Notes under the pieces: generated by a model | The model's input: only the letters and a program-made list of their open reading frames with translations | What the model was told of the DNA's origin: nothing | Databases searched by the model: none | Shown here: piece by piece, positions 1-64,000 of the stretch | Layout of the letters: every line of letters begins with the position of its first letter | Position numbering within the stretch: the stretch's first letter is position 1 | Virus record (IMG/VR): IMGVR_UViG_3300025000_000083 | Coordinates: 8,211-72,210 of that record | From: a virus | DNA: 64,000 nucleotides | Direction: 5' to 3' (one strand) | Program-made: the position numbers and the translations under genes

Positions 1-2
1 AC

Positions 3-197
3 TCCCTGGTTGAAATAGTCACAGACAGAGATATATTTCACCTCACACCTGAATATCTGGTGGCTGCAGTTGCATTCTTTCAGAAGTATAATGAGATGGG
101 CAGTGATGTTGTACGCTTCAAAAATATGTTCCAGGTAACAATCCCGGACAGATTCAGGGATGCTCAGATGAACGCTAAAATCGGTCTTAAAATTTGA
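3..197 (+). CDS. 3' end of hypothetical protein (truncated by window edge)
   Basis: Open frame from base 3 to TGA at 195-197, read manually. Confidence 0.5.
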   Translation, partial: SLVEIVTDRDIFHLTPEYLVAAVAFFQKYNEMGSDVVRFKNMFQVTIPDRFRDAQMNAKIGLKI

Positions 198-212
198 ATT
201 TCAAATAATGCT

Positions 213-220
213 TATCTTTG
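213..220 (+). promoter_or_regulatory. Bacteroidota sigma-A type -7 element (TAnnTTTG)
   Basis: TATCTTTG just upstream of ORF 225; TTTG at 193-196. Confidence 0.5.
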
Positions 221-224
221 CATA

Positions 225-647
225 ATGAACGTACAGCGAGACACCGAAATAAAGCCATTAAACCGGATGAAGATCATCTTTAATAATGATGAGGCTATTC
301 TGGACTTCCTGGCAGAACTTAAATGCCGTGATGTGGTCAGGGTATTGGATGCGCTCATACGTGACGCCAGTAACTCCGGTATGCTTCTGTATAATGCCCA
401 TGAGGATAGTCTAATTGTCCTCATCCTCTACCGTGACCCCTTTGGCTTCAATGAACCGGGCAATACTCTGGTCATGTACGCAAACAGATCACTTCAGGAG
501 ATGGCTAGGTATTTCAGGAACATGCTGGATCGTACATCCCCTGAGATTGGAGATATTTATAATGCTATTGATGACATCACCCGCCTTCTTTATTGGAGAT
601 GGTGTGAGTCTCAGGATAATGAGGCTCAGGTAAACTATCTGGGCTGA
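225..647 (+). CDS. hypothetical protein
   Basis: 140-aa ORF between promoter motif and terminator. Confidence 0.65.
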   Translation: MNVQRDTEIKPLNRMKIIFNNDEAILDFLAELKCRDVVRVLDALIRDASNSGMLLYNAHEDSLIVLILYRDPFGFNEPGNTLVMYANRSLQEMARYFRNMLDRTSPEIGDIYNAIDDITRLLYWRWCESQDNEAQVNYLG

Positions 648-654
648 TAGGGTT

Positions 655-692
655 GAGCTCCGGTTTGTGTGTTCCGGGGCTCTCCTTTTTTT
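655..692 (+). terminator. intrinsic terminator
   Basis: GAGCTCCGG...CCGGGGCTC hairpin followed by T-run. Confidence 0.6.
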
Positions 693-722
693 GAACTAAA
701 CACTGTAACCAAATTAAGAACA

Positions 723-1145
723 ATGAGATTTATGACAATAACTTTAATAATCAGCTTGTTTTGTGCCCTTCTGACGGCTCCTCCATCTCCGGCTATGGTG
801 ATGTTCGCACCACCGGAGATAAAGCCTTATGAGGCACTATGGAACGCTACATGTGCTGTGGAAAGCAACTTTAATCCCTATGCAATTGGGGATAAGCACA
901 TGAAAAGATGGTCATACGGCATTGTGCAAATCCGCAAGTCCCGATTGGATGACTATTACAGGCAGACAGGGATCAGGTACACTGTTACTGATATGTTTGA
1001 CACTGATAAATCAAAAGAGGTGTTTATGTACTACTGCACCGGAACTGATTTAGAGCGCATCAGCAGGGAATGGAACGGTGGCAATAGAGGCATGCAGAAG
1101 AAATCAACTAAAAATTACTGGAAACAAATACAAAAACGCTTATGA
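723..1145 (+). CDS. lysozyme-like / SLT transglycosylase with N-terminal signal or TM segment
   Basis: AVESNFNPYAIGD (catalytic Glu) and SYGIVQI motifs, WNGG; ATG at 723 preferred to GTG 669, which lies in the terminator. Confidence 0.75.
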   Translation: MRFMTITLIISLFCALLTAPPSPAMVMFAPPEIKPYEALWNATCAVESNFNPYAIGDKHMKRWSYGIVQIRKSRLDDYYRQTGIRYTVTDMFDTDKSKEVFMYYCTGTDLERISREWNGGNRGMQKKSTKNYWKQIQKRL

Positions 1146-1203
1146 AAAAACACACTGAACCTATTCAAGACCCTGATCCAGCCGATGGCTTAAAAGCCGT
1201 GGG

Positions 1204-1446
1204 ATGTCTATTTGCAGGAGTAATCATCCTGTTGATACTATTTGGTATTTTAAGTTTCTTAATCAATCACTTCAGACCATGAGAAGAATCCTTCTGATCA
1301 TTCTATTCAGCATCTTTACTGTAATTAACATCTACCTCACTGCAACATCAGAAATAGTTGCGATGGCCTTTGTATATGTCATGGCTACCCTCGCCAGTGG
1401 CTTCCTCTGTACATACTTTGCACTTAATAAAAACGAATGGCAATGA
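1204..1446 (+). CDS. small membrane protein
   Basis: Two hydrophobic segments; real start may be MRRILL. Confidence 0.55.
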   Translation: MSICRSNHPVDTIWYFKFLNQSLQTMRRILLIILFSIFTVINIYLTATSEIVAMAFVYVMATLASGFLCTYFALNKNEWQ

Positions 1447-1694
1447 GTCACTACACACCACGTCAAAAAAGGATTATTCCCTCATCAAAGGCTACTAAGC
1501 TGGTAAGGATTGACTTCAGAACTCAGGTAGAGGTGTCTGTGAACATCCCGGATGAACAGGCAAGGGAAAGGTACTATGCACGTCATAACATCATCCCTGT
1601 GCCGGAGAACCTTGATCTGTACCCACTGACTATTGCTGACTGCTTCAAAGAGATACCATCCGGGAGTCTGGAACTCTTCCTGAGTGTAGAATGA
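1437..1694 (+). CDS. hypothetical protein
   Basis: 85-aa ORF overlapping upstream stop. Confidence 0.55.
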   Translation: MAMSHYTPRQKRIIPSSKATKLVRIDFRTQVEVSVNIPDEQARERYYARHNIIPVPENLDLYPLTIADCFKEIPSGSLELFLSVE

Positions 1695-1964
1695 TGGGTG
1701 ATCTTCAATATCTGAATATAGATGTGTATGTGCCTCCGGAGGAAATTCACCAGGAATGCCCGTTAGCTTTGAATAATCAACGGTATTGATAAGATTGATA
1801 TTTCCGACTTGTCCTGTGAGTATAGTGCCTGAAACGCTTCCTATGATGCCAAATTCGCTAAGTTTTGCTACAATGAATGAGTCGGTGGTTCCCGGGTAGA
1901 GTCTGACCAACTCCCCGTCTGTGACTTTTCTTCCGGTGCGATTCTGCAGTCTTACTTGTGGCAT
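1485..1964 (-). CDS. putative virion decoration/fibre-like protein
   Basis: FPPEAHTHLYSDI (HxH fibre-type motif); own TATATTTG promoter at 1982-1989. Confidence 0.5.
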   Translation of the reverse strand: MPQVRLQNRTGRKVTDGELVRLYPGTTDSFIVAKLSEFGIIGSVSGTILTGQVGNINLINTVDYSKLTGIPGEFPPEAHTHLYSDIEDHPSFYTQEEFQTPGWYLFEAVSNSQWVQIKVLRHRDDVMTCIVPFPCLFIRDVHRHLYLSSEVNPYQLSSL

Positions 1965-1981
1965 GGAAGTAATTTATTATG

Positions 1982-1989
1982 CAAATATA
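1982..1989 (-). promoter_or_regulatory. TAnnTTTG promoter element
   Basis: TATATTTG on - strand just upstream of ATG 1964. Confidence 0.5.
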
Positions 1990-2004
1990 AACTAATTTCT
2001 GAAA

Positions 2005-2039
2005 TAAAAAGAGAGCCTGCCATTTCTGACAAACTCTCT
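2005..2039 (-). terminator. intrinsic terminator ending the long leftward transcript
   Basis: AGAGAG...CTCTCT stem plus T-run on - strand. Confidence 0.6.
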
Positions 2040-2062
2040 GGACTTATGAAAACACTTCAACT

Positions 2063-2536
2063 CTACTTGAAGCCATCCCAAAATTCACGATTCAACTTGC
2101 CAACTATTCTTTCCTGATCCTCCAAAGTGTATGTATAGTTCAAGGACATCCCACGTGTGCTCGGAAAATGTTTCTTGTAAAGCACCTTCAATTCCTCTTC
2201 CAATTCCTTAACCGCATCCCATCTGGCTGTCTCTTTACCTCTGCTCTTTTCTTCTATCTCCAAGGAATAGTGGATTAAACTTTCAGGTGTGCATTGATCA
2301 TAAAGTGCTCTCTCTGCAGGTGTCACGAGAATGATATTTGCATATAGGAATCGAAAGTACGGAGACTGCTTAACCGGAAGCACATGGAGAAAACAATTAT
2401 TCCATAGCGGGGTGTTGACATAGCTACGCAACCACAAGCCTGTCACAAAGGATTTCTTCGGCATCCCATCCCAAAGAATCTTGAATATCATCTGCATCGC
2501 CACTTCAGAGGCTCTTGGTGAAGCTATGTAGTTCAT
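2063..2536 (-). CDS. degenerate HNH/NinG-like protein, paralogue of 5592-6119
   Basis: FLHVLPVKQSPYFRFLYANIILV aligns with FSHILNKKNYTYFRLNPVNIMIV. Confidence 0.55.
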   Translation of the reverse strand: MNYIASPRASEVAMQMIFKILWDGMPKKSFVTGLWLRSYVNTPLWNNCFLHVLPVKQSPYFRFLYANIILVTPAERALYDQCTPESLIHYSLEIEEKSRGKETARWDAVKELEEELKVLYKKHFPSTRGMSLNYTYTLEDQERIVGKLNREFWDGFK

Positions 2537-2757
2537 TTGTCTTTGATTTCAGTTAACCCCTTCTGTCTGTCCCTTGCCCACTTAGCACCTTGTCTTCTGC
2601 AAGTTTGATCATGGGTCTCATGATGAAAATTAATTGGATATTGTTTCTCTATCTCCTCATCTGTCAGCTCTGATCTCTGGCTGGCATCCGATTCAAGGAT
2701 ATATTTGCCTTTTACATCAATCTCCATTCCGTGTCTCGTCCAATTATACTTTTTCAT
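2533..2757 (-). CDS. hypothetical protein
   Basis: 74 aa, coupled overlaps on both sides. Confidence 0.6.
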   Translation of the reverse strand: MKKYNWTRHGMEIDVKGKYILESDASQRSELTDEEIEKQYPINFHHETHDQTCRRQGAKWARDRQKGLTEIKDK

Positions 2758-3191
2758 TTATTTAATTTTTCTTGTTTTAAAAAATTATCTCTTATCTCAA
2801 CAGCATCTTCATACGTTTTTGCAGGAAAACTATATGTATTAGGTCTTCTGGTTATTGAAACACGATATGTAGAACAATTATTTCTTTTCTGGATACAAAC
2901 ACTATCACGATGTCTTCTATTTATCTGATTTTCGCTACGTGTAACGAATCTGCAATTATTAGGTTCATAATTTCCGTCATTATTTATCCTGTCTATTTGC
3001 AATGTCTCATTAAATCCATTATGATCAGCCCAGTCTTTAAATATCATAAAATCATTCCACTTATTACAAACTGAAATACCCCTACCTCCATAATTTTTAT
3101 ACGATTTACAGATTGGTTTTTTACATCTATCCAGCATTCCTCTCCAAACATAATAAAGTTTGGTTTTTGATAATCCGTGTTTTCTTTTCAT
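2754..3191 (-). CDS. HNH-type homing endonuclease-like protein
   Basis: WRGMLDRC..YKNYGGRGISVC..IDRINNDGNYEPNNCRF. Confidence 0.8.
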   Translation of the reverse strand: MKRKHGLSKTKLYYVWRGMLDRCKKPICKSYKNYGGRGISVCNKWNDFMIFKDWADHNGFNETLQIDRINNDGNYEPNNCRFVTRSENQINRRHRDSVCIQKRNNCSTYRVSITRRPNTYSFPAKTYEDAVEIRDNFLKQEKLNK

Positions 3192-3208
3192 AGTTGTAGG
3201 TTTAGTTG

Positions 3209-3382
3209 TTATTCAGTTTCATCATCAAAATCATCATCCACATCAGGATTAAGGAGATTAACTTTTTCTGTAAGTTCATTAATCTTATCAATAAGTTGAT
3301 TGATTACTCCGGCCAATTCATGAGCATCAGTATAATTTGCTGCATCATGTAATCTAAAATCTAATTTTTCAATCTTTTTCAT
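3209..3382 (-). CDS. small acidic hypothetical protein (57 aa)
   Basis: Manual read: MKKIEKLDFRLHD...DDDFDDETE*. Confidence 0.5.
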   Translation of the reverse strand: MKKIEKLDFRLHDAANYTDAHELAGVINQLIDKINELTEKVNLLNPDVDDDFDDETE

Positions 3383-3390
3383 ATCTCTGT

Positions 3391-3570
3391 TTATTGGTTA
3401 CTCTTATCCTCAAAATAGTCATCCTTTACGTACTTTCGTGGAATAGTAATTTTTTCATCTTCATCTATCCATCCGGTTCCATTACAGTATTTACATGGTA
3501 CAGGCACGGCGTAATATCCATTCCAATCAACATACAATCCACTTGATGAACAATGTTTGCAGTTTTTCAT
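3391..3570 (-). CDS. small Zn-finger protein (59 aa)
   Basis: Manual read: MKNCKHC...CKYCNGTG; overlaps upstream stop. Confidence 0.55.
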   Translation of the reverse strand: MKNCKHCSSSGLYVDWNGYYAVPVPCKYCNGTGWIDEDEKITIPRKYVKDDYFEDKSNQ

Positions 3571-4532
3571 AGCTTACTCTTATCCTTCAACTTTAATAGC
3601 TCTGATTCAAAATAAATCCAATTAAACCTTTCAAGTTTATTTCTTATTTCCATAATATTACAGTTATCTTGTTCTCCTCCAAAACCCCAAACAATAAACA
3701 ATCCTTTTCTTTTTGGGATTTTAAATACATTATGAACTTCTAATCTATGTCCTGCATTCAATCTTAACCAACATCCTTCTTTATTTGGAAAATTTGTGAA
3801 CTTTTCAGTCTTTTTTTGCTTCTCTATAATGGCTTTGTCGGTCGGGCAGGTAGCATAGTGTAACATCATTTTATGACATTTCCTATACCAATTAATTATT
3901 TCACCTTTTGACATTTTATCATATTCGGCATCAGAAAAATCAAATATAGGAATAGAATTTGCAAGTTTTTCCTCTGCGCTTGTCTGAGGCTCTTGGCTTA
4001 TCGGAATTTTAACACCACTATTGCCGAAAAAGGGAGTATTGATATTAGGCTCTTGACTCGGTGGTTTACTTTTACCATTGACAATATCCATTAACTGTTC
4101 GTGTGTAATTCTGCCTTGATATTCCATACAAACGGGATTATCACAATTACATCCCTCTCCATGACATCTATGTTCGAATGGTTTTCTAACATTACAACCA
4201 TCGCAAATTACTATTTTCTCTCTCTGTCCGGTATCAGAGTAAAGTTCAGAGGCGATATCTTCTATTCTTGTATTATCAATATAACCATCCAAATAATCAT
4301 GCAGAACTTCAATAACCTTTTCCCTGCTGAGTTCTGGCTGAGAAATAGGAAGTAAGTACCAGTCAACAGCATCCCTCCAGATTCTATAACCTATTTTATC
4401 ATCTTTTTCAAATGACCTGTCTCCTATGTATTTTCTATCTTTATCCATACAAAAATACATTCCATTTCCTTTCGGCAAATCCGCTTCACTGCGAATGTAA
4501 ACCCGTTTGTAATATATTTCTTCGTCTTTCAT
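3567..4532 (-). CDS. mosaic hypothetical protein with Cys-rich segment
   Basis: 321-aa ORF containing CDGC..HRC..CNC..C. Confidence 0.6.
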   Translation of the reverse strand: MKDEEIYYKRVYIRSEADLPKGNGMYFCMDKDRKYIGDRSFEKDDKIGYRIWRDAVDWYLLPISQPELSREKVIEVLHDYLDGYIDNTRIEDIASELYSDTGQREKIVICDGCNVRKPFEHRCHGEGCNCDNPVCMEYQGRITHEQLMDIVNGKSKPPSQEPNINTPFFGNSGVKIPISQEPQTSAEEKLANSIPIFDFSDAEYDKMSKGEIINWYRKCHKMMLHYATCPTDKAIIEKQKKTEKFTNFPNKEGCWLRLNAGHRLEVHNVFKIPKRKGLFIVWGFGGEQDNCNIMEIRNKLERFNWIYFESELLKLKDKSKL

Positions 4533-4536
4533 AGTC

Positions 4537-4941
4537 CTATTTGTTAGTGATTTTCATAAGTACCTCAAAATTTATAATGTCTAATATGCCTGTATTGTCA
4601 GGATGCGGATCATGTACGATTCCATTTTTCCAGACAACAGCATGATTAAATCTTTCTTCATTGCTTCTTGGACTTTTACCCACTGCAATAACATAACCAT
4701 CAATACTATAATCTAATAAATTATACTCTTTTGTTTCTGCAATGTTTATTGATCCCCACTCATAACCATATCCTTTAAGTACATTAAACACTTTTGGGTA
4801 ATATTGATCAAATGGCTCATTAACGTCCCATTCTGGAAAAACATCAATTTCTAATTCAAGTATTGAAGCCATACAAGCACGCCAACAATCTCCATTTTGT
4901 TTACCTTCAATATAAATGTACTTTTGATTTACTGCTTTCAT
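4537..4941 (-). CDS. putative papain-like (C39-like) peptidase-fold protein
   Basis: GDCWRAC ... HAVV ... HDPHP (Cys-His-Asp arrangement). Confidence 0.5.
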   Translation of the reverse strand: MKAVNQKYIYIEGKQNGDCWRACMASILELEIDVFPEWDVNEPFDQYYPKVFNVLKGYGYEWGSINIAETKEYNLLDYSIDGYVIAVGKSPRSNEERFNHAVVWKNGIVHDPHPDNTGILDIINFEVLMKITNK

Positions 4942-4969
4942 CTTATTTTATTTTATTGTCTCTGAGTGC

Positions 4970-5431
4970 CTATAAATTTCGTATCTGTGAATAACTCATC
5001 TTTTTTACAAGCTTTGACTTCCAATTCCAATGATCAAAAAGCTCATCAATAGTAAATGCCCTAACACCTCCATCCTGATCAATATAAAATTCAGTATATG
5101 AGTTATTATGATCATATCCTTTTTCAATCATCCATTCTTTAAAACCTTTGATATGAAGTTTTGATTCTATCATATCATTGATTGCTTTCTCAATTTCATC
5201 CGTCACAACCTTACTTCTCTTAACTAAGTCAAGATACCATTTTGCAATAGTTTCTTTATCATGTGTCATTAATGATTCTAAGTCTTCATCTTTACTGTCG
5301 GGAAGGGATTTCAATAGCTCATTACAAACCATCAAAGCACCCTGAGCTTCAATATAATGCTCATTTGGATAGTCCCATTCTGCAAGTTGCTTTTCTGCTC
5401 TTGCTTTAATTTCAAGGATTTTGGCTTTCAT
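4970..5431 (-). CDS. hypothetical protein
   Basis: 153-aa ORF in gene-dense run. Confidence 0.6.
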   Translation of the reverse strand: MKAKILEIKARAEKQLAEWDYPNEHYIEAQGALMVCNELLKSLPDSKDEDLESLMTHDKETIAKWYLDLVKRSKVVTDEIEKAINDMIESKLHIKGFKEWMIEKGYDHNNSYTEFYIDQDGGVRAFTIDELFDHWNWKSKLVKKMSYSQIRNL

Positions 5432-5591
5432 TTGGTTAAAAATTAAGGTTATCGTAATAAATATCCAACATTATATCATCGTGATACTTGAATGCCCTCC
5501 ATGTCTGATAAATGATATATGGCATTATCAAAATACATCCGATGATTTTTAAGATAGTCAGTAGCTTTTCCATTGTTATGTTTTAATTGGT

Positions 5592-6119
5592 TCATGCAAG
5601 GTGATTCTCAATCTTAAACTTCCGGTATTGCTCCTTCATGTCAATGACAAGTGCGTCCCATGCGTCAAACTTCCATCCTGGATGCCTTTTTCTATCATCT
5701 GTGCTACCCTGATCCACAATTCTATGAAATGTAGGATGAACAATCATAATATTTACAGGATTAAGCCGGAAATACGTGTAGTTCTTTTTGTTCAAGATAT
5801 GTGAAAATACATTCCAGAAATACGGTGTCCCCTTAAATCTGTCAAGTTTCTCTCCCGTAAACGGGCAAATGATACCCTTGCCTGACACATAACGGTCATG
5901 CCACAAGTCCAGAAACATCTCCATCTGGTTTGTGTAGCCAAAACTCTTCTCTATCGGTATTTTCTCTGCTTCCATCTTCTTCTGTGGTGTGAATCGCTTC
6001 TCCTTGGACTCTTTTTGTTTTCTGAGATACTTTTCATCAGTCCTTTGTCTTTGGTGTGATTGACAAAAACCATGGCTGAACACCGGACGAAAACATCCTG
6101 ATGCTCTACAAACCTTCAT
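5592..6119 (-). CDS. Zn-finger plus HNH/NinG-like nuclease
   Basis: N-terminal C..C..C..H; SHIL...NI...H motif. Confidence 0.6.
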   Translation of the reverse strand: MKVCRASGCFRPVFSHGFCQSHQRQRTDEKYLRKQKESKEKRFTPQKKMEAEKIPIEKSFGYTNQMEMFLDLWHDRYVSGKGIICPFTGEKLDRFKGTPYFWNVFSHILNKKNYTYFRLNPVNIMIVHPTFHRIVDQGSTDDRKRHPGWKFDAWDALVIDMKEQYRKFKIENHLA

Positions 6120-6450
6120 TTCTCAGGGTGTGTATTATTTCTGAGATAAAATTTCCTGCACCTATTCCAGTAAACGCCCCTATAACTGCAATCATCCACG
6201 GTGGAGTGAAGTACATGATGTACCATACTTCAAGCAAAAATACAATCCATATTGATAAACAAAAGGAACATCTTAATAAGAATATCCACACGGAGTCGGT
6301 TGTGTACTCAATGAGATGCTTATTATTCTGTATCTCCATCCATTTGCCCAACTTGCGAAATATCATGTTCTTGCGGGTAATTCTTGTCCACAGTCCGGCA
6401 ATGAAGCCACCTGCTATCCCCAAGAGTATCATAAACTGTAAATCTTTCAT
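6106..6450 (-). CDS. membrane protein, DUF1360-like
   Basis: Three hydrophobic segments and LLRCSFCLSIW motif. Confidence 0.55.
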   Translation of the reverse strand: MKDLQFMILLGIAGGFIAGLWTRITRKNMIFRKLGKWMEIQNNKHLIEYTTDSVWIFLLRCSFCLSIWIVFLLEVWYIMYFTPPWMIAVIGAFTGIGAGNFISEIIHTLRNEGL

Positions 6451-6565
6451 GTTTTTGTTTTTAAGGTTAAATTTATATTAAAAAAGAGGCACTTTCCGTC
6501 TCGGCAGTAATCCTCTTTCTATCTTTTGTCCAGTAATGACAAGAAGTGTTACTGCAAATGTATGA

Positions 6566-7231
6566 TTATTTAATGTCATTGAGTTTGTATTCTGTAAGAT
6601 TATTTGCGATAATGTAATTATTCCGGGCAATTGCGGCTTCCTTAGGGGTCCTATGACACCCAAGATATATCTCTTTTTTATTCACACAAATACCCGCTTG
6701 CCAATGATTTAGGGTATTAGGGGAGAAGCAAATTCCTGTATATCCTGACGTATTTGTTCTTCTCATCTTGGTATTAGTCCCCTGTATATGCCTTGTAGCA
6801 TATCGTAAATTTCCCGGTTCATAATTACCTTCAGAGTCTATTCGGTCAATTGTGTAGCCTTCTTCACGATGATGAGGTAACTTATAGATATATGATATAA
6901 ACGCTTCCACGTCATTAAACCATTCATCACATAAGCGAATCCCCTTTCCTCCATAAAATTTATACTTTGGATTTTTTGGATTACATGTTCTTTCTTTTAT
7001 ATTCTGCCACACCTTAAAGTCTTTAAATTCACGCAATTCATGTATCCGATGAGAATCTCCTGCTCTTTTTCTCTGGTAGCAACCACAAGACATTGTATTG
7101 CCTCTTTTTACATTTATTATACTTGCTTTAAAATGAGACTTGCAAAAAGGGCATTCAAAAATTGCGTTGTGTTGCGGTTGTTTACTTGTAGGTGTTGCAT
7201 ACTGATGTCCTAAATCTTCAATCATTTTCAT
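6566..7231 (-). CDS. HNH/AP2 homing endonuclease-like protein
   Basis: SCGC, YGGKGI, IDRIDSEGNYEPGN, AP2-like NTSGYTGI..YLG..EAA.ARN; start at MKMIEDLG, upstream sequence is an RNA leader. Confidence 0.85.
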   Translation of the reverse strand: MKMIEDLGHQYATPTSKQPQHNAIFECPFCKSHFKASIINVKRGNTMSCGCYQRKRAGDSHRIHELREFKDFKVWQNIKERTCNPKNPKYKFYGGKGIRLCDEWFNDVEAFISYIYKLPHHREEGYTIDRIDSEGNYEPGNLRYATRHIQGTNTKMRRTNTSGYTGICFSPNTLNHWQAGICVNKKEIYLGCHRTPKEAAIARNNYIIANNLTEYKLNDIK

Positions 7232-7361
7232 GGCAGTAAATATAAGGGCTCCGCAAGCAGAAGGACTATCAACAACACCCGAAGGAGTAATTGCATCTGC
7301 TATTGGAGCCGTTAGTATTTCTTTTGATTGCATGATGTTGTTAATAGTCAATACAAAGATA
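7232..7361 (-). promoter_or_regulatory. promoter plus structured leader (type A) of endonuclease gene
   Basis: TATCTTTG 7354-7361; 7334-7349 complementary to 7264-7279; GGCTCC/GGAGCC stem. Confidence 0.6.
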
Positions 7362-7365
7362 TAAA

Positions 7366-8994
7366 TTAATTTGTATTTAGCAAACTATTAATTTCCGAAA
7401 CCGTTGCATACTTACAAAACGTCTCTTTGTCTTTGTACTTTTCAAGCAACCCTAACTTCTCAGCTAAGATTAAATACCTTGGAGAAGTTATCTGCGGGTC
7501 GATCCCGACCATTTTATTATATAACGTCTTTGTAAGAGCAAAGTCTCGTTCAGAATCTTTGTCATAATTAGGAACATCAAGTCTGTATTTATTCCCCTCT
7601 TCTGTTTTCTTTTCTTTCATTGGTGCATTGAGAAAATCATCAGCCTCCTTGTCCACATCTTTTGGCTTCTGGTCAAAAGACTTGTTTATGGGTATTTCTC
7701 CCTGCGCTGGTGTCGTTCCTTCTTTATTTTCCTCCTTTGGCATGTTAGCAGCCACATATTCTGCAAGTTTATTCTCCTGGTGTGCAAAGAATATCCCACG
7801 TAATTTCTTATTGGTGTTCTTGCCCCCGATGATTTCACAAGCCTCCATTGAATCCATATCATCCATGACCATCTTCTTCAATACCTCCGTATCCATATCC
7901 TCCAATTGCTTCATAGTGTACTTGCCCTCTCTTTCTTCCGGTGCATCATTCTCAGGATGAACATCCCTGATCACTGGTTCTCCATCCTTTGCCACAACCA
8001 CACCATCCATGTAAGCTACTGAACCTTTCTCTGCTTTGAAAGGGGATTCTTCTTTCGTCTCAGGTGAAACAATCACAGCATCCGTTACCTGTTGTCCTAC
8101 AAACTTATCAGGATTGATTTTATTCACTGCACGTGCCGTTCTGTCTTCTGATTTGGCAGCATCCGTTTTATTGATAACAATTTGTTTCCCATCTCCGGTG
8201 TTGATAACGTCCTTTTCTTCTGGCTTATGAGAATCCTCATTGTCCACGTAATCATAATCCTTTGCATCGACATCCCTTATCTCTGCCTGATCATAGACAA
8301 TGGCATTCATCATGTTGATGTCCACGGACAGGGGGGCATAGGTAGAGAGATTCAGCTTTAACACGGTCTTTTCACACATCTGCTCATAACCTCCTTCTTC
8401 CTTGTCTGCCCATTTTCCCTTGCCTCTCTGGAAGGACTTACTGTACCTCTTGGCGTGGGTGTCAAGTTTCTCAATGGGCATGTAGTAATACTTCTCAAAA
8501 CCATTAATGAGCCTGAAATACGACACGTAACCAATGATGTTATCAGACTTCTTGCCTGTCTCGTCAAAGATATACTCTCCGGTGAATTTGTTATGGCTTT
8601 TCATTTCTCCCTCATACACCTCAGATACATTGATGATCTTAAACAGACCCGTTCTCTGAGCCAACTGAATGAAGCCTTTCTTCATCACTTGGAACTGTGC
8701 TTTCATTGACTGTGATGGTCCGTCAAAATAAGGCACGATGCCTGCAAATCCAAGTCCGGGGGTAAGGGGTAAATCCATACTTGCAGCCATGAGTGCTGAT
8801 GATATGACACTCATGTGGTCGCACTTCTGTAACTCTGCGCTTCCACTCATTATTGTTGTGATATTACTCACAAACATAGGGGCTTTCTTCCCCAATGCCT
8901 CCTCAAACTTCTTCTTGATAACATCTTGACTTAATAGGTTTCTGAACTTCTGTAATGAGGATCCTTCTGTTTTTGCTAATTCATTGTTTTCCAT
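7366..8994 (-). CDS. recT: RecT-family single-strand annealing protein with long C-terminal extension
   Basis: LQKC..SV....AA..L......G.A.IVPY, AQFQ..KKG.IQLAQRTG, M..KTVLK. Confidence 0.85.
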   Translation of the reverse strand: MENNELAKTEGSSLQKFRNLLSQDVIKKKFEEALGKKAPMFVSNITTIMSGSAELQKCDHMSVISSALMAASMDLPLTPGLGFAGIVPYFDGPSQSMKAQFQVMKKGFIQLAQRTGLFKIINVSEVYEGEMKSHNKFTGEYIFDETGKKSDNIIGYVSYFRLINGFEKYYYMPIEKLDTHAKRYSKSFQRGKGKWADKEEGGYEQMCEKTVLKLNLSTYAPLSVDINMMNAIVYDQAEIRDVDAKDYDYVDNEDSHKPEEKDVINTGDGKQIVINKTDAAKSEDRTARAVNKINPDKFVGQQVTDAVIVSPETKEESPFKAEKGSVAYMDGVVVAKDGEPVIRDVHPENDAPEEREGKYTMKQLEDMDTEVLKKMVMDDMDSMEACEIIGGKNTNKKLRGIFFAHQENKLAEYVAANMPKEENKEGTTPAQGEIPINKSFDQKPKDVDKEADDFLNAPMKEKKTEEGNKYRLDVPNYDKDSERDFALTKTLYNKMVGIDPQITSPRYLILAEKLGLLEKYKDKETFCKYATVSEINSLLNTN

Positions 8995-9010
8995 GTCTGT
9001 AATTTTAAAT

Positions 9011-9286
9011 TTATGATTTACAATTTTTACTTTTCATCTCATCTGCTATTTGTTTTTGGGCTAATGACATCAGAAAGTCCTCACATGCCCTACTAAATTC
9101 TTTATACATTTTTGGACTCATATAAAGCTGAAACATCTTCGGAGGTTCTGGCTTATGACAAGCAAGATCAATAATGAAATCGGGAATTTCTTCATCATCA
9201 TTATATAAACTTAATAAAAGAGAATGAGTAATATAGCCCTCTTCCATTTTCTCCTGCATATACTTGATAACCTCTGCCTTTTTCAT
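9011..9286 (-). CDS. hypothetical protein
   Basis: 91 aa, coupled to upstream gene. Confidence 0.55.
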   Translation of the reverse strand: MKKAEVIKYMQEKMEEGYITHSLLLSLYNDDEEIPDFIIDLACHKPEPPKMFQLYMSPKMYKEFSRACEDFLMSLAQKQIADEMKSKNCKS

Positions 9287-9864
9287 AACGAATAATTGTA
9301 CTCTGCTTTACTACTTACCCATGACCTCTTTTGTGGCTCAATCCATTCAATGCCAATGAAGGCAAAGAAGTCCTCTTCCGTAATAAATGGAGGTGGCAAT
9401 GTCGGGCAATTCTTATACTCAGGCTTGATGCGCCACGTGCTCCCCTTATGATCACACTCTCTTTTATACCTTAATCCGTCCATTGTGCCACATAGACCCC
9501 TGCGATTCCATTGTACTGCCAACCCATGAGAAAAAACTGAGGATCCTGTCGAAATTGCAAGTATTCGTCCATAATCAGCAAGTGTAGTGACGTGCAACTC
9601 TATCTGAATGCCCGATTCGGGGTATTTGAAGCGTTTTAAGCGAGTGCCGTTCGTCACAAGTCCTTTGAATCCTTCCGGGAACGCAATTCCCATGGAGAAC
9701 TCGTCCTTGGGTACAATGACAAATTCTAAATCACCGACCATCTCACATTCCCGCCTAACTGAGCCAGCAATTGATATTTTTACACAAAAGGGAGAAATAT
9801 ATTTCTCAAACCTTTCTGCTATTTTTCTTGCTCGATCAAGAGACATTTTTAAATTTTTGCTCAT
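9283..9864 (-). CDS. minimal DNA polymerase X / Pol-beta-like nucleotidyltransferase
   Basis: IAGSVRR..GDLE, STGS, TEEDFF..IG..WIEP..R; start at MSKNLK (9864) or MSLD (9846). Confidence 0.8.
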   Translation of the reverse strand: MSKNLKMSLDRARKIAERFEKYISPFCVKISIAGSVRRECEMVGDLEFVIVPKDEFSMGIAFPEGFKGLVTNGTRLKRFKYPESGIQIELHVTTLADYGRILAISTGSSVFSHGLAVQWNRRGLCGTMDGLRYKRECDHKGSTWRIKPEYKNCPTLPPPFITEEDFFAFIGIEWIEPQKRSWVSSKAEYNYSL

Positions 9865-10609
9865 ATATTTTAATTGCCTCAATTTCAGTTTTAAAATATC
9901 CGAAAAAATATCGTTTCCCATTAATTCGTTTAGCCGCAGCCCATCTTCCATTAGAACAATATACCCCATTGTATTGAGAACTTTTTTTCTTTCTAAATTG
10001 AGTAAAGTCGATACTAGTGTGCTTCCATGATTTATTATAAATAATTCGAGATAATTGTTCTGTTTTAATTTTAAAAGCAGAAGCAATTTTGGATCGTGGG
10101 GTTTTTTCTAATAGCATATCATGTATTCTTTTTAAATCGGATTCTTTAATTTTAGAAAAAAAATTTTGTTCTCCTAACATTCCTGTTTTTAAACCTATAG
10201 TATAAGCATGTTTATTATTTTCACTTGTTGTACACCATTTAAGGTTACTCACATGATTACAGCTTTGTATTCCATTGATGTGATTTACTATTTTTTTGTC
10301 ACTTTTTTCTAAAAAAGTTATTGCAACTAATCTATGTACGTAGAATACCTTTTCTTTATTCTCTTTCCATAAAATAACATGAAAGTAATTTAACTGCTTA
10401 TTCCTTTTCCAATGGGATATAACTCTTGTTTTTGTATCAATATGCCCACATACGACACATTTTTTTTGAGACAAAGAAATTACCCTTCCATAATTACTTA
10501 TATAATATAGATTTTCATATTCAGGAATAGGCTTAAATATTTCATTAGGATACCTATATCTAAAATCTTTAAAATTAGAATCTTCGTAAATGTTTAAATA
10601 ATCTTTCAT
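9836..10609 (-). CDS. NUMOD4-HNH-AP2 homing endonuclease
   Basis: FKPIPEYENLYYISNYGRV, VHRLVA..F, VNHING...N...NL.W; AT-rich. Confidence 0.85.
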   Translation of the reverse strand: MKDYLNIYEDSNFKDFRYRYPNEIFKPIPEYENLYYISNYGRVISLSQKKCVVCGHIDTKTRVISHWKRNKQLNYFHVILWKENKEKVFYVHRLVAITFLEKSDKKIVNHINGIQSCNHVSNLKWCTTSENNKHAYTIGLKTGMLGEQNFFSKIKESDLKRIHDMLLEKTPRSKIASAFKIKTEQLSRIIYNKSWKHTSIDFTQFRKKKSSQYNGVYCSNGRWAAAKRINGKRYFFGYFKTEIEAIKIYEQKFKNVS

Positions 10610-10711
10610 TGTCAAGCTATTTAAGATTGTCAAGCAAAAAAGCAGAGAGAAGGAGGCTTGACTTCTCCGTATCACAGGGGGATCAATCCCTGCTATCTCT
10701 CCACAAATATA
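10608..10711 (-). promoter_or_regulatory. promoter plus structured antisense-type leader (type B)
   Basis: TATATTTG 10704-10711; CAGGGATTGATCCCCCTG hairpin; loop GTCAAGC complementary to 10-nt direct repeats at 10608 and 10626. Confidence 0.65.
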
Positions 10712-10736
10712 TGAACTGTTGTTCATCTGTGCAAGT

Positions 10737-11267
10737 TTATTTTTTATTTAAAGGATTAACAAAGTCATTCCGATACCGCCATGTTCTATTCTCCTTACCA
10801 AACTTACCCATCTCCCTCTCATCCCATGAGCATTTGATGAGCCTGTTTGCCTTTGTCAGATTGGTGATGCTCCTGCGCACCGAGTTAAGCAATATCTTCT
10901 CTCCCTCTGCTTCAAGTATCTCATGCACCTTTGCCGGGGTGAACTTGTATGCAAACCTCTTTCTGAAGAAGTCCAATACAATGCCGTTCTGCTTTGCTGC
11001 CGTATCACGTGCCTGTGATAGTTGTTCTTCTGGCAACGGTACGGTGTCATGAAATACATTTTCTGGTTCCTTCATAAAAAATCTTTCTGCACCGACAGGA
11101 AATCTATAATTTTCCATCTCCTTGGAAACTTCAATGTCTCTACATTCTTCCAAAATGCTCAAATGTTTATCCCTGTCTTTATCCTCCTCATGGAACGTCA
11201 ACTCAGGTTCTCTTGCAGACGGTAATGCCTCTGCTTTTCTTGGTCTGTGCTTATCAAATATTCCCAT
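10737..11267 (-). CDS. putative winged-helix DNA-binding protein
   Basis: C-terminal TP..VH...SVRRSITNL.....L.K......G..G.....W pattern. Confidence 0.5.
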   Translation of the reverse strand: MGIFDKHRPRKAEALPSAREPELTFHEEDKDRDKHLSILEECRDIEVSKEMENYRFPVGAERFFMKEPENVFHDTVPLPEEQLSQARDTAAKQNGIVLDFFRKRFAYKFTPAKVHEILEAEGEKILLNSVRRSITNLTKANRLIKCSWDEREMGKFGKENRTWRYRNDFVNPLNKK

Positions 11268-11278
11268 GTCTTATCCTC

Positions 11279-11590
11279 CTATCCCTTGATGCAAGTCAAT
11301 CCTGAAAGTCTGTTATACCACTTACCCTTGCCATCTTTGATGACCTTATTGCCATCCAGACAGAAGGTAATCGTACACCAACACCCATCGGTAAGCTGAT
11401 TAAGCTGAGTCATGTTCGTCTCATTGAACTCAAACATTACTTCCCTGGGATATTGCCCGATAAAAGTTTCCATGATTAAAATACGGAACTGTTTTGTTAC
11501 CCCTGCTTTTGTCGTGAATGTCTCTGGCATCCCTACGTGGATGACCTTGCCGGAATAATCAAATTGATTTACGCTCTTGTTTTGTGACAT
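11279..11590 (-). CDS. DUF3127-like OB-fold ssDNA-binding protein
   Basis: GKVI...QYP..V.FE........F.L.G...KWYN.L; typical of Bacteroidota. Confidence 0.7.
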   Translation of the reverse strand: MSQNKSVNQFDYSGKVIHVGMPETFTTKAGVTKQFRILIMETFIGQYPREVMFEFNETNMTQLNQLTDGCWCTITFCLDGNKVIKDGKGKWYNRLSGLTCIKG

Positions 11591-11598
11591 AGTTTTAG

Positions 11599-12015
11599 TT
11601 ATAAAGTTTGAATTAAAATATACGTTCTTGGTGACTCTGAATATAGCTTCTCTGAGAATAACCTGCATATCTGTGAGTCGTCTTTGTAAAATATGTGATT
11701 CATAGAATCGGTTGCGAATTTTACACAGTTATCCAAATCTTTCTTGCAGGTGTGAAACTCCGGTGCGTTATCTCTGAGCATGGAACTCTTTGCGCCACTA
11801 CCATAATGACTCTTTGGTCTGCCGAAATAGAATATTATGGTTATGCCTATGGGTCCTTCTAACGGCTCCTTTGGTGCTTTCTGCTGTATCACCGATAAAA
11901 AGTCATTTTTCTTATCACTTGATGGGTCATAGGTGCCTGAGAACTTACCTCTCTTGAAACTCCTGTGCCGCATCTGAGCATTGGGCTCACCAAGCATCAT
12001 TAATTCTATTGTCAT
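11599..12015 (-). CDS. rusA: RusA Holliday junction resolvase
   Basis: KKDLDNCVKFATDSMN...YKDDSQI. Confidence 0.9.
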   Translation of the reverse strand: MTIELMMLGEPNAQMRHRSFKRGKFSGTYDPSSDKKNDFLSVIQQKAPKEPLEGPIGITIIFYFGRPKSHYGSGAKSSMLRDNAPEFHTCKKDLDNCVKFATDSMNHIFYKDDSQICRLFSEKLYSESPRTYILIQTL

Positions 12016-12821
12016 TCTTTTATCTGTTTACCTATTATCCTCAACTTTTTTTCTGCATGACGTTTTATTTGAGACAAATGCATTTTTAATTTTGTCTCGG
12101 ATGTATGCAATTTCCCTAACCTATCCTTATTCCCTGTTTTGCATAGGCGCATTGCTTCTCTTTTTTCTTCTGACCACTTCCTCCCTACTGAATTTTTATT
12201 TCCTATCTTAGCCAAAGACATCTTTTTCCTTACTTCAAGAGACATGACTTTTCCTTTTTTAGCAAGACTCATTTTTAACTTTGCTTCATTTGAATGTGTC
12301 TTCCCTAAAAAGCTTTGCTGTCCCATTTTTGCCTTGCTGATATTCTCACATCTTTGTTTTTTATTATTATTCCAAGATTCACTAATTTTCTTTTTAAATT
12401 CTGGGGTTAATGGCTTCCCTTTTCCCCAAGGTATATGCCCCTTTTTAAATTCGGTATGCGGAGATATATGCAAGCCCTTATTTCGTAAACTCTGCTTTCT
12501 ACGTGATTCTACTGAATGCTTACAGCCAAGAGGGCTTCCCGCAATCTTAGAGATATTAAAATAAGGATTATATAAATCTATAAAAAATTGTTCGTTCCTA
12601 AGTAAATCAATCCTATCACAACCAATTAGCGTAGAAAAACACAAGTCATCTTCTCCATATTTATTGTAATGATCTTGCAATAAAAAAGAATGATGTTTTT
12701 GTAATCTAAGGTCTTTGATATGTATGTTTTTTCTTTGCTCTATATGGACTGAACTTCCAATATAGCATCTTTGAAGATTACTTATAGATTGAATCATGTA
12801 AATGCCAGTGGTTGCTTTCAT
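12012..12821 (-). CDS. GIY-YIG endonuclease with NUMOD3 repeats
   Basis: GIYMI..CYIGSS, EQFFID, HS.E.K.KMS repeats. Confidence 0.85.
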   Translation of the reverse strand: MKATTGIYMIQSISNLQRCYIGSSVHIEQRKNIHIKDLRLQKHHSFLLQDHYNKYGEDDLCFSTLIGCDRIDLLRNEQFFIDLYNPYFNISKIAGSPLGCKHSVESRRKQSLRNKGLHISPHTEFKKGHIPWGKGKPLTPEFKKKISESWNNNKKQRCENISKAKMGQQSFLGKTHSNEAKLKMSLAKKGKVMSLEVRKKMSLAKIGNKNSVGRKWSEEKREAMRLCKTGNKDRLGKLHTSETKLKMHLSQIKRHAEKKLRIIGKQIKE

Positions 12822-12954
12822 GTTAAGTATAAAAACCCCGATTGAAAGCGGCTTACTACTCGATCCATGTGATTGGAGGGAATACACTTTCGCACGGGGT
12901 GTTAATATTTCAGTTTCTTTTAACATGAATGAGTAGTAAAGCACTACAAATATA
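12822..12954 (-). promoter_or_regulatory. promoter plus structured leader (type A)
   Basis: TATATTTG 12947-12954; 12931-12942 complementary to 12851-12861; ACCCCG/CGGGGT stem plus T-run. Confidence 0.6.
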
Positions 12955-12965
12955 AGAAATTATGA

Positions 12966-13211
12966 TTACTTTGCTATACTTCGACCTATAATTTTTATCT
13001 GACCCGGCAAAAAGGTCTCAATTTGCCCTGTCTTAACGTGCTCACATACTGCTATGGTGTAGTTCACTGCTGCTATCCTTTCTGCATCCACATCAAACAC
13101 CTTGTAGTCCAATCCCCAATAATGAAGCCAGTATTCACCCTTCTCATACATCGGTTCTCCGTCCTTTAACTCTCCGTCCTTCTCCCATGTTGCTTCTACA
13201 AGTATCTTCAT
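12966..13211 (-). CDS. hypothetical protein
   Basis: 81-aa ORF. Confidence 0.55.
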   Translation of the reverse strand: MKILVEATWEKDGELKDGEPMYEKGEYWLHYWGLDYKVFDVDAERIAAVNYTIAVCEHVKTGQIETFLPGQIKIIGRSIAK

Positions 13212-13527
13212 CTTCTTTGTATTTCCAAATGTGTCCTGCCCTTGTTTTCTTTCCTGATTTCAATGATCTCAGTATCGCTCTTGATGTGTATCCTACTGCC
13301 TTTGCAGCCACAAGTTGATTCTCAAATTCCGCTATCTCGATCCCTCCAAGATCACACTGTATGATCTTCTTTCCCGTTGCGTGCCCATAGTGCTTTGTCC
13401 CTTCACAGAACGATATTGACACTAACTCCCTGATGTACTCCTCTGCCCTGTCCTGTCTCCATGGAGTAATCAACCCCTCCTTCTTCATCCAATACAATGC
13501 CCTCTTAACGGCTCGTTCCTGATCCAT
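13144..13527 (-). CDS. NUMOD1-domain DNA-binding protein
   Basis: KIIQCDLGG..IAEFEN...AA...G....I...L....K..AGHIWKY. Confidence 0.65.
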   Translation of the reverse strand: MDQERAVKRALYWMKKEGLITPWRQDRAEEYIRELVSISFCEGTKHYGHATGKKIIQCDLGGIEIAEFENQLVAAKAVGYTSRAILRSLKSGKKTRAGHIWKYKEDEDTCRSNMGEGRRVKGRRTDV

Positions 13528-14191
13528 CTCTTATAATATTCAATGGATGTTCCGTTCCATGTGCGATAACAAAATCATTGTAGGCTCGGGCTGCCTGTTC
13601 GGGGGTTAAGTGATATCCTAAACGGTATTTTTCCCCATTATAATGAATCTCAGCAACCCATCGTTTTATTCTTTCTCCTGTTTTAATATAAGAAATACCC
13701 CTATATCCTGTTGTATTTGTCTTTCTTAGTAGCCGGGTGTTCTCATTACTGATGTTTGATGTAATCCACCTGCAATTACTTGGGTAATAACCCTTGTCAT
13801 TATTTTCTCTGTCAAGCAATAATCCTTTTTTATACCCATTTACTATTGCCCAATTATAAAATGAAACAAAATTATTTTTCCATTCATCACAAATAGTTAT
13901 TCCCCTGCCCCCCCATTCTGGATATGCTTTATCTTTAGGATTCAAACACCGTTGTTGCATAGCCTTAAACACACCATAAAGAGGATGTTTGACTAACCCA
14001 TGCTTTATACTTCGTTCTAAAAATAATCTTGCGTTTTCACAATGGCATGATTTTATATACCCCCGGCTTATTGCACTTACACATGCTCTGAAAGGTTGCT
14101 TACAAATAGGGCATTCATAAATGGCAAGGTGCTTTTTTTGCTTACTATTCTCTGTTGTAAATTGTCTTCCTAAATCGTGAATCATTTTCAT
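13505..14191 (-). CDS. HNH/AP2 endonuclease-like protein, paralogue of 6566-7231
   Basis: MKMIHDLG..AIYECPIC; WGGRGITIC; LDRENNDKGYYPSNCRW; AP2-like tail. Confidence 0.85.
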   Translation of the reverse strand: MKMIHDLGRQFTTENSKQKKHLAIYECPICKQPFRACVSAISRGYIKSCHCENARLFLERSIKHGLVKHPLYGVFKAMQQRCLNPKDKAYPEWGGRGITICDEWKNNFVSFYNWAIVNGYKKGLLLDRENNDKGYYPSNCRWITSNISNENTRLLRKTNTTGYRGISYIKTGERIKRWVAEIHYNGEKYRLGYHLTPEQAARAYNDFVIAHGTEHPLNIIRDGSGTSR

Positions 14192-14334
14192 GGGTGGAAA
14201 TAATGGAGCATCCCCGGCTGCTTTAATCATCGGCATCTGTGTCGAAACGACAGAATTAGACGAAACCAGGGATGCAGTATTTTTACTTAAAATTTCCATT
14301 ATTCAGATACCGTGATTAAAGCGTAGTAAAGATA
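14192..14334 (-). promoter_or_regulatory. promoter plus structured leader (type A)
   Basis: TATCTTTA 14327-14334; 14304-14322 complementary to 14220-14239; GCATCCC/GGGATGC stem. Confidence 0.55.
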
Positions 14335-14342
14335 TGCTAATT

Positions 14343-15449
14343 TTATTCCCAATCCAAATTTATTTTATCAAACTCTTCCAGAACTCTTTCTTCAGAGGGC
14401 GATTCCTTGATCTTATTTGAAGCAACTCTGTTCTTTGATCCTTTCCTTTCGCTCCACGAATAGCTTCCGAGACGACCAAAGTCTATGGCTTCTGCTCCGC
14501 TTAAAGTAAGTTGTTTGATTAAAGTATTGGCAATGCCTGTGCGCTCCTCCTCAATAACATTCTTCACCTTTAGAAGCATTTTGTCCTGCTTACATAATCC
14601 ATACGCTTCCATCGTTCCCTCAATTGTCTCCCTTTCCTGTAGATACCTCTTATTAAGAAACTCCTGATAGGATTTCGTCTTATCGGGATCCGGTTCATGC
14701 TTCTGAATGATAGCATCCTGTTTTTCCACTTCAGATAGATTACCCGCTCTCTCAGCTTCCTGTCTTTTGGCAAATGCCTCTTTAGCGGGTAACACCCGGT
14801 TGTACCAAAATCCCTTGGTTATTTCAATGATTTTCTCACAGAGTCCATCATCACGCTGTATTTTCTCTACTCTTAGCCTATTGCCATTTTCCAGAATACA
14901 AATTTCGGCATAGTCAGATTCAATGATCGCCATGTACTGATGTATCTGCATGAGGTAATAAATGGGCATTCCGTCCTCCCATTTTTGGGCAACCCATTGG
15001 TTCATTGCCTTGCATTCCAATACGGCTTCTGTGGTCAGAGGATCGCCTGTAAGTAAGTTTCTTCCCCCTGTGATATTCATTACCCTGTCAAGAGATGCAA
15101 ATAGCCATGGATATTTTGGATTTACCACATACCCATTAACACTCCTGCATTCCCTTATGATCTTTTTATCCTTATAGTTCTGAATATAACCCTCTTGCGT
15201 TCCGTCCCAATAACGCCATTTATCTGCAATCTGATCTTCGAGTTCTCTTCCCCAAAACATAGACTCGTTATCGTTCTTGCGGGTATCAATAGTCCCTACT
15301 TTTTCATGGAATATCCATATTGCAGAATCATAGTCAGGATTAGGTAAAAGCAGATTCCCTACTTCAGAGCCGCCAATTCCATTTTTACGAAACCGATACC
15401 ATTCTTCGGAATGTTCTGGTATCCTGGTAATAATCAAATCACTTCTCAT
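14343..15449 (-). CDS. YqaJ/lambda-exonuclease family recombination nuclease
   Basis: EW...R..GIGGSE, WGRELE, ASLD, LECK, YLMQIHQYM. Confidence 0.9.
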   Translation of the reverse strand: MRSDLIITRIPEHSEEWYRFRKNGIGGSEVGNLLLPNPDYDSAIWIFHEKVGTIDTRKNDNESMFWGRELEDQIADKWRYWDGTQEGYIQNYKDKKIIRECRSVNGYVVNPKYPWLFASLDRVMNITGGRNLLTGDPLTTEAVLECKAMNQWVAQKWEDGMPIYYLMQIHQYMAIIESDYAEICILENGNRLRVEKIQRDDGLCEKIIEITKGFWYNRVLPAKEAFAKRQEAERAGNLSEVEKQDAIIQKHEPDPDKTKSYQEFLNKRYLQERETIEGTMEAYGLCKQDKMLLKVKNVIEEERTGIANTLIKQLTLSGAEAIDFGRLGSYSWSERKGSKNRVASNKIKESPSEERVLEEFDKINLDWE

Positions 15450-15565
15450 TTTTTCTGATGTATTTTTCAAGTTTCTTTTTAGCCCTTTTGAGTTTTCCCT
15501 TCTCAATTAATAAGGCTACATGAATATATTGTTCTAAACTAATGCCACTCATCGTTATATTTCTT

Positions 15566-15961
15566 TTATTGTCCCCAGAGTTCTTTCCTTCTTTTCTCTG
15601 CTGCCTTTAAGTTATCCTCTCCCAACTCAGTTTTTCTTCCGTGATCGTCAATACATTTGTCAGGCAGTAGTAAAAACATTCCCTTCGCATCAGGAATCCA
15701 GACAACATCATTATCTTTCCAATGAAAGTCTCCCCTCTCTCCTTTAAACGGAGGAATAAGGTCTGGCATTTCTTCTTCATCTTTTAGCATGTGTTTCAAA
15801 TCGGGAGGGAGTTGATCAAGATGATAAACTTCAACAATACATCCCTCTACTTTTTTGTACCAGAAAGGTAAGCACATATACTCATTTCCCCCTTCTGCAA
15901 TAAGGCTCCCTGACGATTCAATAAAATCAATTACTTCCTGTTTTACTTCTACTCTATCCAT
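15566..15961 (-). CDS. hypothetical protein
   Basis: Start placed at MDRVEV to avoid long overlap. Confidence 0.55.
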   Translation of the reverse strand: MDRVEVKQEVIDFIESSGSLIAEGGNEYMCLPFWYKKVEGCIVEVYHLDQLPPDLKHMLKDEEEMPDLIPPFKGERGDFHWKDNDVVWIPDAKGMFLLLPDKCIDDHGRKTELGEDNLKAAEKRRKELWGQ

Positions 15962-15963
15962 GG

Positions 15964-16392
15964 CTATTTCATGTTTAATGGTTGCGGAGGTTTGATGTCC
16001 AGCTTCAATGGCTGTAACTCTTTGTATATCTCTGTGAAGATTTCGTTGATCCAATCGGCTTGGATGCTCATCAACTCAACTTCCTGGCGACCTTCATTGC
16101 TGATGTCGCTGTACCATTTCGCATATAGTTTCGCTAAATTATTGACAAGCCTCTCGTGCTGTGCACATAGTTTCATTCCCTCATCATAGTGCGTTTGGTA
16201 CACCGCCAGCCATGCCTTGTAAGCATCGTACTGTGCCTGTCCTGCTTTCTTTTTGTCTTCGCTTTCCCATTTATAGGTGTCATCGTGCATGATGGCTTCG
16301 GCCTTGGCTACTTTCTCCTTCTGAGGGTCGAGTATCTTCTGCTTAAACACTTGCAATTTATTCGCAAACGCATAATCATTAACATTGCTCAT
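15964..16392 (-). CDS. hypothetical helical protein
   Basis: 142 aa, coupled to GroES-like gene. Confidence 0.6.
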   Translation of the reverse strand: MSNVNDYAFANKLQVFKQKILDPQKEKVAKAEAIMHDDTYKWESEDKKKAGQAQYDAYKAWLAVYQTHYDEGMKLCAQHERLVNNLAKLYAKWYSDISNEGRQEVELMSIQADWINEIFTEIYKELQPLKLDIKPPQPLNMK

Positions 16393-16670
16393 ATCTTCTT
16401 GTTTTTAGTTTTGTCCCTTCCAAAGAATAACCTGTGCTCATTGACCAGAAAATGATCAGTGCCATCAATCACCATCAGCGATGCACTCTTGCGTGGAAAG
16501 TAAACGTGCTCCCCCTTCTTGAATACCCTGCACTCACTACCCAAATCTGTTATTGTACCCCACTCAGGCAACATTTCCACAGAGTTTTTTGGGATGATGA
16601 GTTGTCCTGATGGTGTTCTCTCCGGCAATTTGTCCGGCTTAATAAGCACTACTGTTCCTAAAATTATCAT
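16389..16670 (-). CDS. groES: GroES/Cpn10-like co-chaperonin
   Basis: VLIKP...ERTPSG.LIIP....P.WG.I...G......K.G..V; 93 aa. Confidence 0.8.
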   Translation of the reverse strand: MIILGTVVLIKPDKLPERTPSGQLIIPKNSVEMLPEWGTITDLGSECRVFKKGEHVYFPRKSASLMVIDGTDHFLVNEHRLFFGRDKTKNKKI

Positions 16671-16692
16671 ATCAAATTGTTTTTAAGTTACA

Positions 16693-18663
16693 TCAAAAGG
16701 GCAGGTCCGACTCATTCTTTCCGTTATCTCCGAACACATCATCGTCCTTTTGGTTCTTTGGAGGATTAAGTGCTCCCCTTATTGGCTCCGGTGCTTTCTT
16801 TTCCTTGTCATCCACAAGTTCAAAACGTCCTCCCTTCTTATAGTCCATCTTCAACTTTACCCTGTCATGTATCCCTTCTTCTTCAAATCTTATCTTCTCT
16901 GTTCTGAGAATAGTAGGTGTTTCGGAATCTACAAAATACTTATCATCCTCATCTGCCTCCTCGGGAATATCCTCTTTCTTCTTCTTACGGTTCATATTCC
17001 GGTGAACAATGATACCTATGTCACTCTTCTCTTTCCATGCTGAACTCCCTTTGATGTCATACAAGCACGGCATCCGGTAGTTAATCCCTATTTTCTCTAT
17101 TTTGGTGGGGTGTGCAACGATTATGCCATGCAGGTCATAGTAGTCATTAAAATCAATGAGATGATCAAGCTGTGAACTTATATATGCCGTTTCAGTGATG
17201 TTCTTCGGCTGCTCATGTTCAATCTTGTTCCACGCATCAATGATATAACCAAAGATGTTCTCCGTCTTTTTGAGATACACAAGGTACTCGCATATTGATG
17301 CCATGGTGTTCACCTTATCTGATTTTATCTTGCCATTAAAGGTGTCAAAGTTCCTCCTGTCTGGTGATACGACAAAGAAATGCTTTTGTATGTACCACAT
17401 GGTCTTGTCACGCAATGGTTTTCCCATGGAGTTACCCCAACCATCCCTGAAATACTTGCCTGTGATAACCTCTGCTATCTTTACATATTCCCTACTTACT
17501 GGTCTGTTCTCAGGGGTGAATAACCCAAACTTCAAATCTGCTTTATCATTATGACTGATAAGTTCCGTGGTGTGCCATCTGACATACGTGCTCTTGCCTG
17601 ATCCGGGCAAGCCAGTAACCACCTGCAGTCTCTTTGGCTTCTCGGTATAGAGTCTGTCAATCTCTGGGGTTCCCATCATCAAACCTTTTGTAAACCCTTC
17701 CTTTGCATATACTTCAAGTTCATCCTTGACATCCATTGGCCTAATGATCCCTGCAAGCGGGAATGATGATAGATTCTGATAGCACTCATCAACACCCGCT
17801 TTCCCAAGTGCCGGAAGTTTCTTATCGTCTTTATTAACCCCTATATAAACTTCGTTTGAATCCTTGTACCCAATAGGATAATTAACATACTTGCACTTCT
17901 CTTTGCCAAGAAGCAACGCTAAGTGATTTCTTAACTTAATCCCTGCAGCATCTCCATCTGTGGCAATGATATGTAATTCAACGTCCGCAATGACACTTTG
18001 AACATACTTATCGTGAATATAATCAAACTCGTTTTCAAAATTCTTCGCTAAAAGACTTGGTGCCCCTGATGGTACGCTTATAATGTTTTTATAATCACAC
18101 TGAATCCACGTAAGAGTATCTACATGCCCTTCTGTCCACGTAAGTATCTTCTTCTCTTCGGGAGGAAAATTGACGTATTCGAGTCCCCACGGAAGCGTTC
18201 TGGTGCCATATTCCTTATTGAGATTCCACCATTTTGTAAAATCATCTCCCTTCTTCCACCGGATATTAAGATACTTCACATCTACAAGAGTCTGGCTGAT
18301 GTAGGTAGGGAAGCCAAGTATAGGCTTCTGCCCCATGGAAAATTCAAAAACCTTTCTTCCTAATGGAATCTTTAAGTCAATTCCTCTGCTCTCCCAATAT
18401 GCTCTTATCTCCTTCGAGTAGGTTTCAGCAAACTGCTTTGGCATTTTAGACCTCTCTTGTACCTTAGCATAAATCTCCATTGCCCCCAAATTAGCACTCC
18501 ATGAGCAATGATGACATTTTATCCAAACATTTCCGGGCTCATTATTAACGGTAAGGCACGGTGCGTTCTTATGATGCTGACGAGTATCATTGCACTTTGG
18601 GCACTGCGTTGACCAACGTACTTTTCCGGGAATTGTTTTTATGCCGAGGTCTTCGAGAATCAT
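16693..18663 (-). CDS. T7 gp4/Twinkle-like primase-helicase
   Basis: Zn ribbon CPKC/CHHC, Toprim TEG..D and D.D.AG, Walker A GLPGSGKS, VAHP.K, DIKGS. Confidence 0.92.
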   Translation of the reverse strand: MILEDLGIKTIPGKVRWSTQCPKCNDTRQHHKNAPCLTVNNEPGNVWIKCHHCSWSANLGAMEIYAKVQERSKMPKQFAETYSKEIRAYWESRGIDLKIPLGRKVFEFSMGQKPILGFPTYISQTLVDVKYLNIRWKKGDDFTKWWNLNKEYGTRTLPWGLEYVNFPPEEKKILTWTEGHVDTLTWIQCDYKNIISVPSGAPSLLAKNFENEFDYIHDKYVQSVIADVELHIIATDGDAAGIKLRNHLALLLGKEKCKYVNYPIGYKDSNEVYIGVNKDDKKLPALGKAGVDECYQNLSSFPLAGIIRPMDVKDELEVYAKEGFTKGLMMGTPEIDRLYTEKPKRLQVVTGLPGSGKSTYVRWHTTELISHNDKADLKFGLFTPENRPVSREYVKIAEVITGKYFRDGWGNSMGKPLRDKTMWYIQKHFFVVSPDRRNFDTFNGKIKSDKVNTMASICEYLVYLKKTENIFGYIIDAWNKIEHEQPKNITETAYISSQLDHLIDFNDYYDLHGIIVAHPTKIEKIGINYRMPCLYDIKGSSAWKEKSDIGIIVHRNMNRKKKKEDIPEEADEDDKYFVDSETPTILRTEKIRFEEEGIHDRVKLKMDYKKGGRFELVDDKEKKAPEPIRGALNPPKNQKDDDVFGDNGKNESDLPF

Positions 18664-18989
18664 ACCTTAATATACTTTTCTGACTTTTCATTACGTACGA
18701 TGAACTTCGGGCCATCATTACCTTCTTTGTCTGGATACAAGTAACAGTAGTCCAGTTCGGTGTCATACTTGCCATCTATTATCAGTGGCCTTGTTTTATT
18801 GGTAATTGTTGATACTGCCAAATTCGTTATGAGGGCAAACTGGCTTATCGTAAAGACATTGTAAAGCATTATTGTCTTTATCCTATCTTCATCCATCCCT
18901 GTTTTTAAGGATATTGCTTTAATGAGCTCGGTGTCCGTCTTATGCAATTGACACTTTACTCCCCTTATAAGTCCAAATTTTTCTTCCAT
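18660..18989 (-). CDS. putative HTH DNA-binding protein
   Basis: FTISQFALITNLAVSTITN; preceded by TAnnTTTG motifs near 19010-19045. Confidence 0.5.
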   Translation of the reverse strand: MEEKFGLIRGVKCQLHKTDTELIKAISLKTGMDEDRIKTIMLYNVFTISQFALITNLAVSTITNKTRPLIIDGKYDTELDYCYLYPDKEGNDGPKFIVRNEKSEKYIKV

Positions 18990-19142
18990 GGTGAAATAAT
19001 TGATTCATGCAAAGCTAATGCTTGTTATTTTATTTTGCAAATATATTTTATAATTTGTTTTTGTAAAGTTATTAACAGCCACCAAATAAAAAGGGAAACA
19101 TTACTGTCTCCCTGATTCGATGCGTCTGAGATGCACAATAAG

Positions 19143-19889
19143 TTAATTTTTATCTTTCTGACGCACTCGTCTTATTTTCCATGCTAATACTAATTTTGTT
19201 TTTTGTTCTTGGGACATAGGGATTCCTTTATTATGAGCAGGGGTACCCTTACGTGCTTCACTTATCTTCTTTTTTATTTCATCTAACATAGGTCCTCGCT
19301 TTGGCATCTTATGAGATTTTCCTATTCTACAAAGACTTCTATTTATTAATGCCTGCCCAACTATTTTTCTTCCTTTATTTGCCTTAATTATTGCTTGCCT
19401 GGTTTTTTCTGGCATTTTCCTTCCAAAATTAGGATGCTTATCTCCCTTAATAGATAATCCTCTTCTCTTTTTCCATTCCTCAGACTGTATGCGTCCTTTG
19501 TTAGCTATACTCATTTTCCTTCTAACTTCTTCTGGTATTATCTTACCTCTATTAGCCTTTATTATTTTTTGCTTAGTTTCTTCAGTCATTTTGCGACCCA
19601 ATGTACTTCCTGCTATTTTACATACATTAAAGTATGGCTGCAGAGTGTTAATATAGTATTGTTCTCTCTCAATAAGAAATTGAGGCAAACAGGGTTCTAT
19701 GATTGAAAAAATCAAATCATCAATCCCATATTTATCTGCATGATGTTGAAGTTTGGGATTATGATGAGTTTTTAGCCTAAGTTGTCTTTTGTGATCCGCC
19801 CATCTATTTTTATAATAAATAGCACTCCCAATGTAAATCCTTTCGGGCTTAACCTTGGATTGAATCTTATATATGACAGGAACGATCAT
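19143..19889 (-). CDS. GIY-YIG endonuclease with NUMOD3 repeats
   Basis: VIYKIQSKVKPERIYIGSA, EREQYYI. Confidence 0.85.
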   Translation of the reverse strand: MIVPVIYKIQSKVKPERIYIGSAIYYKNRWADHKRQLRLKTHHNPKLQHHADKYGIDDLIFSIIEPCLPQFLIEREQYYINTLQPYFNVCKIAGSTLGRKMTEETKQKIIKANRGKIIPEEVRRKMSIANKGRIQSEEWKKRRGLSIKGDKHPNFGRKMPEKTRQAIIKANKGRKIVGQALINRSLCRIGKSHKMPKRGPMLDEIKKKISEARKGTPAHNKGIPMSQEQKTKLVLAWKIRRVRQKDKN

Positions 19890-19990
19890 AACTGAACTTA
19901 TTAATGACACTGAACTTAAAAAAGATGGAAGAGCGTTCAGTAAACCCTTGTCATCGGGGGATCAATCCCGACTATCCATCTTCAAAGATA
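19890..19990 (-). promoter_or_regulatory. promoter plus structured antisense-type leader (type B)
   Basis: TATCTTTG 19983-19990; TCGGGATTGATCCCCCGA hairpin; loop ACTGAAC complementary to 10-nt repeats at 19891 and 19909. Confidence 0.65.
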
Positions 19991-19993
19991 TAA

Positions 19994-20623
19994 CTATTTT
20001 TGGAATAATTTTATCCCTACTTTGACGGAATGAAAGTTCTCTGTGCCATACCTTTGATATAGGTAGCCTATATCGGTGTTCTTTTTGGTGATGAAATCGA
20101 GTCCTCCTCCCCAGAGAAACGACTGTCCGTTACCCCCTGCGATACCATACCCGTATAGGCCACGTTGAGACACTTTAGAGATCACCTGTACTTCAACGGG
20201 TACTGGATACGGAATTGAATCTGTTCGGTGTATAGTGGTCACGATTGGCTTGTATTCCCATTCTTTTGCCAGTAGCTTACCCTCGGTGATGAAATGATAC
20301 CTGACATCAATATCCTTCTGTACAAGGCTGTCTGAGTAGTTATAGATTGAATCAACAGGGTCATTATCGGTGATGTCTGATACTGGTATTCCCGGGATAA
20401 GGACTGGATCTCCTTTAAGATAAATGGTATCTATGTGAATTATTGGTGGTTTATTAGCTGCATCAATCATTGACTGCCAATCCGCTTTCTTCACTATTTT
20501 CTCGTCCTCTGCCGGACATGGTGGTTGTTTCTTGCATTCTCTTAAAAACAAAATATAGAGCACTGCTACTATCAGGAGTACGATTGCTCCATTACCGATT
20601 AATTTCTGCCAAAATTCTTTCAT
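19994..20623 (-). CDS. membrane-anchored lysis accessory (spanin-like) protein
   Basis: N-terminal TM, C-terminal Gly/aromatic beta strands; directly downstream of endolysin. Confidence 0.45.
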   Translation of the reverse strand: MKEFWQKLIGNGAIVLLIVAVLYILFLRECKKQPPCPAEDEKIVKKADWQSMIDAANKPPIIHIDTIYLKGDPVLIPGIPVSDITDNDPVDSIYNYSDSLVQKDIDVRYHFITEGKLLAKEWEYKPIVTTIHRTDSIPYPVPVEVQVISKVSQRGLYGYGIAGGNGQSFLWGGGLDFITKKNTDIGYLYQRYGTENFHSVKVGIKLFQK

Positions 20624-20628
20624 AGTTT

Positions 20629-21066
20629 TTATGGTTTAAATACATATACTTGCTGCCCTGTGTCTTGCACATCACAATGTACCCACGACACCCCATCTTC
20701 AAGTCTTATCGGATACGGGATGATGTTCTTGTTCTTTATGAGCCACTGCCTGATCTCCTCTGCCACCATACCTTGCACGTCCAGATCAGCCCCTTGCCCT
20801 AACATGTGAGGTGACACATATAAACGCTTCTGAGTGATAGCTTTCTGCACCAATGAACACTGGATGCACCGATACCCCCTCTCATCAAACTTGCCTCCGC
20901 TATCCCAACTGTTTATAAAGACAGGCTTGTTTAAGCGGTTTCTTATCCAATCAAGGGTGATGATCAGGCGTGGATCGAAGAACTGCCATGCAGTCTGCCC
21001 GAATCTGTCGAACACATCCTTGCATACAAGCTCCTCTATAATGAAGTTCTCTGCTATCAGTGCCAT
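20629..21066 (-). CDS. endolysin, peptidase M15 family
   Basis: RGYRC, SPHMLGQGAD, WVHCD Zn-ligand motifs. Confidence 0.85.
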   Translation of the reverse strand: MALIAENFIIEELVCKDVFDRFGQTAWQFFDPRLIITLDWIRNRLNKPVFINSWDSGGKFDERGYRCIQCSLVQKAITQKRLYVSPHMLGQGADLDVQGMVAEEIRQWLIKNKNIIPYPIRLEDGVSWVHCDVQDTGQQVYVFKP

Positions 21067-21068
21067 GG

Positions 21069-24000
21069 TTATTCTTCATAAAGTTTCTTCACATAAAATT
21101 CTCTTGTGGTGTTCATCCTTGCTCTTTCCCATGCAAGGTTAAATGTTTCTTCAAGGAGAGTTCCTTCTTTATTCATGTCATAAGGTTTTTTAGATTGCTG
21201 GCTTTGATATTTGTCCTTAGTCTCACCAAGTAATCTCTTTACCTCTTTGCCATAGTTCTCAATAAATTTCTCATTGTAGAGCCTTGACTTCTCCATGCTC
21301 AGATCAATGGGCTTGAATCCGTCTGCGGTAATTCTTACTTTCTGATCAACATCCTTAAATCCTCCAAATTCCCTGATGTTATCAAAGATGACTTTATTAT
21401 CCTTCCTTAACATCTGCCAATATGGACTGTATAAGTTCTGCTGCTGCTTAAGGTCTCCCCTGACATCCTTCTTTTCATCCCTCATCTTCTCGATGATCTC
21501 ATCCATGCCCTTCCCATAATCAAAGAACTCCTCTTTTTCATAAGCCTCCTTAAATTTGATGGCTGTCTCTTGAACAATATCATTCATGCGCTTTATCTCC
21601 AATTGTTTTTCTTTCATTGATAGCAGATCATCTTTCATTACTGCATATCCCGCATCTCTTATCCATGTCAATGATGCTCTGAAATTATTAATTGCCGTGG
21701 AGTTGCCTTCATAGAATGAATACATCCTCTGATTGTCGGGGTCTGCCATTAGCTTATCCAACTTCTCATAATTCTCTGTCTTAACCAGATTATTGAATGT
21801 GGAGTTAAGTTGCTCTACCTTATCAAGGGTTTCATAAAAATCAGATACATATCCACTCTGTAAGCCTACGGGTCTTTCTGTCAATAAGGCTTTGAATACA
21901 GGCATCCTACTGAGCATGGTGAATGAATCCTCTGGCTTCTTGTCAACCAATCCTGCTGCCTGTAATGTCTCATCAAGGATATTTACAGCACCCATCCCTG
22001 CTCCTCCTGTATAACTCTTGACATAATGGTTTATCTTAACAGGAGACCAATTCAATGCCTCACCTATTTTTTTATATATCTCAGGAGTCGAATTGTAATA
22101 TTGCTCAGAGGGTTTTAGCTTTTTCATGGACTCGGAAATAATAGGCTTCCCTGTATACCCTTGTTTATTTGCCCACATCTCAACTTCTGGTCTTATTATA
22201 AATGGGACAAGTTCTGTAATGTTGCCCACCGGAGAAAACTGTTTGAATAACTCATTTGGTAATTCCTCTACAACCCTATCATCATCAGCAACCATGCTAT
22301 CCATGAATGCTTCAATTGAGGATCCAAACACAACTCCAAAGAATCCTTTGGGCATTGGAAGGAAATGATCTGTTCCAGGTATCCTTATGTTGAACATCCC
22401 TACCCTTCTCCATGCTGGAAGCGATTGGTATAGTTTTCTTGATTCTTCGTCCTGATTATTCCACAGCCAGTTTACAAGTGCAGGAGCGGTTATAGCCATA
22501 CCCTTCATAAATAGACTGCCGGGATTTTTCATGGCTTCCACGGTCATCCTTGCATGCTGTGCCCTTGCATTTAAGAAAGGGTACATCCCCAATACGGCTT
22601 TTACCCTTGCTCCATGTATCCCATAATCTGCAGACACATCACGAGACTCAATCGCTGCCTTCCATACATCGTTTGTTTTCTTATATGCGTTCTTGAAAGC
22701 ACCTAACCTTGTGCCTATCTCCGATGCTCTGGATAAGTCCTGAAATGCTGCAAGCGGATTACGTTTGTATGTCTCCCATTTTCTATTGAGGGTTCTCCCG
22801 ATCTTCTTTTTGGCATAATCTTTTTCCATCATCTGATCTGCAGACACAAGGAACGACTGATCTCCTCCACTTGCAAGCCATTTCTGATATGCCTCATCCT
22901 TACCCATGAAAGATGCAATCCCTTTAATGAAATCAGTAGGCAGATAGTTATACTTTGAATAGAACCATGATGACTGCTGATCTCTGAATATGTTCCTTAT
23001 TGGGAATGTAGGATCATACACAACGGCACCTGCCTGTAACCATCTTGAAGGCAGACTTAATTTTCTAAATATCTCAGATACCTTTGCTTCCTGCTGAAAT
23101 ATCGGGTCGTAATATTCCGGTGCAACATCATAGTAATGCGCTTCACCTTTCTCCCATACACTTAGTATCCTTCCCTGCTTTGGCTTCTCCTTGGTGATAG
23201 TATAACGCATCTCTCCCGTCTCTACATCAAAGTATGCCTTGACCTGATTTGGAGGAATTTCTTCAATAATAGAGGTGTCTATTTTCTTGGAACGATTATA
23301 TTTTTGGATGTCCATGAACGCATCCCTGACATTCGTTAAGAGAACATTTCTCTCTCCGGCAGCAAGTATCTGATAGGTGTTCTCAATCATGCTCTGATAA
23401 ATATCCTTGACCGCTTTCATAGACCCATGCCTTGCCCAAACTGCTTTTTCTGAAGTTGCAAGAACATCTTTCACCCCTATGTTCCGACCTCCACCTACTT
23501 CATATTCATCAAAAACTCTCTTTAATGGAACATAATATTCGTGCTGTGACTTAATAAGTTTCACGGTTTCCTGAGACATCTTTCCGGTTTCAACATAAAA
23601 GTCCAATAATGCCTCGTTATATCTTTGAATCTTTTCCTGAAAGTCTAATAAGTCCTTTCTCCCGTATTGCTTCTCCCATAACTCAATAGCCTTATTTGCC
23701 AATTCGGATGACATTACTGCTTTTTCAGGATGGCCTTGCTTATAAGCCTCCATACTATCCATAGCAAGAAGATAACCTCTGTAATCCATATCTTTTGCCG
23801 TTCCTATTATCGGTTTAAGTACAGACACTAATCCTTCAATATCCTTTCTTATCTTAATGTCATTCCCATTTCTTAAATAGGGGTGGTGCAGTAGCCATTG
23901 TTGAGCCCTCCCGTCAATACCCATCATTGTCTTGGCAGATATTAACGGGTCTTTGCTCGTACTGTAACCCGAACCAACAATTTTTTTCCATGGAGCAGCT

Positions 24001-27000
24001 AATTTCTGATCCATGTGTTGCAGATGATTCACCCATGAATAAAGAATCTCATCCTTATCAAGTTTTATTATGCCATCAAGAAATGAAGGTTTCTCCTCTT
24101 TCTCTGCAAACAATGATAAAACTTTTGTTCTTGGATCCTGTGCATCATACCTATTCCAATCCGTTCTTGCCTGAGTAAGTGCATTTTTAATCTCCGGTGC
24201 GTTCTCAATTAATTTTTCAAACCAAGCATAGAACTTTGGAGTAACCTGCTTAACCTGATCAGGATTGATCACATAGTCCTTCACAAACTCAGCGATAGCC
24301 TCAGTCCTTTTCTCTGATGGATAACCTACATATTTAAGGTAGTCTGTTAATTCTTTCTTAAACTCAGCCCTCTGCATCACTCCATCAACTATCTCGTCTC
24401 CATGTTTCTCCCTGAGTGTAACGAGTCTTGAATCTCTTGCTTTTAATTGGATGGTGAGTTTTCCAATAAGATCATTTGCCTTTGGTGATTTTATCCTCCC
24501 TTTCGTCACGTCTGCATTTATAGCATCCTCGGTCTTGTATGTCCTTCCTTTATACTTAACTCCGGGGATTTTTACTGCGGCAGTAACATCAGCAAATCTA
24601 TCTCCCTCAACCTTTGATCTATGGCCAATAACTCCACGAATGTCAAAAGCAAACTGATCTATGTAGTGACCTATCTCATGGGCTAATACCCTGACATCAC
24701 TGATATTCTTAACCCTGATGACTCCACTCTGAGAATTGAATATCCCTGCTGCCTTCCGCATAAACCTCTTGATCATTCCGGTTCTGACCTGTTCTCCCTC
24801 AGTCTTGCCTATGTTCTTTACAAGTCCTCTGCCCATATTACGAAGTGACATGGCATTATTCAAATCACTTGACTTATAATTCGGGTCTTCTGTTGTCGAT
24901 ACGGGCAATGGCTGATCCCATGCAAGTTCTTCTGGATTGTCTGTTTTGGGTTCTGTCTTTAGTTTCTTCTGTCCTTTTGCCCTTGGTGCTGATGGGAATC
25001 CTTCTACCTTCCCCCCTTTGCCTCCCTTTTTAGGTGGTGGAGGATTAAGATTATTCACATCCTCCCTGATCTGCTTTGACTCATCAAAGGTTATCTCTCC
25101 CCTGTCAATAGCCTCCAATACTTCATCTACGGATTGGTAGGTTTTGTCTTTAAAGGTGACTCCGTTCTTTTCTACTTTTGCGGCAATAGGTTTTGCCTCA
25201 CCTTCTGTTTCAACTGGTTTAACATCTGTCTCTGTGCCTCCTGAAACGATATTCCCTTCTTCTTTGCCAGTAGTAATGTCTCCTTGGTTTGGTTTTTCAT
25301 TGGTGTCTGATTTTATTCCTTCGGTTCCTTTTTCTTTGCCGCCTTCAACATCGCCAGTAGCGTTAGCAAGGTAGTCTTCTTCGGCTGTTCTGGACTCTTG
25401 TTCTGCTTTTCTGATGTACTCTGTGATTTCATCATATTCGATTTTAGTTATTAATCCTTTTTCAAGTGCCTTATCTGCATCGGTGTATGAGTAATTATCA
25501 AGTTCTGCACGGTTTCTCTTTATCAAATCCTCCCTCTCTGCACGTATATCATCACGGGATATTGATACCTTGGACTTTCCTTCTGCATTCCAGATGTCAA
25601 TACCTCCATGCTCTTTATACATGCGTTCAAGTTCATTCAATGCCTGTGCTGATGCGGTGGATTTCTTTCCTTCTTTGATGTCACGGAATGCCTGAGCCCT
25701 CTGTTCATTACTCAGACCGCCTATCATCACACCATAGAGATCGGGGTTCGTATCGAATACATCCGCAACATACTTCTGAAACTCAGCATCTCTCTCTGAG
25801 AGTGGCTTCTGTGATTCAATCTTAACCTTATCAACCTTTGTCGGGTCTTTTCTGAGAGCAAGAAATTTGCCATCTTTGATAACACCTACCTTCCACTCAT
25901 CGCCCTCTTTTACTTCATATCCAAGTCTCTTTGCATTTACCCTTATGGTGTTTGCCTGTAAAGCATTTTTCTTCTTCTGTGATGCGGATAAGATGCTATA
26001 ACTACGTGCTGCGTCAATAAGTTCATTCTTTTCAAGTTCTTTCTGGGGTGTCTTAACAAGTCCTGTCTCAACGGGTTCCTCTTTGCCTTTCTGCTTAGAC
26101 TTTATCTCGGCTTTTTTGTTCTCCGTCCATTCATTGATTGCCTTAACAGTCTCGGGTGACGGCCATGAATTGACCTCTCTGTCAAACCACCTCTCATCAA
26201 CTTCACCGCTCTTTTTATCAATGGCAACATCTTCCAGATAGGTAGCAAGTTCCTTCTTGTCAGCAAATGACTTGTCACCTAATGCCAATTTCTCATCAGT
26301 TACTTCTTCCGGTGCTTTCTCTGACTTCTTCTCCTTCTTGGGTGCATAATCCTCCAATGGCTTGCTTAAAGTAGTTTCAAGTGCCTTATTCTGTTCCTCG
26401 ATCTGAGTTGTGATAGACTGTACCTTTGCATCTTTTATCTTCTGATCGGTGCTGGTATCTTCCTGCCAATACTGCAACTCGGATTCCTTTTTCCTGATGT
26501 CATCCACAATCGGCTCTGCTTCTGTAATACGTGGGTCGGCTTCCTTTACTGTGGTGTTGATCTTGTCAGTCCATATCTTTTTTTCCTTTGCAGATAGCTT
26601 CGGGTCATTCTGTATGTTATCAATGAATGCCTTGGGATTCTTTACTATTTCCTGAGTCATGGCATTTACGCTGATGATGTTGTCAATGGATGTCTTTTCA
26701 TCAAGTAACTTCTTTTTCAGTTCTGGATCAGTTTCCTTTTCATACTCATTCCACAACTCATCAGACTGCTTCCGTAACTTCATCGGGTCAACCTGCATCT
26801 TGGATATTGTCTTGATGGCATTATCCGTGGTGGTCAGGTATGAAATGTACGACCTGTGAGCAATAGACCTGTTCATAGCCTCCATGCCAATATCATATCC
26901 TGAGAATAAGCCTCCCATTATAGCTCCTTCCATGAATGTACCTCCCTTTAACTTTGAATCGGCACCGAACATTATGCTATTTGCAAGTCCTTTTGATGTT

Positions 27001-28106
27001 GACGATAATGTTTGTCCTCCTCCAAGTTCCTTTACGAGTTGACCTACACGTCCTGCTACAATTCCCATACCTTCATAGGTTAGCCCATTGGCAATACCTT
27101 CGGCTGTAGATAATGCTACCTTGCCCGGAGATTTCCCTGTTCTTGCAGCCTCTCCTCCTTCCATTACACCTAAATATGCAGGGAATAATGGAGTTCTTTC
27201 CATTCCATATTTTGCTAATGATGCAAGTTTGGGGGTCGGAGGCGTTTTTATAGCCATAAGATCAAACAAAATACTCCCTGTAGATGCAAGGGTTTTTCCA
27301 ATAAGATCATTCGGTATTGCTTCGGGATTCCCCGCTTTTTCAAGGGCATTTGCAAGTAATTCATAATCATCCTTAGCAAAAGCACCTAATAGTGGCACAT
27401 TAGAAAACGCACTTCGTAAATATTGTTCTGAAATGCCCTCTTTCTTTCCTGATGCCTTTTCAACTAAATATGCTGCGGATTCAATAGGACTTGTAACTGC
27501 ATTACCGATTATTCTTATGGCTTGTGCGGCTCTCTGATTAAAGCCTTGTGGCAATGCGGTAAGATATGCTTGTATTGTAGGTTTCTCCTCTTTTACTTCG
27601 GGTGACTTCAATAGTCCTTTTGCCAGAACATCCTCTATGGTAGTCTGAGGATAGCCTGATGAATCGGGTGTTTTTAATGATGTGTCGGGTTTGATGAACT
27701 TGCTGAAGTCTGTTTCTTCGGGTGCAGGCATCGTGTCTAATGCGTGACCTACTACATCACGTGGCTCATTAAACTTAAAGTTTGCCAGTTCAGACGGTGA
27801 TGGCTTCTTGCTTACTTCGGGTTTCTCTTTTGGGGAAGAATCCTCGCCAAAAACTTCGAGAACCAAGTCTTTGCCAAAGCCAAGAGTCTTGTATAAGTCT
27901 TTTTTTTTTAATCCTAATGTCTCGGAAAAACTCTCATAGGTATCAGGAGCATCAAACTTATTAGCCTTCAGATAGTCATAATACTGTTTTGCATTTGCCT
28001 CATCAGCCAATGTTGAAGAGAATGATTCGTAGGTACTCGGCACATCTGCTTTTGCAGTTACCAAATAGTCGTAATACTTTCGTAAGTTGTCATCTTTTAC
28101 TTCCAT
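21069..28106 (-). CDS. giant internal virion / polyvalent protein (HExxH module, C-terminal LPD38-like region)
   Basis: 2345 aa; VLAHEIGHYID; PFLNARAQ ... LPMPKGFFG ... ANKQGYTGKPI; tandem YYDYL..YESFS.TL repeats at N-terminus. Confidence 0.75.
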   Translation of the reverse strand: MEVKDDNLRKYYDYLVTAKADVPSTYESFSSTLADEANAKQYYDYLKANKFDAPDTYESFSETLGLKKKDLYKTLGFGKDLVLEVFGEDSSPKEKPEVSKKPSPSELANFKFNEPRDVVGHALDTMPAPEETDFSKFIKPDTSLKTPDSSGYPQTTIEDVLAKGLLKSPEVKEEKPTIQAYLTALPQGFNQRAAQAIRIIGNAVTSPIESAAYLVEKASGKKEGISEQYLRSAFSNVPLLGAFAKDDYELLANALEKAGNPEAIPNDLIGKTLASTGSILFDLMAIKTPPTPKLASLAKYGMERTPLFPAYLGVMEGGEAARTGKSPGKVALSTAEGIANGLTYEGMGIVAGRVGQLVKELGGGQTLSSTSKGLANSIMFGADSKLKGGTFMEGAIMGGLFSGYDIGMEAMNRSIAHRSYISYLTTTDNAIKTISKMQVDPMKLRKQSDELWNEYEKETDPELKKKLLDEKTSIDNIISVNAMTQEIVKNPKAFIDNIQNDPKLSAKEKKIWTDKINTTVKEADPRITEAEPIVDDIRKKESELQYWQEDTSTDQKIKDAKVQSITTQIEEQNKALETTLSKPLEDYAPKKEKKSEKAPEEVTDEKLALGDKSFADKKELATYLEDVAIDKKSGEVDERWFDREVNSWPSPETVKAINEWTENKKAEIKSKQKGKEEPVETGLVKTPQKELEKNELIDAARSYSILSASQKKKNALQANTIRVNAKRLGYEVKEGDEWKVGVIKDGKFLALRKDPTKVDKVKIESQKPLSERDAEFQKYVADVFDTNPDLYGVMIGGLSNEQRAQAFRDIKEGKKSTASAQALNELERMYKEHGGIDIWNAEGKSKVSISRDDIRAEREDLIKRNRAELDNYSYTDADKALEKGLITKIEYDEITEYIRKAEQESRTAEEDYLANATGDVEGGKEKGTEGIKSDTNEKPNQGDITTGKEEGNIVSGGTETDVKPVETEGEAKPIAAKVEKNGVTFKDKTYQSVDEVLEAIDRGEITFDESKQIREDVNNLNPPPPKKGGKGGKVEGFPSAPRAKGQKKLKTEPKTDNPEELAWDQPLPVSTTEDPNYKSSDLNNAMSLRNMGRGLVKNIGKTEGEQVRTGMIKRFMRKAAGIFNSQSGVIRVKNISDVRVLAHEIGHYIDQFAFDIRGVIGHRSKVEGDRFADVTAAVKIPGVKYKGRTYKTEDAINADVTKGRIKSPKANDLIGKLTIQLKARDSRLVTLREKHGDEIVDGVMQRAEFKKELTDYLKYVGYPSEKRTEAIAEFVKDYVINPDQVKQVTPKFYAWFEKLIENAPEIKNALTQARTDWNRYDAQDPRTKVLSLFAEKEEKPSFLDGIIKLDKDEILYSWVNHLQHMDQKLAAPWKKIVGSGYSTSKDPLISAKTMMGIDGRAQQWLLHHPYLRNGNDIKIRKDIEGLVSVLKPIIGTAKDMDYRGYLLAMDSMEAYKQGHPEKAVMSSELANKAIELWEKQYGRKDLLDFQEKIQRYNEALLDFYVETGKMSQETVKLIKSQHEYYVPLKRVFDEYEVGGGRNIGVKDVLATSEKAVWARHGSMKAVKDIYQSMIENTYQILAAGERNVLLTNVRDAFMDIQKYNRSKKIDTSIIEEIPPNQVKAYFDVETGEMRYTITKEKPKQGRILSVWEKGEAHYYDVAPEYYDPIFQQEAKVSEIFRKLSLPSRWLQAGAVVYDPTFPIRNIFRDQQSSWFYSKYNYLPTDFIKGIASFMGKDEAYQKWLASGGDQSFLVSADQMMEKDYAKKKIGRTLNRKWETYKRNPLAAFQDLSRASEIGTRLGAFKNAYKKTNDVWKAAIESRDVSADYGIHGARVKAVLGMYPFLNARAQHARMTVEAMKNPGSLFMKGMAITAPALVNWLWNNQDEESRKLYQSLPAWRRVGMFNIRIPGTDHFLPMPKGFFGVVFGSSIEAFMDSMVADDDRVVEELPNELFKQFSPVGNITELVPFIIRPEVEMWANKQGYTGKPIISESMKKLKPSEQYYNSTPEIYKKIGEALNWSPVKINHYVKSYTGGAGMGAVNILDETLQAAGLVDKKPEDSFTMLSRMPVFKALLTERPVGLQSGYVSDFYETLDKVEQLNSTFNNLVKTENYEKLDKLMADPDNQRMYSFYEGNSTAINNFRASLTWIRDAGYAVMKDDLLSMKEKQLEIKRMNDIVQETAIKFKEAYEKEEFFDYGKGMDEIIEKMRDEKKDVRGDLKQQQNLYSPYWQMLRKDNKVIFDNIREFGGFKDVDQKVRITADGFKPIDLSMEKSRLYNEKFIENYGKEVKRLLGETKDKYQSQQSKKPYDMNKEGTLLEETFNLAWERARMNTTREFYVKKLYEE

Positions 28107-29401
28107 GTTATTCCGCTATTTTTAAGTACAGTGCCTCTTCCTATTGTCTTAGGGTCTTGCTTTCCATAGATGTCTTTCAACTTGCCTGCCTTGCCATCAT
28201 CCTTTATTATTGGCAGATCACCAGCCTGATCACCTAATCGTTCACGTGGAACGGAGAATATTTGCTTTCTATACACTCCTGCTTCCTGTGAATCTGATGT
28301 TGATGTGAAAATAAATGAATCAGTCTTCGGGTCATAGAAGTTCAACTGAGCACTAACCAAGCCTCCTGCGTCTGTCACTTTCTCCCATTTACCCCCCTGT
28401 AATACATCAGCACCAAGATCGCTCATGGGTATCCCAATAAAAGGTGTTCTTATGTTAAAATCATAATGCTCATCATAATCCCTGTCTCCAAGACGTACTT
28501 TCTGATCATTCCTCGCTGTGGGCTGCGCCTTCGCCTTCTGACTTCCAAATAAAGTGATATTAAGACCACCACCTTCATCCTTCTCCTGTAATGCACGTGT
28601 CAGTTTTCCACTTGCTGCCCTGTTGTATCTGGCTACAAAGTAATCTTTAAGAGGTACTACCTTATACTTGGTATTTTTCGCTTTCTCTGCTTCCAATGCA
28701 CGTAACTCCGGCTCTGGCATCCTTTCAAATAGTTTCACTAAATCTTCTTCTTGCGCCCTCTCCATATTTGCATTTGGCACTCCTGATTCGGGGTCAACCA
28801 TTACCTGAGTGACATAATCTTTGTTGTCATCAACAAACTTATCCACATTACCAATGGTGGGTTTCATTACCAATGCGGTGTTTAAGATAGCATCTCTTCC
28901 TTCAAGGGTGTTGTTGTTAAGCCCTGCTGTTAAATTCTTCTGAGTAGCATCCCAATCAACAAATCGCTGATTCTCCGGCTTCTTAAACTCTTCTGCTCTC
29001 AGTTTTTCAATAACATCAATTTTTACCTTCTGTGCGTTTCGCAGATCAGCCATCTCCTTTGTCTTTGCCTGATAGTCGGTGAGTGCCTTATATGCCATGA
29101 CCTCTCCCTCTGTGGTAGGATTGACAAAGTTCACTCCCTTGGTGGCAAGTTCCATGTACATATCCTTGGCTTTCTGCTGACGTGACATGACCTCCCTGAA
29201 TCCCTCTTTGTCATTCCATCCGTCAAGGTCAATCATTAACTTATCGAGTCCCTTTGCGGTGTTTCTTTCAATCTCATCCTGACGTTCACGCTTGCGCTGA
29301 TACTTAATTGCATTCTGCCTGCGAGCGAACTCAATAGGATCATGGGATGAATCACCAAGATAAGGTGCTGCCTGAAATGAGGGATCTACTGTCTTAGCCA
29401 T
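28097..29401 (-). CDS. putative internal virion (ejection) protein
   Basis: Helical charged 434-aa protein between tail and giant virion gene. Confidence 0.55.
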   Translation of the reverse strand: MAKTVDPSFQAAPYLGDSSHDPIEFARRQNAIKYQRKRERQDEIERNTAKGLDKLMIDLDGWNDKEGFREVMSRQQKAKDMYMELATKGVNFVNPTTEGEVMAYKALTDYQAKTKEMADLRNAQKVKIDVIEKLRAEEFKKPENQRFVDWDATQKNLTAGLNNNTLEGRDAILNTALVMKPTIGNVDKFVDDNKDYVTQVMVDPESGVPNANMERAQEEDLVKLFERMPEPELRALEAEKAKNTKYKVVPLKDYFVARYNRAASGKLTRALQEKDEGGGLNITLFGSQKAKAQPTARNDQKVRLGDRDYDEHYDFNIRTPFIGIPMSDLGADVLQGGKWEKVTDAGGLVSAQLNFYDPKTDSFIFTSTSDSQEAGVYRKQIFSVPRERLGDQAGDLPIIKDDGKAGKLKDIYGKQDPKTIGRGTVLKNSGITWK

Positions 29402-29406
29402 GGTGT

Positions 29407-30198
29407 CTATTGTTTTTCAAGTCCCTTAATCGCTTCCAAAATACTATTCAGGTCAATGCTGCCTGTCGCATTATTTTTTCCCTTACCCCACATCAGGGAT
29501 GAGTTGAAGTCCTGATTTGTTGAACTGAGGTATTCTGCACCCGAACCAAGTACGTTCTTAACACCTGAGTTGATGTTTTTCATTCCTGAGTCCCTTAACA
29601 TCTGTGCTATCTGTGCAGCCTGCAAGTACGGATCGGCCTTGTTCCATTCCCATACACGGTTTTCTTCTCCTGCTTTTGTTCCAAGTGCACTCATGTAGTC
29701 TCCCTGATAACCGGCTATCTGTTGTGCGGTGTCTCTTGCCATCTCTCCAAACTGATTCTGCTGCCTACCTACAAGTTCACCCATCATGCCATAAGCCTCT
29801 GCACCACTTCCAAGTTCTGATGCTGCTCTTAATCCTGCTGACGTGGCTCCCTTTATCTCATTACGGTACATCTCTCCACCAGGGATGTCATTTGCAAGCG
29901 TCCTTCCATACGAGTAATTAACAAGTTTATCAACACTCGGTGCAATAACGGCTTCGGGACGTGGGTTATTTGCCTCCATCTCCTTTGCCTGCTTTAACTG
30001 CCTCCCCCCGACTATTCCCTGAAATATTGACGGCAGGATGTTAAGCACCTGTGCAACAATCTCACTTGTGCCTCCGGTGGCTACTCCTAATCCGGCTCTT
30101 GCTGCATTGCCTGCCAATGATGCGGCATATTTCTGACCTCTCTCATACTGCCCTTGATTGGCTGCAGCATACTTAGTTGGTGTGGGTGCCCATGTCAT
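29407..30198 (-). CDS. putative ejection/pilot protein
   Basis: Ala/Gly/Gln-rich with hydrophobic N-terminal stretch; follows muzzle gene. Confidence 0.6.
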   Translation of the reverse strand: MTWAPTPTKYAAANQGQYERGQKYAASLAGNAARAGLGVATGGTSEIVAQVLNILPSIFQGIVGGRQLKQAKEMEANNPRPEAVIAPSVDKLVNYSYGRTLANDIPGGEMYRNEIKGATSAGLRAASELGSGAEAYGMMGELVGRQQNQFGEMARDTAQQIAGYQGDYMSALGTKAGEENRVWEWNKADPYLQAAQIAQMLRDSGMKNINSGVKNVLGSGAEYLSSTNQDFNSSLMWGKGKNNATGSIDLNSILEAIKGLEKQ

Positions 30199-30202
30199 AT
30201 CT

Positions 30203-32848
30203 TTAAATATTACGTTCTGATGGTGTTGAAAATACTGTTATCGAATCAATCCTGACCTTCTCATCATGTTCTGATGTCCTGAGTTTGACAAAGCAGAATC
30301 TCCCTCTCATCTCCCTTCCATTAAGTTTACGGCTAAGTGATGTCAGGAAATTCCCCTTGGAGTTCTCATCCTTCATTATCTTGCCAAAATAAACTCCCTC
30401 TCTGCGTTCAAATACCGGAACATTACTTTCCATAAGTTCTCCGGCTGCTGATGCTTCTGCGGGGATGGACACATACCTTGCAAGTGACTCGAGCAGATGA
30501 TCAGCAATAACTCCAATGGCTGTGAACACCTTGTTTTTAACAGGTTCCATATTAGAAACGACCTCTATCTCTGCATAGGTGGATGTTCCTGACCACGAAA
30601 GATAATCCTGTCCCTCATCCATATTCATAATCCACAGTCTTTGATGATACAAATGTGCGAAAAAATTACCTAAGTGAAGGTAGCTTTCGGTTATTTGATC
30701 TATCTCCGTGACAAACCTCCCTCTCTTTTCACTGAATACGATGCCCTTGATCTCATCTCCCTGACGGAATGTTGCCCATACTTCTTCAAACTCATTGTTT
30801 GCTCCGATGTTCACCACAAGTGCATCTCCACCCCCTGTTGTTCTTATCCATGCCACAAGGTCTTTAAACCATCTTGACATCTTATATTCGGGTCCTGATA
30901 ATGCAAGTTGTCCATTGGGTGCTGATCTTATAAGAGCTCCCTGACTGTTATCCCAATAATACAGATTCCTTCCATTTACCATTATGCTGTCGGGATGCTG
31001 ACACCCATAGTCAGTCTCCATAGGACGTGTCTCTGCAAGGAACTGGTCAGTAAGTACGAACTGCTCTGTACCATCAGGATTAAAGGTCTGTATCCTGTTT
31101 ACATAGATAGATGTCTCCTTATATAGTTGGATGATCTTTAAGGTGAACCCTACCTCTCTCAGTCCTGTTATGTCACCATTCTTCTTAGGCAGGTCAACAA
31201 AATCATCATAGACAAAATGAGCAATGTTATTTGTGCGTGTCCCTGTTATCAGAAATCCTCCGTTTCTTATCCTCTCATGCAATACTGTCTGCCTCTGGCT
31301 CAGATCATCCAAGAACGGGAATCCCTGAGATGTGAGTTTGTTCGCAATAAGCTGATCACTCCACCAATCACTCGGAAAGATGCTCTCTGCCCAAAATGGA
31401 TATATGAGATTCGATGCGTGTTTATAGTTTAACCGGATATATTTGAAACAGTCATGTGCGGTGCTGTTAACCTCCGCTTCTTGCACCAACACCCCGTTTG
31501 CGCCAAATATCTGATCAACATCTCCTTTGTGATATTTCTTCCCATATTCATTTGTTGCAATGTCAAACACCATTCCTGCACCATAAGCAACGGTTTGTCC
31601 TAATCCCTTACGTGGACGATATAGTTCGACTACGATGTTCTCTGCACCTTCAAATGGAGTAGGGTGTTCTACTGCCTGAAAGATAAGCCAATCGCCTCCG
31701 ATGGTATCTCCGTATTGCGTCCCTGTGGATTCTATCTCGTAATCATAAACGTAATCACTACCTATTGCCTCTCCATAACTTGTGGTTTCATCAATAGTCC
31801 CTACAAGCCTTATCCTATCTCCTTCTTCCCATACATAAGTAGGAACCTTCCACCTGTTATTCTTGCCCTGTGTCCATTCAAATGTATCGGTGACATTAAG
31901 AGCATATCGGTTATTCCCTATCCCTGTTATATTATCAGCACGAATCTGTACAAAATAATCCATAGAGATATTCCCGTAATACACAATCTCGTATGTCTCT
32001 GCCCAATCAGGGGGGGTGTGTTTAATCTTGAATAATAAAGAGACTATTTCATTAAGTGCCGGACCTCCTTCTTTAGAGTAGAAAGGAATATAGATGTCGA
32101 GAAGTTTGGTTTTTACTACTGAACATTGCCTTCCACTCCTATCTTTATAAACAATCCCGAATCCGTGGGTTGCGCCACATTTTAAGTCCGTGAACTTTGA
32201 TGTAAATCCGTATGATGATATATATGCAGTCAATGTAAGATAATCAAACATCACTGTCAAATCCTTTATTTCATAAGGATCAAAACAGAATGTCCTCCCT
32301 GTCTCGTCCATGTATATCTGATTATAAGGAGATCCTGCTACAACTGACATCCCAGCCAAAGTCATTGCTGCAGACAGTCCTGCTTTTACATCTGCCAATG
32401 TGTCTCCGGGATTTGCTACATACGAAGCACTTAAATCAGTGCCATCCATGACGTTTACTGCATTCACAAAATAAGTGCCACCTTCTACTATGCTCTCAGG
32501 GATTGTAATTGCCATTACTGCTGTCACAATCTCCCATTCTTTACAGTGACCTGCGGGGTCAACTCCAATAGATGATCCTGTTTGTACCGGAGATGCATCA
32601 AGTATAGTAGATGGTACTACACTCCCTGCGTCTGTGTAGATAATCTCATAGTTAATGTCCGGCTGAATCACATCAGACCCCTCGGTTATCATTCCAAAGA
32701 CAAGAGCATTACCCCCTACCAGTTCCATGTGTCCTGCAAGTGGAGGGACATAGGTAAATGGTTCGGCAATGACCCCTGCATCAATGATCTCCTTCACCCT
32801 ATCATTATAGAATGCAAGATTATAATCCGAGTTGTGTGCTGCTATCAT
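30203..32848 (-). CDS. tail muzzle/stabilisation protein (P22 gp10-like), C-terminal fragment
   Basis: FYND..VPPLA..ME..GN.LVFG...EG; FGIVYKD..GR; YGCQHPDS; YYWD...G; KVF; GREMRG. Confidence 0.8.
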   Translation of the reverse strand: MIAAHNSDYNLAFYNDRVKEIIDAGVIAEPFTYVPPLAGHMELVGGNALVFGMITEGSDVIQPDINYEIIYTDAGSVVPSTILDASPVQTGSSIGVDPAGHCKEWEIVTAVMAITIPESIVEGGTYFVNAVNVMDGTDLSASYVANPGDTLADVKAGLSAAMTLAGMSVVAGSPYNQIYMDETGRTFCFDPYEIKDLTVMFDYLTLTAYISSYGFTSKFTDLKCGATHGFGIVYKDRSGRQCSVVKTKLLDIYIPFYSKEGGPALNEIVSLLFKIKHTPPDWAETYEIVYYGNISMDYFVQIRADNITGIGNNRYALNVTDTFEWTQGKNNRWKVPTYVWEEGDRIRLVGTIDETTSYGEAIGSDYVYDYEIESTGTQYGDTIGGDWLIFQAVEHPTPFEGAENIVVELYRPRKGLGQTVAYGAGMVFDIATNEYGKKYHKGDVDQIFGANGVLVQEAEVNSTAHDCFKYIRLNYKHASNLIYPFWAESIFPSDWWSDQLIANKLTSQGFPFLDDLSQRQTVLHERIRNGGFLITGTRTNNIAHFVYDDFVDLPKKNGDITGLREVGFTLKIIQLYKETSIYVNRIQTFNPDGTEQFVLTDQFLAETRPMETDYGCQHPDSIMVNGRNLYYWDNSQGALIRSAPNGQLALSGPEYKMSRWFKDLVAWIRTTGGGDALVVNIGANNEFEEVWATFRQGDEIKGIVFSEKRGRFVTEIDQITESYLHLGNFFAHLYHQRLWIMNMDEGQDYLSWSGTSTYAEIEVVSNMEPVKNKVFTAIGVIADHLLESLARYVSIPAEASAAGELMESNVPVFERREGVYFGKIMKDENSKGNFLTSLSRKLNGREMRGRFCFVKLRTSEHDEKVRIDSITVFSTPSERNI

Positions 32849-32855
32849 CAGTGTG

Positions 32856-33284
32856 TTAGCTTACATAGATTATGCCAAGAGCGTTCCATGTGATGGTGCT
32901 TGTGCCATTACTCACAATCTGGTCTGTCTCGAGATCAATGATTGCCCTAATTTTTGATGTTGCGGGGTTTCCGGTATCGGCATATACTACCAAATAACGG
33001 TAATTGAGACTTGCTCCCGGCCCTATCACCTGATCTGTTGCGTCAAGAAAATAGTTATTACCATGTGCTGTTGATGCGTTTCCGGCAATAGCCACTCCTC
33101 CTGCTGCATATCCGGTTGTCGCTGCAATCTCATACGTTGCAGTATCAAGGTTAGATACATACTGATGCGTAGCGGCATTTGGAGTAAAGGTATTTTTCAG
33201 CAACATGAGTTTCAGAGATTCATTCTTCCATGCGGTAGTGATCTCATCTTTTACAAATTTTGGAATACAACTAAGACTTGCCAT
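32856..33284 (-). CDS. small tail/fibre-associated structural protein
   Basis: LKLMLL...YE....GYAAGG...WNALGI pattern of phage tail proteins. Confidence 0.6.
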   Translation of the reverse strand: MASLSCIPKFVKDEITTAWKNESLKLMLLKNTFTPNAATHQYVSNLDTATYEIAATTGYAAGGVAIAGNASTAHGNNYFLDATDQVIGPGASLNYRYLVVYADTGNPATSKIRAIIDLETDQIVSNGTSTITWNALGIIYVS

Positions 33285-33296
33285 GATATTTTGAAT

Positions 33297-35744
33297 TTAA
33301 GTTATTTCGACTGTTGATAAATATACTCTTACTGTGTCTCCTGTGTACATCGCTACATCTGCTGCAAAGTACCTGTCAAATGCTCCATTATAAACATCCT
33401 GCGAGGTGGCATTGTGTCCACGTGTCACACCATTGACGGTTATCTTCCACCATAATATGAATGGGTCACTGTTGCCAAAATCATAAGATATTGTGCCCGT
33501 GACCCTGATTACCGTGCCTCCACTTGCCACAACCCCTGCGCCTGAGGTTATCCTCAGATCAGTAGGCTCATCCATGTCAATGCTTACATAACAGGTGACA
33601 TCTGACGGAGGTATGACCACTGCTGCTGACTGCTCTACCCATACTGATATTGTATCTCCGGCATCCGTCATAAAGGTTATCGGTGCTGATGGCTTTGCTC
33701 CTCCGATGTTCTCCTCTGTCGGATATACTTCAAGGGTGTCACCATCATTGAAATACATGCCTTCTGACATAGGGTAGTCACCATTTCTGTTTACAGTGAG
33801 CCAATCCGGTTTTGCACTCATATAAGCATTATACGGTAATGCCTCCATAATCAAATCCTCTTTGTTTGCCACACCAAATTCTGCTGCTGTCCATATAAGA
33901 TGATTTGCGGATGCAGCAACACTTGAATTTACAATGCTTGGCTTAATTGGTGTCAGTCCCAATGGTATCTGTGTATTCGCTGCCTTCTGAATATCTACTG
34001 CTGAGAGATACACATCTACCGTTTCTCCTGCCACCAAGTTCCTGTTTAATGCTATCGGTACTGGGTAATTTATAGTGCCATTGGTCACTGAGAAACTACC
34101 ACCACCATACGGCAATACCCCTATATCTGCCCTCCAATACATCGTAAATGTATCACCAGGATTATAGTCTGAGTTGTCAGTTCTGAATACCAACGTCACA
34201 AGCCTGCTCTGGCTCATTGCCGAAGCGGAGTTATTAGTTATAGTCTGAGGACTTGCATCATCGGGGTCTTTCTGTACTGTACAGACTATTGCTACCGGAG
34301 GGGGAGGGCTTGCTGCTGCCTGAGAAACGAGTATTGATGAACTGTCACCATAAGAGTTTGTCAAAACAATGTATCCCGACCTTGCCACGTATGCGGTGTT
34401 CTCTGTTGCGGGAAATACTGCGATTACTTCACCATTAACCATGGTCATCCCTGCTGACATGTCAAAACCACCACCATTGCGAAGTGTAAGCCATGATGGA
34501 AATGAAGTCAGAAACAAAGATACGGGGGAACAATCTATGATTATCTCCTCCCTGTCATCATATCCCTCCTCTGCTGCTCCAAAAGCTATTGCAGGGATGG
34601 TTGACACATAGGACATAAACACATCTGGGGTGAGGGGGGTTAATCCTAATCCAACCTCCTCGGGCAATGATTCAATTGAGTTTTCTACTGATGGCAACGG
34701 CACGGATAATGCCAATTCAACATACCCTGCCTCAGTAGTTCGGGAAATCTCATTGCCTCTCTCCTGCTCCTCAAACTTATTTATTGTCTCTATAAGGAAC
34801 CATTTTGATGTGTCCTGACTGCTTCTGCCTATAACCTCTATGGCTCGTACTTCTTCTCCTCCTGTGTCGAAAGTTATTTGTAGCTTGTTGTTCAATGACA
34901 CCATCTCATTTGCAAGGCCTGTGGCTGTTTCTTCTTCTGCCTGTGGCACGGGAATAATACTTGCCGGAGAAAAGGTACTCTTTCTCCAATCCATGTACAC
35001 ATACCTGTATGCCACCTGAAATAATGTCTGCCTGAGATTATTTATTTTGCGTGTGTCGTCTGACTCATAGGTGACTACCGGAGGATGTTTTGGTGGTGCT
35101 GCCTCAAAATAGAAGTTCTTCACATCCATAGAGTAATACGCATCCTCAATGAGACATTTCAGATTAAGCCATGCTGTCCCTGCATCTGACTTTGGTTCAT
35201 TGCCTACATTTGCGTTAAGAAGACTCTTGTAATAACCATTGCCATTGCTGACTATCTGATCTATGTCATAACTTTCTATCGCACTCCACTCTAATGTCTG
35301 AGGGTACTGACCATAACCGATGCCAAGCAAAAATGACTTCTTTGCTCTTGCTATGTCCATCTGATAGATTGGATTCAGATTATCCGTCCATACGAGTCTT
35401 CCATGCACCACACGTGGATTATTAAACTTATACTTAGCATTGAAGCCTATGTCATTATACTGGTCATAATAAACTACTGTCTGTACACGGGTGTCGATGT
35501 TTATCTCTATTATCCATGCTGAATATCTCTCTGTGTCAATATAAAAGACATACAAACACCTTGTCTCTGGATCAATGCATTTACCATTCAGCAGGATATT
35601 TGTGATATAAGAAGGGTCAATAGAAGTCGTTGCGCCATCTTCCTTTATGAGCCTCACAGACCTCCAATAAGTCTTCAGTGCTGATGCTTTTGTTGCAACG
35701 GCACTGTCATATGAAAGGGATAATATTTTAGCGTATGAACTCAT
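33297..35744 (-). CDS. muzzle middle fragment with CBM-like motif and two BACON+Ig-like repeats
   Basis: LVWTDNLNP, FQVAYRYVY.D...S.FSP; two repeats containing P.WL.V...V.P..N...V.Q.AA. Confidence 0.7.
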   Translation of the reverse strand: MSSYAKILSLSYDSAVATKASALKTYWRSVRLIKEDGATTSIDPSYITNILLNGKCIDPETRCLYVFYIDTERYSAWIIEINIDTRVQTVVYYDQYNDIGFNAKYKFNNPRVVHGRLVWTDNLNPIYQMDIARAKKSFLLGIGYGQYPQTLEWSAIESYDIDQIVSNGNGYYKSLLNANVGNEPKSDAGTAWLNLKCLIEDAYYSMDVKNFYFEAAPPKHPPVVTYESDDTRKINNLRQTLFQVAYRYVYMDWRKSTFSPASIIPVPQAEEETATGLANEMVSLNNKLQITFDTGGEEVRAIEVIGRSSQDTSKWFLIETINKFEEQERGNEISRTTEAGYVELALSVPLPSVENSIESLPEEVGLGLTPLTPDVFMSYVSTIPAIAFGAAEEGYDDREEIIIDCSPVSLFLTSFPSWLTLRNGGGFDMSAGMTMVNGEVIAVFPATENTAYVARSGYIVLTNSYGDSSSILVSQAAASPPPPVAIVCTVQKDPDDASPQTITNNSASAMSQSRLVTLVFRTDNSDYNPGDTFTMYWRADIGVLPYGGGSFSVTNGTINYPVPIALNRNLVAGETVDVYLSAVDIQKAANTQIPLGLTPIKPSIVNSSVAASANHLIWTAAEFGVANKEDLIMEALPYNAYMSAKPDWLTVNRNGDYPMSEGMYFNDGDTLEVYPTEENIGGAKPSAPITFMTDAGDTISVWVEQSAAVVIPPSDVTCYVSIDMDEPTDLRITSGAGVVASGGTVIRVTGTISYDFGNSDPFILWWKITVNGVTRGHNATSQDVYNGAFDRYFAADVAMYTGDTVRVYLSTVEIT

Positions 35745-35753
35745 TCTTAATTA

Positions 35754-37271
35754 TTAAGGCGTATCCCGCATGCAACGAACCGAACATCCAGCTGACTTAT
35801 TAATATCGCTTCTAAATGCTTGAATATTATTCCATAAAATATAGCGAGACCATGCATTCGCTCCCCCTGCCACAGTAGAACTCCATTTATTACCATAGTT
35901 AGTTTTTTGATAAAACACACCATCATTGCCACGATAACCACCAGGCATATATTTGAGTCCATATTCATCTGTAGCCCCTGTATTTGGTGTTGTCCAATGA
36001 TCTAATCCCATTTCTTTTAGTTTCCCCCCAGCAACAAAATCGCCCCCTGCGAATGCCATTAAAGCAGACCAATCTGCATCACTTGGGACTCTCCATCCCG
36101 TAGGTGCAAGATAGGCTCCTGCAACAACATTGTGATGATCTACTGCGTACCAATTATAAAGTAATCCATAATCAGGTATATTTAAAGGATCATTATTGTA
36201 AGCACAATATCCTTCTGTTATCAATGCTGCCCATGCGGCATTACCAACTACTTCTGTTATTGGAGACCCATCTCGGAATTTAGTTGTCTTTAGATTCTCT
36301 ACCATCCACTGCTGAGCACCAATAGTAACATAAGTATAAACATTACCATCTGCATCAATAATTCCATCTTGGGTTGTTATAGTCGAGGTATTTGAATTTG
36401 GACTTGTACCAACATCATTATATGCACGTACACGGTAATAATATGGTGTCAGAGGTGATAATCCACTGACTGTATCAAATAATACATTGCCTACATCCTT
36501 ATTGTTAAACCCTGCCACAAATGCAGTAAAATTCACATCCGTTGCTACATCGAGATAATATCCCGTCACCCCTTCTACTGCCAACCAGTTTGCTATAAAG
36601 GTCGTAGGTGTCTTCACACTCCCATTTATCGCTACCGGAGCCACGGGTTCACCCTCATCAGCAAGCCACAAAAGACAATTATCTCCAAGTAGGTCAAACA
36701 ATAAATCAAACTTACCTCCGGGCACTGCACGGAATCCTGAAAGATCACTTGCCCCTGTATTCGGGTCTGTCCAATGCTGTTCCCCTGTCTCCTTTAATTT
36801 TCCGCCTGCTATCGCTGCACCACCAAGATATGTTAATAACGTGTCAATATCTGCCTCCGTAGGTACTCTCCACCCATCAGGGCAAAAGCCTGCTGTCATT
36901 ACCTGACCATGCGTATAAAGCCTCCCATAGATGTCTGCATTATCCTCAGTGTCATCATATACCTTACTGCCCGGATACTCACCATCATAGTTCTTCTTCA
37001 TCCACGTTTGAGTGCCTATAACTATCTCATTATAGCCACTATAAACAAATTGTCCACCAATACTCGATCCATAATATGTGATGAGATTATTGGGATTGAT
37101 TAAAATGCAAACTTCAGACTGCAATGATTCAGCATTTCCGCTTTCGTTCTGAGATGCAGAGGATAAAGCACGGATATTTAAAGCCTCGATATATTCTCCG
37201 GGCTGCAAATCGGCAGGCGCATCGTCTTTGTTCAAGCCAATCTTAAATGATTTCTTATCCTTCAATTGCAT
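35754..37271 (-). CDS. muzzle N-terminal fragment fused to Fib_succ_major (partial), FN3 and Fib_succ_major domains
   Basis: GLNKD....LQPGEYIEALNIR; IGTQTWM..N, YGRLY, CPDGWRVPT; YYYRVRAYN..G.S..S; SVRCMRD. Confidence 0.8.
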   Translation of the reverse strand: MQLKDKKSFKIGLNKDDAPADLQPGEYIEALNIRALSSASQNESGNAESLQSEVCILINPNNLITYYGSSIGGQFVYSGYNEIVIGTQTWMKKNYDGEYPGSKVYDDTEDNADIYGRLYTHGQVMTAGFCPDGWRVPTEADIDTLLTYLGGAAIAGGKLKETGEQHWTDPNTGASDLSGFRAVPGGKFDLLFDLLGDNCLLWLADEGEPVAPVAINGSVKTPTTFIANWLAVEGVTGYYLDVATDVNFTAFVAGFNNKDVGNVLFDTVSGLSPLTPYYYRVRAYNDVGTSPNSNTSTITTQDGIIDADGNVYTYVTIGAQQWMVENLKTTKFRDGSPITEVVGNAAWAALITEGYCAYNNDPLNIPDYGLLYNWYAVDHHNVVAGAYLAPTGWRVPSDADWSALMAFAGGDFVAGGKLKEMGLDHWTTPNTGATDEYGLKYMPGGYRGNDGVFYQKTNYGNKWSSTVAGGANAWSRYILWNNIQAFRSDINKSAGCSVRCMRDTP

Positions 37272-38074
37272 AATGATGCTTCTTGTTGCTCTATTTTATT
37301 TTTTAATTTTCTTAATTCCCATGTTTTTAATGCAGATAAACGACATCTTTCCTTTACCTCGGAGGATCTCGGCTTCCGCATTTTCTGTTTACTCTCCTCT
37401 GTATGTTTAAATCCTTTATGCGACTGACTCATCTTCTCTCGCAGTTCTTCCGGCATCTTTTTACCCTTCCATGGACCAGGTCTCCCTTTGCTTGCTATTG
37501 ACATCTTCGCTAAAGTCTCTTTTGAAAAGCGTCCATGAGTCCCTTTATACTTATTTGGTCTGCCTGTACTTGCAATGCGAGTTCTCTCTCGATGCATATC
37601 AGACATTTTTCTCCCTAAGTTATTTTTATTCCCCTTATGAGCCCTCGACATCTTCTCTCTTGTTTCTTTTGAATATATCCTGTTTTTAGCAAATTCCCTC
37701 ATCTTTTGTCTTGTTTTTTCCGATGGGTTACTATTTGCTTTTCCAATCTTCTTTCTTGTTTCTCCTGATAATTTACGTCCTAAAGAACTTCCTGCTATCT
37801 TACAGATATTAAAATATGGTTTCAATTTACTTATATAAAACTGTTCTCTGTTTATCATCCAATCAGAAAAACAAGGTTCAATAATTGAGAATTGTAAATC
37901 GTCAATCCCGTATTTATTAACATGATATTGAAGTTTTTTAGAATGATGTTTATTGTCGATTAAATGTTTAAAGTGTTCTCTCCACCGATGAGTTATATCT
38001 AAAGAACTTCCAATATAAATCCTTTCGGGTTTAATCTTAGACTGAATCTTATATATGCCAGATTGGTTTTTCAT
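37262..38074 (-). CDS. GIY-YIG endonuclease with NUMOD3 repeats
   Basis: GIYKIQSKIKPERIYIGSS. Confidence 0.85.
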   Translation of the reverse strand: MKNQSGIYKIQSKIKPERIYIGSSLDITHRWREHFKHLIDNKHHSKKLQYHVNKYGIDDLQFSIIEPCFSDWMINREQFYISKLKPYFNICKIAGSSLGRKLSGETRKKIGKANSNPSEKTRQKMREFAKNRIYSKETREKMSRAHKGNKNNLGRKMSDMHRERTRIASTGRPNKYKGTHGRFSKETLAKMSIASKGRPGPWKGKKMPEELREKMSQSHKGFKHTEESKQKMRKPRSSEVKERCRLSALKTWELRKLKNKIEQQEASLCN

Positions 38075-38856
38075 CTGCGGGGGGCTTGATAGGTAGTACT
38101 ATAAACCATCCTGAGATATTCGTCTTTTGTGAATGCGTTCTCATGTGACCTCAATGCTTCAATCGCTTCTTCATGTTCTGTTTTAAGCCTTTCCTTTGCG
38201 TTGTAAGCTATCCTTTGGTCATTTTCGTCCTTCTGCCAGAGAACATAAGTTCTGAGTGCAGGAACGCATATACGTGGTATCAGAGATGAACCATCGGGTT
38301 TTAATCCGGTACTGACATATTCCAAAACAATTTCTGACCTTGGGGTGCTGCCTGAGAACACAAACTGCCTGTTCTCTCTGTCCTCACGAAAATATGCATC
38401 ATCAATGGCTCCGGGTAGTCCATATAAACCTCCAACAAAAACACCATTTTTCCAGTGATCTTGGAAGTAGATTATATTTGCTACATCAGCAGCTCCAATG
38501 GCTGCACCGTAATAATTGCCTATTTCCTCTCCTGTATCATCGAATACCCTTGGGAGTAATATGCTATCTTTCTTTGTGATGACCACCAATTTGCCCTCAC
38601 TCGGGTAGCCAATTTTGATGTAATCTATGTAGTCTGCCGGAAATGCAACTGTTTTGGCTGCACTCATGTGAAGATAAACTACTTCTGAACCCGAGTCCAG
38701 ATGATACATAGAAAGTTCTTCCGAGAATCCCTCAATGGCAATCTGCATATATCTGAGGTACGATTTTAAACTATAGTCCTGCAGTCTGTTAAGCATCGAC
38801 ATGACCACATATCTCAGTGTCACAAGTCCGGCGGTCTTTGGTATGGCAGTTGACAT
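38071..38856 (-). CDS. tail ring/adaptor protein (crAss-like)
   Basis: P.DYIDY.KI, IVLEYVS.G; directly upstream of muzzle. Confidence 0.7.
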   Translation of the reverse strand: MSTAIPKTAGLVTLRYVVMSMLNRLQDYSLKSYLRYMQIAIEGFSEELSMYHLDSGSEVVYLHMSAAKTVAFPADYIDYIKIGYPSEGKLVVITKKDSILLPRVFDDTGEEIGNYYGAAIGAADVANIIYFQDHWKNGVFVGGLYGLPGAIDDAYFREDRENRQFVFSGSTPRSEIVLEYVSTGLKPDGSSLIPRICVPALRTYVLWQKDENDQRIAYNAKERLKTEHEEAIEALRSHENAFTKDEYLRMVYSTTYQAPRR

Positions 38857-38859
38857 TGC

Positions 38860-39522
38860 TTATTGGTTTTTAGTTATGACCATATCATTCGACACGTCAG
38901 CAGTAGGTTTGCCTCGCATCACTTCAATAACCATCTTCATCAGATCATCCTCCCCATTCTCGGGCAGGGCAAGGTCATCAAAATCGTCAATCTGATCCAG
39001 ATTTTGGACTAATAAGGCATCGACACTTGTTATTAATGTAGCAGGAGCCACAGGTAGTTTATCGAGCCTAAGTAGGTGACTTGCTTCTCCTGCGCCTGTG
39101 CTCAGATAGTTTTGTTCAAGCGAGTAGGTGGGTGTCGAATCCATGGTATTCACTTCAAGTTCTGCAAACACTACTGCTGCCGTTGCCTCCATTGGCGCAA
39201 ACACATTTGATGGATCATCGGTGTCTGAAATTTGTCTTATCCCTGCATTTTCCGGCAACTGAACAGGAGCAAATGGCAATAATACATGAGCCTTTGTGCC
39301 TACCTGACTTGCTACTGCACATGGATACATCTTACTCCATGCGTCAATCTGACTGAACTCATTGTACTTCTTTCCGTTTCTCCATGCATTGATGATGATC
39401 TTATTGAATGCAGATGACATCCATACCTTAATCTCTTCTGGGTGGTACTGTCCTTTCAAATCACCCGCATTATCAGATGCAAGCCACGATTGAATATTGT
39501 CAACCAAGTTTATTTTCTTCAT
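38860..39522 (-). CDS. putative tail ring protein
   Basis: Size and position among ring genes. Confidence 0.55.
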   Translation of the reverse strand: MKKINLVDNIQSWLASDNAGDLKGQYHPEEIKVWMSSAFNKIIINAWRNGKKYNEFSQIDAWSKMYPCAVASQVGTKAHVLLPFAPVQLPENAGIRQISDTDDPSNVFAPMEATAAVVFAELEVNTMDSTPTYSLEQNYLSTGAGEASHLLRLDKLPVAPATLITSVDALLVQNLDQIDDFDDLALPENGEDDLMKMVIEVMRGKPTADVSNDMVITKNQ

Positions 39523-39523
39523 G

Positions 39524-40222
39524 TTATCCTTCTTTTATCTTGGCATTTGCATAATTCACAATATCCGACTCACGCAAATTTACTCCAATATATTCCAAGC
39601 ACCGCCTCATTATAGGTATTTTTTCATCCTCTGGCCATTCCAGTTCGGTTGATGTGGCAGCATCATACACAATATACCCATCATGTTCAGTGTATTGGAA
39701 TGACGGTGTTGCCGGAAATTTGTAGTAATTTAAATCCGAATTTACTATTGTCAAAGGTCTTATGTGTATTCCATCGCTGCGAATAATTCCGCAAGGACTT
39801 GCAGTTGTTGGTCTCTTGGTATAGTTGCCCTCTCTTGCTGCGAACTCTGCCTCTCTGAGTATCTCTACTGGCTTTGGAAGGGTGGTGGCAACACCGTTGA
39901 TGGTCTTTGAGAAATTATAAACTACTGTCATTAAATGAACGTAGTTGGAAGGAAAGTCCATCACTCCGTTTGTCACAGTTCGGTTTGGCAGACGCACCTT
40001 AAAGGCTTTCATATCGTCAATATTCTTCAGGGTTATCTCCGAACCTTCACTTGCTATCGGTCTTCCTGGTGCGTATTCTTCTGGCAGCCCATATTTATCT
40101 CTAAAGTGATCTATGTTAGCAGTGGCAATAAGCAAATTGAATCTTTCGGGTGTAACAACCAGCCCGTCAAAGTCCTTGTTTACTATCAGTTCAATTAACG
40201 AATAAATTTGCCCCAATGTCAT
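39524..40222 (-). CDS. tail ring/tubular protein (crAss-like)
   Basis: NKD..G..TP..FN, P.NY, Y...P..P, Y.GVNLRE. Confidence 0.7.
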   Translation of the reverse strand: MTLGQIYSLIELIVNKDFDGLVVTPERFNLLIATANIDHFRDKYGLPEEYAPGRPIASEGSEITLKNIDDMKAFKVRLPNRTVTNGVMDFPSNYVHLMTVVYNFSKTINGVATTLPKPVEILREAEFAAREGNYTKRPTTASPCGIIRSDGIHIRPLTIVNSDLNYYKFPATPSFQYTEHDGYIVYDAATSTELEWPEDEKIPIMRRCLEYIGVNLRESDIVNYANAKIKEG

Positions 40223-40240
40223 CTCACGTCCCTCCCTATT

Positions 40241-40495
40241 TTATACTTGTTTTGCTGATTCTATTGGATTCTGTTTAATTTGTGCCTGTACTGCTACTGG
40301 CATGTGTTCAGAGATAAAGTTAGATAATAACTTGACAAATATACTAACCTTCAATGCCCAATCTACATCAGTCCATAATGAACTAATGACAAGACTTGCG
40401 AATAACAGAAAATCACAAGTAAACTTTATCAACTGAGGCGTTCTGTTTTTCCAGTTTGTAGTACCTATACTGTACTTTGAATTTCCTATCTGCAT
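40241..40495 (-). CDS. holin-like small membrane protein
   Basis: 84 aa with two hydrophobic segments. Confidence 0.45.
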   Translation of the reverse strand: MQIGNSKYSIGTTNWKNRTPQLIKFTCDFLLFASLVISSLWTDVDWALKVSIFVKLLSNFISEHMPVAVQAQIKQNPIESAKQV

Positions 40496-40578
40496 AATTT
40501 CAAGAATTAGTTATTTCTTTCTAAACATTAAGTACCACAAAAAAGTTACAATCAAAGACAGTATTAAGAATTTAAGTA

Positions 40579-41106
40579 TCACTTCTTACTCCTCACTTTT
40601 GTAATCACAAACATATAAGCCGAATCAGTAGGCCAGTAATAAATCTTAGTTGTATCATTGAATAACACCGGATCACCTCTTTTGTTAGTTATAAACGGAG
40701 TGCCAAGATTCTGAGTCTCCTTTTTGATTATTGCCACATCATTGGGCACGGTTTTATTTCTGAGTATATTAAACACTCCAAGCACAATAGAAACGACAAT
40801 CCCAAATATCACTATCCATCGTCCGGCACTTGCCTTGCGATCTTCCTTGTCATCTTTTGCCCTTCTATCAAGTGCTTTTTTGCCAGTCAGCTCATCCCTT
40901 AACTCCTCAATAGTATCTTTTTGAACGCAATGAACAACAGAATGCGGAAGGTTCTCGGTAATTTTCAACTCATGTTTAGCCACAGATCCGTTCAGTCTGG
41001 CCAGATGATCGTTTATAGATGTCAACTTATCACTAAGCCCTTCGAATTGAGCCTCTAAATATAGCCGGTAGTCTGAATTGTCTGTCATGGTTTTATTTAT
41101 AACCAT
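40579..41106 (-). CDS. coiled-coil membrane protein
   Basis: Coiled coil (HLARLNGSVAKHE) followed by one TM. Confidence 0.55.
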   Translation of the reverse strand: MVINKTMTDNSDYRLYLEAQFEGLSDKLTSINDHLARLNGSVAKHELKITENLPHSVVHCVQKDTIEELRDELTGKKALDRRAKDDKEDRKASAGRWIVIFGIVVSIVLGVFNILRNKTVPNDVAIIKKETQNLGTPFITNKRGDPVLFNDTTKIYYWPTDSAYMFVITKVRSKK

Positions 41107-42926
41107 CCCACTGGTATATCCCCGTAATTACTTATGCTCGTTAAGCTATTACCCGCCCCATTGAAGCAGTCAGTTGATATTAATGGAGATGTTTCAACAG
41201 GATATGCTGCACCCTGATTAGCTAATTTTGTTGGTACTCCTGTAACGCCTATTATTTCGTCAAGAGCATAATTTCCAGTTACATCTTTTAGTAGTATTTT
41301 CCATGATCCATACCATGCACAGAAAGTACCTGTAACACCGCTTGTTTGCCCTGTAATTATATCACCCGCTACCCATGCAACAGATGGACGAACGTTAACT
41401 TCCCACACTTCAGGGAATACAGCACTCCATAAAGCAGGGGCAGTTCCTTGTGTCCCTGAAAACGAAGACCTATTAATAAATTCCGTAAAATCACTCACTC
41501 CCGCATACAAAAATCTTGTAGTTAAGTCTGGCCCGAAAATATCTGAACGTAATTGTAATTTTACACAATCTTTAAATGTACCCTCAAATCCATCCGTTGT
41601 GACAAGTAGATTATACCGAAACAAGTCAGGGCATAATGTTTGAAGATTTGAACACCCCTGAAATGTTACAAAAAAGTTATCGTTAAGAGTATTATATCTA
41701 AACAAGTCTGTTGGTAGAGTTGTAAGCGAGGTGCATGTAATAAATGTTCCTTCAAACGAATGAGTAGATACATTAATATTATACCTGAATATATCTTGTG
41801 GTATTGCTGAAAGTGACGAACATCCCTGAAAAGTATCTCTGAAAGCATAAGTGGTACATGTAGTATTATACCTGAATAAATCATCAGGTAGTGTAACTAT
41901 TGACGAACATTCCCTAAATGTCTGATTAAATCCCCATATAGTTACGGCTGTATTATATCTGAATAGATCAGCCGGAACGGTTGTTATGGAGTAACACTGG
42001 AAGAAACACATATTAAATGCGTATGTCGTAGCCAGTGTATTATACTTAAACAAGTCTGCCGGAATACTTGCAAGTACGATACAGTGATTAAATGCACTCT
42101 GAAAGGCTGTTGTAGTTATAGCAGTATGATTGTCAAACAATCCGGCAGGAATAGCCGTTAATGTATTACAATTAAAACAGAATTGAGCAAAACCCTGAGT
42201 CAATACCCCTGTTCCGCTTGCAAGTATCTTTCCGGTTCCGAGTGATGTAAGATTAATGCAACCATAAAAAGCACTGTATAGATATTTAAACCCATTAAAC
42301 ACCCCGGCAGTACCCCAGTTAATAACCTTTGTGATTTTCAATTTATCACCACCATTATTAAAGCTCCACCCCTCCATTGTACCAGTTATATTAACCTGAT
42401 ACGTTCCGTTTGCGGCGTATGTATGCGCCCTTGCTGCATCGTTATAAGCGGTAACTGTCGAATGAGCAGAACCATCACCCCAATCAACATCACAGTTATA
42501 TGCCAAAGCTCCTTCAGTTCTTGTATTCACTAATGGGAGGGTAATAGTTCTTGCAGCGGAATCGCCTGACACAACCCATTCTGTTTTAAAGCCAATGCCT
42601 ACAATATTATTTGTAACATTAGCCGTTTCGCCTGTCTTAACAAAAGTAACTACCGGAGTATCACCGTAAACAAAAGCAACTGATACTGTTAAAGTTAAGA
42701 CAGAACCAACCCATACGGCTCCTGATATAGTTTTCCCTGCAATAGTAAAATCACTTGCAACTAAAGAAGTTTTTGCAGTCGGGAATGTCAAAACAACATC
42801 AGCTGGTGCAGCATCTTCAACTGTTGCTGAAATCAGTGTCGCCCAGTACGCACTCCATGAAGCACCGGAGCGAGCAATACCTCCTATTCCGGCATTGATT
42901 CCAATGTTAGTATTAATCCGTGGCAT
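41097..42926 (-). CDS. PKD plus BspA-like leucine-rich-repeat fibre/receptor-binding protein
   Basis: VDWGDG..HTYA..GTY (PKD); about eight F..C..L..IP.DLF.YN repeats. Confidence 0.8.
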   Translation of the reverse strand: MPRINTNIGINAGIGGIARSGASWSAYWATLISATVEDAAPADVVLTFPTAKTSLVASDFTIAGKTISGAVWVGSVLTLTVSVAFVYGDTPVVTFVKTGETANVTNNIVGIGFKTEWVVSGDSAARTITLPLVNTRTEGALAYNCDVDWGDGSAHSTVTAYNDAARAHTYAANGTYQVNITGTMEGWSFNNGGDKLKITKVINWGTAGVFNGFKYLYSAFYGCINLTSLGTGKILASGTGVLTQGFAQFCFNCNTLTAIPAGLFDNHTAITTTAFQSAFNHCIVLASIPADLFKYNTLATTYAFNMCFFQCYSITTVPADLFRYNTAVTIWGFNQTFRECSSIVTLPDDLFRYNTTCTTYAFRDTFQGCSSLSAIPQDIFRYNINVSTHSFEGTFITCTSLTTLPTDLFRYNTLNDNFFVTFQGCSNLQTLCPDLFRYNLLVTTDGFEGTFKDCVKLQLRSDIFGPDLTTRFLYAGVSDFTEFINRSSFSGTQGTAPALWSAVFPEVWEVNVRPSVAWVAGDIITGQTSGVTGTFCAWYGSWKILLKDVTGNYALDEIIGVTGVPTKLANQGAAYPVETSPLISTDCFNGAGNSLTSISNYGDIPVGWL

Positions 42927-42930
42927 TGGA

Positions 42931-43635
42931 TTATGGTTTTAAATTTATTAATTCCTTTTCTCTCATAGCTCTTATCTTTCGAGAATTGCTCATTTTTTGT
43001 TTGGTGATTTCTGATACTAGTTTATTTATATGAGCTATCTTATTTTTTAAATTAGATTCCGGCTTATGATGTTTCCCGAAGAAGGGATGATTTGCATCTG
43101 CATATTTCCCTTTTCTTGCATCACTCATCCGCTTCCGAGTATCTTCTGATATTACGTTCTTCATCCCTTTATTCCATGAAGGTTTTCCTGTTTTTTTACC
43201 TTTGTTCCATGCGATCACAACACCTTTAGTACCTTTATTAGAAGGAGACTGTCCTTTATGCGAATTACTCATCTGCTGTATGGTTTCATCTGAAAAACAA
43301 TCTTTCTTCCCCTTGTTCCATGGAATCTGCCCCTTAACACCAAACCTGCTCCCTGCAATTTTACATAAATTAAAATAGGGTTTTAATGTATCGAGATAAT
43401 ATTGTTCTCTTGCAAGTAAAAACGCAGAAAAGCAGGGTTCTATAATCGTAAATATCAAATCGGATTCTCCGTACTTATTAAAATGGTTTTTAAACTTAAC
43501 AGAATGATGTCCTCTCTGTTTAAAATCTCGCAAATGGACTTTCCATCTATCTTTTATATTCATTGCACTCCCGATATAAATCCTTTCGGGTTTAATCTTA
43601 GACTGAATTTGATATATTCCGCTAACCGGGGCCAT
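42931..43635 (-). CDS. GIY-YIG endonuclease with NUMOD3 repeats
   Basis: GIYQIQSKIKPERIYIGSA; PWNKG repeats. Confidence 0.85.
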   Translation of the reverse strand: MAPVSGIYQIQSKIKPERIYIGSAMNIKDRWKVHLRDFKQRGHHSVKFKNHFNKYGESDLIFTIIEPCFSAFLLAREQYYLDTLKPYFNLCKIAGSRFGVKGQIPWNKGKKDCFSDETIQQMSNSHKGQSPSNKGTKGVVIAWNKGKKTGKPSWNKGMKNVISEDTRKRMSDARKGKYADANHPFFGKHHKPESNLKNKIAHINKLVSEITKQKMSNSRKIRAMREKELINLKP

Positions 43636-43641
43636 TATATT

Positions 43642-43926
43642 TTATTTTAATGGTTGTAGCCATAAGGCCACAGAATCATTTAACCCATTGAGCGTTATTG
43701 ATGTTATTGGAGGATTAAACGGGATGTACTCATTCACTATGAGTGCAATATTCTCATTGGAGTCATCTACCACTGCTACTCCTGATTGAGTAATAGACTT
43801 GATTTGGGTGGCATCGACTCTCACAGAACATCCGTATGCCTTATATCCGGTCTTTACTGCGTGTGGCCCGACACCAACAACTGTCTGACGACCTTCACTG
43901 CCGATAATTTTATTTTCTATCTCCAT
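43642..43926 (-). CDS. small beta-rich structural protein
   Basis: 94 aa; TAACTTTA promoter-like motif near 43970. Confidence 0.5.
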   Translation of the reverse strand: MEIENKIIGSEGRQTVVGVGPHAVKTGYKAYGCSVRVDATQIKSITQSGVAVVDDSNENIALIVNEYIPFNPPITSITLNGLNDSVALWLQPLK

Positions 43927-43990
43927 GGCTATACGTTTTACGTGTTACTACTTACTTACAAAACTCGCATAAAGTTAAATCATTTCAATG

Positions 43991-44022
43991 AAAAAAGCCG
44001 GATTCTCGTTAAAAAATCCGGC
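43991..44022 (-). terminator. intrinsic terminator after capsid block
   Basis: GCCGGATT...AATCCGGC plus T6 on - strand. Confidence 0.7.
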
Positions 44023-44052
44023 CTGACATGAAAGCACTCAGAAAAAAGAATA

Positions 44053-45006
44053 TTATTCGTCCCCCTCGCCCTCTTTATCTTTGGGTTTATCCTTGCCAGC
44101 CTTGGGGTTTTTTGTCAGCAATACAGCCTGTACGTCCTGACGGAATCCCTCGTTTCCAAGGTAATGTTCATACAAGGCTTCATTTGGACTCTTATCTGGT
44201 GGCACTTTGCATATCTGCTCAACACCTTCTTTGGTTTTCCACACCCATCTTTTCATCTTTCCGGTGTTCTCGTAAACCAATATCTGCATGTCAACAGCTT
44301 TCGTTATCGACACCCGTGTCTTGATCTCCTCATCTGCACCTACCATGCGGAAAAACTCATCGGGGCCGTTCTTGGTCTCATTAACCTTATTCTCGAGTTG
44401 CCACTTGACCTGTGCCAGAGTGTAATCATCAACACCAGGAATGAAGTATGCCTTGGCAACCTCACGTAACTTGACTTCTGATAATCCAAAGTCCTCGCCA
44501 TAGAGTAGTCCGTCAATCTTGGTGGCAATACGTTTCTTCTCAGCCCTCTTTTCTGCCTCGGTGACAAGATCCTCAAAGACAAACTTTGGTGATGTTGACT
44601 GCACCAGTTTTGGGTCTGCTTTAAGTTCTTCCTCGCTTATAAGGCGATACTCAGATTTTCTCAGAAGGAAATAGATGAGCTCGATGTCATTGCGCTTCAG
44701 CCATTTTGAGCCAAAAAACAGGAATTTCTTCGGGGTGTACCTCTTGACTCCTTTTTCATTCACCGTGACATTCTCTGCATATCTCCATACCTCCGTACCG
44801 TCAGGAGTCTTAACGATGGCTTTTAAATCAAATGAGATGGAGTTGGGTTTGTCAGGTTTGCGGTTGTGCTTCAGTTTGCTTGGAACAATCCTGTTTGGAG
44901 GATACACTACCTTGACCGGGAATTTGCCGTGAAAATACTTTTCAATCTTCTTAATCTCTTCTGGTCTGGTTCTTAAATCATAGATTTCATCATTTTTGTA
45001 TAACAT
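44053..45006 (-). CDS. capsid-adjacent hypothetical protein (crAss-like)
   Basis: 317 aa immediately downstream of MCP. Confidence 0.6.
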   Translation of the reverse strand: MLYKNDEIYDLRTRPEEIKKIEKYFHGKFPVKVVYPPNRIVPSKLKHNRKPDKPNSISFDLKAIVKTPDGTEVWRYAENVTVNEKGVKRYTPKKFLFFGSKWLKRNDIELIYFLLRKSEYRLISEEELKADPKLVQSTSPKFVFEDLVTEAEKRAEKKRIATKIDGLLYGEDFGLSEVKLREVAKAYFIPGVDDYTLAQVKWQLENKVNETKNGPDEFFRMVGADEEIKTRVSITKAVDMQILVYENTGKMKRWVWKTKEGVEQICKVPPDKSPNEALYEHYLGNEGFRQDVQAVLLTKNPKAGKDKPKDKEGEGDE

Positions 45007-45020
45007 AGCTATTAATATTA

Positions 45021-45055
45021 AAGAAGATGGGATGAAGTTCCCCTCATCCCTCTCC
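45021..45055 (-). terminator. hairpin/weak terminator after MCP
   Basis: GGGATGA...TCATCCC followed by TCTTCTTT. Confidence 0.45.
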
Positions 45056-45070
45056 TGTGGTTACAAAACC

Positions 45071-46444
45071 TTAAACTGCTTCCAGAATGACCATCTGGTT
45101 TCCACCTCTCTGGTGTGCACCAATATGGCATCTCTGGTATGTGTTGCGTTCATCAATGTCAGTCACTTTCAGACCTTCACCTGCACCGCCTACCTGCCAA
45201 ACTTCCATTCTCCGGCTGTACTTGCCAAGAGCACGGTAACGAGTACCAATGCTGTCAACCATATTACCGGATTTGGGGTCTTTTTTCTTGTTCAGGGGAA
45301 GGAATACTCCCATCTTACGTGCAGAATAACCGTCTGCTCCTGCGAGCTTCTTGTTATTGAATCCGCCCATTCTCTTGAACATAAATGTCCTTTCTGATTT
45401 TGTCAGATAGGTGAAGTTCACCGATGCACTCAGAGCCTCGTTTGACTTGAACAGAACCTCGTTGGTTGCCTGCTTTGCAAACTGGATGTTGGTGTTCTGG
45501 AAATAAGCCACAAGAGCATTCTCGATGTCCTGATGCAGTGATATGCCAAGCAGTCCGAGAATATGGTTTCCTGCAAACTCCCTGTCAAGGGTGTTGCTCA
45601 TCTCGTCAAACTCATCCACGGTAAATGCACCATCAACACTTGTCTGCTCATTTCCTACTCGTCTGATGTAAGGAATAAGACCTTCTGTGGTCTTGATTGG
45701 ACGACCTGTATCAGGGTCAGTGATAACGTTAGTTGACCTCTTCTGCCAAAGCAAAGCACCATCAATTTTCAGTGCCAAGCGGTAGTCAAGATCAATCTGT
45801 CCTTTGAAATAGAATGCCGGAAGTGCCTGTCCTTCGCTGGTCACAGTTACCCATGACTGATTCACCATCTCCGAACCTGTAACCCCCATGGATTCCTTTA
45901 TGATCTGAGCATCGTTATCATATTCCCATGTGCCGGATACTGCGCCTGCTGGCTGTCCTGATCCTTCTGAGAAACCACTGGATGTGATTATCAGTTCTTC
46001 TCCCGCTGTGAGTGCAGGGAACTGGTCGGTTATCTCATTAAGCCTTACGGTGATTATGGGTGCTGCCGGAACGGTCACGTCAAGGTCAATCACTGACCCT
46101 GTAACTTCATTCGGAAACATCATAATGTCCCAAAGCCTAACATAAAAATTATTATTTGCATCAAGGTCAACCGGATCGAGTGTGAACGATATATTCGCTC
46201 CGACTGCGGGTTGTCCCACGTTTGCCAAAACATGAACTACCTCGTGAACATGATTGTCCTCAAAGTGTCCGTATGTGTCGTTCGCTACAGGGGATTCAAA
46301 TCCCATGGATCTGATCAACTGAAAATAGCTTGCGCCCTGATCACCAAACCTGCTAAACAGGGTATTCAGAATCTCTGGCTTGTGAAGGTCAAAGTTTGAA
46401 ATGATGTCCGAGGCGTATATTTGAGCAATAGCTTCTGGTCCCAT
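45071..46444 (-). CDS. major capsid protein (crAss-like HK97 fold)
   Basis: 457 aa; FSEGS.QP, N..QIIKE...VTGS, TEGL; order terminase-portal-scaffold-MCP. Confidence 0.85.
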   Translation of the reverse strand: MGPEAIAQIYASDIISNFDLHKPEILNTLFSRFGDQGASYFQLIRSMGFESPVANDTYGHFEDNHVHEVVHVLANVGQPAVGANISFTLDPVDLDANNNFYVRLWDIMMFPNEVTGSVIDLDVTVPAAPIITVRLNEITDQFPALTAGEELIITSSGFSEGSGQPAGAVSGTWEYDNDAQIIKESMGVTGSEMVNQSWVTVTSEGQALPAFYFKGQIDLDYRLALKIDGALLWQKRSTNVITDPDTGRPIKTTEGLIPYIRRVGNEQTSVDGAFTVDEFDEMSNTLDREFAGNHILGLLGISLHQDIENALVAYFQNTNIQFAKQATNEVLFKSNEALSASVNFTYLTKSERTFMFKRMGGFNNKKLAGADGYSARKMGVFLPLNKKKDPKSGNMVDSIGTRYRALGKYSRRMEVWQVGGAGEGLKVTDIDERNTYQRCHIGAHQRGGNQMVILEAV

Positions 46445-46511
46445 TGTATTAAAATTTTTTAATGAATACTATTTAACAATACATTGCCTCTTGTGATTAC
46501 TGTCTTAAAAA

Positions 46512-47693
46512 TTACTTGCCCATCTCAATGTTGTAGGCCGCCTGCCTCTGTTCCTCCAACTTATCCTTTCCTCCTGTGGGCGGTGGAGCATCGGTGTTCT
46601 TTTTTGAAGGATTATGGTAAACTTTCAATATCTCCTCCTCAGTAAGACTTCTTGCACGCTCAAATATGGCATGGTAGATGTCCTCCCTGTGAGTAAATAG
46701 TATATCGGAGTACATTGCGCCTGCTACACTCTTTACATTATCCTCATTAACTTCCAACTGGTTGCTAACTACATAATCAAGGGCGTTTTGCAGTATTGAC
46801 TTCCTCGTCTCCTCTGGTAATACAAAGTTGACAATTGGTTCCTTGGCTCCTTTAAGGACTATTGGAATCTTTGCAAACTCCTCACCCATCTTTTCGTTTA
46901 CCGATGACCATACGGACTTCTGTTTGGTCTCAATTTCAGGCGTCCACTTTTTTGATGCCATGGCTTCTTCTGCCACGGGTTCAGGCATCTTGATCTTGCC
47001 TTTCAGTTCAAGAAGTTTCCCTTTGGCTTTCTCAGCTTCAATCTGCAAATCCATCTGGTTGTACTTCAATTCCTGCTCGGTAAGTTCTCCTGCCTCTACT
47101 TTTGCTTTGTCCACATTGTATTTCCTCTCGAAATACCCTCGTATCTCCTGTGGACTTTCGCTTGCAAGACGTGGATTCTCAATAACATGATACAGCGATA
47201 ACGCATCTATGTCAGACATATTTGCTAAGTCGGCTGCATTTAGTTTGTTGAAAACCGTAACGTCTTTGATGCCCGTCTCCCTTACAAACTCATTCATCTT
47301 GGCAATGTCATCATTTGCAAACTGATGCTTTGGTTTTGCCTTAACGAGTGCGTCAAGTTCCTGGTTCTTCTGTCTCAGAGTCACCAGTTCTTGAAGTGAT
47401 GCGGGTATATTTGCTTTTTTAAAATCCTCAACCGTCTTAAACTGATCTCCCCACATCTCGTGGAGCATGTCAGTGCGGATAGTCTCTGGATCGGATACGT
47501 TCTTTGACTTATCTTCCGGCTTGATCTCCTCGGGTTTTTTCTCCTCTGGCTTTTTTTCTTCCGGGTTTTTCTCTATTACAGGTGTTTCTACTCCCTTAAT
47601 TTTGTTCAACTGTGCCGTTATTGATGCCTGATCCACTCCCTGTACTTCTAAGAGTGCGTTCATCTCTGCGTCTCTGCCGTCATTCTTTGCCAT
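46512..47693 (-). CDS. putative capsid scaffolding protein
   Basis: Acidic, helical, KPEE repeats; between portal and MCP; TAAATTTG upstream. Confidence 0.65.
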   Translation of the reverse strand: MAKNDGRDAEMNALLEVQGVDQASITAQLNKIKGVETPVIEKNPEEKKPEEKKPEEIKPEDKSKNVSDPETIRTDMLHEMWGDQFKTVEDFKKANIPASLQELVTLRQKNQELDALVKAKPKHQFANDDIAKMNEFVRETGIKDVTVFNKLNAADLANMSDIDALSLYHVIENPRLASESPQEIRGYFERKYNVDKAKVEAGELTEQELKYNQMDLQIEAEKAKGKLLELKGKIKMPEPVAEEAMASKKWTPEIETKQKSVWSSVNEKMGEEFAKIPIVLKGAKEPIVNFVLPEETRKSILQNALDYVVSNQLEVNEDNVKSVAGAMYSDILFTHREDIYHAIFERARSLTEEEILKVYHNPSKKNTDAPPPTGGKDKLEEQRQAAYNIEMGK

Positions 47694-47731
47694 AGTGTCT
47701 ATTTATTTTAGGTTCTACAAATTTATAAAAC

Positions 47732-50026
47732 TTATGATACGGGTACTGCCGATTCTACCTCTGATGTCTTTTCGATGATATTAAGAGAGCTCTGTAATCC
47801 AAGTTTTTCCATGTCTCTTTCGTGTTGCAACTTGGCATATTTCTCATCAATCTGCTTTTTAGCATCATAAACTCTTATTTCCTCATCTGACTTAACTTTT
47901 TCCTCAGCTTTTAAAAGTTCATCTTTCAGCTTAATTGCTTCTTGTTCCCGTTGTTTATCCAAGTTCATGTTAGCTTCTTGTAACTTCTGCTGTCTTTCCT
48001 TATTCTTTTTGGTTTTGTGGTTCAAGAATGCCTCTGCGTATTTCAAACTACCTCCTTCAAGAAGTCTTTCGATCATCAAAAAGTCGGCCAACTCAATCCC
48101 GATTATACCATCCCGGTCAGGATTCATTGCCTGTACTGCTGCCTGACGGATGATCTCTTTCCTCTCTTTCGTGGGTTTTGCCTCATATTTGATGTAATAA
48201 TCAGCATCCACGGTGTCTGCGCCTACGCTTATAACCTGCACCCCTATTGTGCCTATCACGGGCATATAACCCTTATAAGCCTCTTTATCATGGGCAATAA
48301 GCAATTGTAATCTCAGAGAGATGTTCCTTGCCGTTTGCTCCTTAATGTCAATATAGCCACTGTAAATAGGTCTGAGTGCGTTATTAGTTGCTGCAAGTGC
48401 CATTTCCGACCCTCCTACCGACATCTCGGGATTAGGTGCGGATGCGTCTGCAATCTGATTTATGCCTGTAAGTTCACGTATAGCATTGGTGTTGAACTCG
48501 AATAATGTCAGGAACTCATTTAGCTGTGCGCCTATGCCTCCCTGTAACTCCTGTATCGGGTTTCTGCCTGCAGGGAGATTGGGATTACCCTTATGTGTGG
48601 TGGCTTTCCAGATCAAGTCTCCGGTTTGCCTCTTGATCTTTAATATCTCCAATGGCTGCATCTTGTTTGTGCCAAGGGTCATATTTTGAAGTGACGTGAA
48701 CTCAATGGCAATACCCGGAGGTGATGCCATGGCTATTGCGTTCTGCAGCTTATAAAATCCGAGTGCCATCTGGTCAAGATGTGCTTCTGACAAACTTACC
48801 AGTGACCTGTATGGTAGTTTGTAAAGGTGATATGACAACTCCACTTCTTTCTTGCCCGGACGTGGCACATCATACTGCAAGCCAAAATCATAAACATAAC
48901 CGGAACCGATAATCCACTTGCACTTATAAACAACTTTTATGTCAAACTTCTCAGTTTTCTTCTTATCGGTGTTATAGACTTTTCCAAACTCCTCATCATA
49001 CATGTTCTCTGTACCATCAGGTGCTTTTCTCTTGGTCTTATACTTGCTGTTTACCGAGAACCATTCTGCATCCATGACATCAACAAGAAATCCGTCATAG
49101 TTGCCTGTGTGCATATCGTCATCGTAACTGTAACTGTCAAGGGATGGGTTACCTCCTACTCCTCCATACTGCTTTGCCAATGCCTGTAATTCGCTTTCGG
49201 GAATATCGGGGTTAAGTTTACGAAGGTCTGATATTGTTACTTGGATGATCTCGCCACCATATTCCATGTTGCGGTGGTCATTGTGCTTTGAGTATTGACC
49301 TACAAAGACTCCGGGGTCAACATATCGCACATTTACTTTCTTGGTGTACTGATCGGTATAGTCCTTTGTTGCTGCACAGTTGATTACGCAAAAGTCACGT
49401 ATGATCTGTTTCTTAATCTCTTTCCACTGTGATATGTAGAATGTATAGTCAAGTCCCTGCTCGATCTCTGTCTCCTTGGCAAGTTTAAATCCCCCTGCTC
49501 CTTCATACAGATTCAGCTCTTCCATTGACTCAGGCACGTATTCACCTGACCGGTCAATTCCCATGGATTTGTCAATATAGTCAAGTGTCTCTTTGAACTT
49601 CATCCGGTACTGCATATCCAGTTTTGCAGATTCTTTTTCTTCGGTGCTGGATGGGTCAACGGCTGTGGCTACCACCTGATGATCGGTCTGCTCCATCATG
49701 CCCTCAACCACTCTCAGGAACTTAGGCATCACAGAATATACCTCCCAACTGATGTTCATATATCCGGTGACTGCGCCATTGGCTTCACTTACGTCAACTA
49801 ATATTTTCTGGTATTTAAGGGGACTCTGACGACCATCTGCAAGTAACCTCAGATGCTTTATTTCATCAATGGCACTGTAAGGGATGGCTGTTTTGCCCTG
49901 TCGCCAGCGAGCATACATGGCTTCACACCACTGTTTGCCCCATTTTTCATTCTTATCATCTGGATTGATGTCGTCTTTTGGAAAGGCATATCCACCTTTT
50001 ATGTATTGCTCAAATGCGACTGCCAT
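47732..50026 (-). CDS. portal protein (crAss-like)
   Basis: 764 aa; PKF..VV.G, YVDP, IRELTGIN...DAS.P; follows terminase. Confidence 0.85.
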   Translation of the reverse strand: MAVAFEQYIKGGYAFPKDDINPDDKNEKWGKQWCEAMYARWRQGKTAIPYSAIDEIKHLRLLADGRQSPLKYQKILVDVSEANGAVTGYMNISWEVYSVMPKFLRVVEGMMEQTDHQVVATAVDPSSTEEKESAKLDMQYRMKFKETLDYIDKSMGIDRSGEYVPESMEELNLYEGAGGFKLAKETEIEQGLDYTFYISQWKEIKKQIIRDFCVINCAATKDYTDQYTKKVNVRYVDPGVFVGQYSKHNDHRNMEYGGEIIQVTISDLRKLNPDIPESELQALAKQYGGVGGNPSLDSYSYDDDMHTGNYDGFLVDVMDAEWFSVNSKYKTKRKAPDGTENMYDEEFGKVYNTDKKKTEKFDIKVVYKCKWIIGSGYVYDFGLQYDVPRPGKKEVELSYHLYKLPYRSLVSLSEAHLDQMALGFYKLQNAIAMASPPGIAIEFTSLQNMTLGTNKMQPLEILKIKRQTGDLIWKATTHKGNPNLPAGRNPIQELQGGIGAQLNEFLTLFEFNTNAIRELTGINQIADASAPNPEMSVGGSEMALAATNNALRPIYSGYIDIKEQTARNISLRLQLLIAHDKEAYKGYMPVIGTIGVQVISVGADTVDADYYIKYEAKPTKERKEIIRQAAVQAMNPDRDGIIGIELADFLMIERLLEGGSLKYAEAFLNHKTKKNKERQQKLQEANMNLDKQREQEAIKLKDELLKAEEKVKSDEEIRVYDAKKQIDEKYAKLQHERDMEKLGLQSSLNIIEKTSEVESAVPVS

Positions 50027-50047
50027 GTGTTAGAAATTTGAGTAAAG

Positions 50048-52294
50048 TTAATAACTTCTCAGCGAACTGTAAGTGATCTTCTTTAAATAATTGTCCATGG
50101 TGTACCCCTTTTCATCTATCTGTGCTATCTCATCAAATAATCCACGTGTGCCAAGTAATGCGTACCCCCCTGCTGTGAATAGGTCATAATTAGTCATATC
50201 CTCCGGGCCATCAATATCCCTGCACTCCTCCAATATCTCAGTGTGATTCTCTATATCTGCTTCATTCTCAATCCATGTCATGTACTCTGTAAAGATGTCC
50301 TGTTTAGTGCGGTTTGCGGTGTCACCGGGGGTGTTGCTTATCTTGAATGAGTTCGGGTCCATCTTATAAAGCAAGTATCCCTGATAACCCCTGTCTCTGA
50401 AATAGTCCCACAGGAACGGCACGTCAATCTCAGGGAACATAGGCACTCCGAAATAGATGCACATCATCAACATATCCTCTCCATAGATGTTCTTGTCGTA
50501 TGTCCTCTGAGCATAGGTGCAGGCAAACTTACGCTTCATCGCGAAGTCACCATCCTTTATCATCCCTTTCTTGACTACTGCACCACCTCCTTTGGACTTG
50601 CGATTTCCCTTGGTGATGTTGAACTTGAACGGGTCTCCTCCGGCTACTCCCCAATGGGCATTGGCAGGCTTCCACCCTTCCTCCTCGTCACTCCAAAACT
50701 TCTTATTCGATTCATTGTCATTTAGCTGGTGGCTTATCCTGAATTTGCCCTGTGAATTAGCGACAAACTCCACCCTACTGTCCCTGATATTTCCCTTCCA
50801 TACAAGGTTGCCTACTGCTATATTTTGTCTGCTGAAGGATAGTTCATCAATATATGATTCGAGTTTGTTCATGTTGAACCCTGATGACTTGGCTGATGTG
50901 CGAAAACACTCTGCAAACCGTATCGGGAACTTGCGTATCTCCTCAGACAATGCCTCCTGATCACCCTTTGCGGAATAACTCTTTCTCTGGTTTAAGATGT
51001 ACTCTTTTGCTCCAATGTCACTTCCGATGTACTCTCTCTGCTGTTTATTTGGTGTGTGGATGACACTCATTCCGTACTCATCAATGAACCCATCCAATCC
51101 ATCATAGGCGGGTATAAACAATGTGGCAAGTCCTGACTCCGGCTGACCATTGGGGTTTCTCCGGTAATAATTACTCATCTCACACTGATGCTTAAACACA
51201 CGACCTCCCCCTTTTTCCATCTCTCCAACAGTAGATGTCTTTATGGTGAACCCCTTGATGTTCACACCCTCTCCCAATGTCTCTTTTACTACAAGGTGAC
51301 GTGTCCAGCATGATAGTCCCTCGGTAAGTTTTCCCACCTCATCATCGTGGTGAAAATAGAGTTTCCATCCGTCATAAGCCCTTGGGTCTGCCACGGCATA
51401 GTTGATACTCGACTCCAATCCTAACTGAGACATGGACAATGAGCCACGTGATGAAAGTCTTGTGGACGGAGGTGCAAATGACAGTTCTGTTTTTGGTGAT
51501 GTGGATCCTTCGTAAAGAGGTTTGAAGAAGAACGGCAGCTTCTTCCATGGCTGTACGAGATGAACCAGAAAACACGCTCTGGCAGCCTTGTCGTTCATCG
51601 ACTGAATACCCCCTCTTGCATTGAGCATACGGCTTATGATCTCATAACCTATGCACTCAGCCTTGTATGTTGCTCCTTCACGTCTGTGCTTGGGATAGTT
51701 GAACCCATAGAATAACCTCCTCTTAAACTCTGTCCATTCATAGTTGCCTCTCTTATCTGTAATGGCAATACCATTGGCGTCACACTTGGGTGCTTTTGTC
51801 TCAGTATAAATCTTCCGTGCAAATAAAAAGAATCTCCTGTCCCTATCCCTATATTTTGGCAGTCCGACATCAATACTCCACCATCCACAATAGAAATGAT
51901 GCCATCCGTCAATATATGTAGGTACTCCGTTATTGTAAAACCAATAGCCATTAAGCCTCCTGTCCCATTGTAGTTTTATAAACGCAATTTCTTCCTCGTA
52001 TATATCCTGATGTGCTTCCAGTTCTGCCCATATATCGTCAAGGGTTTCAAGTTTCGACTGCAGTTCTTTCAGTCTCTTTGGCATTTTGGGAGGATGCCAC
52101 ATCTGCTCTCTTGCAGGAAGTCCCCAGTTATCTATCAGGTGTGGCTCCGGTGGCTGTGGAAGGACTATCTCTATTGGGATAAGGTCTTTGTCATCGGTGT
52201 TCACAAATACGCTCTTTTCCGCATCCTGATACCCTGCCAATATCTGAGCATCAACCTCCTTGTAATATCGTTTTAAGAGTGCGAGTGAGTTCAT
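50048..52294 (-). CDS. terL: terminase large subunit
   Basis: K.RREGAT Walker A variant, DEVGK Walker B, STVGEM, GGDPF nuclease motif. Confidence 0.9.
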   Translation of the reverse strand: MNSLALLKRYYKEVDAQILAGYQDAEKSVFVNTDDKDLIPIEIVLPQPPEPHLIDNWGLPAREQMWHPPKMPKRLKELQSKLETLDDIWAELEAHQDIYEEEIAFIKLQWDRRLNGYWFYNNGVPTYIDGWHHFYCGWWSIDVGLPKYRDRDRRFFLFARKIYTETKAPKCDANGIAITDKRGNYEWTEFKRRLFYGFNYPKHRREGATYKAECIGYEIISRMLNARGGIQSMNDKAARACFLVHLVQPWKKLPFFFKPLYEGSTSPKTELSFAPPSTRLSSRGSLSMSQLGLESSINYAVADPRAYDGWKLYFHHDDEVGKLTEGLSCWTRHLVVKETLGEGVNIKGFTIKTSTVGEMEKGGGRVFKHQCEMSNYYRRNPNGQPESGLATLFIPAYDGLDGFIDEYGMSVIHTPNKQQREYIGSDIGAKEYILNQRKSYSAKGDQEALSEEIRKFPIRFAECFRTSAKSSGFNMNKLESYIDELSFSRQNIAVGNLVWKGNIRDSRVEFVANSQGKFRISHQLNDNESNKKFWSDEEEGWKPANAHWGVAGGDPFKFNITKGNRKSKGGGAVVKKGMIKDGDFAMKRKFACTYAQRTYDKNIYGEDMLMMCIYFGVPMFPEIDVPFLWDYFRDRGYQGYLLYKMDPNSFKISNTPGDTANRTKQDIFTEYMTWIENEADIENHTEILEECRDIDGPEDMTNYDLFTAGGYALLGTRGLFDEIAQIDEKGYTMDNYLKKITYSSLRSY

Positions 52295-53622
52295 TGTGGT
52301 GTCGATTTGCCATGCAAGGTATAACCTTCTTCGTCATGGTGACATGTGAGTGTCGTTATAAGATACCCTTTTTTGCCTGTTGCCTTCATCTCTGCTGCAA
52401 GCCTCTCCCATAGATCAGCATCGGCAGGATTGGCTTTCCCTGTTGCTTCAAACACATCCCTTGCCCTTAATTGGGTGTCGGAATACTTTATACATGAACT
52501 CGAGCAGATCATTCCTCCGGGTACGGGAAGAAACTCAATCACCTGATCTGTTTTCGGAAGATATGGCAGGTGAATGTTTGAGTATGATGCCATGGTGCAG
52601 ACAAACAGTGGATTCTTTTCTTCGATGACCTTATTGATCAACTCCAAGTGATTTGGTTCCCACCAATCATCATGGTCATGGTGACAGATATAGTTTATCC
52701 CGTCCTTTAATGCCTCTGCAATGCCTGTTAATACTGCGGTGTTGCCACCTATGCTCCATAGTTCCATGCTCCCTGCCTGATACTTCTCACGTTCTACTGC
52801 ATGCGGAAGATTAATACATTTCACATTCAGATAAGGTGACACAACCGACTTCAACTCCTGATCATTTTCATAATGGTCTCCCATAACATATACCTGATAG
52901 TTTCTGAATGTCTGCAGGCTGATCTTTGATAATGCACGGTTAAGGTATCCGGGTGTCTTACCATCCCTGCGCATATACGTGGAGATGACAATGCCAATCT
53001 TCGGATTATTCTTTTTCAGGATGAAGCAATTACTATTGGTTATCTCTTTCGGAAATGCGCCTATCTCATTCTTTAATGAGCCAATGATCTCATATCCTCC
53101 CTGTAATGTTGTTAGCACCTTATCAACTGCAGGTCTTACTTCTGGACTGAATTGACTGTCAAGGTAGTCATCAAAAACTATGTATCCTCCTGCCTTGACT
53201 AATCCCGAATACATATTGAAGTCCTGAATGACATCATCAAATGAGTGTCCTCCGTCAATAAAGAGTATGTCAATACCATTTCCCCTGAGTGCTGTTCGTA
53301 ACCTGTTGAAAACTGCATTATCATGTGAACTGCCCTGTATGTACTCAAATCGGTTTCCGAGAACATTGTGCCTTAAAACATTTGCTGTGGCGGTTCCTGG
53401 TGCTATGGGCATGCCTGTGTCAATTGAGAACACATTTGTATTGGGTCTCTGAGTCATAAGACACGCACTCGCTCCGGCATAGCATCCTATCTCCACATAG
53501 TTTATTGTGCCGTGAAACAACCTTCCGATGTCATACAACACATGGAAATGATGGTGGAATGTCTTTATGGTTTTACTGATGTGCTCAGTCAGGATGACGG
53601 ATTCTCTTGAATGGACTATCAT
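52291..53622 (-). CDS. class I SAM methyltransferase (Methyltransf_24-like) fused to GT2 glycosyltransferase
   Basis: VEIGCYAGAS, DILFIDGGH, GGYIVFDDY; then IVISTY, HHDHDDWW.PNHL. Confidence 0.85.
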   Translation of the reverse strand: MIVHSRESVILTEHISKTIKTFHHHFHVLYDIGRLFHGTINYVEIGCYAGASACLMTQRPNTNVFSIDTGMPIAPGTATANVLRHNVLGNRFEYIQGSSHDNAVFNRLRTALRGNGIDILFIDGGHSFDDVIQDFNMYSGLVKAGGYIVFDDYLDSQFSPEVRPAVDKVLTTLQGGYEIIGSLKNEIGAFPKEITNSNCFILKKNNPKIGIVISTYMRRDGKTPGYLNRALSKISLQTFRNYQVYVMGDHYENDQELKSVVSPYLNVKCINLPHAVEREKYQAGSMELWSIGGNTAVLTGIAEALKDGINYICHHDHDDWWEPNHLELINKVIEEKNPLFVCTMASYSNIHLPYLPKTDQVIEFLPVPGGMICSSSCIKYSDTQLRARDVFEATGKANPADADLWERLAAEMKATGKKGYLITTLTCHHDEEGYTLHGKSTPQ

Positions 53623-54320
53623 ACTATTTTGCGGTAGTTACATGTTTTTGTCTGATTGAAAATATTAGGATTGTTCTTTCTGAACTCATAGTACGGGTGT
53701 CCCTTCACATAATAGTCCCACGTCAGGTGATAGGCTTTACTGATCTTTGTCTTTACCCATTTAAGCCTCTTTGATGCACATGCCATGCGAAAATCATTGT
53801 CTAATGCTTTCGGGGCATTGAGCATTATGTCAAGATTCCTGTTCTTTAGAGTCATTAGATGCGCTCCTGTCAGACATTCCACATAATTATTCCCAATAAA
53901 AGTCGGCTTTGGTAGCCAATCGGAAGGCTTTGCCAAATGATGCGGAAAATTAGTCATCTTTAAATCGACTGTGCACACTCCTATCTCCGGTCTCTCCAAT
54001 ATACCTCCCATCTCTGCAAAGGTGAATGTGATGTCGTCTATAAGTAAATCTCCATCGGTGAATGTGATGTATGAATACTGCCGGAGTAACATCTGATAGT
54101 CTTTCAGAAATCGCTTTACCGCATTATCCCCTATGTTTTCCTCAAACTGGACGTATCCTGCGAGTCTCTTATCCTTGAAATATGCCTCTATCTGAGGACT
54201 GTTTGGACTTGGATTCTCAATGATGAAATAATCCACTGCATCCATATAAATGCTCTCAAAGCACTTAACGATATGTTCATAGTTATTAAAACACCACAAT
54301 ATGCAGATGTGTTCTTTCAT
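53619..54320 (-). CDS. GT-A fold glycosyltransferase-like protein
   Basis: IIEN.S, TDGD (DxD), HL.W. Confidence 0.6.
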   Translation of the reverse strand: MKEHICILWCFNNYEHIVKCFESIYMDAVDYFIIENPSPNSPQIEAYFKDKRLAGYVQFEENIGDNAVKRFLKDYQMLLRQYSYITFTDGDLLIDDITFTFAEMGGILERPEIGVCTVDLKMTNFPHHLAKPSDWLPKPTFIGNNYVECLTGAHLMTLKNRNLDIMLNAPKALDNDFRMACASKRLKWVKTKISKAYHLTWDYYVKGHPYYEFRKNNPNIFNQTKTCNYRKIV

Positions 54321-54946
54321 TTACTATGGTAATTTGACACGACCACCTTGGTTATCGGCTCGTATGTGAGTAGCGTATTGTTCTCAATATCCTTATCCAC
54401 AGTCATCCCCGCATGTATGCCATTATCCCTGCCAATTCGGATATGAGGTGCAACTGCTGTCCTTATGCCAAAGAAGTTATTGCAGTTTACCGACACGTGG
54501 CCACAGAGTATTGTGGCTGACAGGACGTTGTTATTCCCCACCTTGCAGTCATGCCCGATTATTGACTGAGGACAAAAGTGATTGAAGTCCCCAATCTCAG
54601 TGTTTGCACCTATCATCACGTATGGATGTACAATATTGCCCTCTCCCATAACCGATGGCTCCTGAATTATTGCCAAGGGGTGTAATAGGTTGATGAACTT
54701 GCCTCCACGTGCCTTCATTTTCTCAATCATCTTCCACCGGAACTCAATGTTTGTCATCCCAATCACAAAGCGGTCATCCTCCTGTATCTCATAACTGTCA
54801 ATGTCTCCGAGTATGGGTTCCTTTAACTGGTATCGCTTCCAATATTTTTCGATGTTGTAATCAAATTCGAGATAACCTTTGATGTCCATGTCAAACCACT
54901 GCAGTTCTGATGCTACTGCACCTGTGCCTATGATGATTATGTTCAT
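54317..54946 (-). CDS. PglD/NeuD-like hexapeptide-repeat sugar acyltransferase
   Basis: IIIGTGAVA, NLLHP.A, IGHDC.VG left-handed beta-helix. Confidence 0.85.
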   Translation of the reverse strand: MNIIIIGTGAVASELQWFDMDIKGYLEFDYNIEKYWKRYQLKEPILGDIDSYEIQEDDRFVIGMTNIEFRWKMIEKMKARGGKFINLLHPLAIIQEPSVMGEGNIVHPYVMIGANTEIGDFNHFCPQSIIGHDCKVGNNNVLSATILCGHVSVNCNNFFGIRTAVAPHIRIGRDNGIHAGMTVDKDIENNTLLTYEPITKVVVSNYHSK

Positions 54947-55572
54947 GGTTTCGTGTATATGGGGAATTTACTGAGGTCTGGATATGGTAATGTAATATTT
55001 GGCATAACCTTTTTGCTCCCATCGAGATTATAAAATTTTGCCATATTAAGCAATCCAAGACTTGCTATCATTGGATTCATATAGAAATTCCATCCCAAAT
55101 CCGTAAAATTATCTTCATGGTAAGAAATTTCATTTCTCCCAGAGAAACGTGCTTTTTTAAACCACTCATAAGCATCCATGTCGTCTGTCAAAATACAACC
55201 ACCCTTACCTAAATTCAAGTGTTTGAAAGCTCCGGTGAATGAACAACACATGAAATATCCCGGAACGTACATATCTGCGGTAAAGCATAAAGCAGAGTCT
55301 ATTACGTTGACATCATGTAATTGATACCACCCTGTTAGGGTTTTTTCCCCTGTGTTATAAAATTTCACCGTTCCCCCTGCGTGAATTATTTCGCATGGAA
55401 CGCTCATGTATGTGCGACAAGGGATGGATATCGTTAACCCTGTAATGTTTGCACATTTTAATGCAAGAAACAAAGCATTACTCTCATTATCCGTGGTGAC
55501 ACAATACGGTGCTCCGGTGTATTTGGCAATCTCCAATTCAAATAGTTTAGTGACATTATGTGGATTCTCCAT
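54943..55572 (-). CDS. short DegT/DnrJ-family PLP sugar aminotransferase
   Basis: FE..IA.YTGA.Y, IDSA, SF...KHL..G.GG.ILTDD. Confidence 0.8.
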   Translation of the reverse strand: MENPHNVTKLFELEIAKYTGAPYCVTTDNESNALFLALKCANITGLTISIPCRTYMSVPCEIIHAGGTVKFYNTGEKTLTGWYQLHDVNVIDSALCFTADMYVPGYFMCCSFTGAFKHLNLGKGGCILTDDMDAYEWFKKARFSGRNEISYHEDNFTDLGWNFYMNPMIASLGLLNMAKFYNLDGSKKVMPNITLPYPDLSKFPIYTKP

Positions 55573-55792
55573 GGCATTTTTGTATTGTGGCTTCAATCAA
55601 CTTAAAACTGATCAAGTTCCCGACTATCTCATCCGGTATGGTGATGTCAAACTCCCTTTCAAGGAATACTATGAGATGCATGTGGCGCAATGAATCCCAA
55701 TTCTCAATGGTGTCCTGATTCGACTTATCGGTAATCTGCTCCACGGGAACACCGAATGCCTTTGCCATAATCGCCTTTATTCTTTCATTCAT
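55556..55792 (-). CDS. acyl carrier protein
   Basis: 78 aa acidic, WDSL phosphopantetheine-Ser motif, LE.EF.I. Confidence 0.9.
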   Translation of the reverse strand: MNERIKAIMAKAFGVPVEQITDKSNQDTIENWDSLRHMHLIVFLEREFDITIPDEIVGNLISFKLIEATIQKCHGEST

Positions 55793-56789
55793 AACAGAAA
55801 TGTTTTGCTGCTTTTGATTCGTATTTCAATATGTCAACACAATAAACGTACTCATCTTTGTCTCCGCTACATCTCTCAAACCCTAAGTTTGGATAGAATA
55901 ACTCAACCTGCTTGTTCTTTGGTGTCGGGATGTATTCTGCATACAGGTGCGTGTATTTTGACTTTTTAAGGTCTCTCATTATCGCATCCATGAACGCAAA
56001 CTCAATCCCTCTTCCAAGTATCCGACAACTGAGCAAAAATACAGCTATTATCCCATATTCGGGTGCGTCCCAATCAACTATAATGCACACTCCTGTCAGT
56101 CCGTTATCCCCAAATCTATCCCTTACAGATAATGAGTAAACTTTTGACTCAATCATCAAATCCTTTACGTCTGCCTCAGTGAGTCTTTGTGTAGTGAGAT
56201 TGAACTGATTGGTTTTTTGTGTCAGTTCTGCTATGCGGGGTATCTGTGACGTGTCATTGAGTTTTACCGTAATCACCATATCAAGTGACCTCAGATATTC
56301 GCTGATGTCTGTGAACTGTTCCTGTGCCTTTGCCCGTTGATAATTTGCCCTGTACTGCTGAGTTTTTAAGATGCTCCCTGTCAGATCAAAGTTTTCAAGT
56401 ACAGTTATCATCAAGTCCTTTGGATGTATTGCAATGACCTCCGGCAACTGCTTTTTTATCAACTCTCTCTCAAATTCCGAGTCGTCCACAATTACCATTG
56501 CATCGAGTCCGATGTTAAGTTCCTGTGCAATCTCTTTTAGATTTGATACCTTGTCCTTCCAGTTGATTCGCTTAACCGATATGAACTCCTCCCTGAGCAC
56601 CCCTCTTAAAGCATCAAGTACATCCTGCTCATTGTTCTTGCTGCACAAGCCTATTATCACTCCCTTGTGGGCAAAAAATAAGATGTCCTGCTGTATCTCC
56701 GTGTCGTGGATGATCTTATCCTCTCCGACCACTCCCTGCCATAGAGTGTTGTCACAATCAAAGATTATTGCTTTTTTCATTATTGACAT
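55785..56789 (-). CDS. fkbH: FkbH-like HAD-IIIC glyceryl-ACP synthase
   Basis: DCDNTLWQG, CSKN, VDDS.FER, KTNQFNLT, DRFGDNG, LSCRILGR.IE. Confidence 0.9.
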   Translation of the reverse strand: MSIMKKAIIFDCDNTLWQGVVGEDKIIHDTEIQQDILFFAHKGVIIGLCSKNNEQDVLDALRGVLREEFISVKRINWKDKVSNLKEIAQELNIGLDAMVIVDDSEFERELIKKQLPEVIAIHPKDLMITVLENFDLTGSILKTQQYRANYQRAKAQEQFTDISEYLRSLDMVITVKLNDTSQIPRIAELTQKTNQFNLTTQRLTEADVKDLMIESKVYSLSVRDRFGDNGLTGVCIIVDWDAPEYGIIAVFLLSCRILGRGIEFAFMDAIMRDLKKSKYTHLYAEYIPTPKNKQVELFYPNLGFERCSGDKDEYVYCVDILKYESKAAKHFCYE

Positions 56790-57169
56790 TTTACCAATGA
56801 AGTGCTACTTAATACCATTACTCCATGTTGATTGTATATATTTATACCAAGTTTTATCTGATTAAACTTTGGCATCTTATCCATTACCTGTGCTTCCACG
56901 GTTAATTCATCATTCACATATACAGGAGATAAAAATGATATATTTTGTCTAACCATAATTGCTCCTGCTCCGGGAAGATGCATCCCAATCATAGTAGATA
57001 TGTATGATGCCACCAACATCCCATGGACAATGGCCCCTTCTCCAATGTGTACTGGATTTTTATCACCTGTGATGCAAATAAATTCATCTACATCATCCTG
57101 ATATATCTTAACCTCTTTGGACACTTTTTGTCCTTTTTCAATTTCTTCGTACTTCATTTTTTTATGCAA
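56780..57169 (-). CDS. MaoC-like (hot-dog) dehydratase
   Basis: F..ITGD.NP.H, IVHGML..S..S...G..LPG.G. Confidence 0.9.
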   Translation of the reverse strand: MHKKMKYEEIEKGQKVSKEVKIYQDDVDEFICITGDKNPVHIGEGAIVHGMLVASYISTMIGMHLPGAGAIMVRQNISFLSPVYVNDELTVEAQVMDKMPKFNQIKLGINIYNQHGVMVLSSTSLVKCQ

Positions 57170-58026
57170 AATGCTCCGATTAATTCTGTCTGTTCATCTG
57201 CCCTCTCATTATGCATTGTAAGCCATAATAATCCAGCATCATTAATCATTCTCAATACATGCTCCTTGCTCCTGAAAAGATAAACATGGTCTATTGTAGG
57301 CGCATTGGTAGGTACTGTAAAGAATAACATGCCTCTCTCGGACAATAGACTTGATACGTTTTTAAGCATCGCAATAGGGTCGTCAAGATGTTCAAGTACC
57401 TCTCCAAGTATTATCAGTTCATATTTGAGTTCGGGATTTATTTCTGAGATGTCAAAATTCAAGTAGTGTATATTGTCCTCCCCTACCATTCTTCGTGTCA
57501 TTTCCAGAGATGTATCACTTATGTCCACGATGTCTATTCGTGAATAGTCCGGTTTTTCTGTTTTTACCACCCATGAAAATAGTCCATGTCCGGCACCAAT
57601 GTCCAATACTCTATAAATTCCGTGGCTCCCAATAAAAGCAGTTAATGTTCTTTTAAAATACCTGAGCATATTGAAGTGATGCTTCCATAATAACTGCGAT
57701 ATGAGTAGTGCGTTCATGTAGTATCTCATTACCTCCGGCATGGAGTACACCTTCTGATACGCTTCCGCTTGGTTTCTGCATGAATAGCTGTCGTACAGGA
57801 CAAAATAGCCGCCTTCTCGCCTCATGTCGCCTATCATACGGAGATAATCACTTGCCACGGTGTCTGCACTTATGCCTGATGCTTTAAAATAACTACAAAC
57901 ATGGTCTTTCAGGATATTAAACTCACGGCCAAGGCTTACCTGACGTTTAAGGGTCTTCATGTGCAAAGAATCTCTCTCTGCAATCACCCTCAACACCTGT
58001 TTTAAGAAATCTACTGAATTTTCCAT
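57154..58026 (-). CDS. class I SAM-dependent methyltransferase
   Basis: VLDIGAGHG, EVLEHL.DP. Confidence 0.85.
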   Translation of the reverse strand: MENSVDFLKQVLRVIAERDSLHMKTLKRQVSLGREFNILKDHVCSYFKASGISADTVASDYLRMIGDMRREGGYFVLYDSYSCRNQAEAYQKVYSMPEVMRYYMNALLISQLLWKHHFNMLRYFKRTLTAFIGSHGIYRVLDIGAGHGLFSWVVKTEKPDYSRIDIVDISDTSLEMTRRMVGEDNIHYLNFDISEINPELKYELIILGEVLEHLDDPIAMLKNVSSLLSERGMLFFTVPTNAPTIDHVYLFRSKEHVLRMINDAGLLWLTMHNERADEQTELIGAFCIKK

Positions 58027-58955
58027 AGATTTGCTCCAAAATTAAATCCTGCACCCACCCCTGCGAGCATCAATAGACTGCCCGACTTGATTAATCCCTT
58101 GCGAAATGCCTCATCCAAGGCTATCCCTATGCTCGCTGCCCCTGTATTGCCTATCTCCTCTACATTAGTGTAGGTTTTTTCGTGGGGTATCCGGTGTTTA
58201 TCCATGATGTAGTCAATAAGCACCTTGTTTGCCTGATGAAATATGAAGAAATCCACGTCCTTCATGGCTATTTTTGATGAGTGGCACAACTCTTTCATCA
58301 CATACGGCACACTGGTTATCGCCTGAGTCCATGTCTCCTTGCCGTTATGCTCAATAAAGCCTCCTCTTTTCAATCTTACATCTTCGTATGCTGATGAATC
58401 GGTGCAAAAGAATGAGTTCAGGTGTCCAAATCCTTCCGGCACCCTGCCAAGTAATACCCCTGATGCTCCGTCTGAGAAAAATGGTGCGGTGAACTTGTCT
58501 GTTTTGTCAACATACTTTGAAAGCACCTCAACACCGATGACCATTGCAAACTTAATCTTTGGGTTTGCCCTCATCCTCTCTACTGCAATTGTTGTTCCGG
58601 TTATTATTCCTGTGCAGTTGGTGTTGATGTCAAGTATCTGGCAGTCCTTTGGAGCACCTATTGACCAGTGTACCTTTGCTGACATAGGAGGTAGCATGTA
58701 GTCCTGACTGAAAGAGCATACTATGATTAACCCTATCTCTGGAATACTGCCCTTTAGTCCATAAGCCAGTCTATTTGCAATGACTCCTGCCATTATTGAC
58801 GGACTTTCACCATTGGCAAGATGTCTCTTTTTAATCCCTGTTTTTTCAAGTATCCACTGAGGTGTCAGTCCTTCCACATCCCGACATACGGACTCATTGC
58901 TTTGAACAAATAGAGGCAAATAACTTGCTGATCTTAATATCCCTATTCCTGTCAT
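58011..58955 (-). CDS. fabH: 3-oxoacyl-ACP synthase III-like enzyme
   Basis: WI..KTGI..R, NCTG (Cys), FHQAN (His), GNTGAAS (Asn), G.GAG. Confidence 0.9.
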   Translation of the reverse strand: MTGIGILRSASYLPLFVQSNESVCRDVEGLTPQWILEKTGIKKRHLANGESPSIMAGVIANRLAYGLKGSIPEIGLIIVCSFSQDYMLPPMSAKVHWSIGAPKDCQILDINTNCTGIITGTTIAVERMRANPKIKFAMVIGVEVLSKYVDKTDKFTAPFFSDGASGVLLGRVPEGFGHLNSFFCTDSSAYEDVRLKRGGFIEHNGKETWTQAITSVPYVMKELCHSSKIAMKDVDFFIFHQANKVLIDYIMDKHRIPHEKTYTNVEEIGNTGAASIGIALDEAFRKGLIKSGSLLMLAGVGAGFNFGANLWKIQ

Positions 58956-59647
58956 GCGTGTACCCCTCCAAGGTATATCGTTTGCGAAGTAATGTAAGAG
59001 CTTTTTGGAGAGCAAAAGAAGTCAATGACATTGGTGATATCATCCATGGTGGCATATCTTGGTATTGGCAGTCCTGCAACCACCTTGTCAAGTTTCTCTT
59101 TATTCAACTGCCGTGACATGTCCGTGTCAATAGCTGATATTCCAAGGGTGTTCACCGTTATCCCGAATCCTGCAAACTCCTTTGCCATGATGTTCGACAT
59201 CTTATTGAGTCCGGCTTTACATGCTGCGTACATGGAGTCTCCCATTGGTTCAAGTGCGACTGCCATTGAACTGATGTTTATTATCTGTCCTCCGTTCTTC
59301 ATCAGTTTTGCGGATTCTCTGGCTACAAGGAAAGGTGCAAGTAAATCTATAAGTACCATTCCTTCTGCGTCATCCTCCGACATGCGTGTGGCATATTGTG
59401 ATGTAAGAATTGCGGCATTGTTAATGCAAATATTGATGCGAGTATAACTTTTTTTAATAAACTCAAAAGCATCTTCTATCTGCTCTGGCTTTGAAAGGTC
59501 TGTTTTTATGCACTTGTAATTATCATCAATATCTCCGACTGACGACAATCCAATGACATAAGCATGGTTTTTAATAAAATGGTCAGTAAGTGCCGAGCCT
59601 ACTCCCTTTGTTGTTCCTGTGATTAAAACTGTCTTTCCTGAATACAT
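58952..59647 (-). CDS. short-chain dehydrogenase/reductase (FabG-like)
   Basis: TGTTKGVG, NNAA, S..Y...K (YAACK). Confidence 0.9.
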   Translation of the reverse strand: MYSGKTVLITGTTKGVGSALTDHFIKNHAYVIGLSSVGDIDDNYKCIKTDLSKPEQIEDAFEFIKKSYTRINICINNAAILTSQYATRMSEDDAEGMVLIDLLAPFLVARESAKLMKNGGQIINISSMAVALEPMGDSMYAACKAGLNKMSNIMAKEFAGFGITVNTLGISAIDTDMSRQLNKEKLDKVVAGLPIPRYATMDDITNVIDFFCSPKSSYITSQTIYLGGVHA

Positions 59648-59649
59648 AG

Positions 59650-60270
59650 CTATTTATATTTAATGGGAAATATTGCGTCCCCAGGCTCTACGTGCGGTAT
59701 GGAATAAAAGTTTGGTTTGCCCATACATATCCATTGTTCGCCGTGGAATCTGTTCTTCAAATCAAGTTTATCAATCGGAGGACACCTGTTGATGTACTCT
59801 CTCCGAAACCACCAGAAGTTACCTGAGAAATGGTTTGGCGACTTCAAGTATCCCATGGATGACACCTCGTATTCGCTCTCTACCCTATCCCTATGTTCTC
59901 TCCACCTGTTTAACACCATCTCATTCATGTATGTTCTCCACTGCTGTATGACACCTTCAAAAGGTCTTGTTACTCCCTTGGTGTGGAAATAGAAGCCTAC
60001 ATAGTAGCTGTCATCTGCCTCAATAAGCCTGAGTGTAGGGAACTCATAGTCCTCTGCCCTCTCAGAATGATATTTTATCTTTAGTTTCGGGTACACGTCC
60101 ACAACATACTTCTGTAAAAAGTCCCTCTCTACATGACTGCCGATACACCCTATGCTTATTTCTTCACATTCATCATATAAGCCGGATGTCAGTAAAATGC
60201 GCATCTGATCTGTGACAATCGTGTACCAGGAATTGATCATGTAAATATGCCAGAAACCACGTATTTTCAT
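59650..60270 (-). CDS. putative glycosyltransferase-like protein
   Basis: YEFPTL, YFHTKG, HFSGNFWW, R...E.WI motifs as recalled from viral glycan clusters. Confidence 0.55.
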   Translation of the reverse strand: MKIRGFWHIYMINSWYTIVTDQMRILLTSGLYDECEEISIGCIGSHVERDFLQKYVVDVYPKLKIKYHSERAEDYEFPTLRLIEADDSYYVGFYFHTKGVTRPFEGVIQQWRTYMNEMVLNRWREHRDRVESEYEVSSMGYLKSPNHFSGNFWWFRREYINRCPPIDKLDLKNRFHGEQWICMGKPNFYSIPHVEPGDAIFPIKYK

Positions 60271-60271
60271 G

Positions 60272-60628
60272 TCAATATCTTGTTTTATTAGAAAAAACGT
60301 ACCATTCTGATAATTTTGATTCAGGGTATAACTCGCAAACCTTATCGGCTAATTCCGTTATTGCATCAATAAAAGAATAATTACTTCCTCTTGCAATCCA
60401 ATCTTTTTCGAGTAATGGATTATTCCTCAACAACATATTTTCAGGTGTTTCGCAAAGTATCTTCTGCTCTCCATCCATTGCATCGTCCTTCCATAAACGG
60501 GGGTAGTCTTTATTCTGAATTGACCATGTAAAGCCACCATCATATACCCACTCAATTCTGCAGGGGATTTCAGATTCATAAATACTTTCAATTACCATTG
60601 ATGCCTGTGCAAATGTTAATCTGTTCAT
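60272..60628 (-). CDS. hypothetical protein
   Basis: 118-aa ORF, tightly packed. Confidence 0.55.
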   Translation of the reverse strand: MNRLTFAQASMVIESIYESEIPCRIEWVYDGGFTWSIQNKDYPRLWKDDAMDGEQKILCETPENMLLRNNPLLEKDWIARGSNYSFIDAITELADKVCELYPESKLSEWYVFSNKTRY

Positions 60629-60629
60629 A

Positions 60630-60857
60630 TTAGTTTAAATCTATTGGTTTTTTGTCTGGTGTCCAAAATATAGGTTCTCCAATTTTCTGAGAGCCAGAAT
60701 AAGGGATTGCGTGTTCTCCTTCGTCAGTATAACAAACAATTTTATCACCTTCAATCCATCCATGAGATAAAACATTTATATCCCGCATGTCAAGTATTTT
60801 ACCACATCCTTTGCATAAAAGCTGATGTTCTTTTGGTATTTCTGCTTTCTTTTTCAT
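60630..60857 (-). CDS. hypothetical protein (CxxC)
   Basis: 75 aa, coupled overlap. Confidence 0.5.
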   Translation of the reverse strand: MKKKAEIPKEHQLLCKGCGKILDMRDINVLSHGWIEGDKIVCYTDEGEHAIPYSGSQKIGEPIFWTPDKKPIDLN

Positions 60858-61474
60858 TTCTTCACCTCCTGCGCTTTCTTTGCGTAGTCCTCGGGACGTA
60901 AGGCTAATCTCTCCTCTTCCAAATATCGGAGAATTTCGTCTTTTAGATGAGGGTTGTTGTCCTCATTCAACATCTCCGTAAGGTTGCGTTCCAGATCATC
61001 TCTCATGTCAGCAAGGGTCTTTAATCCCTTTGTCTCTCCTGACTGTATTTCAAGCATCAGATTGGCATAAGCCGTCTCAATGGATATTTGGTAGCTATAG
61101 TTATAGCTCCGATGCATCCTGACAAACTGAACTATCTTTTTATTCACGATGGTGTTTCGTCCTCTGAGAAAATCTTCTACAGGTGAGTCAAAAACTCCCT
61201 CTGCATTAACTTCAAAACCTACATCATGGACTACCTCAATTTTCCTTTTCAAAATGTCTGAGTATTTTTTCCGGTATGGAGATCCTTTGTCGTACATCAG
61301 TAGCACATAGAGATTCACCTTGTCATTGTCCAGCTTCTCCCCTGCACTCGCCTTGAACTCTTTGATCTTATTGAGCTCTTTATAGTAAGTTAATACCGAT
61401 GTTCCTTCGGGAACTTTATCCACGTTGAATAACATGGAGGTAAATTCTTTGGAATGAAAATTATTCGCTTTCAT
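60854..61474 (-). CDS. hypothetical helical protein, possible terminase small subunit
   Basis: 206 aa beside GroES-like gene upstream of packaging block; function inferred from position only. Confidence 0.45.
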   Translation of the reverse strand: MKANNFHSKEFTSMLFNVDKVPEGTSVLTYYKELNKIKEFKASAGEKLDNDKVNLYVLLMYDKGSPYRKKYSDILKRKIEVVHDVGFEVNAEGVFDSPVEDFLRGRNTIVNKKIVQFVRMHRSYNYSYQISIETAYANLMLEIQSGETKGLKTLADMRDDLERNLTEMLNEDNNPHLKDEILRYLEEERLALRPEDYAKKAQEVKK

Positions 61475-61475
61475 C

Positions 61476-62177
61476 TTACATTTTTGCCAATAAATTTCTG
61501 CGTTGACATCTCAAAAGCGGTTGTCCTTTATTCACTTGTTGGTGTAGCGAATATTGCAAAGGAATATCTGAGGTCTTTCGGATTACGACTACATCGCCCA
61601 CTGCCACATCAACACCCTCATCACTCTGCCCCTCATCGGGATATGCCCTGTTCGGCTTACCTACATACTTCACCTTACCAAATGTCACCTGATTGCTTAT
61701 TCTCCGGTCCAAAACAACAAGTTCCATGCCTATTGCCTTCATTCGGTCTTTCTCACGTGTTATTGCCGGATCCTCCACGGGTTCTATCAGAACATAACCG
61801 TTTGTTGGGATTATTTGCTCACCACGGACAATTGCATAGATGGTGTTATACGGGCAGAATATGTACTTATCCTCACCCTCGACAACAAACCGCATGTTCT
61901 CCTTGCGCAGCGCATTGATTACGCTCAAATAATAGATTATCACCTTGTCGTGCATCCGTATCTCCATGTCACAATCCCATGGCATGTCCAGATTGGGCTT
62001 TCCCGAATATTTCAGATGTGATGGCAATCCCATGACCTCTCCTGTCACCGTGGCGTTCTTCTCTGGTTCAAATGAGTTATCAACATACAACTGAAAACCA
62101 TTACGGAGTTTTATTGAGGTGTTCGCGGGATCCAATTTAATGAACACAAAATTATTGAGGCACTTTTTAGTTTCCAT
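61476..62177 (-). CDS. tandem GroES-like domain protein
   Basis: Two repeats: NNFVFIKL..TGEV and NGYVLIEP..GKVKYVG..GDVV. Confidence 0.7.
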   Translation of the reverse strand: METKKCLNNFVFIKLDPANTSIKLRNGFQLYVDNSFEPEKNATVTGEVMGLPSHLKYSGKPNLDMPWDCDMEIRMHDKVIIYYLSVINALRKENMRFVVEGEDKYIFCPYNTIYAIVRGEQIIPTNGYVLIEPVEDPAITREKDRMKAIGMELVVLDRRISNQVTFGKVKYVGKPNRAYPDEGQSDEGVDVAVGDVVVIRKTSDIPLQYSLHQQVNKGQPLLRCQRRNLLAKM

Positions 62178-62533
62178 TATTTGCCCTCTTTCTTTTTGTC
62201 AGCTCGTGCCTGATAGTCCCTGTTTTGCACACACACCAATTGACCCTCAATGTCCACGAACTTAATCAACCCATCCTTTTCAAGTTTGGCATATCTCTGC
62301 ATGGTGGCTCTTTTGTCATGTCTGGAACTTAACTTCCAAACCGGATATTCACGTACACGATGCATGTTTATTCTCTGACCCCGATAAGTGATGACAATAT
62401 AATCTTTTGCCACATCAGTAGCCATGGTTCTTATCGGTTCTGTCTTTGGAGGTTTGGACGTTGGTTTTGTCCACAGGTAGTGCTTAATCCACTCCCAAAA
62501 TTTCACTACTGCCTGTATGATCTGCTTTTTCAT
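62177..62533 (-). CDS. hypothetical protein
   Basis: 118 aa, preceded by TAAATTTG. Confidence 0.55.
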   Translation of the reverse strand: MKKQIIQAVVKFWEWIKHYLWTKPTSKPPKTEPIRTMATDVAKDYIVITYRGQRINMHRVREYPVWKLSSRHDKRATMQRYAKLEKDGLIKFVDIEGQLVCVQNRDYQARADKKKEGK

Positions 62534-62543
62534 TGTGTCAAAT

Positions 62544-63563
62544 TTAGGAAATCTTCTTAATAAAATATCTGTCTAAATTTTCAATTCCATTTTCTTGCAT
62601 AAATTCATTCCGTTTTTTAAGTGCTATATTTATATCCTTAGAAGATCCTATGAAAACCCTTTTCCCATTAAAAGGAAGCCTTACTTCCCATCCACTCCAT
62701 ACACAATTCCATGCTATCCCATAGTAGCCGGAGATACTGCTTGTAATGCAAGGAAACTTCTTAAAACCATATCCATTCCATTTTTGATTACTTTTTCTCT
62801 TATTATTACTTTGGGTTAATCTACTTGCCCATCTTAAATTTCCTGGTTCGTAATTGCCGTCATTATTAATTCTATCTAAAGAATAATTTGCCGTTCCATA
62901 ATCAGGAAGCATTTTTACATAATCAATAAACAATTTAGGATCAGACAGCCATTCTTTATAAATTTTAATACCCCTTGCTCCATAATTTTTATAATCAGGA
63001 TGATGGGGTTTATTGCATCTTGCTCTTATGTTGAGAAAAGTATCATACTCTTTGATATAGGAAAGTCCATGTCTTTTATAGTGACTTACTTTCTTATTCT
63101 CGTATTTAAAATAAAAAGATAACTGATAGCAAACCCCCGGATCCAAAATCCGAGGGCGACTATGATCAAAAAAAGCAGATGGGTTATCGGCATTAACCCG
63201 ATGTAAAGGTAAATAATTATCCGAAAGATGAACTCTTCCTTCCATTCTTCTTTGATTACGCTGATTTTGGCTTTCTGTGCAATTCCTCAAATTACTCTCT
63301 AAGTTATTTAATCCATCATGATTAATGTGATCAACAACCATTCCTTTTGGAGTAGCCATAATTTCCCGATGCATTAAAATTGCTACCACTCTATCATTAA
63401 TTTTTTCATGTCTCACTGCATAATAAGTACCCCTACTTTTATTGGCATACCATTTCCACTGCATCAACCAATCATAATTCCAGTCATCAATCATTGCGGA
63501 TTGTCCTTGCGTGAGAGGTATTAATTTCATTTTATTTCCCTCCGCATACTTCAAAATCTTCAA
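62544..63563 (-). CDS. double HNH endonuclease (fusion of two cassettes)
   Basis: MHREIM..VDHINHDGLNN...NLR, then YGARGI..LDRINNDGNYEPGN and an AP2-like end. Confidence 0.75.
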   Translation of the reverse strand: MKILKYAEGNKMKLIPLTQGQSAMIDDWNYDWLMQWKWYANKSRGTYYAVRHEKINDRVVAILMHREIMATPKGMVVDHINHDGLNNLESNLRNCTESQNQRNQRRMEGRVHLSDNYLPLHRVNADNPSAFFDHSRPRILDPGVCYQLSFYFKYENKKVSHYKRHGLSYIKEYDTFLNIRARCNKPHHPDYKNYGARGIKIYKEWLSDPKLFIDYVKMLPDYGTANYSLDRINNDGNYEPGNLRWASRLTQSNNKRKSNQKWNGYGFKKFPCITSSISGYYGIAWNCVWSGWEVRLPFNGKRVFIGSSKDINIALKKRNEFMQENGIENLDRYFIKKIS

Positions 63564-63867
63564 ATCCCGGAGGTAACTTGACAGGTTCTTCTTCTGCCAT
63601 TAACCTTGCTCTGAATGCCTCATCTCTTTCATCACGTTCTTTTTCACGTTGTTCCTGTTCTTTCCTTTCAGCCTCCAGTATTTTGGGATCAATAGGTTTA
63701 TCAGCAGGCATCAATGGTTCAAGGTCTTTTATGAACTCCCGATAGCATCTTATTTTGATGGTGAGTTTCATTATTGACAATACATCATCACCTTCCCTGA
63801 TTAACTGATTCATGTCCTCCTGATATGTTTTCAGTTTTCTTTGGTATTCTTTAAGTAGGTGTTTCAT
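63532..63867 (-). CDS. hypothetical coiled-coil protein
   Basis: 111-aa ORF. Confidence 0.55.
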   Translation of the reverse strand: MKHLLKEYQRKLKTYQEDMNQLIREGDDVLSIMKLTIKIRCYREFIKDLEPLMPADKPIDPKILEAERKEQEQREKERDERDEAFRARLMAEEEPVKLPPGFEDFEVCGGK

Positions 63868-63929
63868 TTTTATACCTGTTTTTGGATTTGGATTTCTTTT
63901 TAAAAAGAGAAAAAATTGCTTCTTAATTC

Positions 63930-64000
63930 TTTACTCTACTTTACTTTAGTTTACTATACTCTACTTTACTCTACTTTACTCTACTTTACTCTACTTTACT
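63930..64000. repeat. tandem pentamer/decamer repeat (CTACTTTACT)n running off window end
   Basis: At least four perfect 10-mers at 63961-64000 plus degenerate copies. Confidence 0.85.

Follow-up and report, generated by a model that had tools for sequence, protein, structure and literature searches.

A covarying three-armed RNA family with loop-matched tandem target sites precedes homing endonuclease genes in probable Bacteroidota phages

We analyzed a 64,000-nucleotide stretch of viral DNA (IMG/VR virus record IMGVR_UViG_3300025000_000083, positions 8,211 to 72,210 of that record; hereafter, the window), in which two homing endonuclease genes lie on the minus strand. The two enzymes belong to unrelated families, HNH_3 with NUMOD4 and GIY-YIG with NUMOD3 according to Pfam, with further families found in relatives, and both genes are preceded by the same minus-strand module, which confirmed what an earlier note made from the letters alone had reported at these positions. 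In each copy a candidate promoter box adjoins an outer stem (P1), which encloses two hairpins (P2 and P3) and is followed by a run of U residues and by two short sites complementary to the P3 loop (Table 1). A covariance-model search of the window returned exactly two copies, elements A and B (61.5 and 63.4 bits, respectively, with model R1, and 67.8 and 73.1 bits with model R2), with the next match at 11.2 bits, and the motif occurred in the whole 72,210-bp genome only in these two elements. A tRNA/tmRNA search returned none.

Table 1. Positions of the two modules and their genes in the window. Positions are those of the window, and motifs are given 5′ to 3′ on the minus strand.
Feature	Position	Strand	Sequence or detail	Basis
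Element A RNA	10636-10704 (whole module 10636-10711)	-		RNAfold fold and covariance models
Candidate -7 promoter box, element A	10704-10711	-	TATATTTG, Bacteroidota-type	Sequence, pattern match
P1, element A	10696-10704 with 10642-10650	-	GUGGAGAGA with UCUCUCUGC	
U6 run after P1, element A	10636-10641	-		
P2 hairpin, element A	10674-10693	-	8-nt loop AUUGAUCC (10680-10687), palindrome GAUC	
P3 hairpin, element A	10652-10668	-	9-nt loop AAGUCAAGC (10656-10664), antisense core GUCAAGC	
Target site 1, element A	10629-10635	-	GCTTGAC, immediately 3′ of U-run	
Target site 2, element A	10611-10617	-	GCTTGAC, one base 5′ of ATG	
HNH homing endonuclease gene	9836-10609 (ATG 10607-10609)	-	257 aa	Pfam NUMOD4 and HNH_3
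Element B RNA	19918-19983 (whole module 19918-19990)	-		RNAfold fold and covariance models
Candidate -7 promoter box, element B	19983-19990	-	TATCTTTG	Sequence, pattern match
P1, element B	19975-19983 with 19921-19929	-	GAAGAUGGA with UCCAUCUUU	
U-run, element B	19918-19923	-		
P2 hairpin, element B	19954-19971	-	Loop AUUGAUCC (19959-19966), as in element A	
P3 hairpin, element B	19931-19947	-	Loop UUUACUGAACG, antisense core ACUGAAC	
Target site 1, element B	19909-19915	-	GTTCAGT	
Target site 2, element B	19891-19897	-	GTTCAGT, one base 5′ of ATG	
GIY-YIG homing endonuclease gene	19143-19889 (ATG 19887-19889)	-	248 aa	Pfam GIY-YIG and NUMOD3

When folded with RNAfold, as the earlier note had suggested, both elements adopted the same three-way junction, in which a P1 of 7–9 bp followed by U6 encloses the two hairpins, UAG links P1 to P2, and the linker between P2 and P3 reads UGAUAC in element A and UGACAA in element B. 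An alternative fold of element A that pairs GGAGAAG with CUUCUCU, spotted by eye, was not conserved in element B. Fold energies did not differ significantly from those of shuffles (z = −1.44 and 0.08 for stretches of 113–115 nt, and −1.55 for each core), and a count of the 14-mer motif in the window with two mismatches allowed was uninformative (found twice versus 1.39 times expected). Some details of the original description needed adjustment. The two direct repeats indeed start 18 nt apart, but the length of 10 nt given for them holds in element A only, with 9 nt in element B; the 7-nt loop ascribed to the second hairpin stands as a 7-nt complementary core, which lies within P3 loops of 9 nt (A) and 11 nt (B); and the hairpin described as invariant, GGGATTGATCCCC, is identical in A and B but varies across the family, where its loops are mostly palindromes.

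The same module stands before 15 endonuclease-type genes beyond the window's two. The 17 endonuclease-type (HEG-type) copies comprise 13 that were aligned and four more found by protein or by model. Over 24 distinct copies, 94.9% of cells were paired, compared to 46–60% when the partners were slid, and 9 of 14 pairs in P1–P3 changed on both sides. The covariation score was 0.611 versus 0.205 in shuffles, none of which (0/500) reached the observed value, and members left out of model building scored 42–65 bits. Covariation among homologues, to which the earlier note had looked for evidence of the structure, was thus present in P1, P2 and P3, and these results support a genuine structured RNA family with three covarying helices. 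The suggestion that the family might be undescribed also held against Rfam 15, whose models matched nowhere in the 64-kb window when their gathering scores were applied and gave only chance-level matches at E ≤ 10; the C4 model (RF01695) had no match around either element at E ≤ 10, and 12 other family members had no Rfam match at E ≤ 1. The comparable RNAs that a literature search returned were limited to c4, IsrK and the hairpins of T4, apart from a catalogue (PMC10690425) in which 10,006 viral RNA candidates are listed without names, and the motif letters appeared in no relevant paper. The supplementary table of that catalogue, the one part of it used for comparison, contains candidates located upstream of HNH/NUMOD4 genes and of DUF1376 genes, including one with 54 DUF1376 neighbors, and our family may be among these unnamed candidates.

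The genes headed by the module belong to at least four unrelated families (NUMOD4-HNH, GIY-YIG-NUMOD3, T5orf172 and Zn-ribbon/AP2-like), as well as to DUF1376. The module had been proposed to be a switch that silences toxic nucleases, but a sister subfamily precedes DUF1376 genes at 64 of 80 loci, which were fetched by protein alone, and the RNA module is not nuclease-specific. Among related phages, module and endonuclease gene are present or absent together. The 43 related phage loci share a syntenic backbone, yet the GIY-YIG genes had no match in any of them and the HNH gene had a match in only 4, with none in the other 39; the RNA motif gave 12 approximate matches in these loci, none of which had the element's flanks when inspected by eye. 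At locus L185, an HNH cassette occupies the same genomic site, with upstream-gene homologues at 56% and 61% and the HNH protein at 44% at the amino-acid level. Relatives of the nucleases in viral contigs amounted to one distant GIY-YIG protein (28% identity) and none for HNH, and 50,697 phage records held no near DNA match to the phage. Of 16 sequencing runs, none listed as carrying the sequence was an RNA run, and contigs from four DNA runs showed no junction spanning either cassette, where uncovered stretches do not count as evidence. A scan of genome contigs for the CTAG form produced a single match, in a Chloroflexia MAG (21.4 bits), which by eye lacked the architecture.

The P3 loop differed from copy to copy. 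Each of the 13 aligned HEG-type copies had a P3 loop of its own sequence and two sites complementary to it, and two clear sites were present in 16 of the 17 distinct HEG-type copies (the sites of L268 were weak), spaced by 12–22 nt with a median of 18. The joint variation of loop and repeated targets, with pairing kept, that had been noticed in the window's two copies held in every copy. For example, L185 carries the loop ACCAGAC with two copies of GUCUGGU, compared to GUCAAGC with two copies of GCUUGAC in element A, while its promoter and P1 are the same; L179 carries ACCAAGC with two copies of GCUUGGU. At least one perfect 6-mer site was found in 12 of 12 self pairs versus 11 of 132 non-self pairs of HEG-type copies. 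For the DUF1376 subfamily the corresponding values were 37 of 51 self pairs (distinct copies) versus 15.7% of non-self pairs, with non-self pairing being common because the antisense region is rich in C and U and its targets resemble SD sequences; likewise, the C/U-richness shared by all DUF1376-type loops made the duplex energies of self and non-self pairs uninformative.

These matches bear on two readings that assign no role to RNA–RNA pairing. On the first, the element is nothing more than a branched terminator or insulator protecting the phage operon from the gene inserted there, and loop and sites match by coincidence. P1 and the U-run do lie after the stop codon of the upstream gene, and in phages L028 and L047 the AUUGAUCC loop caps plain hairpins that resemble terminators. 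However, this reading is contradicted by the retention of the match with new sequences in each copy and by the frequency of two perfect 7-mer sites in shuffles of the downstream stretch (8 and 5 of 100,000 for elements A and B, respectively), and we consider it extremely improbable. The second reading takes the direct repeats, together with their inverted copy in the loop, as a DNA operator that binds a protein, such as the endonuclease itself acting as an I-TevI-like autorepressor. I-TevI represses its own promoter through an operator resembling its homing site, as described in the available portion of PMC2988022, and the repeats here likewise lie between promoter and gene. Such an operator would nonetheless have to recur in the same arrangement before at least four unrelated families with different DNA-binding parts, and before DUF1376 genes, with its inverted copy always in the loop of a covarying helix. 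In addition, G–U pairs are tolerated in the loop/site match of L165, L172 and L181, which makes sense for RNA but not for DNA, leaving the operator with only the slimmest chance of being correct.

In the 13 aligned HEG-type copies, 8–11 nt separate the end of the candidate promoter box from the UAG linker, and the box has the form TAnnTTTG in most and TAnnTTTA in L173, L177 and L181; in the DUF1376 subfamily, sigma-70 −10-like hexamers could be read by eye 6–7 nt before P1. Because the box abuts P1, it argues for a primary transcript, which presumably starts at the box. A start 3–7 nt after the −7 box would leave the primary transcripts of the window copies with a P1 of ~5–6 bp. On the 3′ side of P1, 17 of 18 copies (the 17 HEG-type copies and the divergent L123) had a U-rich tract, which was missing in L123 and interrupted in several relatives. 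A simple terminator scan does not call the combination of P1 and U-run because its 3–8-nt loop limit cannot see a branched stem.

We therefore propose that the free-standing homing endonuclease gene comes with a cassette in which a small RNA or leader, running from promoter to terminator, probably blocks translation initiation by loop–site pairing. The promoter a few bases before P1 would start an RNA of ~65 nt that would fold into the P1/P2/P3 three-way junction, and P1 with the U-run would act as an intrinsic terminator, with most transcripts ending as small RNA and a minority reading through into the nuclease gene. On the read-through mRNA, the 7–11-nt P3 loop would pair with the two short sites, the first just 3′ of the U-run and ~18–22 nt before the ATG and the second 0–6 nt before the ATG, with the loop supplied either by the same molecule or, in trans, by the free small RNA. 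Both kinds of pairing would cover the ribosome landing zone and hold translation of the nuclease at a very low level. According to RNAfold, the start regions, which are rich in A and U, form little structure, and pairing would therefore be expected to block initiation rather than to open it. As far as can be judged from sequence, the module most likely keeps the nuclease genes almost untranslated.

Because a loop and its sites share a molecule in any read-through transcript, always on the same strand and 25–60 nt apart, the lock might operate exclusively in cis, as a leader or attenuator whose P3 loop pairs only inside read-through transcripts to form a pseudoknot over the start, with the terminated product being functionless. 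Intramolecular pairing is kinetically favored, and T-even endonuclease genes use cis hairpins (available portion of PMC2988022). Moreover, a third GIY-YIG gene in the window has a purely cis-looking leader (z = −3.9), with CAUGUUAA paired to UUAACAUG at the start codon. A single loop, however, cannot fill both sites simultaneously, yet 16 of 17 copies retain both. The RNA also has the layout of a discrete small RNA, with a candidate promoter of its own abutting P1 on one side and a U-rich tract on the other, and the palindromic P2 loops (see below) point to intermolecular contacts. A mechanism confined to cis thus appears unlikely, and we favor translational repression in which the free small RNA could also take part.

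A different outcome of the same layout is exemplified by IsrK of Salmonella Gifsy-1, a short RNA ending at its terminator that acts on the read-through mRNA from the same promoter (available portion of PMC4825925). Our module is like IsrK in its predicted short terminator-ended RNA and read-through mRNA from one promoter, with the two transcripts sharing the same sequence, and by analogy the short RNA could bind the read-through mRNA and activate translation, for example by pushing the cis loop off the start. Element B matched the isrK model (RF01394) with 16.8 bits versus a gathering score of 50 (E 0.08–0.17), with a GGGAUUG...CCC hairpin in common (CGGGaUUGGcAuCCCG), and element A did not match this model. 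The match of element B is far under threshold, however, and the 12 other members had no Rfam match at the cutoff given above. The loop of the free RNA is also identical to the cis loop, and its pairing with the same sites 0–6 nt before the ATG should block the ribosome; nor did RNAfold predict an alternative inhibitory structure around the start. In the portion of PMC4825925 available, IsrK activates translation by remodeling a helix of ~30 nt and has no two short repeats at the start codon, unlike the arrangement proposed here. We consider activation decidedly unlikely and retain repression as the probable outcome. That IsrK, a known relative in logic, activates is an observation that runs against the repression reading.

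A second loop of the module has a property of its own. P2 loops are nearly always palindromes across the family (GAUC, UAGCUA, UCAUGA, UAAUUA, UUGCAA and UCGCGA). The 8-nt loop consists of two bases and a U-NNNN-A hexamer that is self-complementary in most copies, with UGAUCA also among the forms; the commonest form has the shorter GAUC core, a 4-nt palindrome. All 6 of the loop types in a first set were self-complementary, and 53 of 64 DUF1376-linked P2 loops were palindromic, including 32 in which the palindrome was perfect over 6 nt. As a control, P3 loops contained a 4-nt palindrome in 6 of 18 cases and a 6-nt palindrome in 1 of 18.

The palindromic P2 loops suggest kissing-loop dimers that clamp both sites. 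The lock might then be a dimer, in which a P2 kissing loop would join two RNAs (two free small RNAs, or the mRNA leader and one free small RNA) and each P3 loop would sit on one of the tandem sites, giving a bivalent, cooperative clamp over the entire ribosome landing zone. A dimer clamp would explain why there are two sites for one loop, and we regard it as a real possibility, although one that falls short of being probable. According to the available portion of PMC7357161, natural RNAs that work as homodimers are rare, and a 4- or 6-nt palindrome in an apical loop with flanking unpaired bases, the format of the P2 loop, is known to give RNA homodimers, as in the HIV-1 DIS, the hatchet ribozyme and the guanidine-II riboswitch. 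In comparison with those dimerization sites P2 is a putative one, and its commonest loop is a 4-nt palindrome. If P2 dimers form, a regulatory small RNA would join the very short list of natural homodimeric RNAs, and the module would represent a natural homodimeric antisense regulator of bacteria or phages; our literature search returned no palindromic kissing loop linked with antisense regulation through tandem targets. The 3′ tail of 16S rRNA reads GGAUCA, and the AUUGAUCC loop is complementary to it, but we rejected this explanation of the loop because relatives have other palindromes instead. Readings of the P2 loop as T-loop or tRNA-like, as a CsrA site and as a hammerhead core were set aside by eye as sequence misfits.

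RNase P excises the c4 RNA of phages P1 and P7 from a longer precursor. Our module resembles c4 (RF01695) in being co-oriented with and upstream of the controlled gene, in having an outer stem that encloses two hairpins (though the stem lengths are very different), and in having unpaired segments that match short, repeated target sites upstream of the following gene (icd in c4, preceded by a2 and b2; AF234172). The 17-bp outer stem and UUCG hairpin of c4 have no counterpart here. Furthermore, c4 has two different antisense segments, a′ and b′, with their own sites, a2 differing from b2, whereas the module has one loop for two like sites, a candidate promoter and U-run of its own, and a palindromic P2 loop; covariance model R1 found no match in the P1 locus. 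In the P4 CI RNA, a single antisense segment (seqB) pairs with two complementary sites (seqA and seqC) on the same transcript, as we propose here, but its sites flank the RNA, the outcome is premature transcription termination, and CI is processed (available portion of PMC4825925). Both sites of our module lie downstream, next to the ATG, and the comparison with P4 is one of described layouts. Judged by the P1 record (AF234172) and the accessible text on P4 CI, the two analogues named at the outset were fair choices. In T-even phages, RNA structures over the RBS hold down the expression of endonuclease genes (I-TevI, I-TevII, I-TevIII, segB and Aeh1 mobE), which, as in our proposal, keeps a selfish nuclease untranslated; these structures are simple local hairpins that are bypassed by late promoters (available portion of PMC2988022). 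In contrast, the module here would be a separate three-armed RNA with a terminator, whose loop pairs with two sites and which is portable between gene families.

Free-standing homing endonuclease genes rank with the most common selfish genes that phages carry, and to our knowledge, how they stay harmless beyond T4-like phages is largely unknown. Our analysis defines a compact, portable RNA cassette, made up of a candidate promoter, a three-armed RNA, a predicted terminator and two target sites, which is absent from Rfam, accompanies four or more unrelated families of nuclease in probable Bacteroidota phages and has a sister form before most of the DUF1376 genes sampled. The loop/site pairs are short and orthogonal and have been reprogrammed by nature in each copy, which makes them directly testable by compensatory mutations and the cassette attractive as a programmable translational lock. 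The 14-mer also occurs outside the family: among 20 other loci that carry it was one manA RNA, with the motif in its first hairpin.

A module of about 105 nt, alike in both cases, lies directly ahead of the HNH gene and the GIY-YIG gene on the minus strand (elements A and B, respectively) of this phage, whose record is complete (72,210 bp, with terminal repeats); the window spans its bases 8211–72210. Between the two elements, three of the nine pairs of the outer stem (P1) differ, with compensation, and the stem ends of the first inner hairpin (P2) are swapped. The loop of the second inner hairpin (P3) and its sites read GUCAAGC/GCUUGAC in element A and ACUGAAC/GUUCAGU in element B, with the two target copies 18 nt apart and the second ending one base 5′ of the ATG. 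Folding energy alone was unconvincing (z = −1.4 and 0.1 for elements A and B against shuffles). The loop/site complementarity is convincingly beyond chance, two perfect 7-mer sites having arisen in 8 and 5 of 100,000 trials in which the stretch downstream of elements A and B was shuffled. A covariance model of the RNA (R1), built from a 16-sequence alignment (A2), matched the window at these two elements alone (63.4 bits for B, 61.5 for A, runner-up 11.2), and gave 42–65 bits on members left out of its building. Among 24 distinct copies, standard pairs filled 94.9% of cells versus 46–60% with slid partners, as read from an alignment fitted to the model, which favours structure, and from which the slid controls were also drawn; both-sided changes occurred at 9 of 14 pairs, and the covariation score was 0.611 versus 0.205 in shuffles, none of 500 of which reached 0.611. 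The observation in the earlier note that the same RNA module precedes both endonuclease genes is confirmed.

Genes of the window, parts of the module in 5′-to-3′ order, and P2 loops of its relatives
Feature	Position or copies	Strand	Description
HNH gene	9836–10609	−	HNH_3 + NUMOD4 (domain assignment)
GIY-YIG gene	19143–19889	−	GIY-YIG + NUMOD3 (domain assignment)
Module part 1			TAnnTTTG box
Module part 2			P1, outer stem, 7–9 bp; six U after its 3′ strand
Module part 3			UAG linker
Module part 4			P2, 5–6-bp stem, 8-nt loop AUUGAUCC
Module part 5			UGAnAn linker
Module part 6			P3, 3–4-bp stem, 9–11-nt loop
Module part 7			short sequence, twice, exact complement of 7 nt of P3 loop
P2 loop	L204, L290		AGUAGCUA
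P2 loop	L285		ACUUGCAAA
P2 loop	L268		GGUCGCGA
P2 loop	L319		ACUUAGUACCC
P2 loop	L123		AAUAAGCUC
DUF1376-linked P2 loop	21/64		GAUC core
DUF1376-linked P2 loop	1/64		CUUGAUCA
DUF1376-linked P2 loop	6/64		UAGCUA
DUF1376-linked P2 loop	4/64		UAAUUA
DUF1376-linked P2 loop	21/64		UCAUGA
DUF1376-linked P2 loop	6/64		UUGCUA or UUGCUC, one mismatch off palindrome
DUF1376-linked P2 loop	5/64		short P2 without palindrome

When viral contigs were scanned for exact matches to the 14-mer of the P2 apex, at least 109 loci came up. Because 53 of the 97 distinct occurrences among the matches listed had a stem of at least 5 bp (~14% expected), this motif mostly sits at the apex of a hairpin in phage DNA. Judged by eye, the loci among the matches listed sort into several layouts, including a 'CTAG type' with the same three-way junction as the window's. 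More specific scans added copies of the 'ATAG type', to which the window's elements belong, in viral contigs (L165, L168), and the type also occurs in metagenome contigs (L171/L184/L187, L172, L173, L176, L177, L179, L181, L185, L188). Six more metagenome loci (L178, L189 and L190, and L191, L195 and L198), on one 216,338-bp contig, are the window's own genome; each window element recurs three times there in steps of ~72.08 kb, the phage genome length, so that the contig resembles a concatemer of three genome copies. Since these scans demanded the P2 motif, we also fetched loci by protein alone, which gave the RNA at 3 of 80 NUMOD4-HNH loci (L285, L268, L290), at 1 of 80 loci of a Zn-ribbon/AP2-like family (L319) and, as a sister form, directly 5′ of the ATG at 64 of 80 DUF1376 loci; L204 is a second copy in the contig of L165. 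The genes 3′ of the 17 endonuclease-type copies encode NUMOD4+HNH_3 by Pfam (5), more HNH relatives by tblastn (4), GIY-YIG+NUMOD3 (1), T5orf172 (1), a Zn-finger protein of no family (1), or a Zn-ribbon family (5) homologous to window ORFs 6566–7351 and 13505–14299, the latter with a sub-threshold AP2 match.

All 13 aligned endonuclease-linked copies carry two sites complementary to their own P3 loop, which is different every time; with L204, L285, L290 and L319 added, 16 of 17 distinct copies are clear and L268 is weak. Site 1 ends 18–22 nt and site 2 −1 to 6 nt 5′ of the ATG in the 13 aligned copies, and the spacing in endonuclease-linked copies is 12–22 nt (median 18). At least one perfect 6-mer site was present in 12 of 12 self pairs and 11 of 132 non-self pairs. 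The DUF1376 type has a signal that is weaker but present, 37 of its 51 distinct copies having one or more 6-mer sites, versus 15.7% of non-self pairs. The cleanest case of loop and sites apparently changed together is L185, from a related phage with homologues of both upstream genes (56% and 61% amino-acid identity), the same promoter and P1, and an HNH gene that shares 44% identity with that of the window: its loop and sites read ACCAGAC/GUCUGGU, twice. In L179, whose HNH is 45% identical to the window's, they read ACCAAGC/GCUUGGU, again twice.

Across 43 related-phage loci found via the primase (46–69% identity) the backbone is syntenic. The window GIY-YIG genes had no match in any of these loci, the HNH matched in 4, and none contained the motif with the element's flanks; one related phage (L123) has a single divergent RNA copy (23–31 bits) that lacks a U-run and clear sites. 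RNA and nuclease gene are thus gained together and lost together. A host within Bacteroidota is probable, based on TAnnTTTG boxes, the −7 consensus of that phylum (80 in the window versus 58.7 expected, with as many in 2 of 100 shuffles), and on primase relatives, which lie mostly in Flavobacterium and Cellulophaga phages, all below 60% identity.

The sequences can pair and co-vary, and all steps beyond that we infer. The TAnnTTTG box adjoins P1, 17 of the 18 copies read have a U-rich tract after P1, and in the DUF1376 type sequences resembling −10 hexamers, read by eye, lie 6–7 nt 5′ of P1; the most economical interpretation is a discrete small RNA, which would run from promoter to terminator. 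No RNA run containing this phage turned up among 16 runs listed. Occasional read-through past the terminator would yield the nuclease mRNA, and the P3 loop could pair, in cis or trans, with the two sites, covering about −27 to −1, the landing zone of the 30S subunit. The start regions of the window elements are A/U-rich and barely structured in the predicted fold, and pairing should therefore repress.

The earlier note had also held the P2 loop, GGGATTGATCCCC, to be invariant, which failed once copies were found without demanding that sequence. Each of these six P2 loop types, including AUUGAUCC, contains a palindrome (GAUC, UAGCUA, UUGCAA, UCGCGA, GUAC or AGCU). The chance that six of six loops hold at least a 4-nt palindrome and at least three a 6-nt one is 7e-5 for random loops and 4e-4 for own-letter shuffles; among 18 control P3 loops, 6 had a 4-nt and 1 a 6-nt palindrome. 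As an independent test we sorted the P2 loops of 64 DUF1376-linked copies: 53 were palindromic, 32 with a perfect hexamer, although many copies are kin, so that sequences and not events are counted. Because the format, an apical loop in which two bases precede a self-complementary hexamer, is that of known kissing-loop dimerisation sites (PMC7357161), we propose that two RNA molecules might join via P2 and fill both sites together. Against this dimer stand the commonest loop, with four complementary bases only, the lack of a palindrome in 11 of the 64 copies, and the retention of two sites by the short-P2 copies.

Among known systems, P1 c4 is similar in position, general topology and logic but has two different antisense segments and no sequence or model similarity to the present RNA. 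P4 CI, as here, has one segment and two sites, but the outcome there is termination. IsrK is a terminated RNA acting on its own read-through mRNA, which it activates (PMC4825925), and in T-even phages the endonuclease genes rely on local hairpins at the RBS (PMC2988022). Rfam 15 contains no family for this RNA, which may be among the 10,006 unnamed viral RNA candidates of a catalogue that places candidates before HNH/NUMOD4 and DUF1376 genes (PMC10690425). The module is a new, widespread form of phage antisense control of the c4/CI/IsrK kind, for which the P2 dimer hypothesis is testable. Reading it as an antisense-type leader of endonuclease genes holds for the most part, but is too restricted: the module also heads DUF1376 genes and is not nuclease-specific.

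Several further features deserve mention. A third homing endonuclease gene (GIY-YIG + NUMOD3, 12012–12821) carries a box of its own, TATATTTG, and a structured leader of another kind (12815–12954, −; fold z = −3.9, none of 200 shuffles as stable). In this leader U5 comes after a CCCCG...CGGGG stem, and the 5′ segment CAUGUUAA pairs with UUAACAUG, which lies at the start codon; its purpose looks the same as that of elements A and B, with a different RNA. A sediment-run contig, ~90% alike, joins window positions 12044 and 14343, the part between being 'not known' according to the tool; the apparent skip spans this third gene, two small ORFs and the AP2-like ORF. The sequence TATCTTTG at 7354–7361 (−) lies immediately 5′ of the HEG-like (endonuclease-like) ORF 6566–7351, which has no structured leader, and TATATTTG at 19038–19045 (−), behind the GIY-YIG gene and ahead of ORF 18660–18989 and the primase, looks like a restart promoter for essential genes behind an inserted cassette. 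Behind the L123 primase, a 3.5-kb insert includes an ORF in which near-identical short repeats (GDAWVSGDARVYG-like units; 12696–13484) follow one another in a long series, as well as a region of GY/GN dipeptide-like repeats (14436–14928). In another related phage (L156, 10001–12854) the primase match falls into two parts (residues 1–379 and 354–635) around an HNH-like stretch 28% identical to the window HNH, and the gene could carry an intein- or intron-type insertion.

The AUUGAUCC hairpin recurs in a second large family of other layout (L012, L015, L022, L031, L044, L045, L053, L054, L058, L074, L087–L089, L092, L098, L101, L108), in which a conserved gene of unknown family starting MWIQ is preceded by the SD-containing GUCAGGAG, to which a hairpin bearing CUCCUGAC is complementary, and the third hairpin is followed by GCUCUUU; two loci tried had no Rfam match. 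The GGG-AUUGAUCC-CCC apex also occurs in L028 and L047, where it caps plain hairpins resembling terminators, and in L062, where a manA RNA (63.2 bits) has it on its first hairpin.

What the first reader, a model, noticed from the sequence alone, without database searches (positions are those of the whole stretch)
30203..37271. Tail muzzle gene split into three ORFs by nested adhesin insertions, with a Fib_succ_major domain cut in two across a stop codon
Seen: ORF 37271 begins with the muzzle N-terminus (GLNKD..EY..ALNIR) and enters a Fib_succ_major domain that breaks off at ...LLWLADE (~36654). It continues with FN3 and a second complete Fib_succ_major domain, then stops. The next ORF (35744, same frame, after TAA TAA) starts SSYAKILSLSYDS...KTYWRSVRLIKED, which looks like the missing end of the first domain. 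It resumes the muzzle to WFLIETINK (~34778) and diverges into BACON/Ig repeats. After a separate small tail gene, ORF 32848 resumes where the muzzle left off (NSDYNLAFYND..VPPLA). Inference: either the fragments reassemble non-covalently, giving free C-termini that display receptor-binding modules, or the inserts are skipped by splicing or ribosomal bypass to give alternative products. Both breakpoints show in-frame xxT GAG G (36657-36653 and 34773-34769), which may be chance.
Basis: partly seen in the sequence, partly recalled or inferred. Interest (0 to 1): 0.8.

Follow-up and report, generated by a model that had tools for sequence, protein, structure and literature searches.

The report
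Three-piece phage tail muzzle gene
In this complete 72-kb groundwater crAss-like phage the tail-tip "muzzle" protein, one chain in more distant relatives, is encoded by three genes, and the first cut runs through a sugar-binding-type domain whose missing end sits on the next protein, so the pieces probably snap together and use their free ends to carry exchangeable host-recognition modules.

Summary
On the minus strand lie O1 (35754-37271), O2 (33297-35744), a small gene O3 (32856-33284) and O4 (30203-32848). O1, O2 and O4 align in order to single-chain relatives. In P0097 (1249 aa), O1 1-72 matches residues 1-75, O2 55-327 matches 72-347, and O4 2-880 matches 350-1238.

The first Fib_succ_major domain in O1 stops at Pfam position 135 of 187. 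The first about 35 residues of O2 align to the end of that domain. A complex model packs them into it: score 0.92, best control 0.00.

The split is inherited, not an error:
- All 9 near-clade layouts I mapped share it.
- 108 of 120 O2-type protein clusters start at the same residue.
- Contigs of 4 runs match the stretch without a difference.

The O1/O2 reading frames differ among relatives and Rfam finds no intron. Splicing, bypass and readthrough are therefore rejected, and the "T GAG G" motif is chance.

Five clusters carry the first insert in frame as one chain; one is verified on DNA (L034). They sit at four separate places on the tree.

Best reading: a non-covalent three-chain muzzle that displays swappable lectin, FN3 and BACON modules. 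This scan already reported the same design in several related genomes. My three literature searches found no published description.

The parts
37056..37271 (-). O1 residues 1-72: muzzle N-terminus (ring-joining-type arm by analogy with crAss001 gp44)
   Evidence: The O1N HMM, positions 1-72, matches residues 1-75 of the single-chain P0097. 26 of the 150 representatives match with their N-terminus; 2 further O1N hits fall in the lectin part. The domain name is an inference from PMC10172136.
36654..37055 (-). O1 residues 73-206: Fib_succ_major domain A, truncated after the W-L-x-D-E strand
   Evidence: Pfam PF09603, profile positions 2-135 of 187, E 1.7e-21. The same break occurs in 8 of 9 near-clade phages.
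36378..36626 (-). O1 residues 216-298: FN3 domain, first part of the variable display module
   Evidence: Pfam fn3, E 2.5e-05, 24.8 bits against a cut-off of 25, so marginal. The matching position in relatives holds fn3, Lcl_C, LRR or Fib_succ_major.
35766..36329 (-). O1 residues 315-502: complete Fib_succ_major domain B at the free C-terminus
   Evidence: Pfam PF09603, profile 1-187/187, E 7.8e-36.
35745..35756 (-). O1/O2 junction: TAA TAA TTA AGA, followed by the ATG of O2
   Evidence: Read directly. Contigs of 4 runs show no difference. The gap is -8 to +9 nt in 9 relatives.
35640..35744 (-). O2 residues 1-35: missing C-terminal strands of Fib_succ_major domain A
   Evidence: Local HMM positions 159-189 in 9 of 9 phages. 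Conserved across 107 clusters. In the complex model O2 6-10 pairs with O1 199-203, and O2 27-29 pairs with O1 118-120.
34665..35639 (-). O2 residues 36-360: muzzle core, second segment (propeller start and IG1-like part by analogy)
   Evidence: phrog_14478 profile 167-285. The O2N HMM, positions 55-327, matches P0097 residues 72-347. The domain names are inferred from PMC10172136.
33300..34664 (-). O2 residues 361-815: variable display module (BACON/Ig-like repeats)
   Evidence: Pfam BACON, 2 stretches, E 1.4e-07. Relatives carry FN3 arrays or nothing here.
32856..33284 (-). O3: 142-aa small gene between the second and third muzzle pieces
   Evidence: phrog_644, E 9e-16. Present in 10 of 10 split loci aligned. 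No hit in 10 unsplit muzzle proteins or in 150 representatives. Model pLDDT is 76.7. The best PDB fold match is a Bxb1 tail-tip chain, E 0.026, TMt 0.70.
30203..32848 (-). O4: third muzzle piece (rest of the propeller, IG2/crass-type body, C-terminal domain)
   Evidence: Model pLDDT is 87.6. The top fold matches are the crAss001 muzzle chains 7qol_P and 7qok_A, E 3e-19 and 1.5e-18. phrog_14478 profile 967-1094. crAss_MUZ_C at 18 bits, below the cut-off of 27.
37262..38074 (-). GIY-YIG/NUMOD3 homing-endonuclease gene directly upstream, overlapping the O1 start by 10 nt. It is a neighbour, not part of the split.
   Evidence: Pfam GIY-YIG and NUMOD3, and phrog_314. It is absent at this place in the other near-clade loci. 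A 43%-identical copy lies elsewhere in L010-L012.

Best explanation
The phage builds its tail-tip muzzle (the podovirus nozzle homologue) from three separately translated chains that reassemble without a covalent link.

- O1 supplies the N-terminal arm, about three quarters of a lectin-type Fib_succ_major domain, and then a free C-terminal FN3 + Fib_succ_major module.
- O2 begins with the roughly 35 residues that complete that lectin domain by strand complementation. This acts as a clasp that ties O1 to O2. O2 then supplies the next muzzle segment and ends in BACON/Ig modules.
- O4 supplies the rest of the propeller, the crass-type body and the C-terminal domain.
- O3 is a small conserved accessory tail protein of unknown role.

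The two cuts turn internal loops into free C-termini. Binding or sugar-cutting modules of any size can be hung there and exchanged by recombination, so the muzzle doubles as the mount for host recognition.

Shown here: the gene layout, its conservation, the colinearity and the fold identity. Inferred: physical reassembly, the presence of all the pieces in the virion, and receptor binding by the modules.
For: (1) Colinearity. In P0097 (1249 aa), O1N HMM 1-72 matches residues 1-75, O2N 55-327 matches 72-347, and O4 2-880 matches 350-1238. In L018, O2N 213-332 matches 177-301 and O4 2-857 matches 300-1114. phrog_14478 runs unbroken across the junction in L018.

(2) All 11 distant loci mapped have one ORF of 898 aa (L021, cut by the contig end) to 1671 aa. 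All 9 near-clade layouts (the window plus 8 loci) have the O1/O2/O3/O4 split.

(3) O1/O2 gaps are -8 to +9 nt. The frame offset is 0 in 3, 1 in 2 and 2 in 4 of 9. These are coupled separate ORFs.

(4) 108 of 120 O2-type clusters start within one residue of the O2 start. Their lengths run from 450 to 1230 aa, and the first 35 residues are conserved.

(5) Complex model of O1 1-206 with O2 1-360: score 0.92 (runs 0.92, 0.92, 0.91), best of 3 controls 0.00. That mark was reached by 58 of 80 solved complexes and by 2 of 110 mismatched pairs. The runs agree in at least 63% of contacts, and the partner's pLDDT is at least 73. The interface is O1 71-206 with O2 1-35.

(6) The fused forms P0308, P0311, P0351, P0322 and P0299 (5 of 120) carry the insert in frame. 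L034 confirms a 1201-aa ORF on DNA. They fall at 4 separate places inside the split clade. The one-chain and two-chain states therefore interconvert.

(7) The genome is complete (72,210 bp, terminal repeats) and has one copy each of O2 and O4, so no intact muzzle gene exists elsewhere.

(8) The O4 model matches the crAss001 muzzle best.

(9) The slots vary in content: fn3, Fib_succ_major, Lcl_C, LRR, BACON, and a separate Pel9A-like beta-helix gene in L005.

(10) Precedent: phage A1002 has a nozzle split into two chains that complete each other's propeller (PMC13730344, passages read).
Against: - No experiment exists: no virion proteomics, no structure, and no RNA data.
- The complex pass may reflect the model's memory of single-chain lectin folds. 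It shows that the O2 N-terminus fits as the missing strands, not that the two chains bind in a cell. My own shallow 9-row alignments were used.
- O2's N-terminus alone scores only 0.1-2.6 bits on the local HMM, and in 2 of 9 phages the joined score does not beat the best shuffle.
- The O2/O4 contact was not modelled.
- O1 residues 1-70 were not placed with confidence.
- The window's O4 misses Pfam's cut-off for crAss_MUZ_C: 18 bits against 27.
- Profile searches of PDB sequences did not find gp44.
- L002 breaks the lectin domain about 13-17 residues earlier than the other phages.
Confidence: 0.8

Rival explanations
1. The inserts are removed or skipped by RNA splicing, ribosomal bypass or stop-codon readthrough/recoding, so that one full-length muzzle chain is also made.
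For: In the window O1 and O2 share a frame and lie only 9 nt apart after the tandem TAA TAA. Five natural relatives do make the O1-insert-O2 part as one chain.
Against: - The frame offset is non-zero in 6 of 9 relatives, and some junctions overlap.
- There are two tandem TAA stops.
- Rfam finds no match in 29500-38500 at E<=1.
- The inserts run from 77 aa (L032) to about 900 aa, differ in content and encode in-frame Pfam domains.
- The proposed junction word is not conserved.
- At break 2 a whole gene (O3) lies in between, and the frames also differ.
- Contigs of the 4 DNA runs show no joined form.
Confidence: 0.03
2. O1 is an independent tail fibre that merely kept a muzzle-derived anchor. 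Its truncated lectin domain and the O2 N-terminus are vestiges that no longer fit together.
For: O2's N-terminus alone is too weak for any Pfam hit. L002 truncates the domain earlier. In L032 and L005 the slot modules are separate genes.
Against: - The O2 N-terminus is conserved in 107 clusters; for example S29, R31 and L32 are kept in 81-85%.
- 46 of 206 O1N positions are invariant in 9 phages that share only 48-70% identity.
- The complex model scores 0.92 against 0.00 for the best control, with strand pairing at exactly the cut ends.
- Fused forms recur at the same site.
- No other gene supplies the muzzle N-terminus.
Confidence: 0.1
3. The stops are assembly or sequencing errors, or the gene is decaying into a pseudogene.
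For: None beyond the unusual layout.
Against: - Contigs of 4 runs from 4 studies match 32800-37300 with 0 differences, although these runs may include the source sample.
- The same cuts occur in relatives down to about 48% identity.
- All the pieces are conserved.
Confidence: 0.02

Closest known systems
Muzzle protein gp44 of Bacteroides phage crAss001 (PDB 7QOK/7QOL; Bayfield et al. 2023, PMC10172136, abstract and muzzle passages read)
   Same: It gives the best fold match of the O4 model (E 3e-19 and 1.5e-18, prob 1.00, TMq 0.45-0.46). The gene lies in a structural block with terminase and portal genes, downstream of three 220-261 aa genes, two with PHROG structural-protein hits. The family is known to vary in length through domain insertions.
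   Different: gp44 is one chain of about 1360 residues, while here there are three chains plus an interposed small gene. Sequence similarity is too low for a direct hit. A lectin domain is inserted after the N-terminal arm and is itself cut. The fragment ends carry FN3, lectin and BACON modules.
Split nozzle of Pseudomonas podophage A1002 (gp39 nozzle-rope + gp42 nozzle-base; PMC13730344, passages read)
   Same: An ancestral single nozzle is divided between two chains that complete each other's platform and propeller by strand augmentation. One piece also serves as a mount for fibres.
   Different: It is a different phage lineage with different cut positions. It has two pieces, not three. No lectin domain is cut, and it has no crass-type body. 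In A1002 the fibres are separate proteins, not C-terminal modules of the pieces. Homology of the cuts was not tested.
Single-chain muzzle proteins of more distant environmental relatives (e.g. P0093, P0097; loci L015-L026)
   Same: They have the same three segments in the same order and the same neighbouring genes.
   Different: They are one ORF of 1129-1671 aa in the 10 complete loci. They have no O3 and no Fib_succ_major domain at that site. P0180 and P0169 carry lectin-type inserts at other sites.
Fib_succ_major (PF09603) lectin-type domains and related Lcl_C/DUF1566 domains
   Same: Domain B of O1 is a full member. Domain A plus the O2 N-terminus covers the whole profile.
   Different: Domain A is encoded on two polypeptides. 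I know of no described member split this way (from recall; no literature search was aimed at this point).

Membership tests
Crassvirus muzzle protein (gp44 type) | Fold of the body and propeller like crAss001 gp44 | tested here: met
   The O4 model (pLDDT 87.6) has 7qol_P and 7qok_A as its top matches, E 3e-19 and 1.5e-18, TMq 0.45-0.46. The nozzle proteins of SU10, A4, Pan3, GP4, P22 and Sf6 follow.
Crassvirus muzzle protein (gp44 type) | Pfam crAss_MUZ_C (PF25729) above the curated cut-off | tested here: inconclusive
   The window's O4 scores 18 bits against a cut-off of 27, E 0.0039. 9 of 23 aligned O4 homologues match at E<=0.01, best 1e-06.
Crassvirus muzzle protein (gp44 type) | Encoded as a single polypeptide | tested here: not met
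   There are three ORFs with stops and their own starts. This layout is conserved in the clade.
Crassvirus muzzle protein (gp44 type) | Hexamer at the tail tip below the ring proteins | not testable with these tools
   Only gene order is available. Three genes of 220-261 aa lie upstream, and two of them have PHROG structural-protein hits. Their identity as ring proteins was not tested.
Fib_succ_major (PF09603) | Full-length match to the 187-position profile | tested here: met
   Domain B matches 1-187/187, E 7.8e-36. Domain A on O1 alone reaches only 2-135/187. The remainder maps to O2 1-35 with a local HMM and in the complex model.
Split nozzle of the A1002 type | Two chains that complete one propeller or platform by strand augmentation | not tested
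Only colinearity with single chains is shown.
Self-splicing intron, intein or bypass element | Conserved RNA structure or splicing motifs, with frame restored after removal | tested here: not met
   Rfam finds 0 matches. Frames differ in 6 of 9 relatives. The inserts encode ordinary binding domains. Intein motifs were not searched for separately, and Pfam gave none.

The most novel reading that the evidence does not exclude
The cut lectin domain is a selected two-chain strand-complementation clasp. It acts as a natural docking adaptor, so this phage clade can hang receptor-binding or depolymerase modules of any size on the muzzle and swap them. It flips repeatedly between a one-chain nested-insert state and a two-chain state. 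The muzzle, rather than separate fibres, would then be the main host-range determinant of the clade.
Probability: 0.45. Interest if true: 0.75.

Novelty: new variant of a known kind. Interest (0 to 1): 0.6.

Why it matters
- It shows that an essential gatekeeper protein of crAss-like phages tolerates being cut at two defined loops. One cut runs through a folded domain.
- It shows that evolution uses the new chain ends as mounts for host-recognition modules.
- It points to where host range is encoded in an uncultured groundwater and soil phage clade.
- It offers a natural pair of complementing lectin fragments, with fused and split versions side by side, for studying protein fission and for modular engineering of phage tail tips.
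- It extends the single structural precedent of a split nozzle (A1002) to the crAss-type muzzle.

Tried and rejected
- Near-identity DNA search and an O4 protein search in the phage collection found nothing. The O2 search hit only Cellulophaga phages, at 28% identity over 29% of the query.
- The single-protein scan of viral contigs found nothing. The alignment-based scan worked.
- The O1N HMM found 0 of 10 unsplit proteins from the loci. It did find the N-termini of closer representatives.
- PDB sequence-profile searches gave no muzzle hit.
- The 'T GAG G' junction word was rejected as chance.
- Sequencing runs: no RNA holder is listed, so nothing can be said about expression. Only contigs were laid.
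- The O3 fold searches gave only weak or unnamed phage matches. Its role stays open.
- Literature: three searches found no description of a split crAss-type muzzle.
- dN/dS, and a model of the O2/O4 or six-fold assembly, were not done.

Full report
WHAT IS THERE

The window is most of a complete 72,210-bp virus record with direct terminal repeats. It comes from groundwater and soil metagenomes. All the genes discussed lie on the minus strand, inside a structural block. That block holds a large terminase (50048-52294), a portal (47732-50026), a capsid-type structural protein and three genes of 220-261 aa (38071-40222), two of which have PHROG structural-protein hits.

Downstream of that block lie, in order:
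- a GIY-YIG/NUMOD3 endonuclease gene, 37262-38074;
- O1, 35754-37271, 505 aa;
- O2, 33297-35744, 815 aa;
- O3, 32856-33284, 142 aa;
- O4, 30203-32848, 881 aa.

The O1/O2 junction reads TAA TAA TTA AGA ATG, in one frame.

Domains:
- O1 has an N-terminus of about 70 aa. A Fib_succ_major match follows that stops at profile position 135 of 187 (E 1.7e-21). Then come fn3 (216-298, marginal at 24.8 bits against 25) and a complete Fib_succ_major (1-187/187, E 7.8e-36).
- O2 matches phrog_14478 at profile 167-285 and carries BACON at 416-476.
- O4 matches the same PHROG at 967-1094 and weakly matches crAss_MUZ_C (18 bits, cut-off 27).

COLINEARITY WITH SINGLE-CHAIN PROTEINS

An alignment-based scan of viral contigs gave 29 loci. 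I printed ORF maps for 8 near-clade loci and 11 distant ones. I left out L006 and L007 (same layout as L005), L009-L011 (same as L012), L013 (upstream part missing), and L019 and L027-L029.

All 11 distant loci have one ORF of 898 aa (cut by the contig end) to 1671 aa. I built HMMs from the near-clade pieces and searched 10 complete unsplit proteins:
- O4 hit 10 of 10.
- O2N hit 9 of 10.
- O1N hit 0 of 10.
- O3 hit 0 of 10.

In L018, O2N 213-332 maps to residues 177-301 and O4 2-857 maps to 300-1114. The second cut therefore falls in a linker of about 10 residues. phrog_14478 runs unbroken over that point in L018 (67-416 to profile 62-397).

A full search of 1.84 billion representatives with the O4 profile found 3476 proteins at E<=0.001. 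Among the best 150, only the few closest start at O4's first residue. The next best (P0093 onward, 1190-1400 aa) carry about 345 extra N-terminal residues.

In P0097, O1N 1-72 matches residues 1-75, O2N 55-327 matches 72-347, and O4 2-880 matches 350-1238. This is complete three-part colinearity, and P0097 has no lectin domain at that site.

THE CUT LECTIN DOMAIN

In 8 of 9 near-clade phages O1's conserved part ends after a W-L-x-D-E strand. L002 ends about 13-17 residues earlier. O2 always begins with a conserved stretch of about 35 residues.

I built a local HMM from five unsplit Fib_succ domains. None of the domain-A copies was used. With it:
- The O2 N-terminus aligns to positions 159-189 in 9 of 9 phages, at only 0.1-2.6 bits.
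- The in-silico join reaches position 188-189 in 8 of 9 and gains 3-14 bits.
- The joined score exceeds all 50 shuffles in 7 of 9, but not in L014 or L002.

The complex model of O1 1-206 with O2 1-360 scored 0.92 (three runs: 0.92, 0.92, 0.91). The best of 3 controls scored 0.00. That mark was reached by 58 of 80 solved complexes and by 2 of 110 mismatched pairs. The runs agree in at least 63% of contacts, and the partner's pLDDT is at least 73. The confident interface is O1 71-206 with O2 1-35. O1 199-203 pairs with O2 6-10, and O1 118-120 pairs with O2 27-29.

This pass may come from the model's memory of single-chain lectin folds. It shows that the O2 N-terminus fits as the missing strands. 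It does not show that the chains bind in a cell.

THE SPLIT IS INHERITED, AND THE PIECES ARE SEPARATE GENES

- In the 9 layouts, the O1/O2 gap is -8 to +9 nt. The frame offset is 0 in 3, 1 in 2 and 2 in 4. The O2/O3 gaps are 4-18 nt, except in L005, where another gene intervenes. The O3/O4 gaps are 1-9 nt.
- Of 120 O2-type clusters, 108 start within one residue of the O2 start. Five are N-terminally cut fragments, two have a shifted start call, and five are fused.
- O4-type proteins of 866-963 aa that cover the whole query are common, down to 46% identity.
- Contigs of four runs from four studies match 32800-37300 with no difference and no joined form. These runs may include the source sample.
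- The genome has only one O2 copy and one O4 copy.
- Rfam finds nothing in 29500-38500.
- The 'T GAG G' word is found at break 1 in 2 of 9 and at break 2 in 1 of 9.

Splicing, bypass, readthrough, sequencing error and gene decay are therefore rejected.

FUSED FORMS

Five clusters (P0308, P0311, P0351, P0322, P0299) run from O1, through an insert, straight into the O2 segment. They have no methionine at the join. In the three full-length ones the insert is about 160-270 aa.

L034, a 41-kb metagenome contig, confirms this on DNA. It has one 1201-aa ORF: O1N at 8-216, insert at 217-370, O2N at 371-766. O3 and a separate O4 follow. So only the first cut is healed there.

I built a FastTree of 115 O2-type segments, rooted with 9 unsplit proteins. 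The fused forms sit at four separate places inside the split clade. Labels on that tree rest on where each protein starts; the upstream DNA was checked only for L034. This recurrent switching argues that the two-chain and one-chain states fold alike.

The slots also take separate genes. L032 has a 283-aa O1, a 327-aa ORF and then O2. L005 has a 394-aa O2 followed by a 929-aa Pel9A-like beta-helix gene.

The module content varies: fn3, Fib_succ_major, Lcl_C, LRR and BNR after O1, and FN3 arrays or BACON after O2.

IDENTITY AND COMPARISON

The O4 model (85-row alignment, pLDDT 87.6) matches the crAss001 muzzle chains best: 7qol_P at E 3e-19 and 7qok_A at E 1.5e-18, with TMq 0.45-0.46. The nozzle proteins of SU10, A4, Pan3, Pa223, GP4, P22 and Sf6 follow.

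Bayfield et al. describe gp44 as follows (PMC10172136; abstract and muzzle passages read):
- a ring-joining domain;
- a seven-bladed propeller;
- IG1 (residues 163-292) between blades 2 and 3;
- IG2 (residues 318-1021), which carries the crass fold.

By analogy, the second cut lies near the IG1/IG2 boundary, so the propeller would be shared between O2 and O4. This is an inference and was not tested.

The closest precedent is the A1002 nozzle, which is split into gp39 and gp42; the two complete each other's propeller (PMC13730344, passages read).

O3 models at pLDDT 76.7. It resembles a Bxb1 tail-tip chain (E 0.026, TMt 0.70) and unnamed phage proteins, some of them the N-terminal parts of 480-500-aa structural proteins. 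It occurs in all 10 split loci aligned. Its role is unknown.

VERDICT

This is a real, conserved, three-chain crAss-type muzzle with a lectin domain cut across two genes. It is most likely reassembled non-covalently and used as a mount for exchangeable host-recognition modules. Earlier follow-ups in this scan reported the same design in related genomes. My three literature searches found no paper on it.

Noticed in passing
window 37262-38074 (-): A free-standing GIY-YIG/NUMOD3 homing-endonuclease gene sits between the last ring-like gene and O1, overlapping the O1 start by 10 nt. It is absent here in the other near-clade loci. A 43%-identical copy lies one gene further upstream in L010-L012.
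   Followed up: partly
window ~35150-35300 (-), O2 residues 148-198: Weak profile match of the O2 family to a small carbohydrate-binding protein (6z40_A, E 0.38), with conserved W/Y positions. This may be a small CBM-like insert in the muzzle core.
   Followed up: no
L005:6762-9551 and L032:6859-7842: In relatives the two slots can hold separate genes instead of C-terminal extensions: a 929-aa Pel9A-like beta-helix (depolymerase-type) gene after O2, and a 327-aa ORF between O1 and O2.
   Followed up: partly
proteins P0180 (117-245) and P0169 (857-1045): Single-chain muzzle relatives carry complete Fib_succ-type domains inserted at other sites: in the early propeller in P0180 and in the distal body in P0169. 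Lectin inserts into the muzzle therefore arose more than once.
   Followed up: partly
L008:4250-5329: The ring-like gene upstream of O1 is 359 aa here instead of about 260. It has an insert of about 96 aa between residues 108 and 107 of the window homologue. L001 has two tandem copies of this gene (3491-4327 and 4349-5134).
   Followed up: no
L008-L013, O4 homologues (991-1009 aa): One subclade has a divergent first 400 residues of O4 (about 45% identity against about 65-76% for the rest) plus an insert of about 90 aa. This suggests module exchange inside the third piece as well.
   Followed up: no
window 21069-28106 (-): A 2345-aa ORF lies three genes downstream of O4. It may be a giant virion or cargo protein; I did not analyse it.
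   Followed up: no

What the first reader, a model, noticed from the sequence alone, without database searches (positions are those of the whole stretch)
52291..60270. Phage-encoded ACP/FkbH/FabH acyl-aminosugar assembly line coupled to the packaging operon: candidate virion glyco-acylation system
Seen: eleven consecutive, overlapping or abutting genes: GT-like, SDR, FabH (Cys/His/Asn intact), SAM-MT, MaoC, FkbH (DxDxT and SCR), ACP (DSL), DegT aminotransferase, PglD-like acyltransferase, GT-like, MT-GT2. The last stop overlaps the terminase start (52291-52294). Known: FkbH loads glycerate from 1,3-bisphosphoglycerate onto ACP; FkbH plus dehydratase plus ketoreductase gives lactyl-ACP; FabH-like enzymes can transfer acyl groups from ACP; DegT makes NDP-amino sugars. 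Similar gene sets form bacterial flagellin-glycosylation and O-antigen islands. Inference: the phage builds an (O-methyl)glyceryl/lactyl-amide amino sugar and attaches it during late expression, probably to capsid or tail proteins. A host-surface or DNA target is possible. A complete thiotemplate pathway in a crAss-like virion operon is unusual to my knowledge.
Basis: partly seen in the sequence, partly recalled or inferred. Interest (0 to 1): 0.9.

Follow-up and report, generated by a model that had tools for sequence, protein, structure and literature searches.

The report
Swappable phage glycan island, acyl-sugar module
A complete groundwater phage carries, just ahead of its DNA-packaging gene, a strain-variable kit of soluble enzymes that probably builds an unusually acylated amino sugar and a short methylated glycan, most likely to coat its own particles.

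Summary
Eleven translationally chained minus-strand genes (59650-60270 down to 52291-53622) end in an ATGA overlap with the large terminase. Nine are assigned by Pfam or NCBIfam. The first (gA) has a GT-A fold. The tenth (gB) is a divergent GT2.

The cluster is not an assembly artefact. Independent contigs bridge it, and three related IMG/VR phages keep it beside TerL (73-77% identical).

Two new points:
- The acyl core, SDR-FabH-MT-MaoC-FkbH-ACP, is a trimmed copy of an ordered cassette from Bacteroidota surface-polysaccharide loci. There it sits with FdtA, DegT and a GNAT. The phage FkbH copies form one clade inside those bacterial sequences.
- The site between a conserved 206-aa gene and TerL is a hypervariable glycan island. 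It is empty in 7 of 48 related contigs. Elsewhere it holds different glycosyltransferase, methyltransferase and sugar-tailoring sets.

The biosynthetic reading (N-acylated amino sugar plus glycan) is well supported. The exact acyl group is unresolved. The target is unproven: virion proteins are favoured, and host glycan or DNA are not excluded. The "crAss-like" label was not verified.

Two earlier notes of this scan describe sister islands in other genomes.

The parts
60854..61474 (-). g60854, a conserved 206-aa gene that forms the upstream border of the island. It abuts TerL in island-less relatives. It may be the small terminase, but this is unassigned.
   Evidence: Homologues (39-79% identity) occur in 24 related loci. 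The gap to TerL is -7 to 24 nt in 7 loci. There is no Pfam, PHROG or PDB-profile hit.
60272..60857 (-). Two small ORFs (75 aa with CxxC pairs, and 118 aa) between the border gene and gA. They were not found in L001-L003.
   Evidence: ORFs. No family hits. No tblastn hit in L001-L003.
59650..60270 (-). gA, a GT-A-fold transferase of a virus-rich family (precomputed PF27674). It lacks a DxD motif. It is the first gene of most islands with both borders in related phages.
   Evidence: AF2 pLDDT 84.6. Foldseek PDB E 4e-6 to RmlT, plus GtrB, DPMS and ArnC. VIA Z 13.9 to heparosan synthase. BFVD TM 0.72-0.82 to cyanophage, chlorovirus-size and klosneuvirus proteins. hhalign probability 99.2% to the middle domain of GT34-X proteins. 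Present in 14 of 16 islands with both borders.
58952..59647 (-). FabG-like short-chain dehydrogenase/reductase (ketoreductase).
   Evidence: PF13561 132.7 bits and PF00106 116.3 bits. TIGR01830 143.9 bits, below its cut-off of 297.75. 50-58% identical to the stand-alone SDR of the bacterial cassette.
58011..59015 (-). FabH-like KAS III with an intact Cys-His-Asn triad. The start is probably the internal ATG at residue 21.
   Evidence: PF08541 94.7 bits and PF08545 54.5 bits. Aligned to 2ebd at E 1e-40 with the triad conserved. 45-60% identical to the cassette FabH in 17 of 80 bacterial loci.
57154..58026 (-). Class I SAM methyltransferase. It is an optional module: absent from L001 and L003.
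   Evidence: PF13489 61 bits. 42-48% identical to the cassette MT in bacteria. Absence in L001 and L003.
56780..57169 (-). MaoC-type (R)-hydratase/dehydratase. It corresponds to the DH half of the bacterial MaoC-SDR fusion.
   Evidence: PF01575 53.8 bits. The bacterial homologue is a 395-aa MaoC+SDR fusion.
55785..56789 (-). FkbH-domain protein (HAD phosphatase plus acyl-transfer core). It lacks the roughly 216-250-aa N-terminal extension of the bacterial homologues.
   Evidence: TIGR01686 233.4 bits against a cut-off of 146.65, covering profile positions 2-320 of 323. DxDxT and Cys invariant. Bacterial ORFs are 579-584 aa.
55556..55792 (-). Acyl carrier protein.
   Evidence: PF00550 23 bits against a cut-off of 20.8. 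W-D-S invariant in 4 phage copies.
54943..55596 (-). Mini-DegT, a PLP-enzyme core of about 209 aa (probable ATG at 55572). It lacks the C-terminal domain and about 45 residues of the large domain.
   Evidence: PF01041 55 bits. The profile aligns to 7b0m residues 36-108 and 173-249 of 375, with the Schiff-base Lys column conserved. K125 and D100 are invariant in 8 phage copies. The best 120 relatives are all 205-231 aa.
54317..54946 (-). NeuD/PglD/PerB-like left-handed beta-helix N-acyltransferase.
   Evidence: TIGR03570 117.4 bits, below its cut-off of 160.8. Aligned to PerB 4ea7 and PglD 2npo/3bss at E 1e-15, with the His of the H-D/E-C motif conserved.
53619..54320 (-). gB, a divergent GT2-type (GT-A) glycosyltransferase.
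   Evidence: 185 representatives in the 50%-identity library. 24 of 60 aligned members hit PF00535. D89 is nearly invariant and D91 and H198 are invariant. Atlas feature neighbours are viral GT2 clusters at score 0.98. The AF2 model is unusable.
52291..53622 (-). Fusion of Methyltransf_24 (CmcI / rhamnosyl-O-methyltransferase type) and GT2. Its stop overlaps the TerL start.
   Evidence: PF13578 58.2 bits, PF04989 35 bits and PF00535 27.2 bits. ATGA overlap. 71% identical in L001, L003 and L121.
50048..52294 (-). Large terminase, the downstream border of the island.
   Evidence: phrog_6681 at E 1.5e-72. 57-80% identical in 48 IMG/VR loci.

Best explanation
The region is one allele of a hypervariable glycan-biosynthesis island. 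The island sits between a conserved 206-aa gene and the large terminase in a clade of uncultivated phages of about 72-78 kb. The hosts are probably Bacteroidota and the habitat is groundwater and soil.

Shown by sequence and synteny: this allele joins three modules.
1. An ACP-dependent acyl module (FkbH, ACP, MaoC dehydratase, FabG-like reductase, FabH-like KAS III, SAM methyltransferase). The phage lineage acquired it once, from a Bacteroidota-type surface-polysaccharide cassette, and then trimmed it.
2. An amino-sugar module (mini-DegT PLP enzyme, PglD/PerB-like N-acyltransferase).
3. Three soluble GT-A-type transferases, one of them fused to a sugar-O-methyltransferase-type domain.

Inferred mechanism:
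- A host PPTase activates the ACP.
- FkbH loads a glycerate-derived unit from 1,3-bisphosphoglycerate onto the ACP.
- The dehydratase, reductase and methyltransferase tailor this unit to a lactyl or O-methylated hydroxy-acyl form. The Cys-His-Asn FabH may also extend it by one malonyl unit.
- The mini-DegT aminates a host-made NDP-4-keto-6-deoxyhexose.
- The PglD-like enzyme puts the ACP-borne acyl group on the amine.
- The transferases assemble and methylate a short glycan in the cytoplasm.

The acceptor is most likely one or more virion proteins, so that each phage strain has its own glycan coat. This last step is inference only. The confidence given (0.5) is for the whole statement including the virion target; the biosynthetic part alone I put at about 0.85.
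For: Gene families and catalytic motifs.

Conservation in related phages:
- L001 keeps 10 of the 11 genes, L003 keeps 10 of 11 and L002 keeps 8 of 11, all next to a TerL that is 73-77% identical.
- L002 swaps the PglD-like enzyme, gB and MT-GT2 for a GNAT, FdtA, a Polysacc_synt_2 dehydratase, six GT2-type genes and a methyltransferase.

Bacterial origin:
- In 80 FkbH-related bacterial loci, the phage proteins hit ACP in 54, MaoC in 39, MT in 29, SDR in 25 and FabH in 17, in the same order.
- L014 reads FdtA x2-SDR-MBL-FabH-MT-MaoC::SDR-FkbH-ACP-AMP ligase-GNAT-DegT-GT2. L015 lies among DegT, formyltransferase, GT2 and Acyl_transf_3 genes.
- The L002 GNAT and FdtA are 42-52% identical to those of the bacterial cassettes.
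- PglD-like genes adjoin MaoC-FkbH-ACP in 5-6 bacterial loci.

Single acquisition: the 4 phage FkbH copies form one clade (SH-aLRT 100) inside a mainly Bacteroidota group.

Hypervariable island, among 48 related loci:
- 7 are empty.
- 16 have both borders, with 3.1-9.4 kb of cargo.
- 14 are cut contigs with island genes directly upstream of TerL.
- The cargo that could be assigned is almost all glycan-related: GT2, 10, 11, 17, 25 and 92, sugar C-, O- and FkbM-type methyltransferases, a RmlD-like reductase, WbqC, a PglD-like enzyme and a radical SAM enzyme.

Cytoplasmic action: no transmembrane-like segment in the island proteins tested.

Virion lead:
- gA belongs to a family shared with chlorovirus-size and klosneuvirus glycosyltransferase proteins.
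- gA matches the middle domain of GT34-X(-MT) proteins. This is the architecture described for PBCV-1 A064R, whose D2 domain is a cation-independent capsid-glycan rhamnosyltransferase (PMC9614988, passages read).

Precedents:
- N-(2,3-di-O-methylglyceroyl)-pseudaminic acid occurs on C. jejuni flagellin (PMC3068675, passages). The flagellar glycosylation locus of that strain holds an FkbH-domain gene, cj1302 (PMC7099621, passage).
- Mycobacteriophage capsid and tail-tube glycosylation (Freeman 2023, seen only as cited in PMC12619734).

Assembly: single contigs of X1 and X8 span 51500-61000 with no differences. Both runs are flagged as possible sources of this DNA, so they are not independent. 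The independent sample X11 covers 30 of 30 bins at >=99% identity.
Against: - No experiment or read-level data bear on the product or the target.
- Comparing MCP between island-bearing (10) and island-less (3) relatives gave 0 discriminating columns of 469 and no length difference. Two other virion-module proteins gave only 1 and 10 such columns, with n=3. No acceptor signature was therefore found.
- This allele lacks a sugar 4,6-dehydratase, a nucleotidyltransferase, a PPTase and the KR half of the bacterial DH-KR. The pathway cannot run without host enzymes.
- The mini-DegT lacks a whole domain and may not be an aminotransferase.
- PglD and PerB relatives use acyl-CoA, not acyl-ACP (molecule names; cofactor recalled).
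- The FabH has a full condensing triad, so the acyl chain may not be a simple C3 unit.
- The same hot spot in L003 also holds a DNA methylase and a PAPS-reductase-type gene. The site is therefore not exclusively glycan cargo.
- GT-A enzymes without membrane anchors also act on lipid-linked intermediates of host polysaccharides.
- gA-like domains are also fused to bacterial heptosyltransferase and TPR proteins.
Confidence: 0.5

Rival explanations
1. Host-envelope remodelling. The island makes an acylated amino-sugar nucleotide and glycan that enter the host's own lipid-linked O-antigen, capsule or protein O-glycosylation pathway during infection. This would change the cell surface, for example to block superinfection or to stop progeny from re-adsorbing to debris.
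For: - The acyl cassette and its FdtA, DegT and GNAT partners come from bacterial surface-polysaccharide loci.
- Soluble GT2 enzymes commonly act on undecaprenyl-linked intermediates (established knowledge).
- This allele needs host keto-sugar precursors.
- gA-like domains are fused to heptosyltransferase-type proteins in bacteria.
Against: - No initiating phosphoglycosyltransferase, flippase, polymerase or ligase, and no transmembrane segment, in the island proteins tested.
- No integrase or other lysogeny gene was seen among the ORFs scanned, so seroconversion by a prophage is unlikely.
- The island is chained to the packaging gene rather than placed in a moron-type position with its own signals.
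Confidence: 0.22
2. DNA hypermodification. The glycosyltransferases and the acyl/PLP enzymes decorate phage DNA bases to evade restriction, as in glucosylated or arabinosylated hydroxymethyl-pyrimidine phages.
For: - Phage glycosyltransferases that hypermodify DNA with diverse glycans are known (Pyle 2024, seen only as cited in PMC12619734).
- The same hot spot holds DNA methylases and a PAPS-reductase-type gene in L003, L107 and L130.
Against: - No thymidylate-synthase-type hydroxymethylase, hydroxymethyl-dNMP kinase, DNA polymerase or base-exchange enzyme was found by Pfam or PHROGs in the ORFs scanned across the 72-kb genome. About half of those ORFs have no annotation.
- The mini-DegT co-occurs with a 4,6-dehydratase and a 3,4-ketoisomerase in sister alleles, which points to nucleotide-sugar chemistry.
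- Fucosyltransferase-type and C-methyl-sugar genes in other alleles fit oligosaccharide building better than base modification.
Confidence: 0.07
3. The acyl module is separate from the sugar module. FabH, FabG-like SDR and MaoC make (R)-3-hydroxybutanoyl- or crotonyl-ACP for N-acylation, a very common sugar N-acyl group. FkbH supplies a different glyceryl decoration, or the cassette makes a small tetronate- or polyketide-like metabolite.
For: - FabH keeps the full decarboxylating Cys-His-Asn triad.
- FabH, FabG and a dehydratase form one classical elongation round.
- FkbH plus ACP plus a FabH-like enzyme is also the tetronate cassette signature (recalled, not tested).
Against: - There is only one ACP.
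- The six genes keep a fixed order with FkbH in 17 bacterial loci, next to amino-sugar genes.
- No polyketide synthase, thioesterase or export gene is present in the phage.
Confidence: 0.15
4. Recent, decaying or chimeric capture of host DNA with no function in the phage.
For: The enzymes are shortened relative to their bacterial homologues: FkbH 334 aa against 579-584, DegT 209 against 370-376, MaoC 129 against 395.
Against: - All 11 ORFs are intact and translationally coupled.
- Four phage copies have diverged to 40-87% identity with catalytic residues kept.
- GC content (0.40-0.43) matches the rest of the genome.
- The short forms are themselves large conserved families.
- Contigs of several runs bridge the junctions.
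Confidence: 0.02

Closest known systems
FkbH/ACP acyl cassettes in Bacteroidota-type surface-polysaccharide loci (e.g. loci L014, L015, L005-L008); uncharacterised as far as the searches made here show
   Same: Same genes in the same order (SDR-FabH-MT-MaoC-FkbH-ACP) at 40-60% identity. They are linked to FdtA, DegT, a GNAT or PglD-like N-acyltransferase and GT2 genes. The phage FkbH copies nest among them.
   Different: The phage copy lacks the MBL-fold gene, the AMP-ligase, the KR half of the MaoC-SDR fusion and the N-terminal roughly 216-250 aa of FkbH. Its DegT is halved. There are no membrane proteins. It sits in a virus next to the terminase.
Campylobacter jejuni NCTC 11168 flagellin glycosylation locus, which makes Pse5(2,3-di-O-methylglyceroyl)7Ac
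   Same: A glycerate-derived, O-methylated N-acyl group on an amino sugar that is attached in the cytoplasm to a structural protein (PMC3068675, passages). The locus holds an FkbH-domain gene, cj1302 (PMC7099621, passage).
   Different: There is no nonulosonic-acid pathway and no Maf-type transferase here. Homology to the C. jejuni genes was not tested. That the C. jejuni locus also has acpP and fabH paralogues is recalled only.
Mycobacteriophage virion glycosylation (Freeman et al. 2023)
   Same: Phage-encoded soluble glycosyltransferases that decorate capsid and tail-tube subunits. Known here only through the passage in PMC12619734.
   Different: The paper itself could not be read. Those phages are described as carrying a few glycosyltransferases. 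No ACP-dependent acyl or amino-sugar pathway and no terminase-adjacent hypervariable island is known to me from them (recalled).
Giant-virus autonomous glycosylation (chlorovirus PBCV-1 A064R; mimivirus viosamine pathway L136/L142)
   Same: - Cytoplasmic, virus-encoded GT plus methyltransferase multidomain enzymes build capsid glycans.
- A064R-D2 is a cation-independent GT of a new family.
- Mimivirus encodes a sugar aminotransferase and an N-acetyltransferase with a catalytic His (PMC9614988, passages).
- gA lacks DxD and matches the middle domain of GT34-X(-MT) proteins.
   Different: Identity of the matched proteins with A064R was not verified, because no A064R sequence was on hand. The hosts are eukaryotes. 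Those systems have no ACP or FkbH module.
FkbH-DH-KR-ACP lactyl starter modules and methoxymalonyl-ACP pathways of polyketide synthases (BryA, OzmB, FkbGHIJK)
   Same: FkbH loading of a glycerate unit on ACP, followed by dehydration, ketoreduction or O-methylation (recalled biochemistry). The bacterial cassette has the same MaoC::SDR-FkbH-ACP order.
   Different: No polyketide synthase is present. The product is inferred to end on an amino sugar. The phage has only one reductase.

Membership tests
FkbH domain family (TIGR01686) | Whole-protein score above the curated cut-off, covering the whole domain | tested here: met
   233.4 bits against 146.65, covering profile positions 2-320 of 323.
FkbH domain family (TIGR01686) | HAD DxDxT phosphatase motif and the conserved Cys that carries the glyceryl thioester (motif roles recalled) | tested here: met
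   D11, D13, T15 and C255 are invariant in 4 phage copies.
FkbH domain family (TIGR01686) | Loads a glycerate unit from 1,3-bisphosphoglycerate onto ACP | not testable with these tools
   This is a biochemical assay.
KAS III / FabH | Both ACP_syn_III domains and the Cys-His-Asn triad | tested here: met
   PF08541 94.7 bits and PF08545 54.5 bits. The triad columns are conserved against 2ebd.
KAS III / FabH | NCBIfam FabH subfamily cut-off | tested here: not met
   NF006829 219 bits against a cut-off of 249. TIGR00747 189.8 bits against 292.1. It is FabH-like, not a housekeeping FabH.
DegT/DnrJ/EryC1 sugar aminotransferases | Pfam PF01041 gathering score and the Schiff-base lysine | tested here: met
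   55 bits against 19.8. The Lys column is aligned with 7b0m and 3bn1. K125 is invariant in 8 copies.
DegT/DnrJ/EryC1 sugar aminotransferases | Full two-domain fold-type-I architecture of about 360-390 aa | tested here: not met
   The protein is 209-217 aa. It matches only residues 36-108 and 173-249 of a 375-aa enzyme. The best 120 relatives are all 205-231 aa.
NeuD/PglB/VioB (PglD-like) N-acyltransferases | TIGR03570 curated cut-off | tested here: not met
   117.4 bits against 160.8.
NeuD/PglB/VioB (PglD-like) N-acyltransferases | N-terminal domain plus left-handed beta-helix with the catalytic His | tested here: met
   Profile positions 2-196 of 202 are matched. The His aligns with the H-D/E-C motif of PerB and PglD. 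The catalytic role of this His is recalled, and is supported for the mimivirus homologue by PMC9614988.
Acyl carrier protein | PP-binding domain with the phosphopantetheine serine | tested here: met
   PF00550 23 bits against 20.8. The D-S serine is invariant.
GT-A glycosyltransferases (gA) | GT-A / nucleotide-diphospho-sugar transferase fold | tested here: met
GT-A glycosyltransferases (gA) | DxD metal-binding motif | tested here: not met
   There is no DxD after strand 4. An invariant F-H-x-K stands there instead. Nucleotidyltransferases score nearly as well as glycosyltransferases.
A064R-D2-like cation-independent GT family | Homology to the D2 domain of PBCV-1 A064R | tested here: inconclusive
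   gA matches the middle domain (residues 236-426) of a 545-aa protein with an N-terminal GT34-type domain. It also matches 634-638-aa proteins. No A064R sequence was on hand to confirm the link.
GT2 (gB) | Pfam PF00535 match and a DxD motif | tested here: inconclusive
   The window protein itself has no hit. 24 of 60 family members do. D89 is nearly invariant and D91 is invariant. hhalign to two island GT2 proteins found nothing.
Wzx/Wzy- or ABC-type surface-polysaccharide locus | Initiating phosphoglycosyltransferase, flippase, polymerase or ligase (membrane proteins) | tested here: not met
   No family hit of that kind. The highest 19-residue hydropathy is 1.64 or less in the 11 island proteins and 1.51 or less in the L002/L003 extras.
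Phage DNA hypermodification systems | Hydroxymethyl-pyrimidine synthase or kinase, or a base-exchange enzyme | tested here: not met
   None was found by Pfam or PHROGs in the ORFs scanned across the 72-kb genome. Many of those ORFs are unannotated.
Phage virion glycosylation systems | Glycan covalently attached to capsid or tail proteins | not testable with these tools
   This needs mass spectrometry of particles. The comparative MCP test was uninformative.
Crassvirales (crAss-like phages) | Placement by hallmark-gene phylogeny | not tested
   TerL is 27-31% identical to Elemovirus, Cellulophaga, Maribacter and one uncultured phage. The Elemovirus record lists no order.

The most novel reading that the evidence does not exclude
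A clade of environmental Bacteroidota phages carries an O-antigen-like 'serotype locus' of its own. This is a hot-swappable island next to the terminase whose alleles each encode a different cytoplasmic glycan pathway for coating the virion. This allele adds the first phage-borne FkbH/ACP route to a glycerate-derived N-acyl amino sugar. It runs on miniaturised enzymes, including a half-size DegT that works without its C-terminal domain.
Probability: 0.4. Interest if true: 0.85.

Novelty: new variant of a known kind. Interest (0 to 1): 0.72.

Why it matters
If the glycan ends on the particle, tailed phages of environmental bacteria would have strain-variable sugar coats. These would be built by their own pathways, as giant viruses and some mycobacteriophages do, and would use chemistry so far known only from bacterial O-antigens and flagellins.

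That bears on three things:
- how phages are recognised, by grazers, by defence systems, or through adsorption to non-host surfaces;
- why closely related phages differ at one hot spot;
- how metabolic cassettes are trimmed after capture.

The locus also gives compact, soluble versions of FkbH, DegT and other enzymes. These could define the minimal catalytic cores of those families. In addition, it points to an uncharacterised but widespread bacterial cassette for N-acyl amino sugars.

Tried and rejected
- AF2 of gB from a 3-sequence alignment failed (pLDDT 44.8), and no fold search was run on it.
- hhalign of gB against two island GT2 proteins found nothing.
- PDB profile searches gave no credible hit for gA or shallow gB. 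The deep gB profile gave only a weak GT2 hit at E 0.11.
- The border genes g60854 and g61476 got no assignment from Pfam, PHROGs or PDB profiles. 'Small terminase' remains a guess.
- The comparison of MCP, g46512 and g44053 between island-bearing and island-less relatives gave no usable acceptor signature.
- No RNA holder was listed among the sequencing runs, so nothing can be said on expression or timing.
- Run X13 left one of 30 bins without cover. This is not interpreted.
- The sigma-70 promoter/terminator scan was not run, because Bacteroidota and phage-RNAP promoters are outside its scope.
- The careful tree search did not finish in 300 s, so the quick IQ-TREE result was used. One bacterial row with an HSP under 250 residues was dropped before the tree.
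- The IMG/VR FkbH scan depends on two peptide patterns and is not exhaustive.
- L167 (30% identity) showed no other cluster gene and was not followed.
- Literature searches:
  - 'fkbh'+'bacteriophage': 3 papers, none on a phage-encoded FkbH judging by title, abstract start or the passage read.
  - 'fkbh'+'glycosylation island': 1 paper.
  - 'glyceryl-acp'+'o-antigen': 0 papers.
  - 'crass-like'+'glycosyltransferase'+'acyl carrier protein': 0 papers.
  - 'phage'+'capsid'+'glycosylated'+'degt'+'glycosyltransferases': 1 general review.
- Freeman 2023 is not held in the library.

Full report
**Setting.** The window is bases 8211-72210 of a 72,210-bp virus record with 127-bp direct terminal repeats. 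CheckV rates it complete. Nearly all genes lie on the minus strand.
- PHROGs identifies a large terminase (50048-52294, phrog_6681, E 1.5e-72), a portal protein (47732-50026) and a capsid-type virion protein (45071-46444). It also finds an endolysin, primase/helicase, RecE-, RecT- and RusA-like genes and many homing endonucleases.
- The nearest phages in GenBank are one uncultured phage, Maribacter phage Panino, Flavobacterium Elemovirus and Cellulophaga phages, at 27-31% TerL identity.
- The Elemovirus record lists no order, so the label 'crAss-like' is unverified.
- BACON and Fib_succ_major domains in tail-region proteins, together with the relatives' hosts, point to a Bacteroidota host.
- The runs that hold the DNA are groundwater and soil metagenomes.

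**The observation.** Eleven ORFs run head to tail from 60270 down to 52291. Neighbours overlap or are 1-2 nt apart. The last stop shares ATGA with the TerL start.
- Eight ORFs pass Pfam cut-offs: Methyltransf_24+GT2, Hexapep, DegT, PP-binding, MaoC, Methyltransf_23, ACP_syn_III and adh_short.
- FkbH passes NCBIfam TIGR01686 at 233.4 bits against a cut-off of 146.65.
  - The DxDxT motif and the Cys of FkbH are invariant in four phage copies.
  - The FabH Cys, His and Asn columns match Aquifex FabH 2ebd.
  - The ACP D-S serine is invariant.
  - The His of the PglD/PerB H-D/E-C motif is kept.
- The two 'GT-like' ORFs needed more work.
  - gA (59650-60270) gives a confident model (pLDDT 84.6) with a GT-A fold. 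Foldseek scores E 4e-6 to RmlT and also hits GtrB, DPMS and ArnC. VIA gives Z 13.9 to a heparosan synthase domain, with nucleotidyltransferases close behind. gA has no DxD; an invariant F-H-x-K stands in its place.
  - gB (53619-54320) could not be folded (pLDDT 44.8). It belongs to a family of 185 representatives. Of 60 aligned members, 24 match Pfam GT2. A DxD motif and a His are invariant or nearly so.
- One correction. The 'DegT' is a half-size protein of about 209 aa from the likely ATG.
  - It aligns to residues 36-108 and 173-249 of a 375-aa sugar aminotransferase and keeps the Schiff-base lysine column. It has no C-terminal domain.
  - This is not a truncation artefact. The best 120 relatives in the 5.8-billion-protein collection are all 205-231 aa.

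**Not an artefact or a recent capture.**
- Single contigs in two runs (20.4 and 18.4 kb) span 51500-61000 without a difference. Both runs are flagged as possible sources of this DNA.
- An independent sample (X11) covers 30 of 30 bins at >=99% identity.
- Three IMG/VR contigs from other metagenomes carry the cluster beside a TerL that is 73-77% identical. L001 and L003 keep 10 of the 11 genes (the 290-aa methyltransferase is missing). L002 keeps 8 of 11.
- Identities of 40-87% with intact frames and conserved catalytic residues mean long maintenance.
- GC content is like the rest of the genome.

**Origin of the acyl module.** A pattern scan of one genome per prokaryote species returned 80 FkbH-related loci at 34-47% identity, mostly Bacteroidota MAGs.
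- Phage proteins hit ACP in 54 of these loci, MaoC in 39, MT in 29, SDR in 25 and FabH in 17. The hits always fall in the phage order.
- Two loci were annotated.
  - L014 reads FdtA x2, SDR, MBL-fold, FabH, MT, MaoC::SDR fusion, 579-aa FkbH, ACP, AMP-ligase, GNAT, 372-aa DegT, GT2.
  - L015 has the same core among a hexapeptide acyltransferase, two DegT genes, a formyltransferase, a WbmS-type deacetylase, a GNAT, a GT2, an epimerase and three Acyl_transf_3 genes.
- The GNAT and FdtA of the L002 phage allele are 42-52% identical to those of these cassettes.
- PglD-like genes adjoin MaoC-FkbH-ACP in another 5-6 bacterial loci.
- In bacteria, then, the cassette is wired to a 3,4-ketoisomerase, an aminotransferase and an N-acyltransferase. 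That is the signature of an N-acyl amino-deoxyhexose.
- In a quick maximum-likelihood tree of 84 rows, the four phage FkbH copies form one clade (SH-aLRT 100) on a long stem. They sit inside a 14-row, mainly Bacteroidota/Ignavibacteriota group (SH-aLRT 90) whose members have the full cassette. This fits one old acquisition.
- The phage version is trimmed. It has no MBL gene, no AMP-ligase, no KR half of the DH-KR fusion and no N-terminal extension of FkbH, and its DegT is halved.

**The locus is an allele of a hypervariable island.** TerL relatives at 57-80% identity were fetched with 10-kb flanks, giving 48 loci. The conserved 206-aa gene g60854 marks the upstream border.
- In 7 loci g60854 abuts TerL (gap -7 to 24 nt).
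- In 16 loci both borders are present with 3.1-9.4 kb between them.
- 14 cut contigs show island genes directly upstream of TerL.
- 1 cut contig was unclassified at that step, and 10 were uninformative.
- The ACP/FkbH module occurs in 3 of these loci (L001, L113 and L123, the last two being the contigs of L002 and L003), plus the window.
- Other alleles hold:
  - gA with one to several GT2-type genes;
  - gA plus a short Polysacc_synt_2 dehydratase, the mini-DegT and five or six GT2 genes;
  - GT10- and GT11-type fucosyltransferases, and GT17, GT25, GT92 and TOD1-type genes;
  - NDP-hexose C-methyltransferase-type genes, a B12/radical-SAM enzyme and an FkbM methyltransferase;
  - an RmlD-like reductase;
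  - in L086, a different N-acyl set (PglD-like, BKACE, MT, WbqC) next to a mini-DegT.
- Non-glycan cargo is rare: DNA methylases and a PAPS-reductase-type gene in L003, L107 and L130, and a GIY-YIG endonuclease in L127.
- More distant phages (TerL 27-31% identical) have no island upstream of TerL.

**How it most likely works.**
- Shown: the families, the motifs, the synteny and the absence of membrane segments. The highest 19-residue hydropathy is 1.64, inside the FkbH core.
- Inferred from established FkbH biochemistry (recalled: OzmB, FkbH, and the BryA DH-KR-FkbH-ACP lactyl starter): FkbH loads a glycerate unit on holo-ACP. The MaoC dehydratase and a reductase convert it towards lactyl. The methyltransferase O-methylates a hydroxyl. 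This step is optional, since two sister phages lack the gene.
- FabH keeps the decarboxylating triad. One malonyl extension followed by FabG-type reduction, giving a C5 dihydroxy- or methoxy-acyl chain, is as likely as a pure acyl-transfer role. I cannot name the acyl group.
- The mini-DegT would aminate an NDP-4-keto-6-deoxyhexose. The host must supply this sugar, because this allele has no dehydratase or nucleotidyltransferase.
- The PglD/PerB-like enzyme would acylate the amine. Its solved relatives act on 4-amino sugars (molecule names). That they use acetyl-CoA is recalled.
- gA, gB and the MT-GT2 fusion would then build and methylate a short glycan in the cytoplasm.

**Target.** Nothing computed here fixes it.
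- Four things favour virion proteins:
  - The machinery is purely soluble.
  - It is coupled to the packaging gene.
  - The allelic diversity is typical of exposed glycans.
  - gA resembles viral glycosyltransferases. Its best viral structural matches (TM 0.72-0.82) are cyanophage proteins, 445-638-aa proteins with no name in the tables at hand (the M1-series accessions are chlorovirus as far as I recall) and klosneuvirus 'glycosyltransferase' proteins. Its domain is fused to Methyltransf_24, GT2, GT9 or GT34 domains in 67 longer proteins. It aligns (hhalign 99.2%) to residues 236-426 of a 545-aa protein whose N-terminus is GT34-like.
- That GT34-X(-MT) layout is the one described for PBCV-1 A064R. 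Its D2 domain (residues 213-438) is a cation-independent rhamnosyltransferase of a new family that builds the capsid N-glycan, and its D3 domain is a methyltransferase (PMC9614988, passages of sections 22, 46, 47 and 50). I could not align A064R itself.
- Against this reading, MCP shows no column (0 of 469) or length difference between 10 island-bearing and 3 island-less relatives.
- Host-glycan remodelling remains possible. The cassette's ancestry is bacterial surface polysaccharide, and soluble GT2 enzymes can use lipid-linked acceptors.
- DNA modification is less likely. No hydroxymethylase, kinase, polymerase or base-exchange gene was found in the ORFs scanned across the genome, though many of those ORFs are unannotated.

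**What is known.**
- An N-(2,3-di-O-methylglyceroyl) amino sugar on a cytoplasmically glycosylated protein is documented for C. jejuni 11168 flagellin (PMC3068675, abstract and discussion passages). That strain's glycosylation locus has an FkbH-domain gene (PMC7099621, one passage).
- Phage virion glycosylation is documented for mycobacteriophages, and DNA glycosylation for other phages. Both are known here only through a passage and reference list in PMC12619734, because Freeman 2023 is not held.
- I found no paper on a phage-encoded FkbH/ACP pathway or on a terminase-adjacent glycan island. The searches are those, and the library lacks most subscription journals.
- The IMG/VR pattern scan found FkbH relatives on only 4 contigs, 3 of them in this clade.
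- Earlier notes of this scan on other genomes (all unchecked AI notes, not independent evidence):
  - e1-5848779 and e1-3506595 describe sister islands and reach the same reading.
  - e1-3854330 reads a bacterial FkbH-ACP cassette as a sugar-decorating module.
  - e1-5742194 reads an FkbH/ACP cassette in a T4-like phage as DNA modification.

**Verdict.**
- The biosynthetic interpretation is well supported; I put it at about 0.85.
- The exact acyl group is open.
- Odds for the target: virion about 0.5, host glycan about 0.2, DNA under 0.1.
- The finding is a new variant of known kinds: phage or giant-virus self-glycosylation, and bacterial ACP-fed N-acyl sugar cassettes.
- Three features stand out: the FkbH/ACP module in a phage, the hypervariable island at a fixed site, and the miniaturised enzymes.

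Noticed in passing
window 54943-55596 (and L001-L003, L086, L088, L089, L100, L106): A large family of half-size DegT-like proteins (205-231 aa). They keep the Schiff-base Lys but lack the C-terminal domain. They seem typical of these phage islands and could define a minimal PLP sugar-enzyme core.
   Followed up: partly
window 2754-3191, 6566-7351, 9836-10726, 13505-14299, 62544-63563 (HNH); 12012-12944, 19143-19910, 37262-38074, 42931-43635 (phrog_314 / GIY-YIG type): At least nine homing-endonuclease-type genes are scattered through the replication and structural modules. This is a high load for a 72-kb phage.
   Followed up: no
window 21069-28106: A 2345-aa protein with an LPD38 domain and matches to phrog_9854 and phrog_14770. 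It lies between the tail region and the endolysin and may be an injected or virion-associated giant protein.
   Followed up: no
window 33297-35744 and 35754-37271: Tail-region proteins carry a BACON domain and fn3 plus Fib_succ_major domains. These are carbohydrate-binding modules typical of Bacteroidota and Fibrobacter and give a clue to the host.
   Followed up: no
G000:C1:802-1668 (outside the window; L168): A 288-aa protein matches DUF6734 at E 5.5e-39 near the left genome end. Its function is unknown.
   Followed up: no
L086:1372-4033: A sister island carries a different N-acyl set next to the mini-DegT: a PglD-like enzyme, a beta-keto acid cleavage enzyme (BKACE), a methyltransferase and WbqC. 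This may be a second phage route to an unusual N-acyl sugar.
   Followed up: no
L111:6347-7555; L094:7475-8698; L127:6623-7828: Other alleles hold a B12-binding radical-SAM enzyme and NDP-hexose C-methyltransferase-type genes (Methyltransf_14). This suggests branched or C-methylated sugars in phage glycans.
   Followed up: no
L003:13158-13886, 15196-16041 and 8157-8666: A DNA N6/N4 methylase, a PAPS-reductase-type gene and a YopX-domain ORF are inserted inside the sister island. The hot spot therefore also accepts non-glycan cargo.
   Followed up: no
collection records of the window's gA and mini-DegT (P0016, P0124): The exact proteins occur on 25-28 contigs. The longest is 216,338 bp, close to three genome lengths (3 x 72,210 = 216,630). 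It may be a concatemer assembly.
   Followed up: no
bacterial loci L005-L018, L026, L044, L056, L058, L061, L075: A conserved cassette, SDR-MBL-FabH-MT-MaoC::SDR-FkbH-ACP-AMP ligase(-GNAT), occurs in Bacteroidota, Ignavibacteriota and other polysaccharide loci. No paper turned up in the two searches that bear on it. Its sugar product is unknown.
   Followed up: partly
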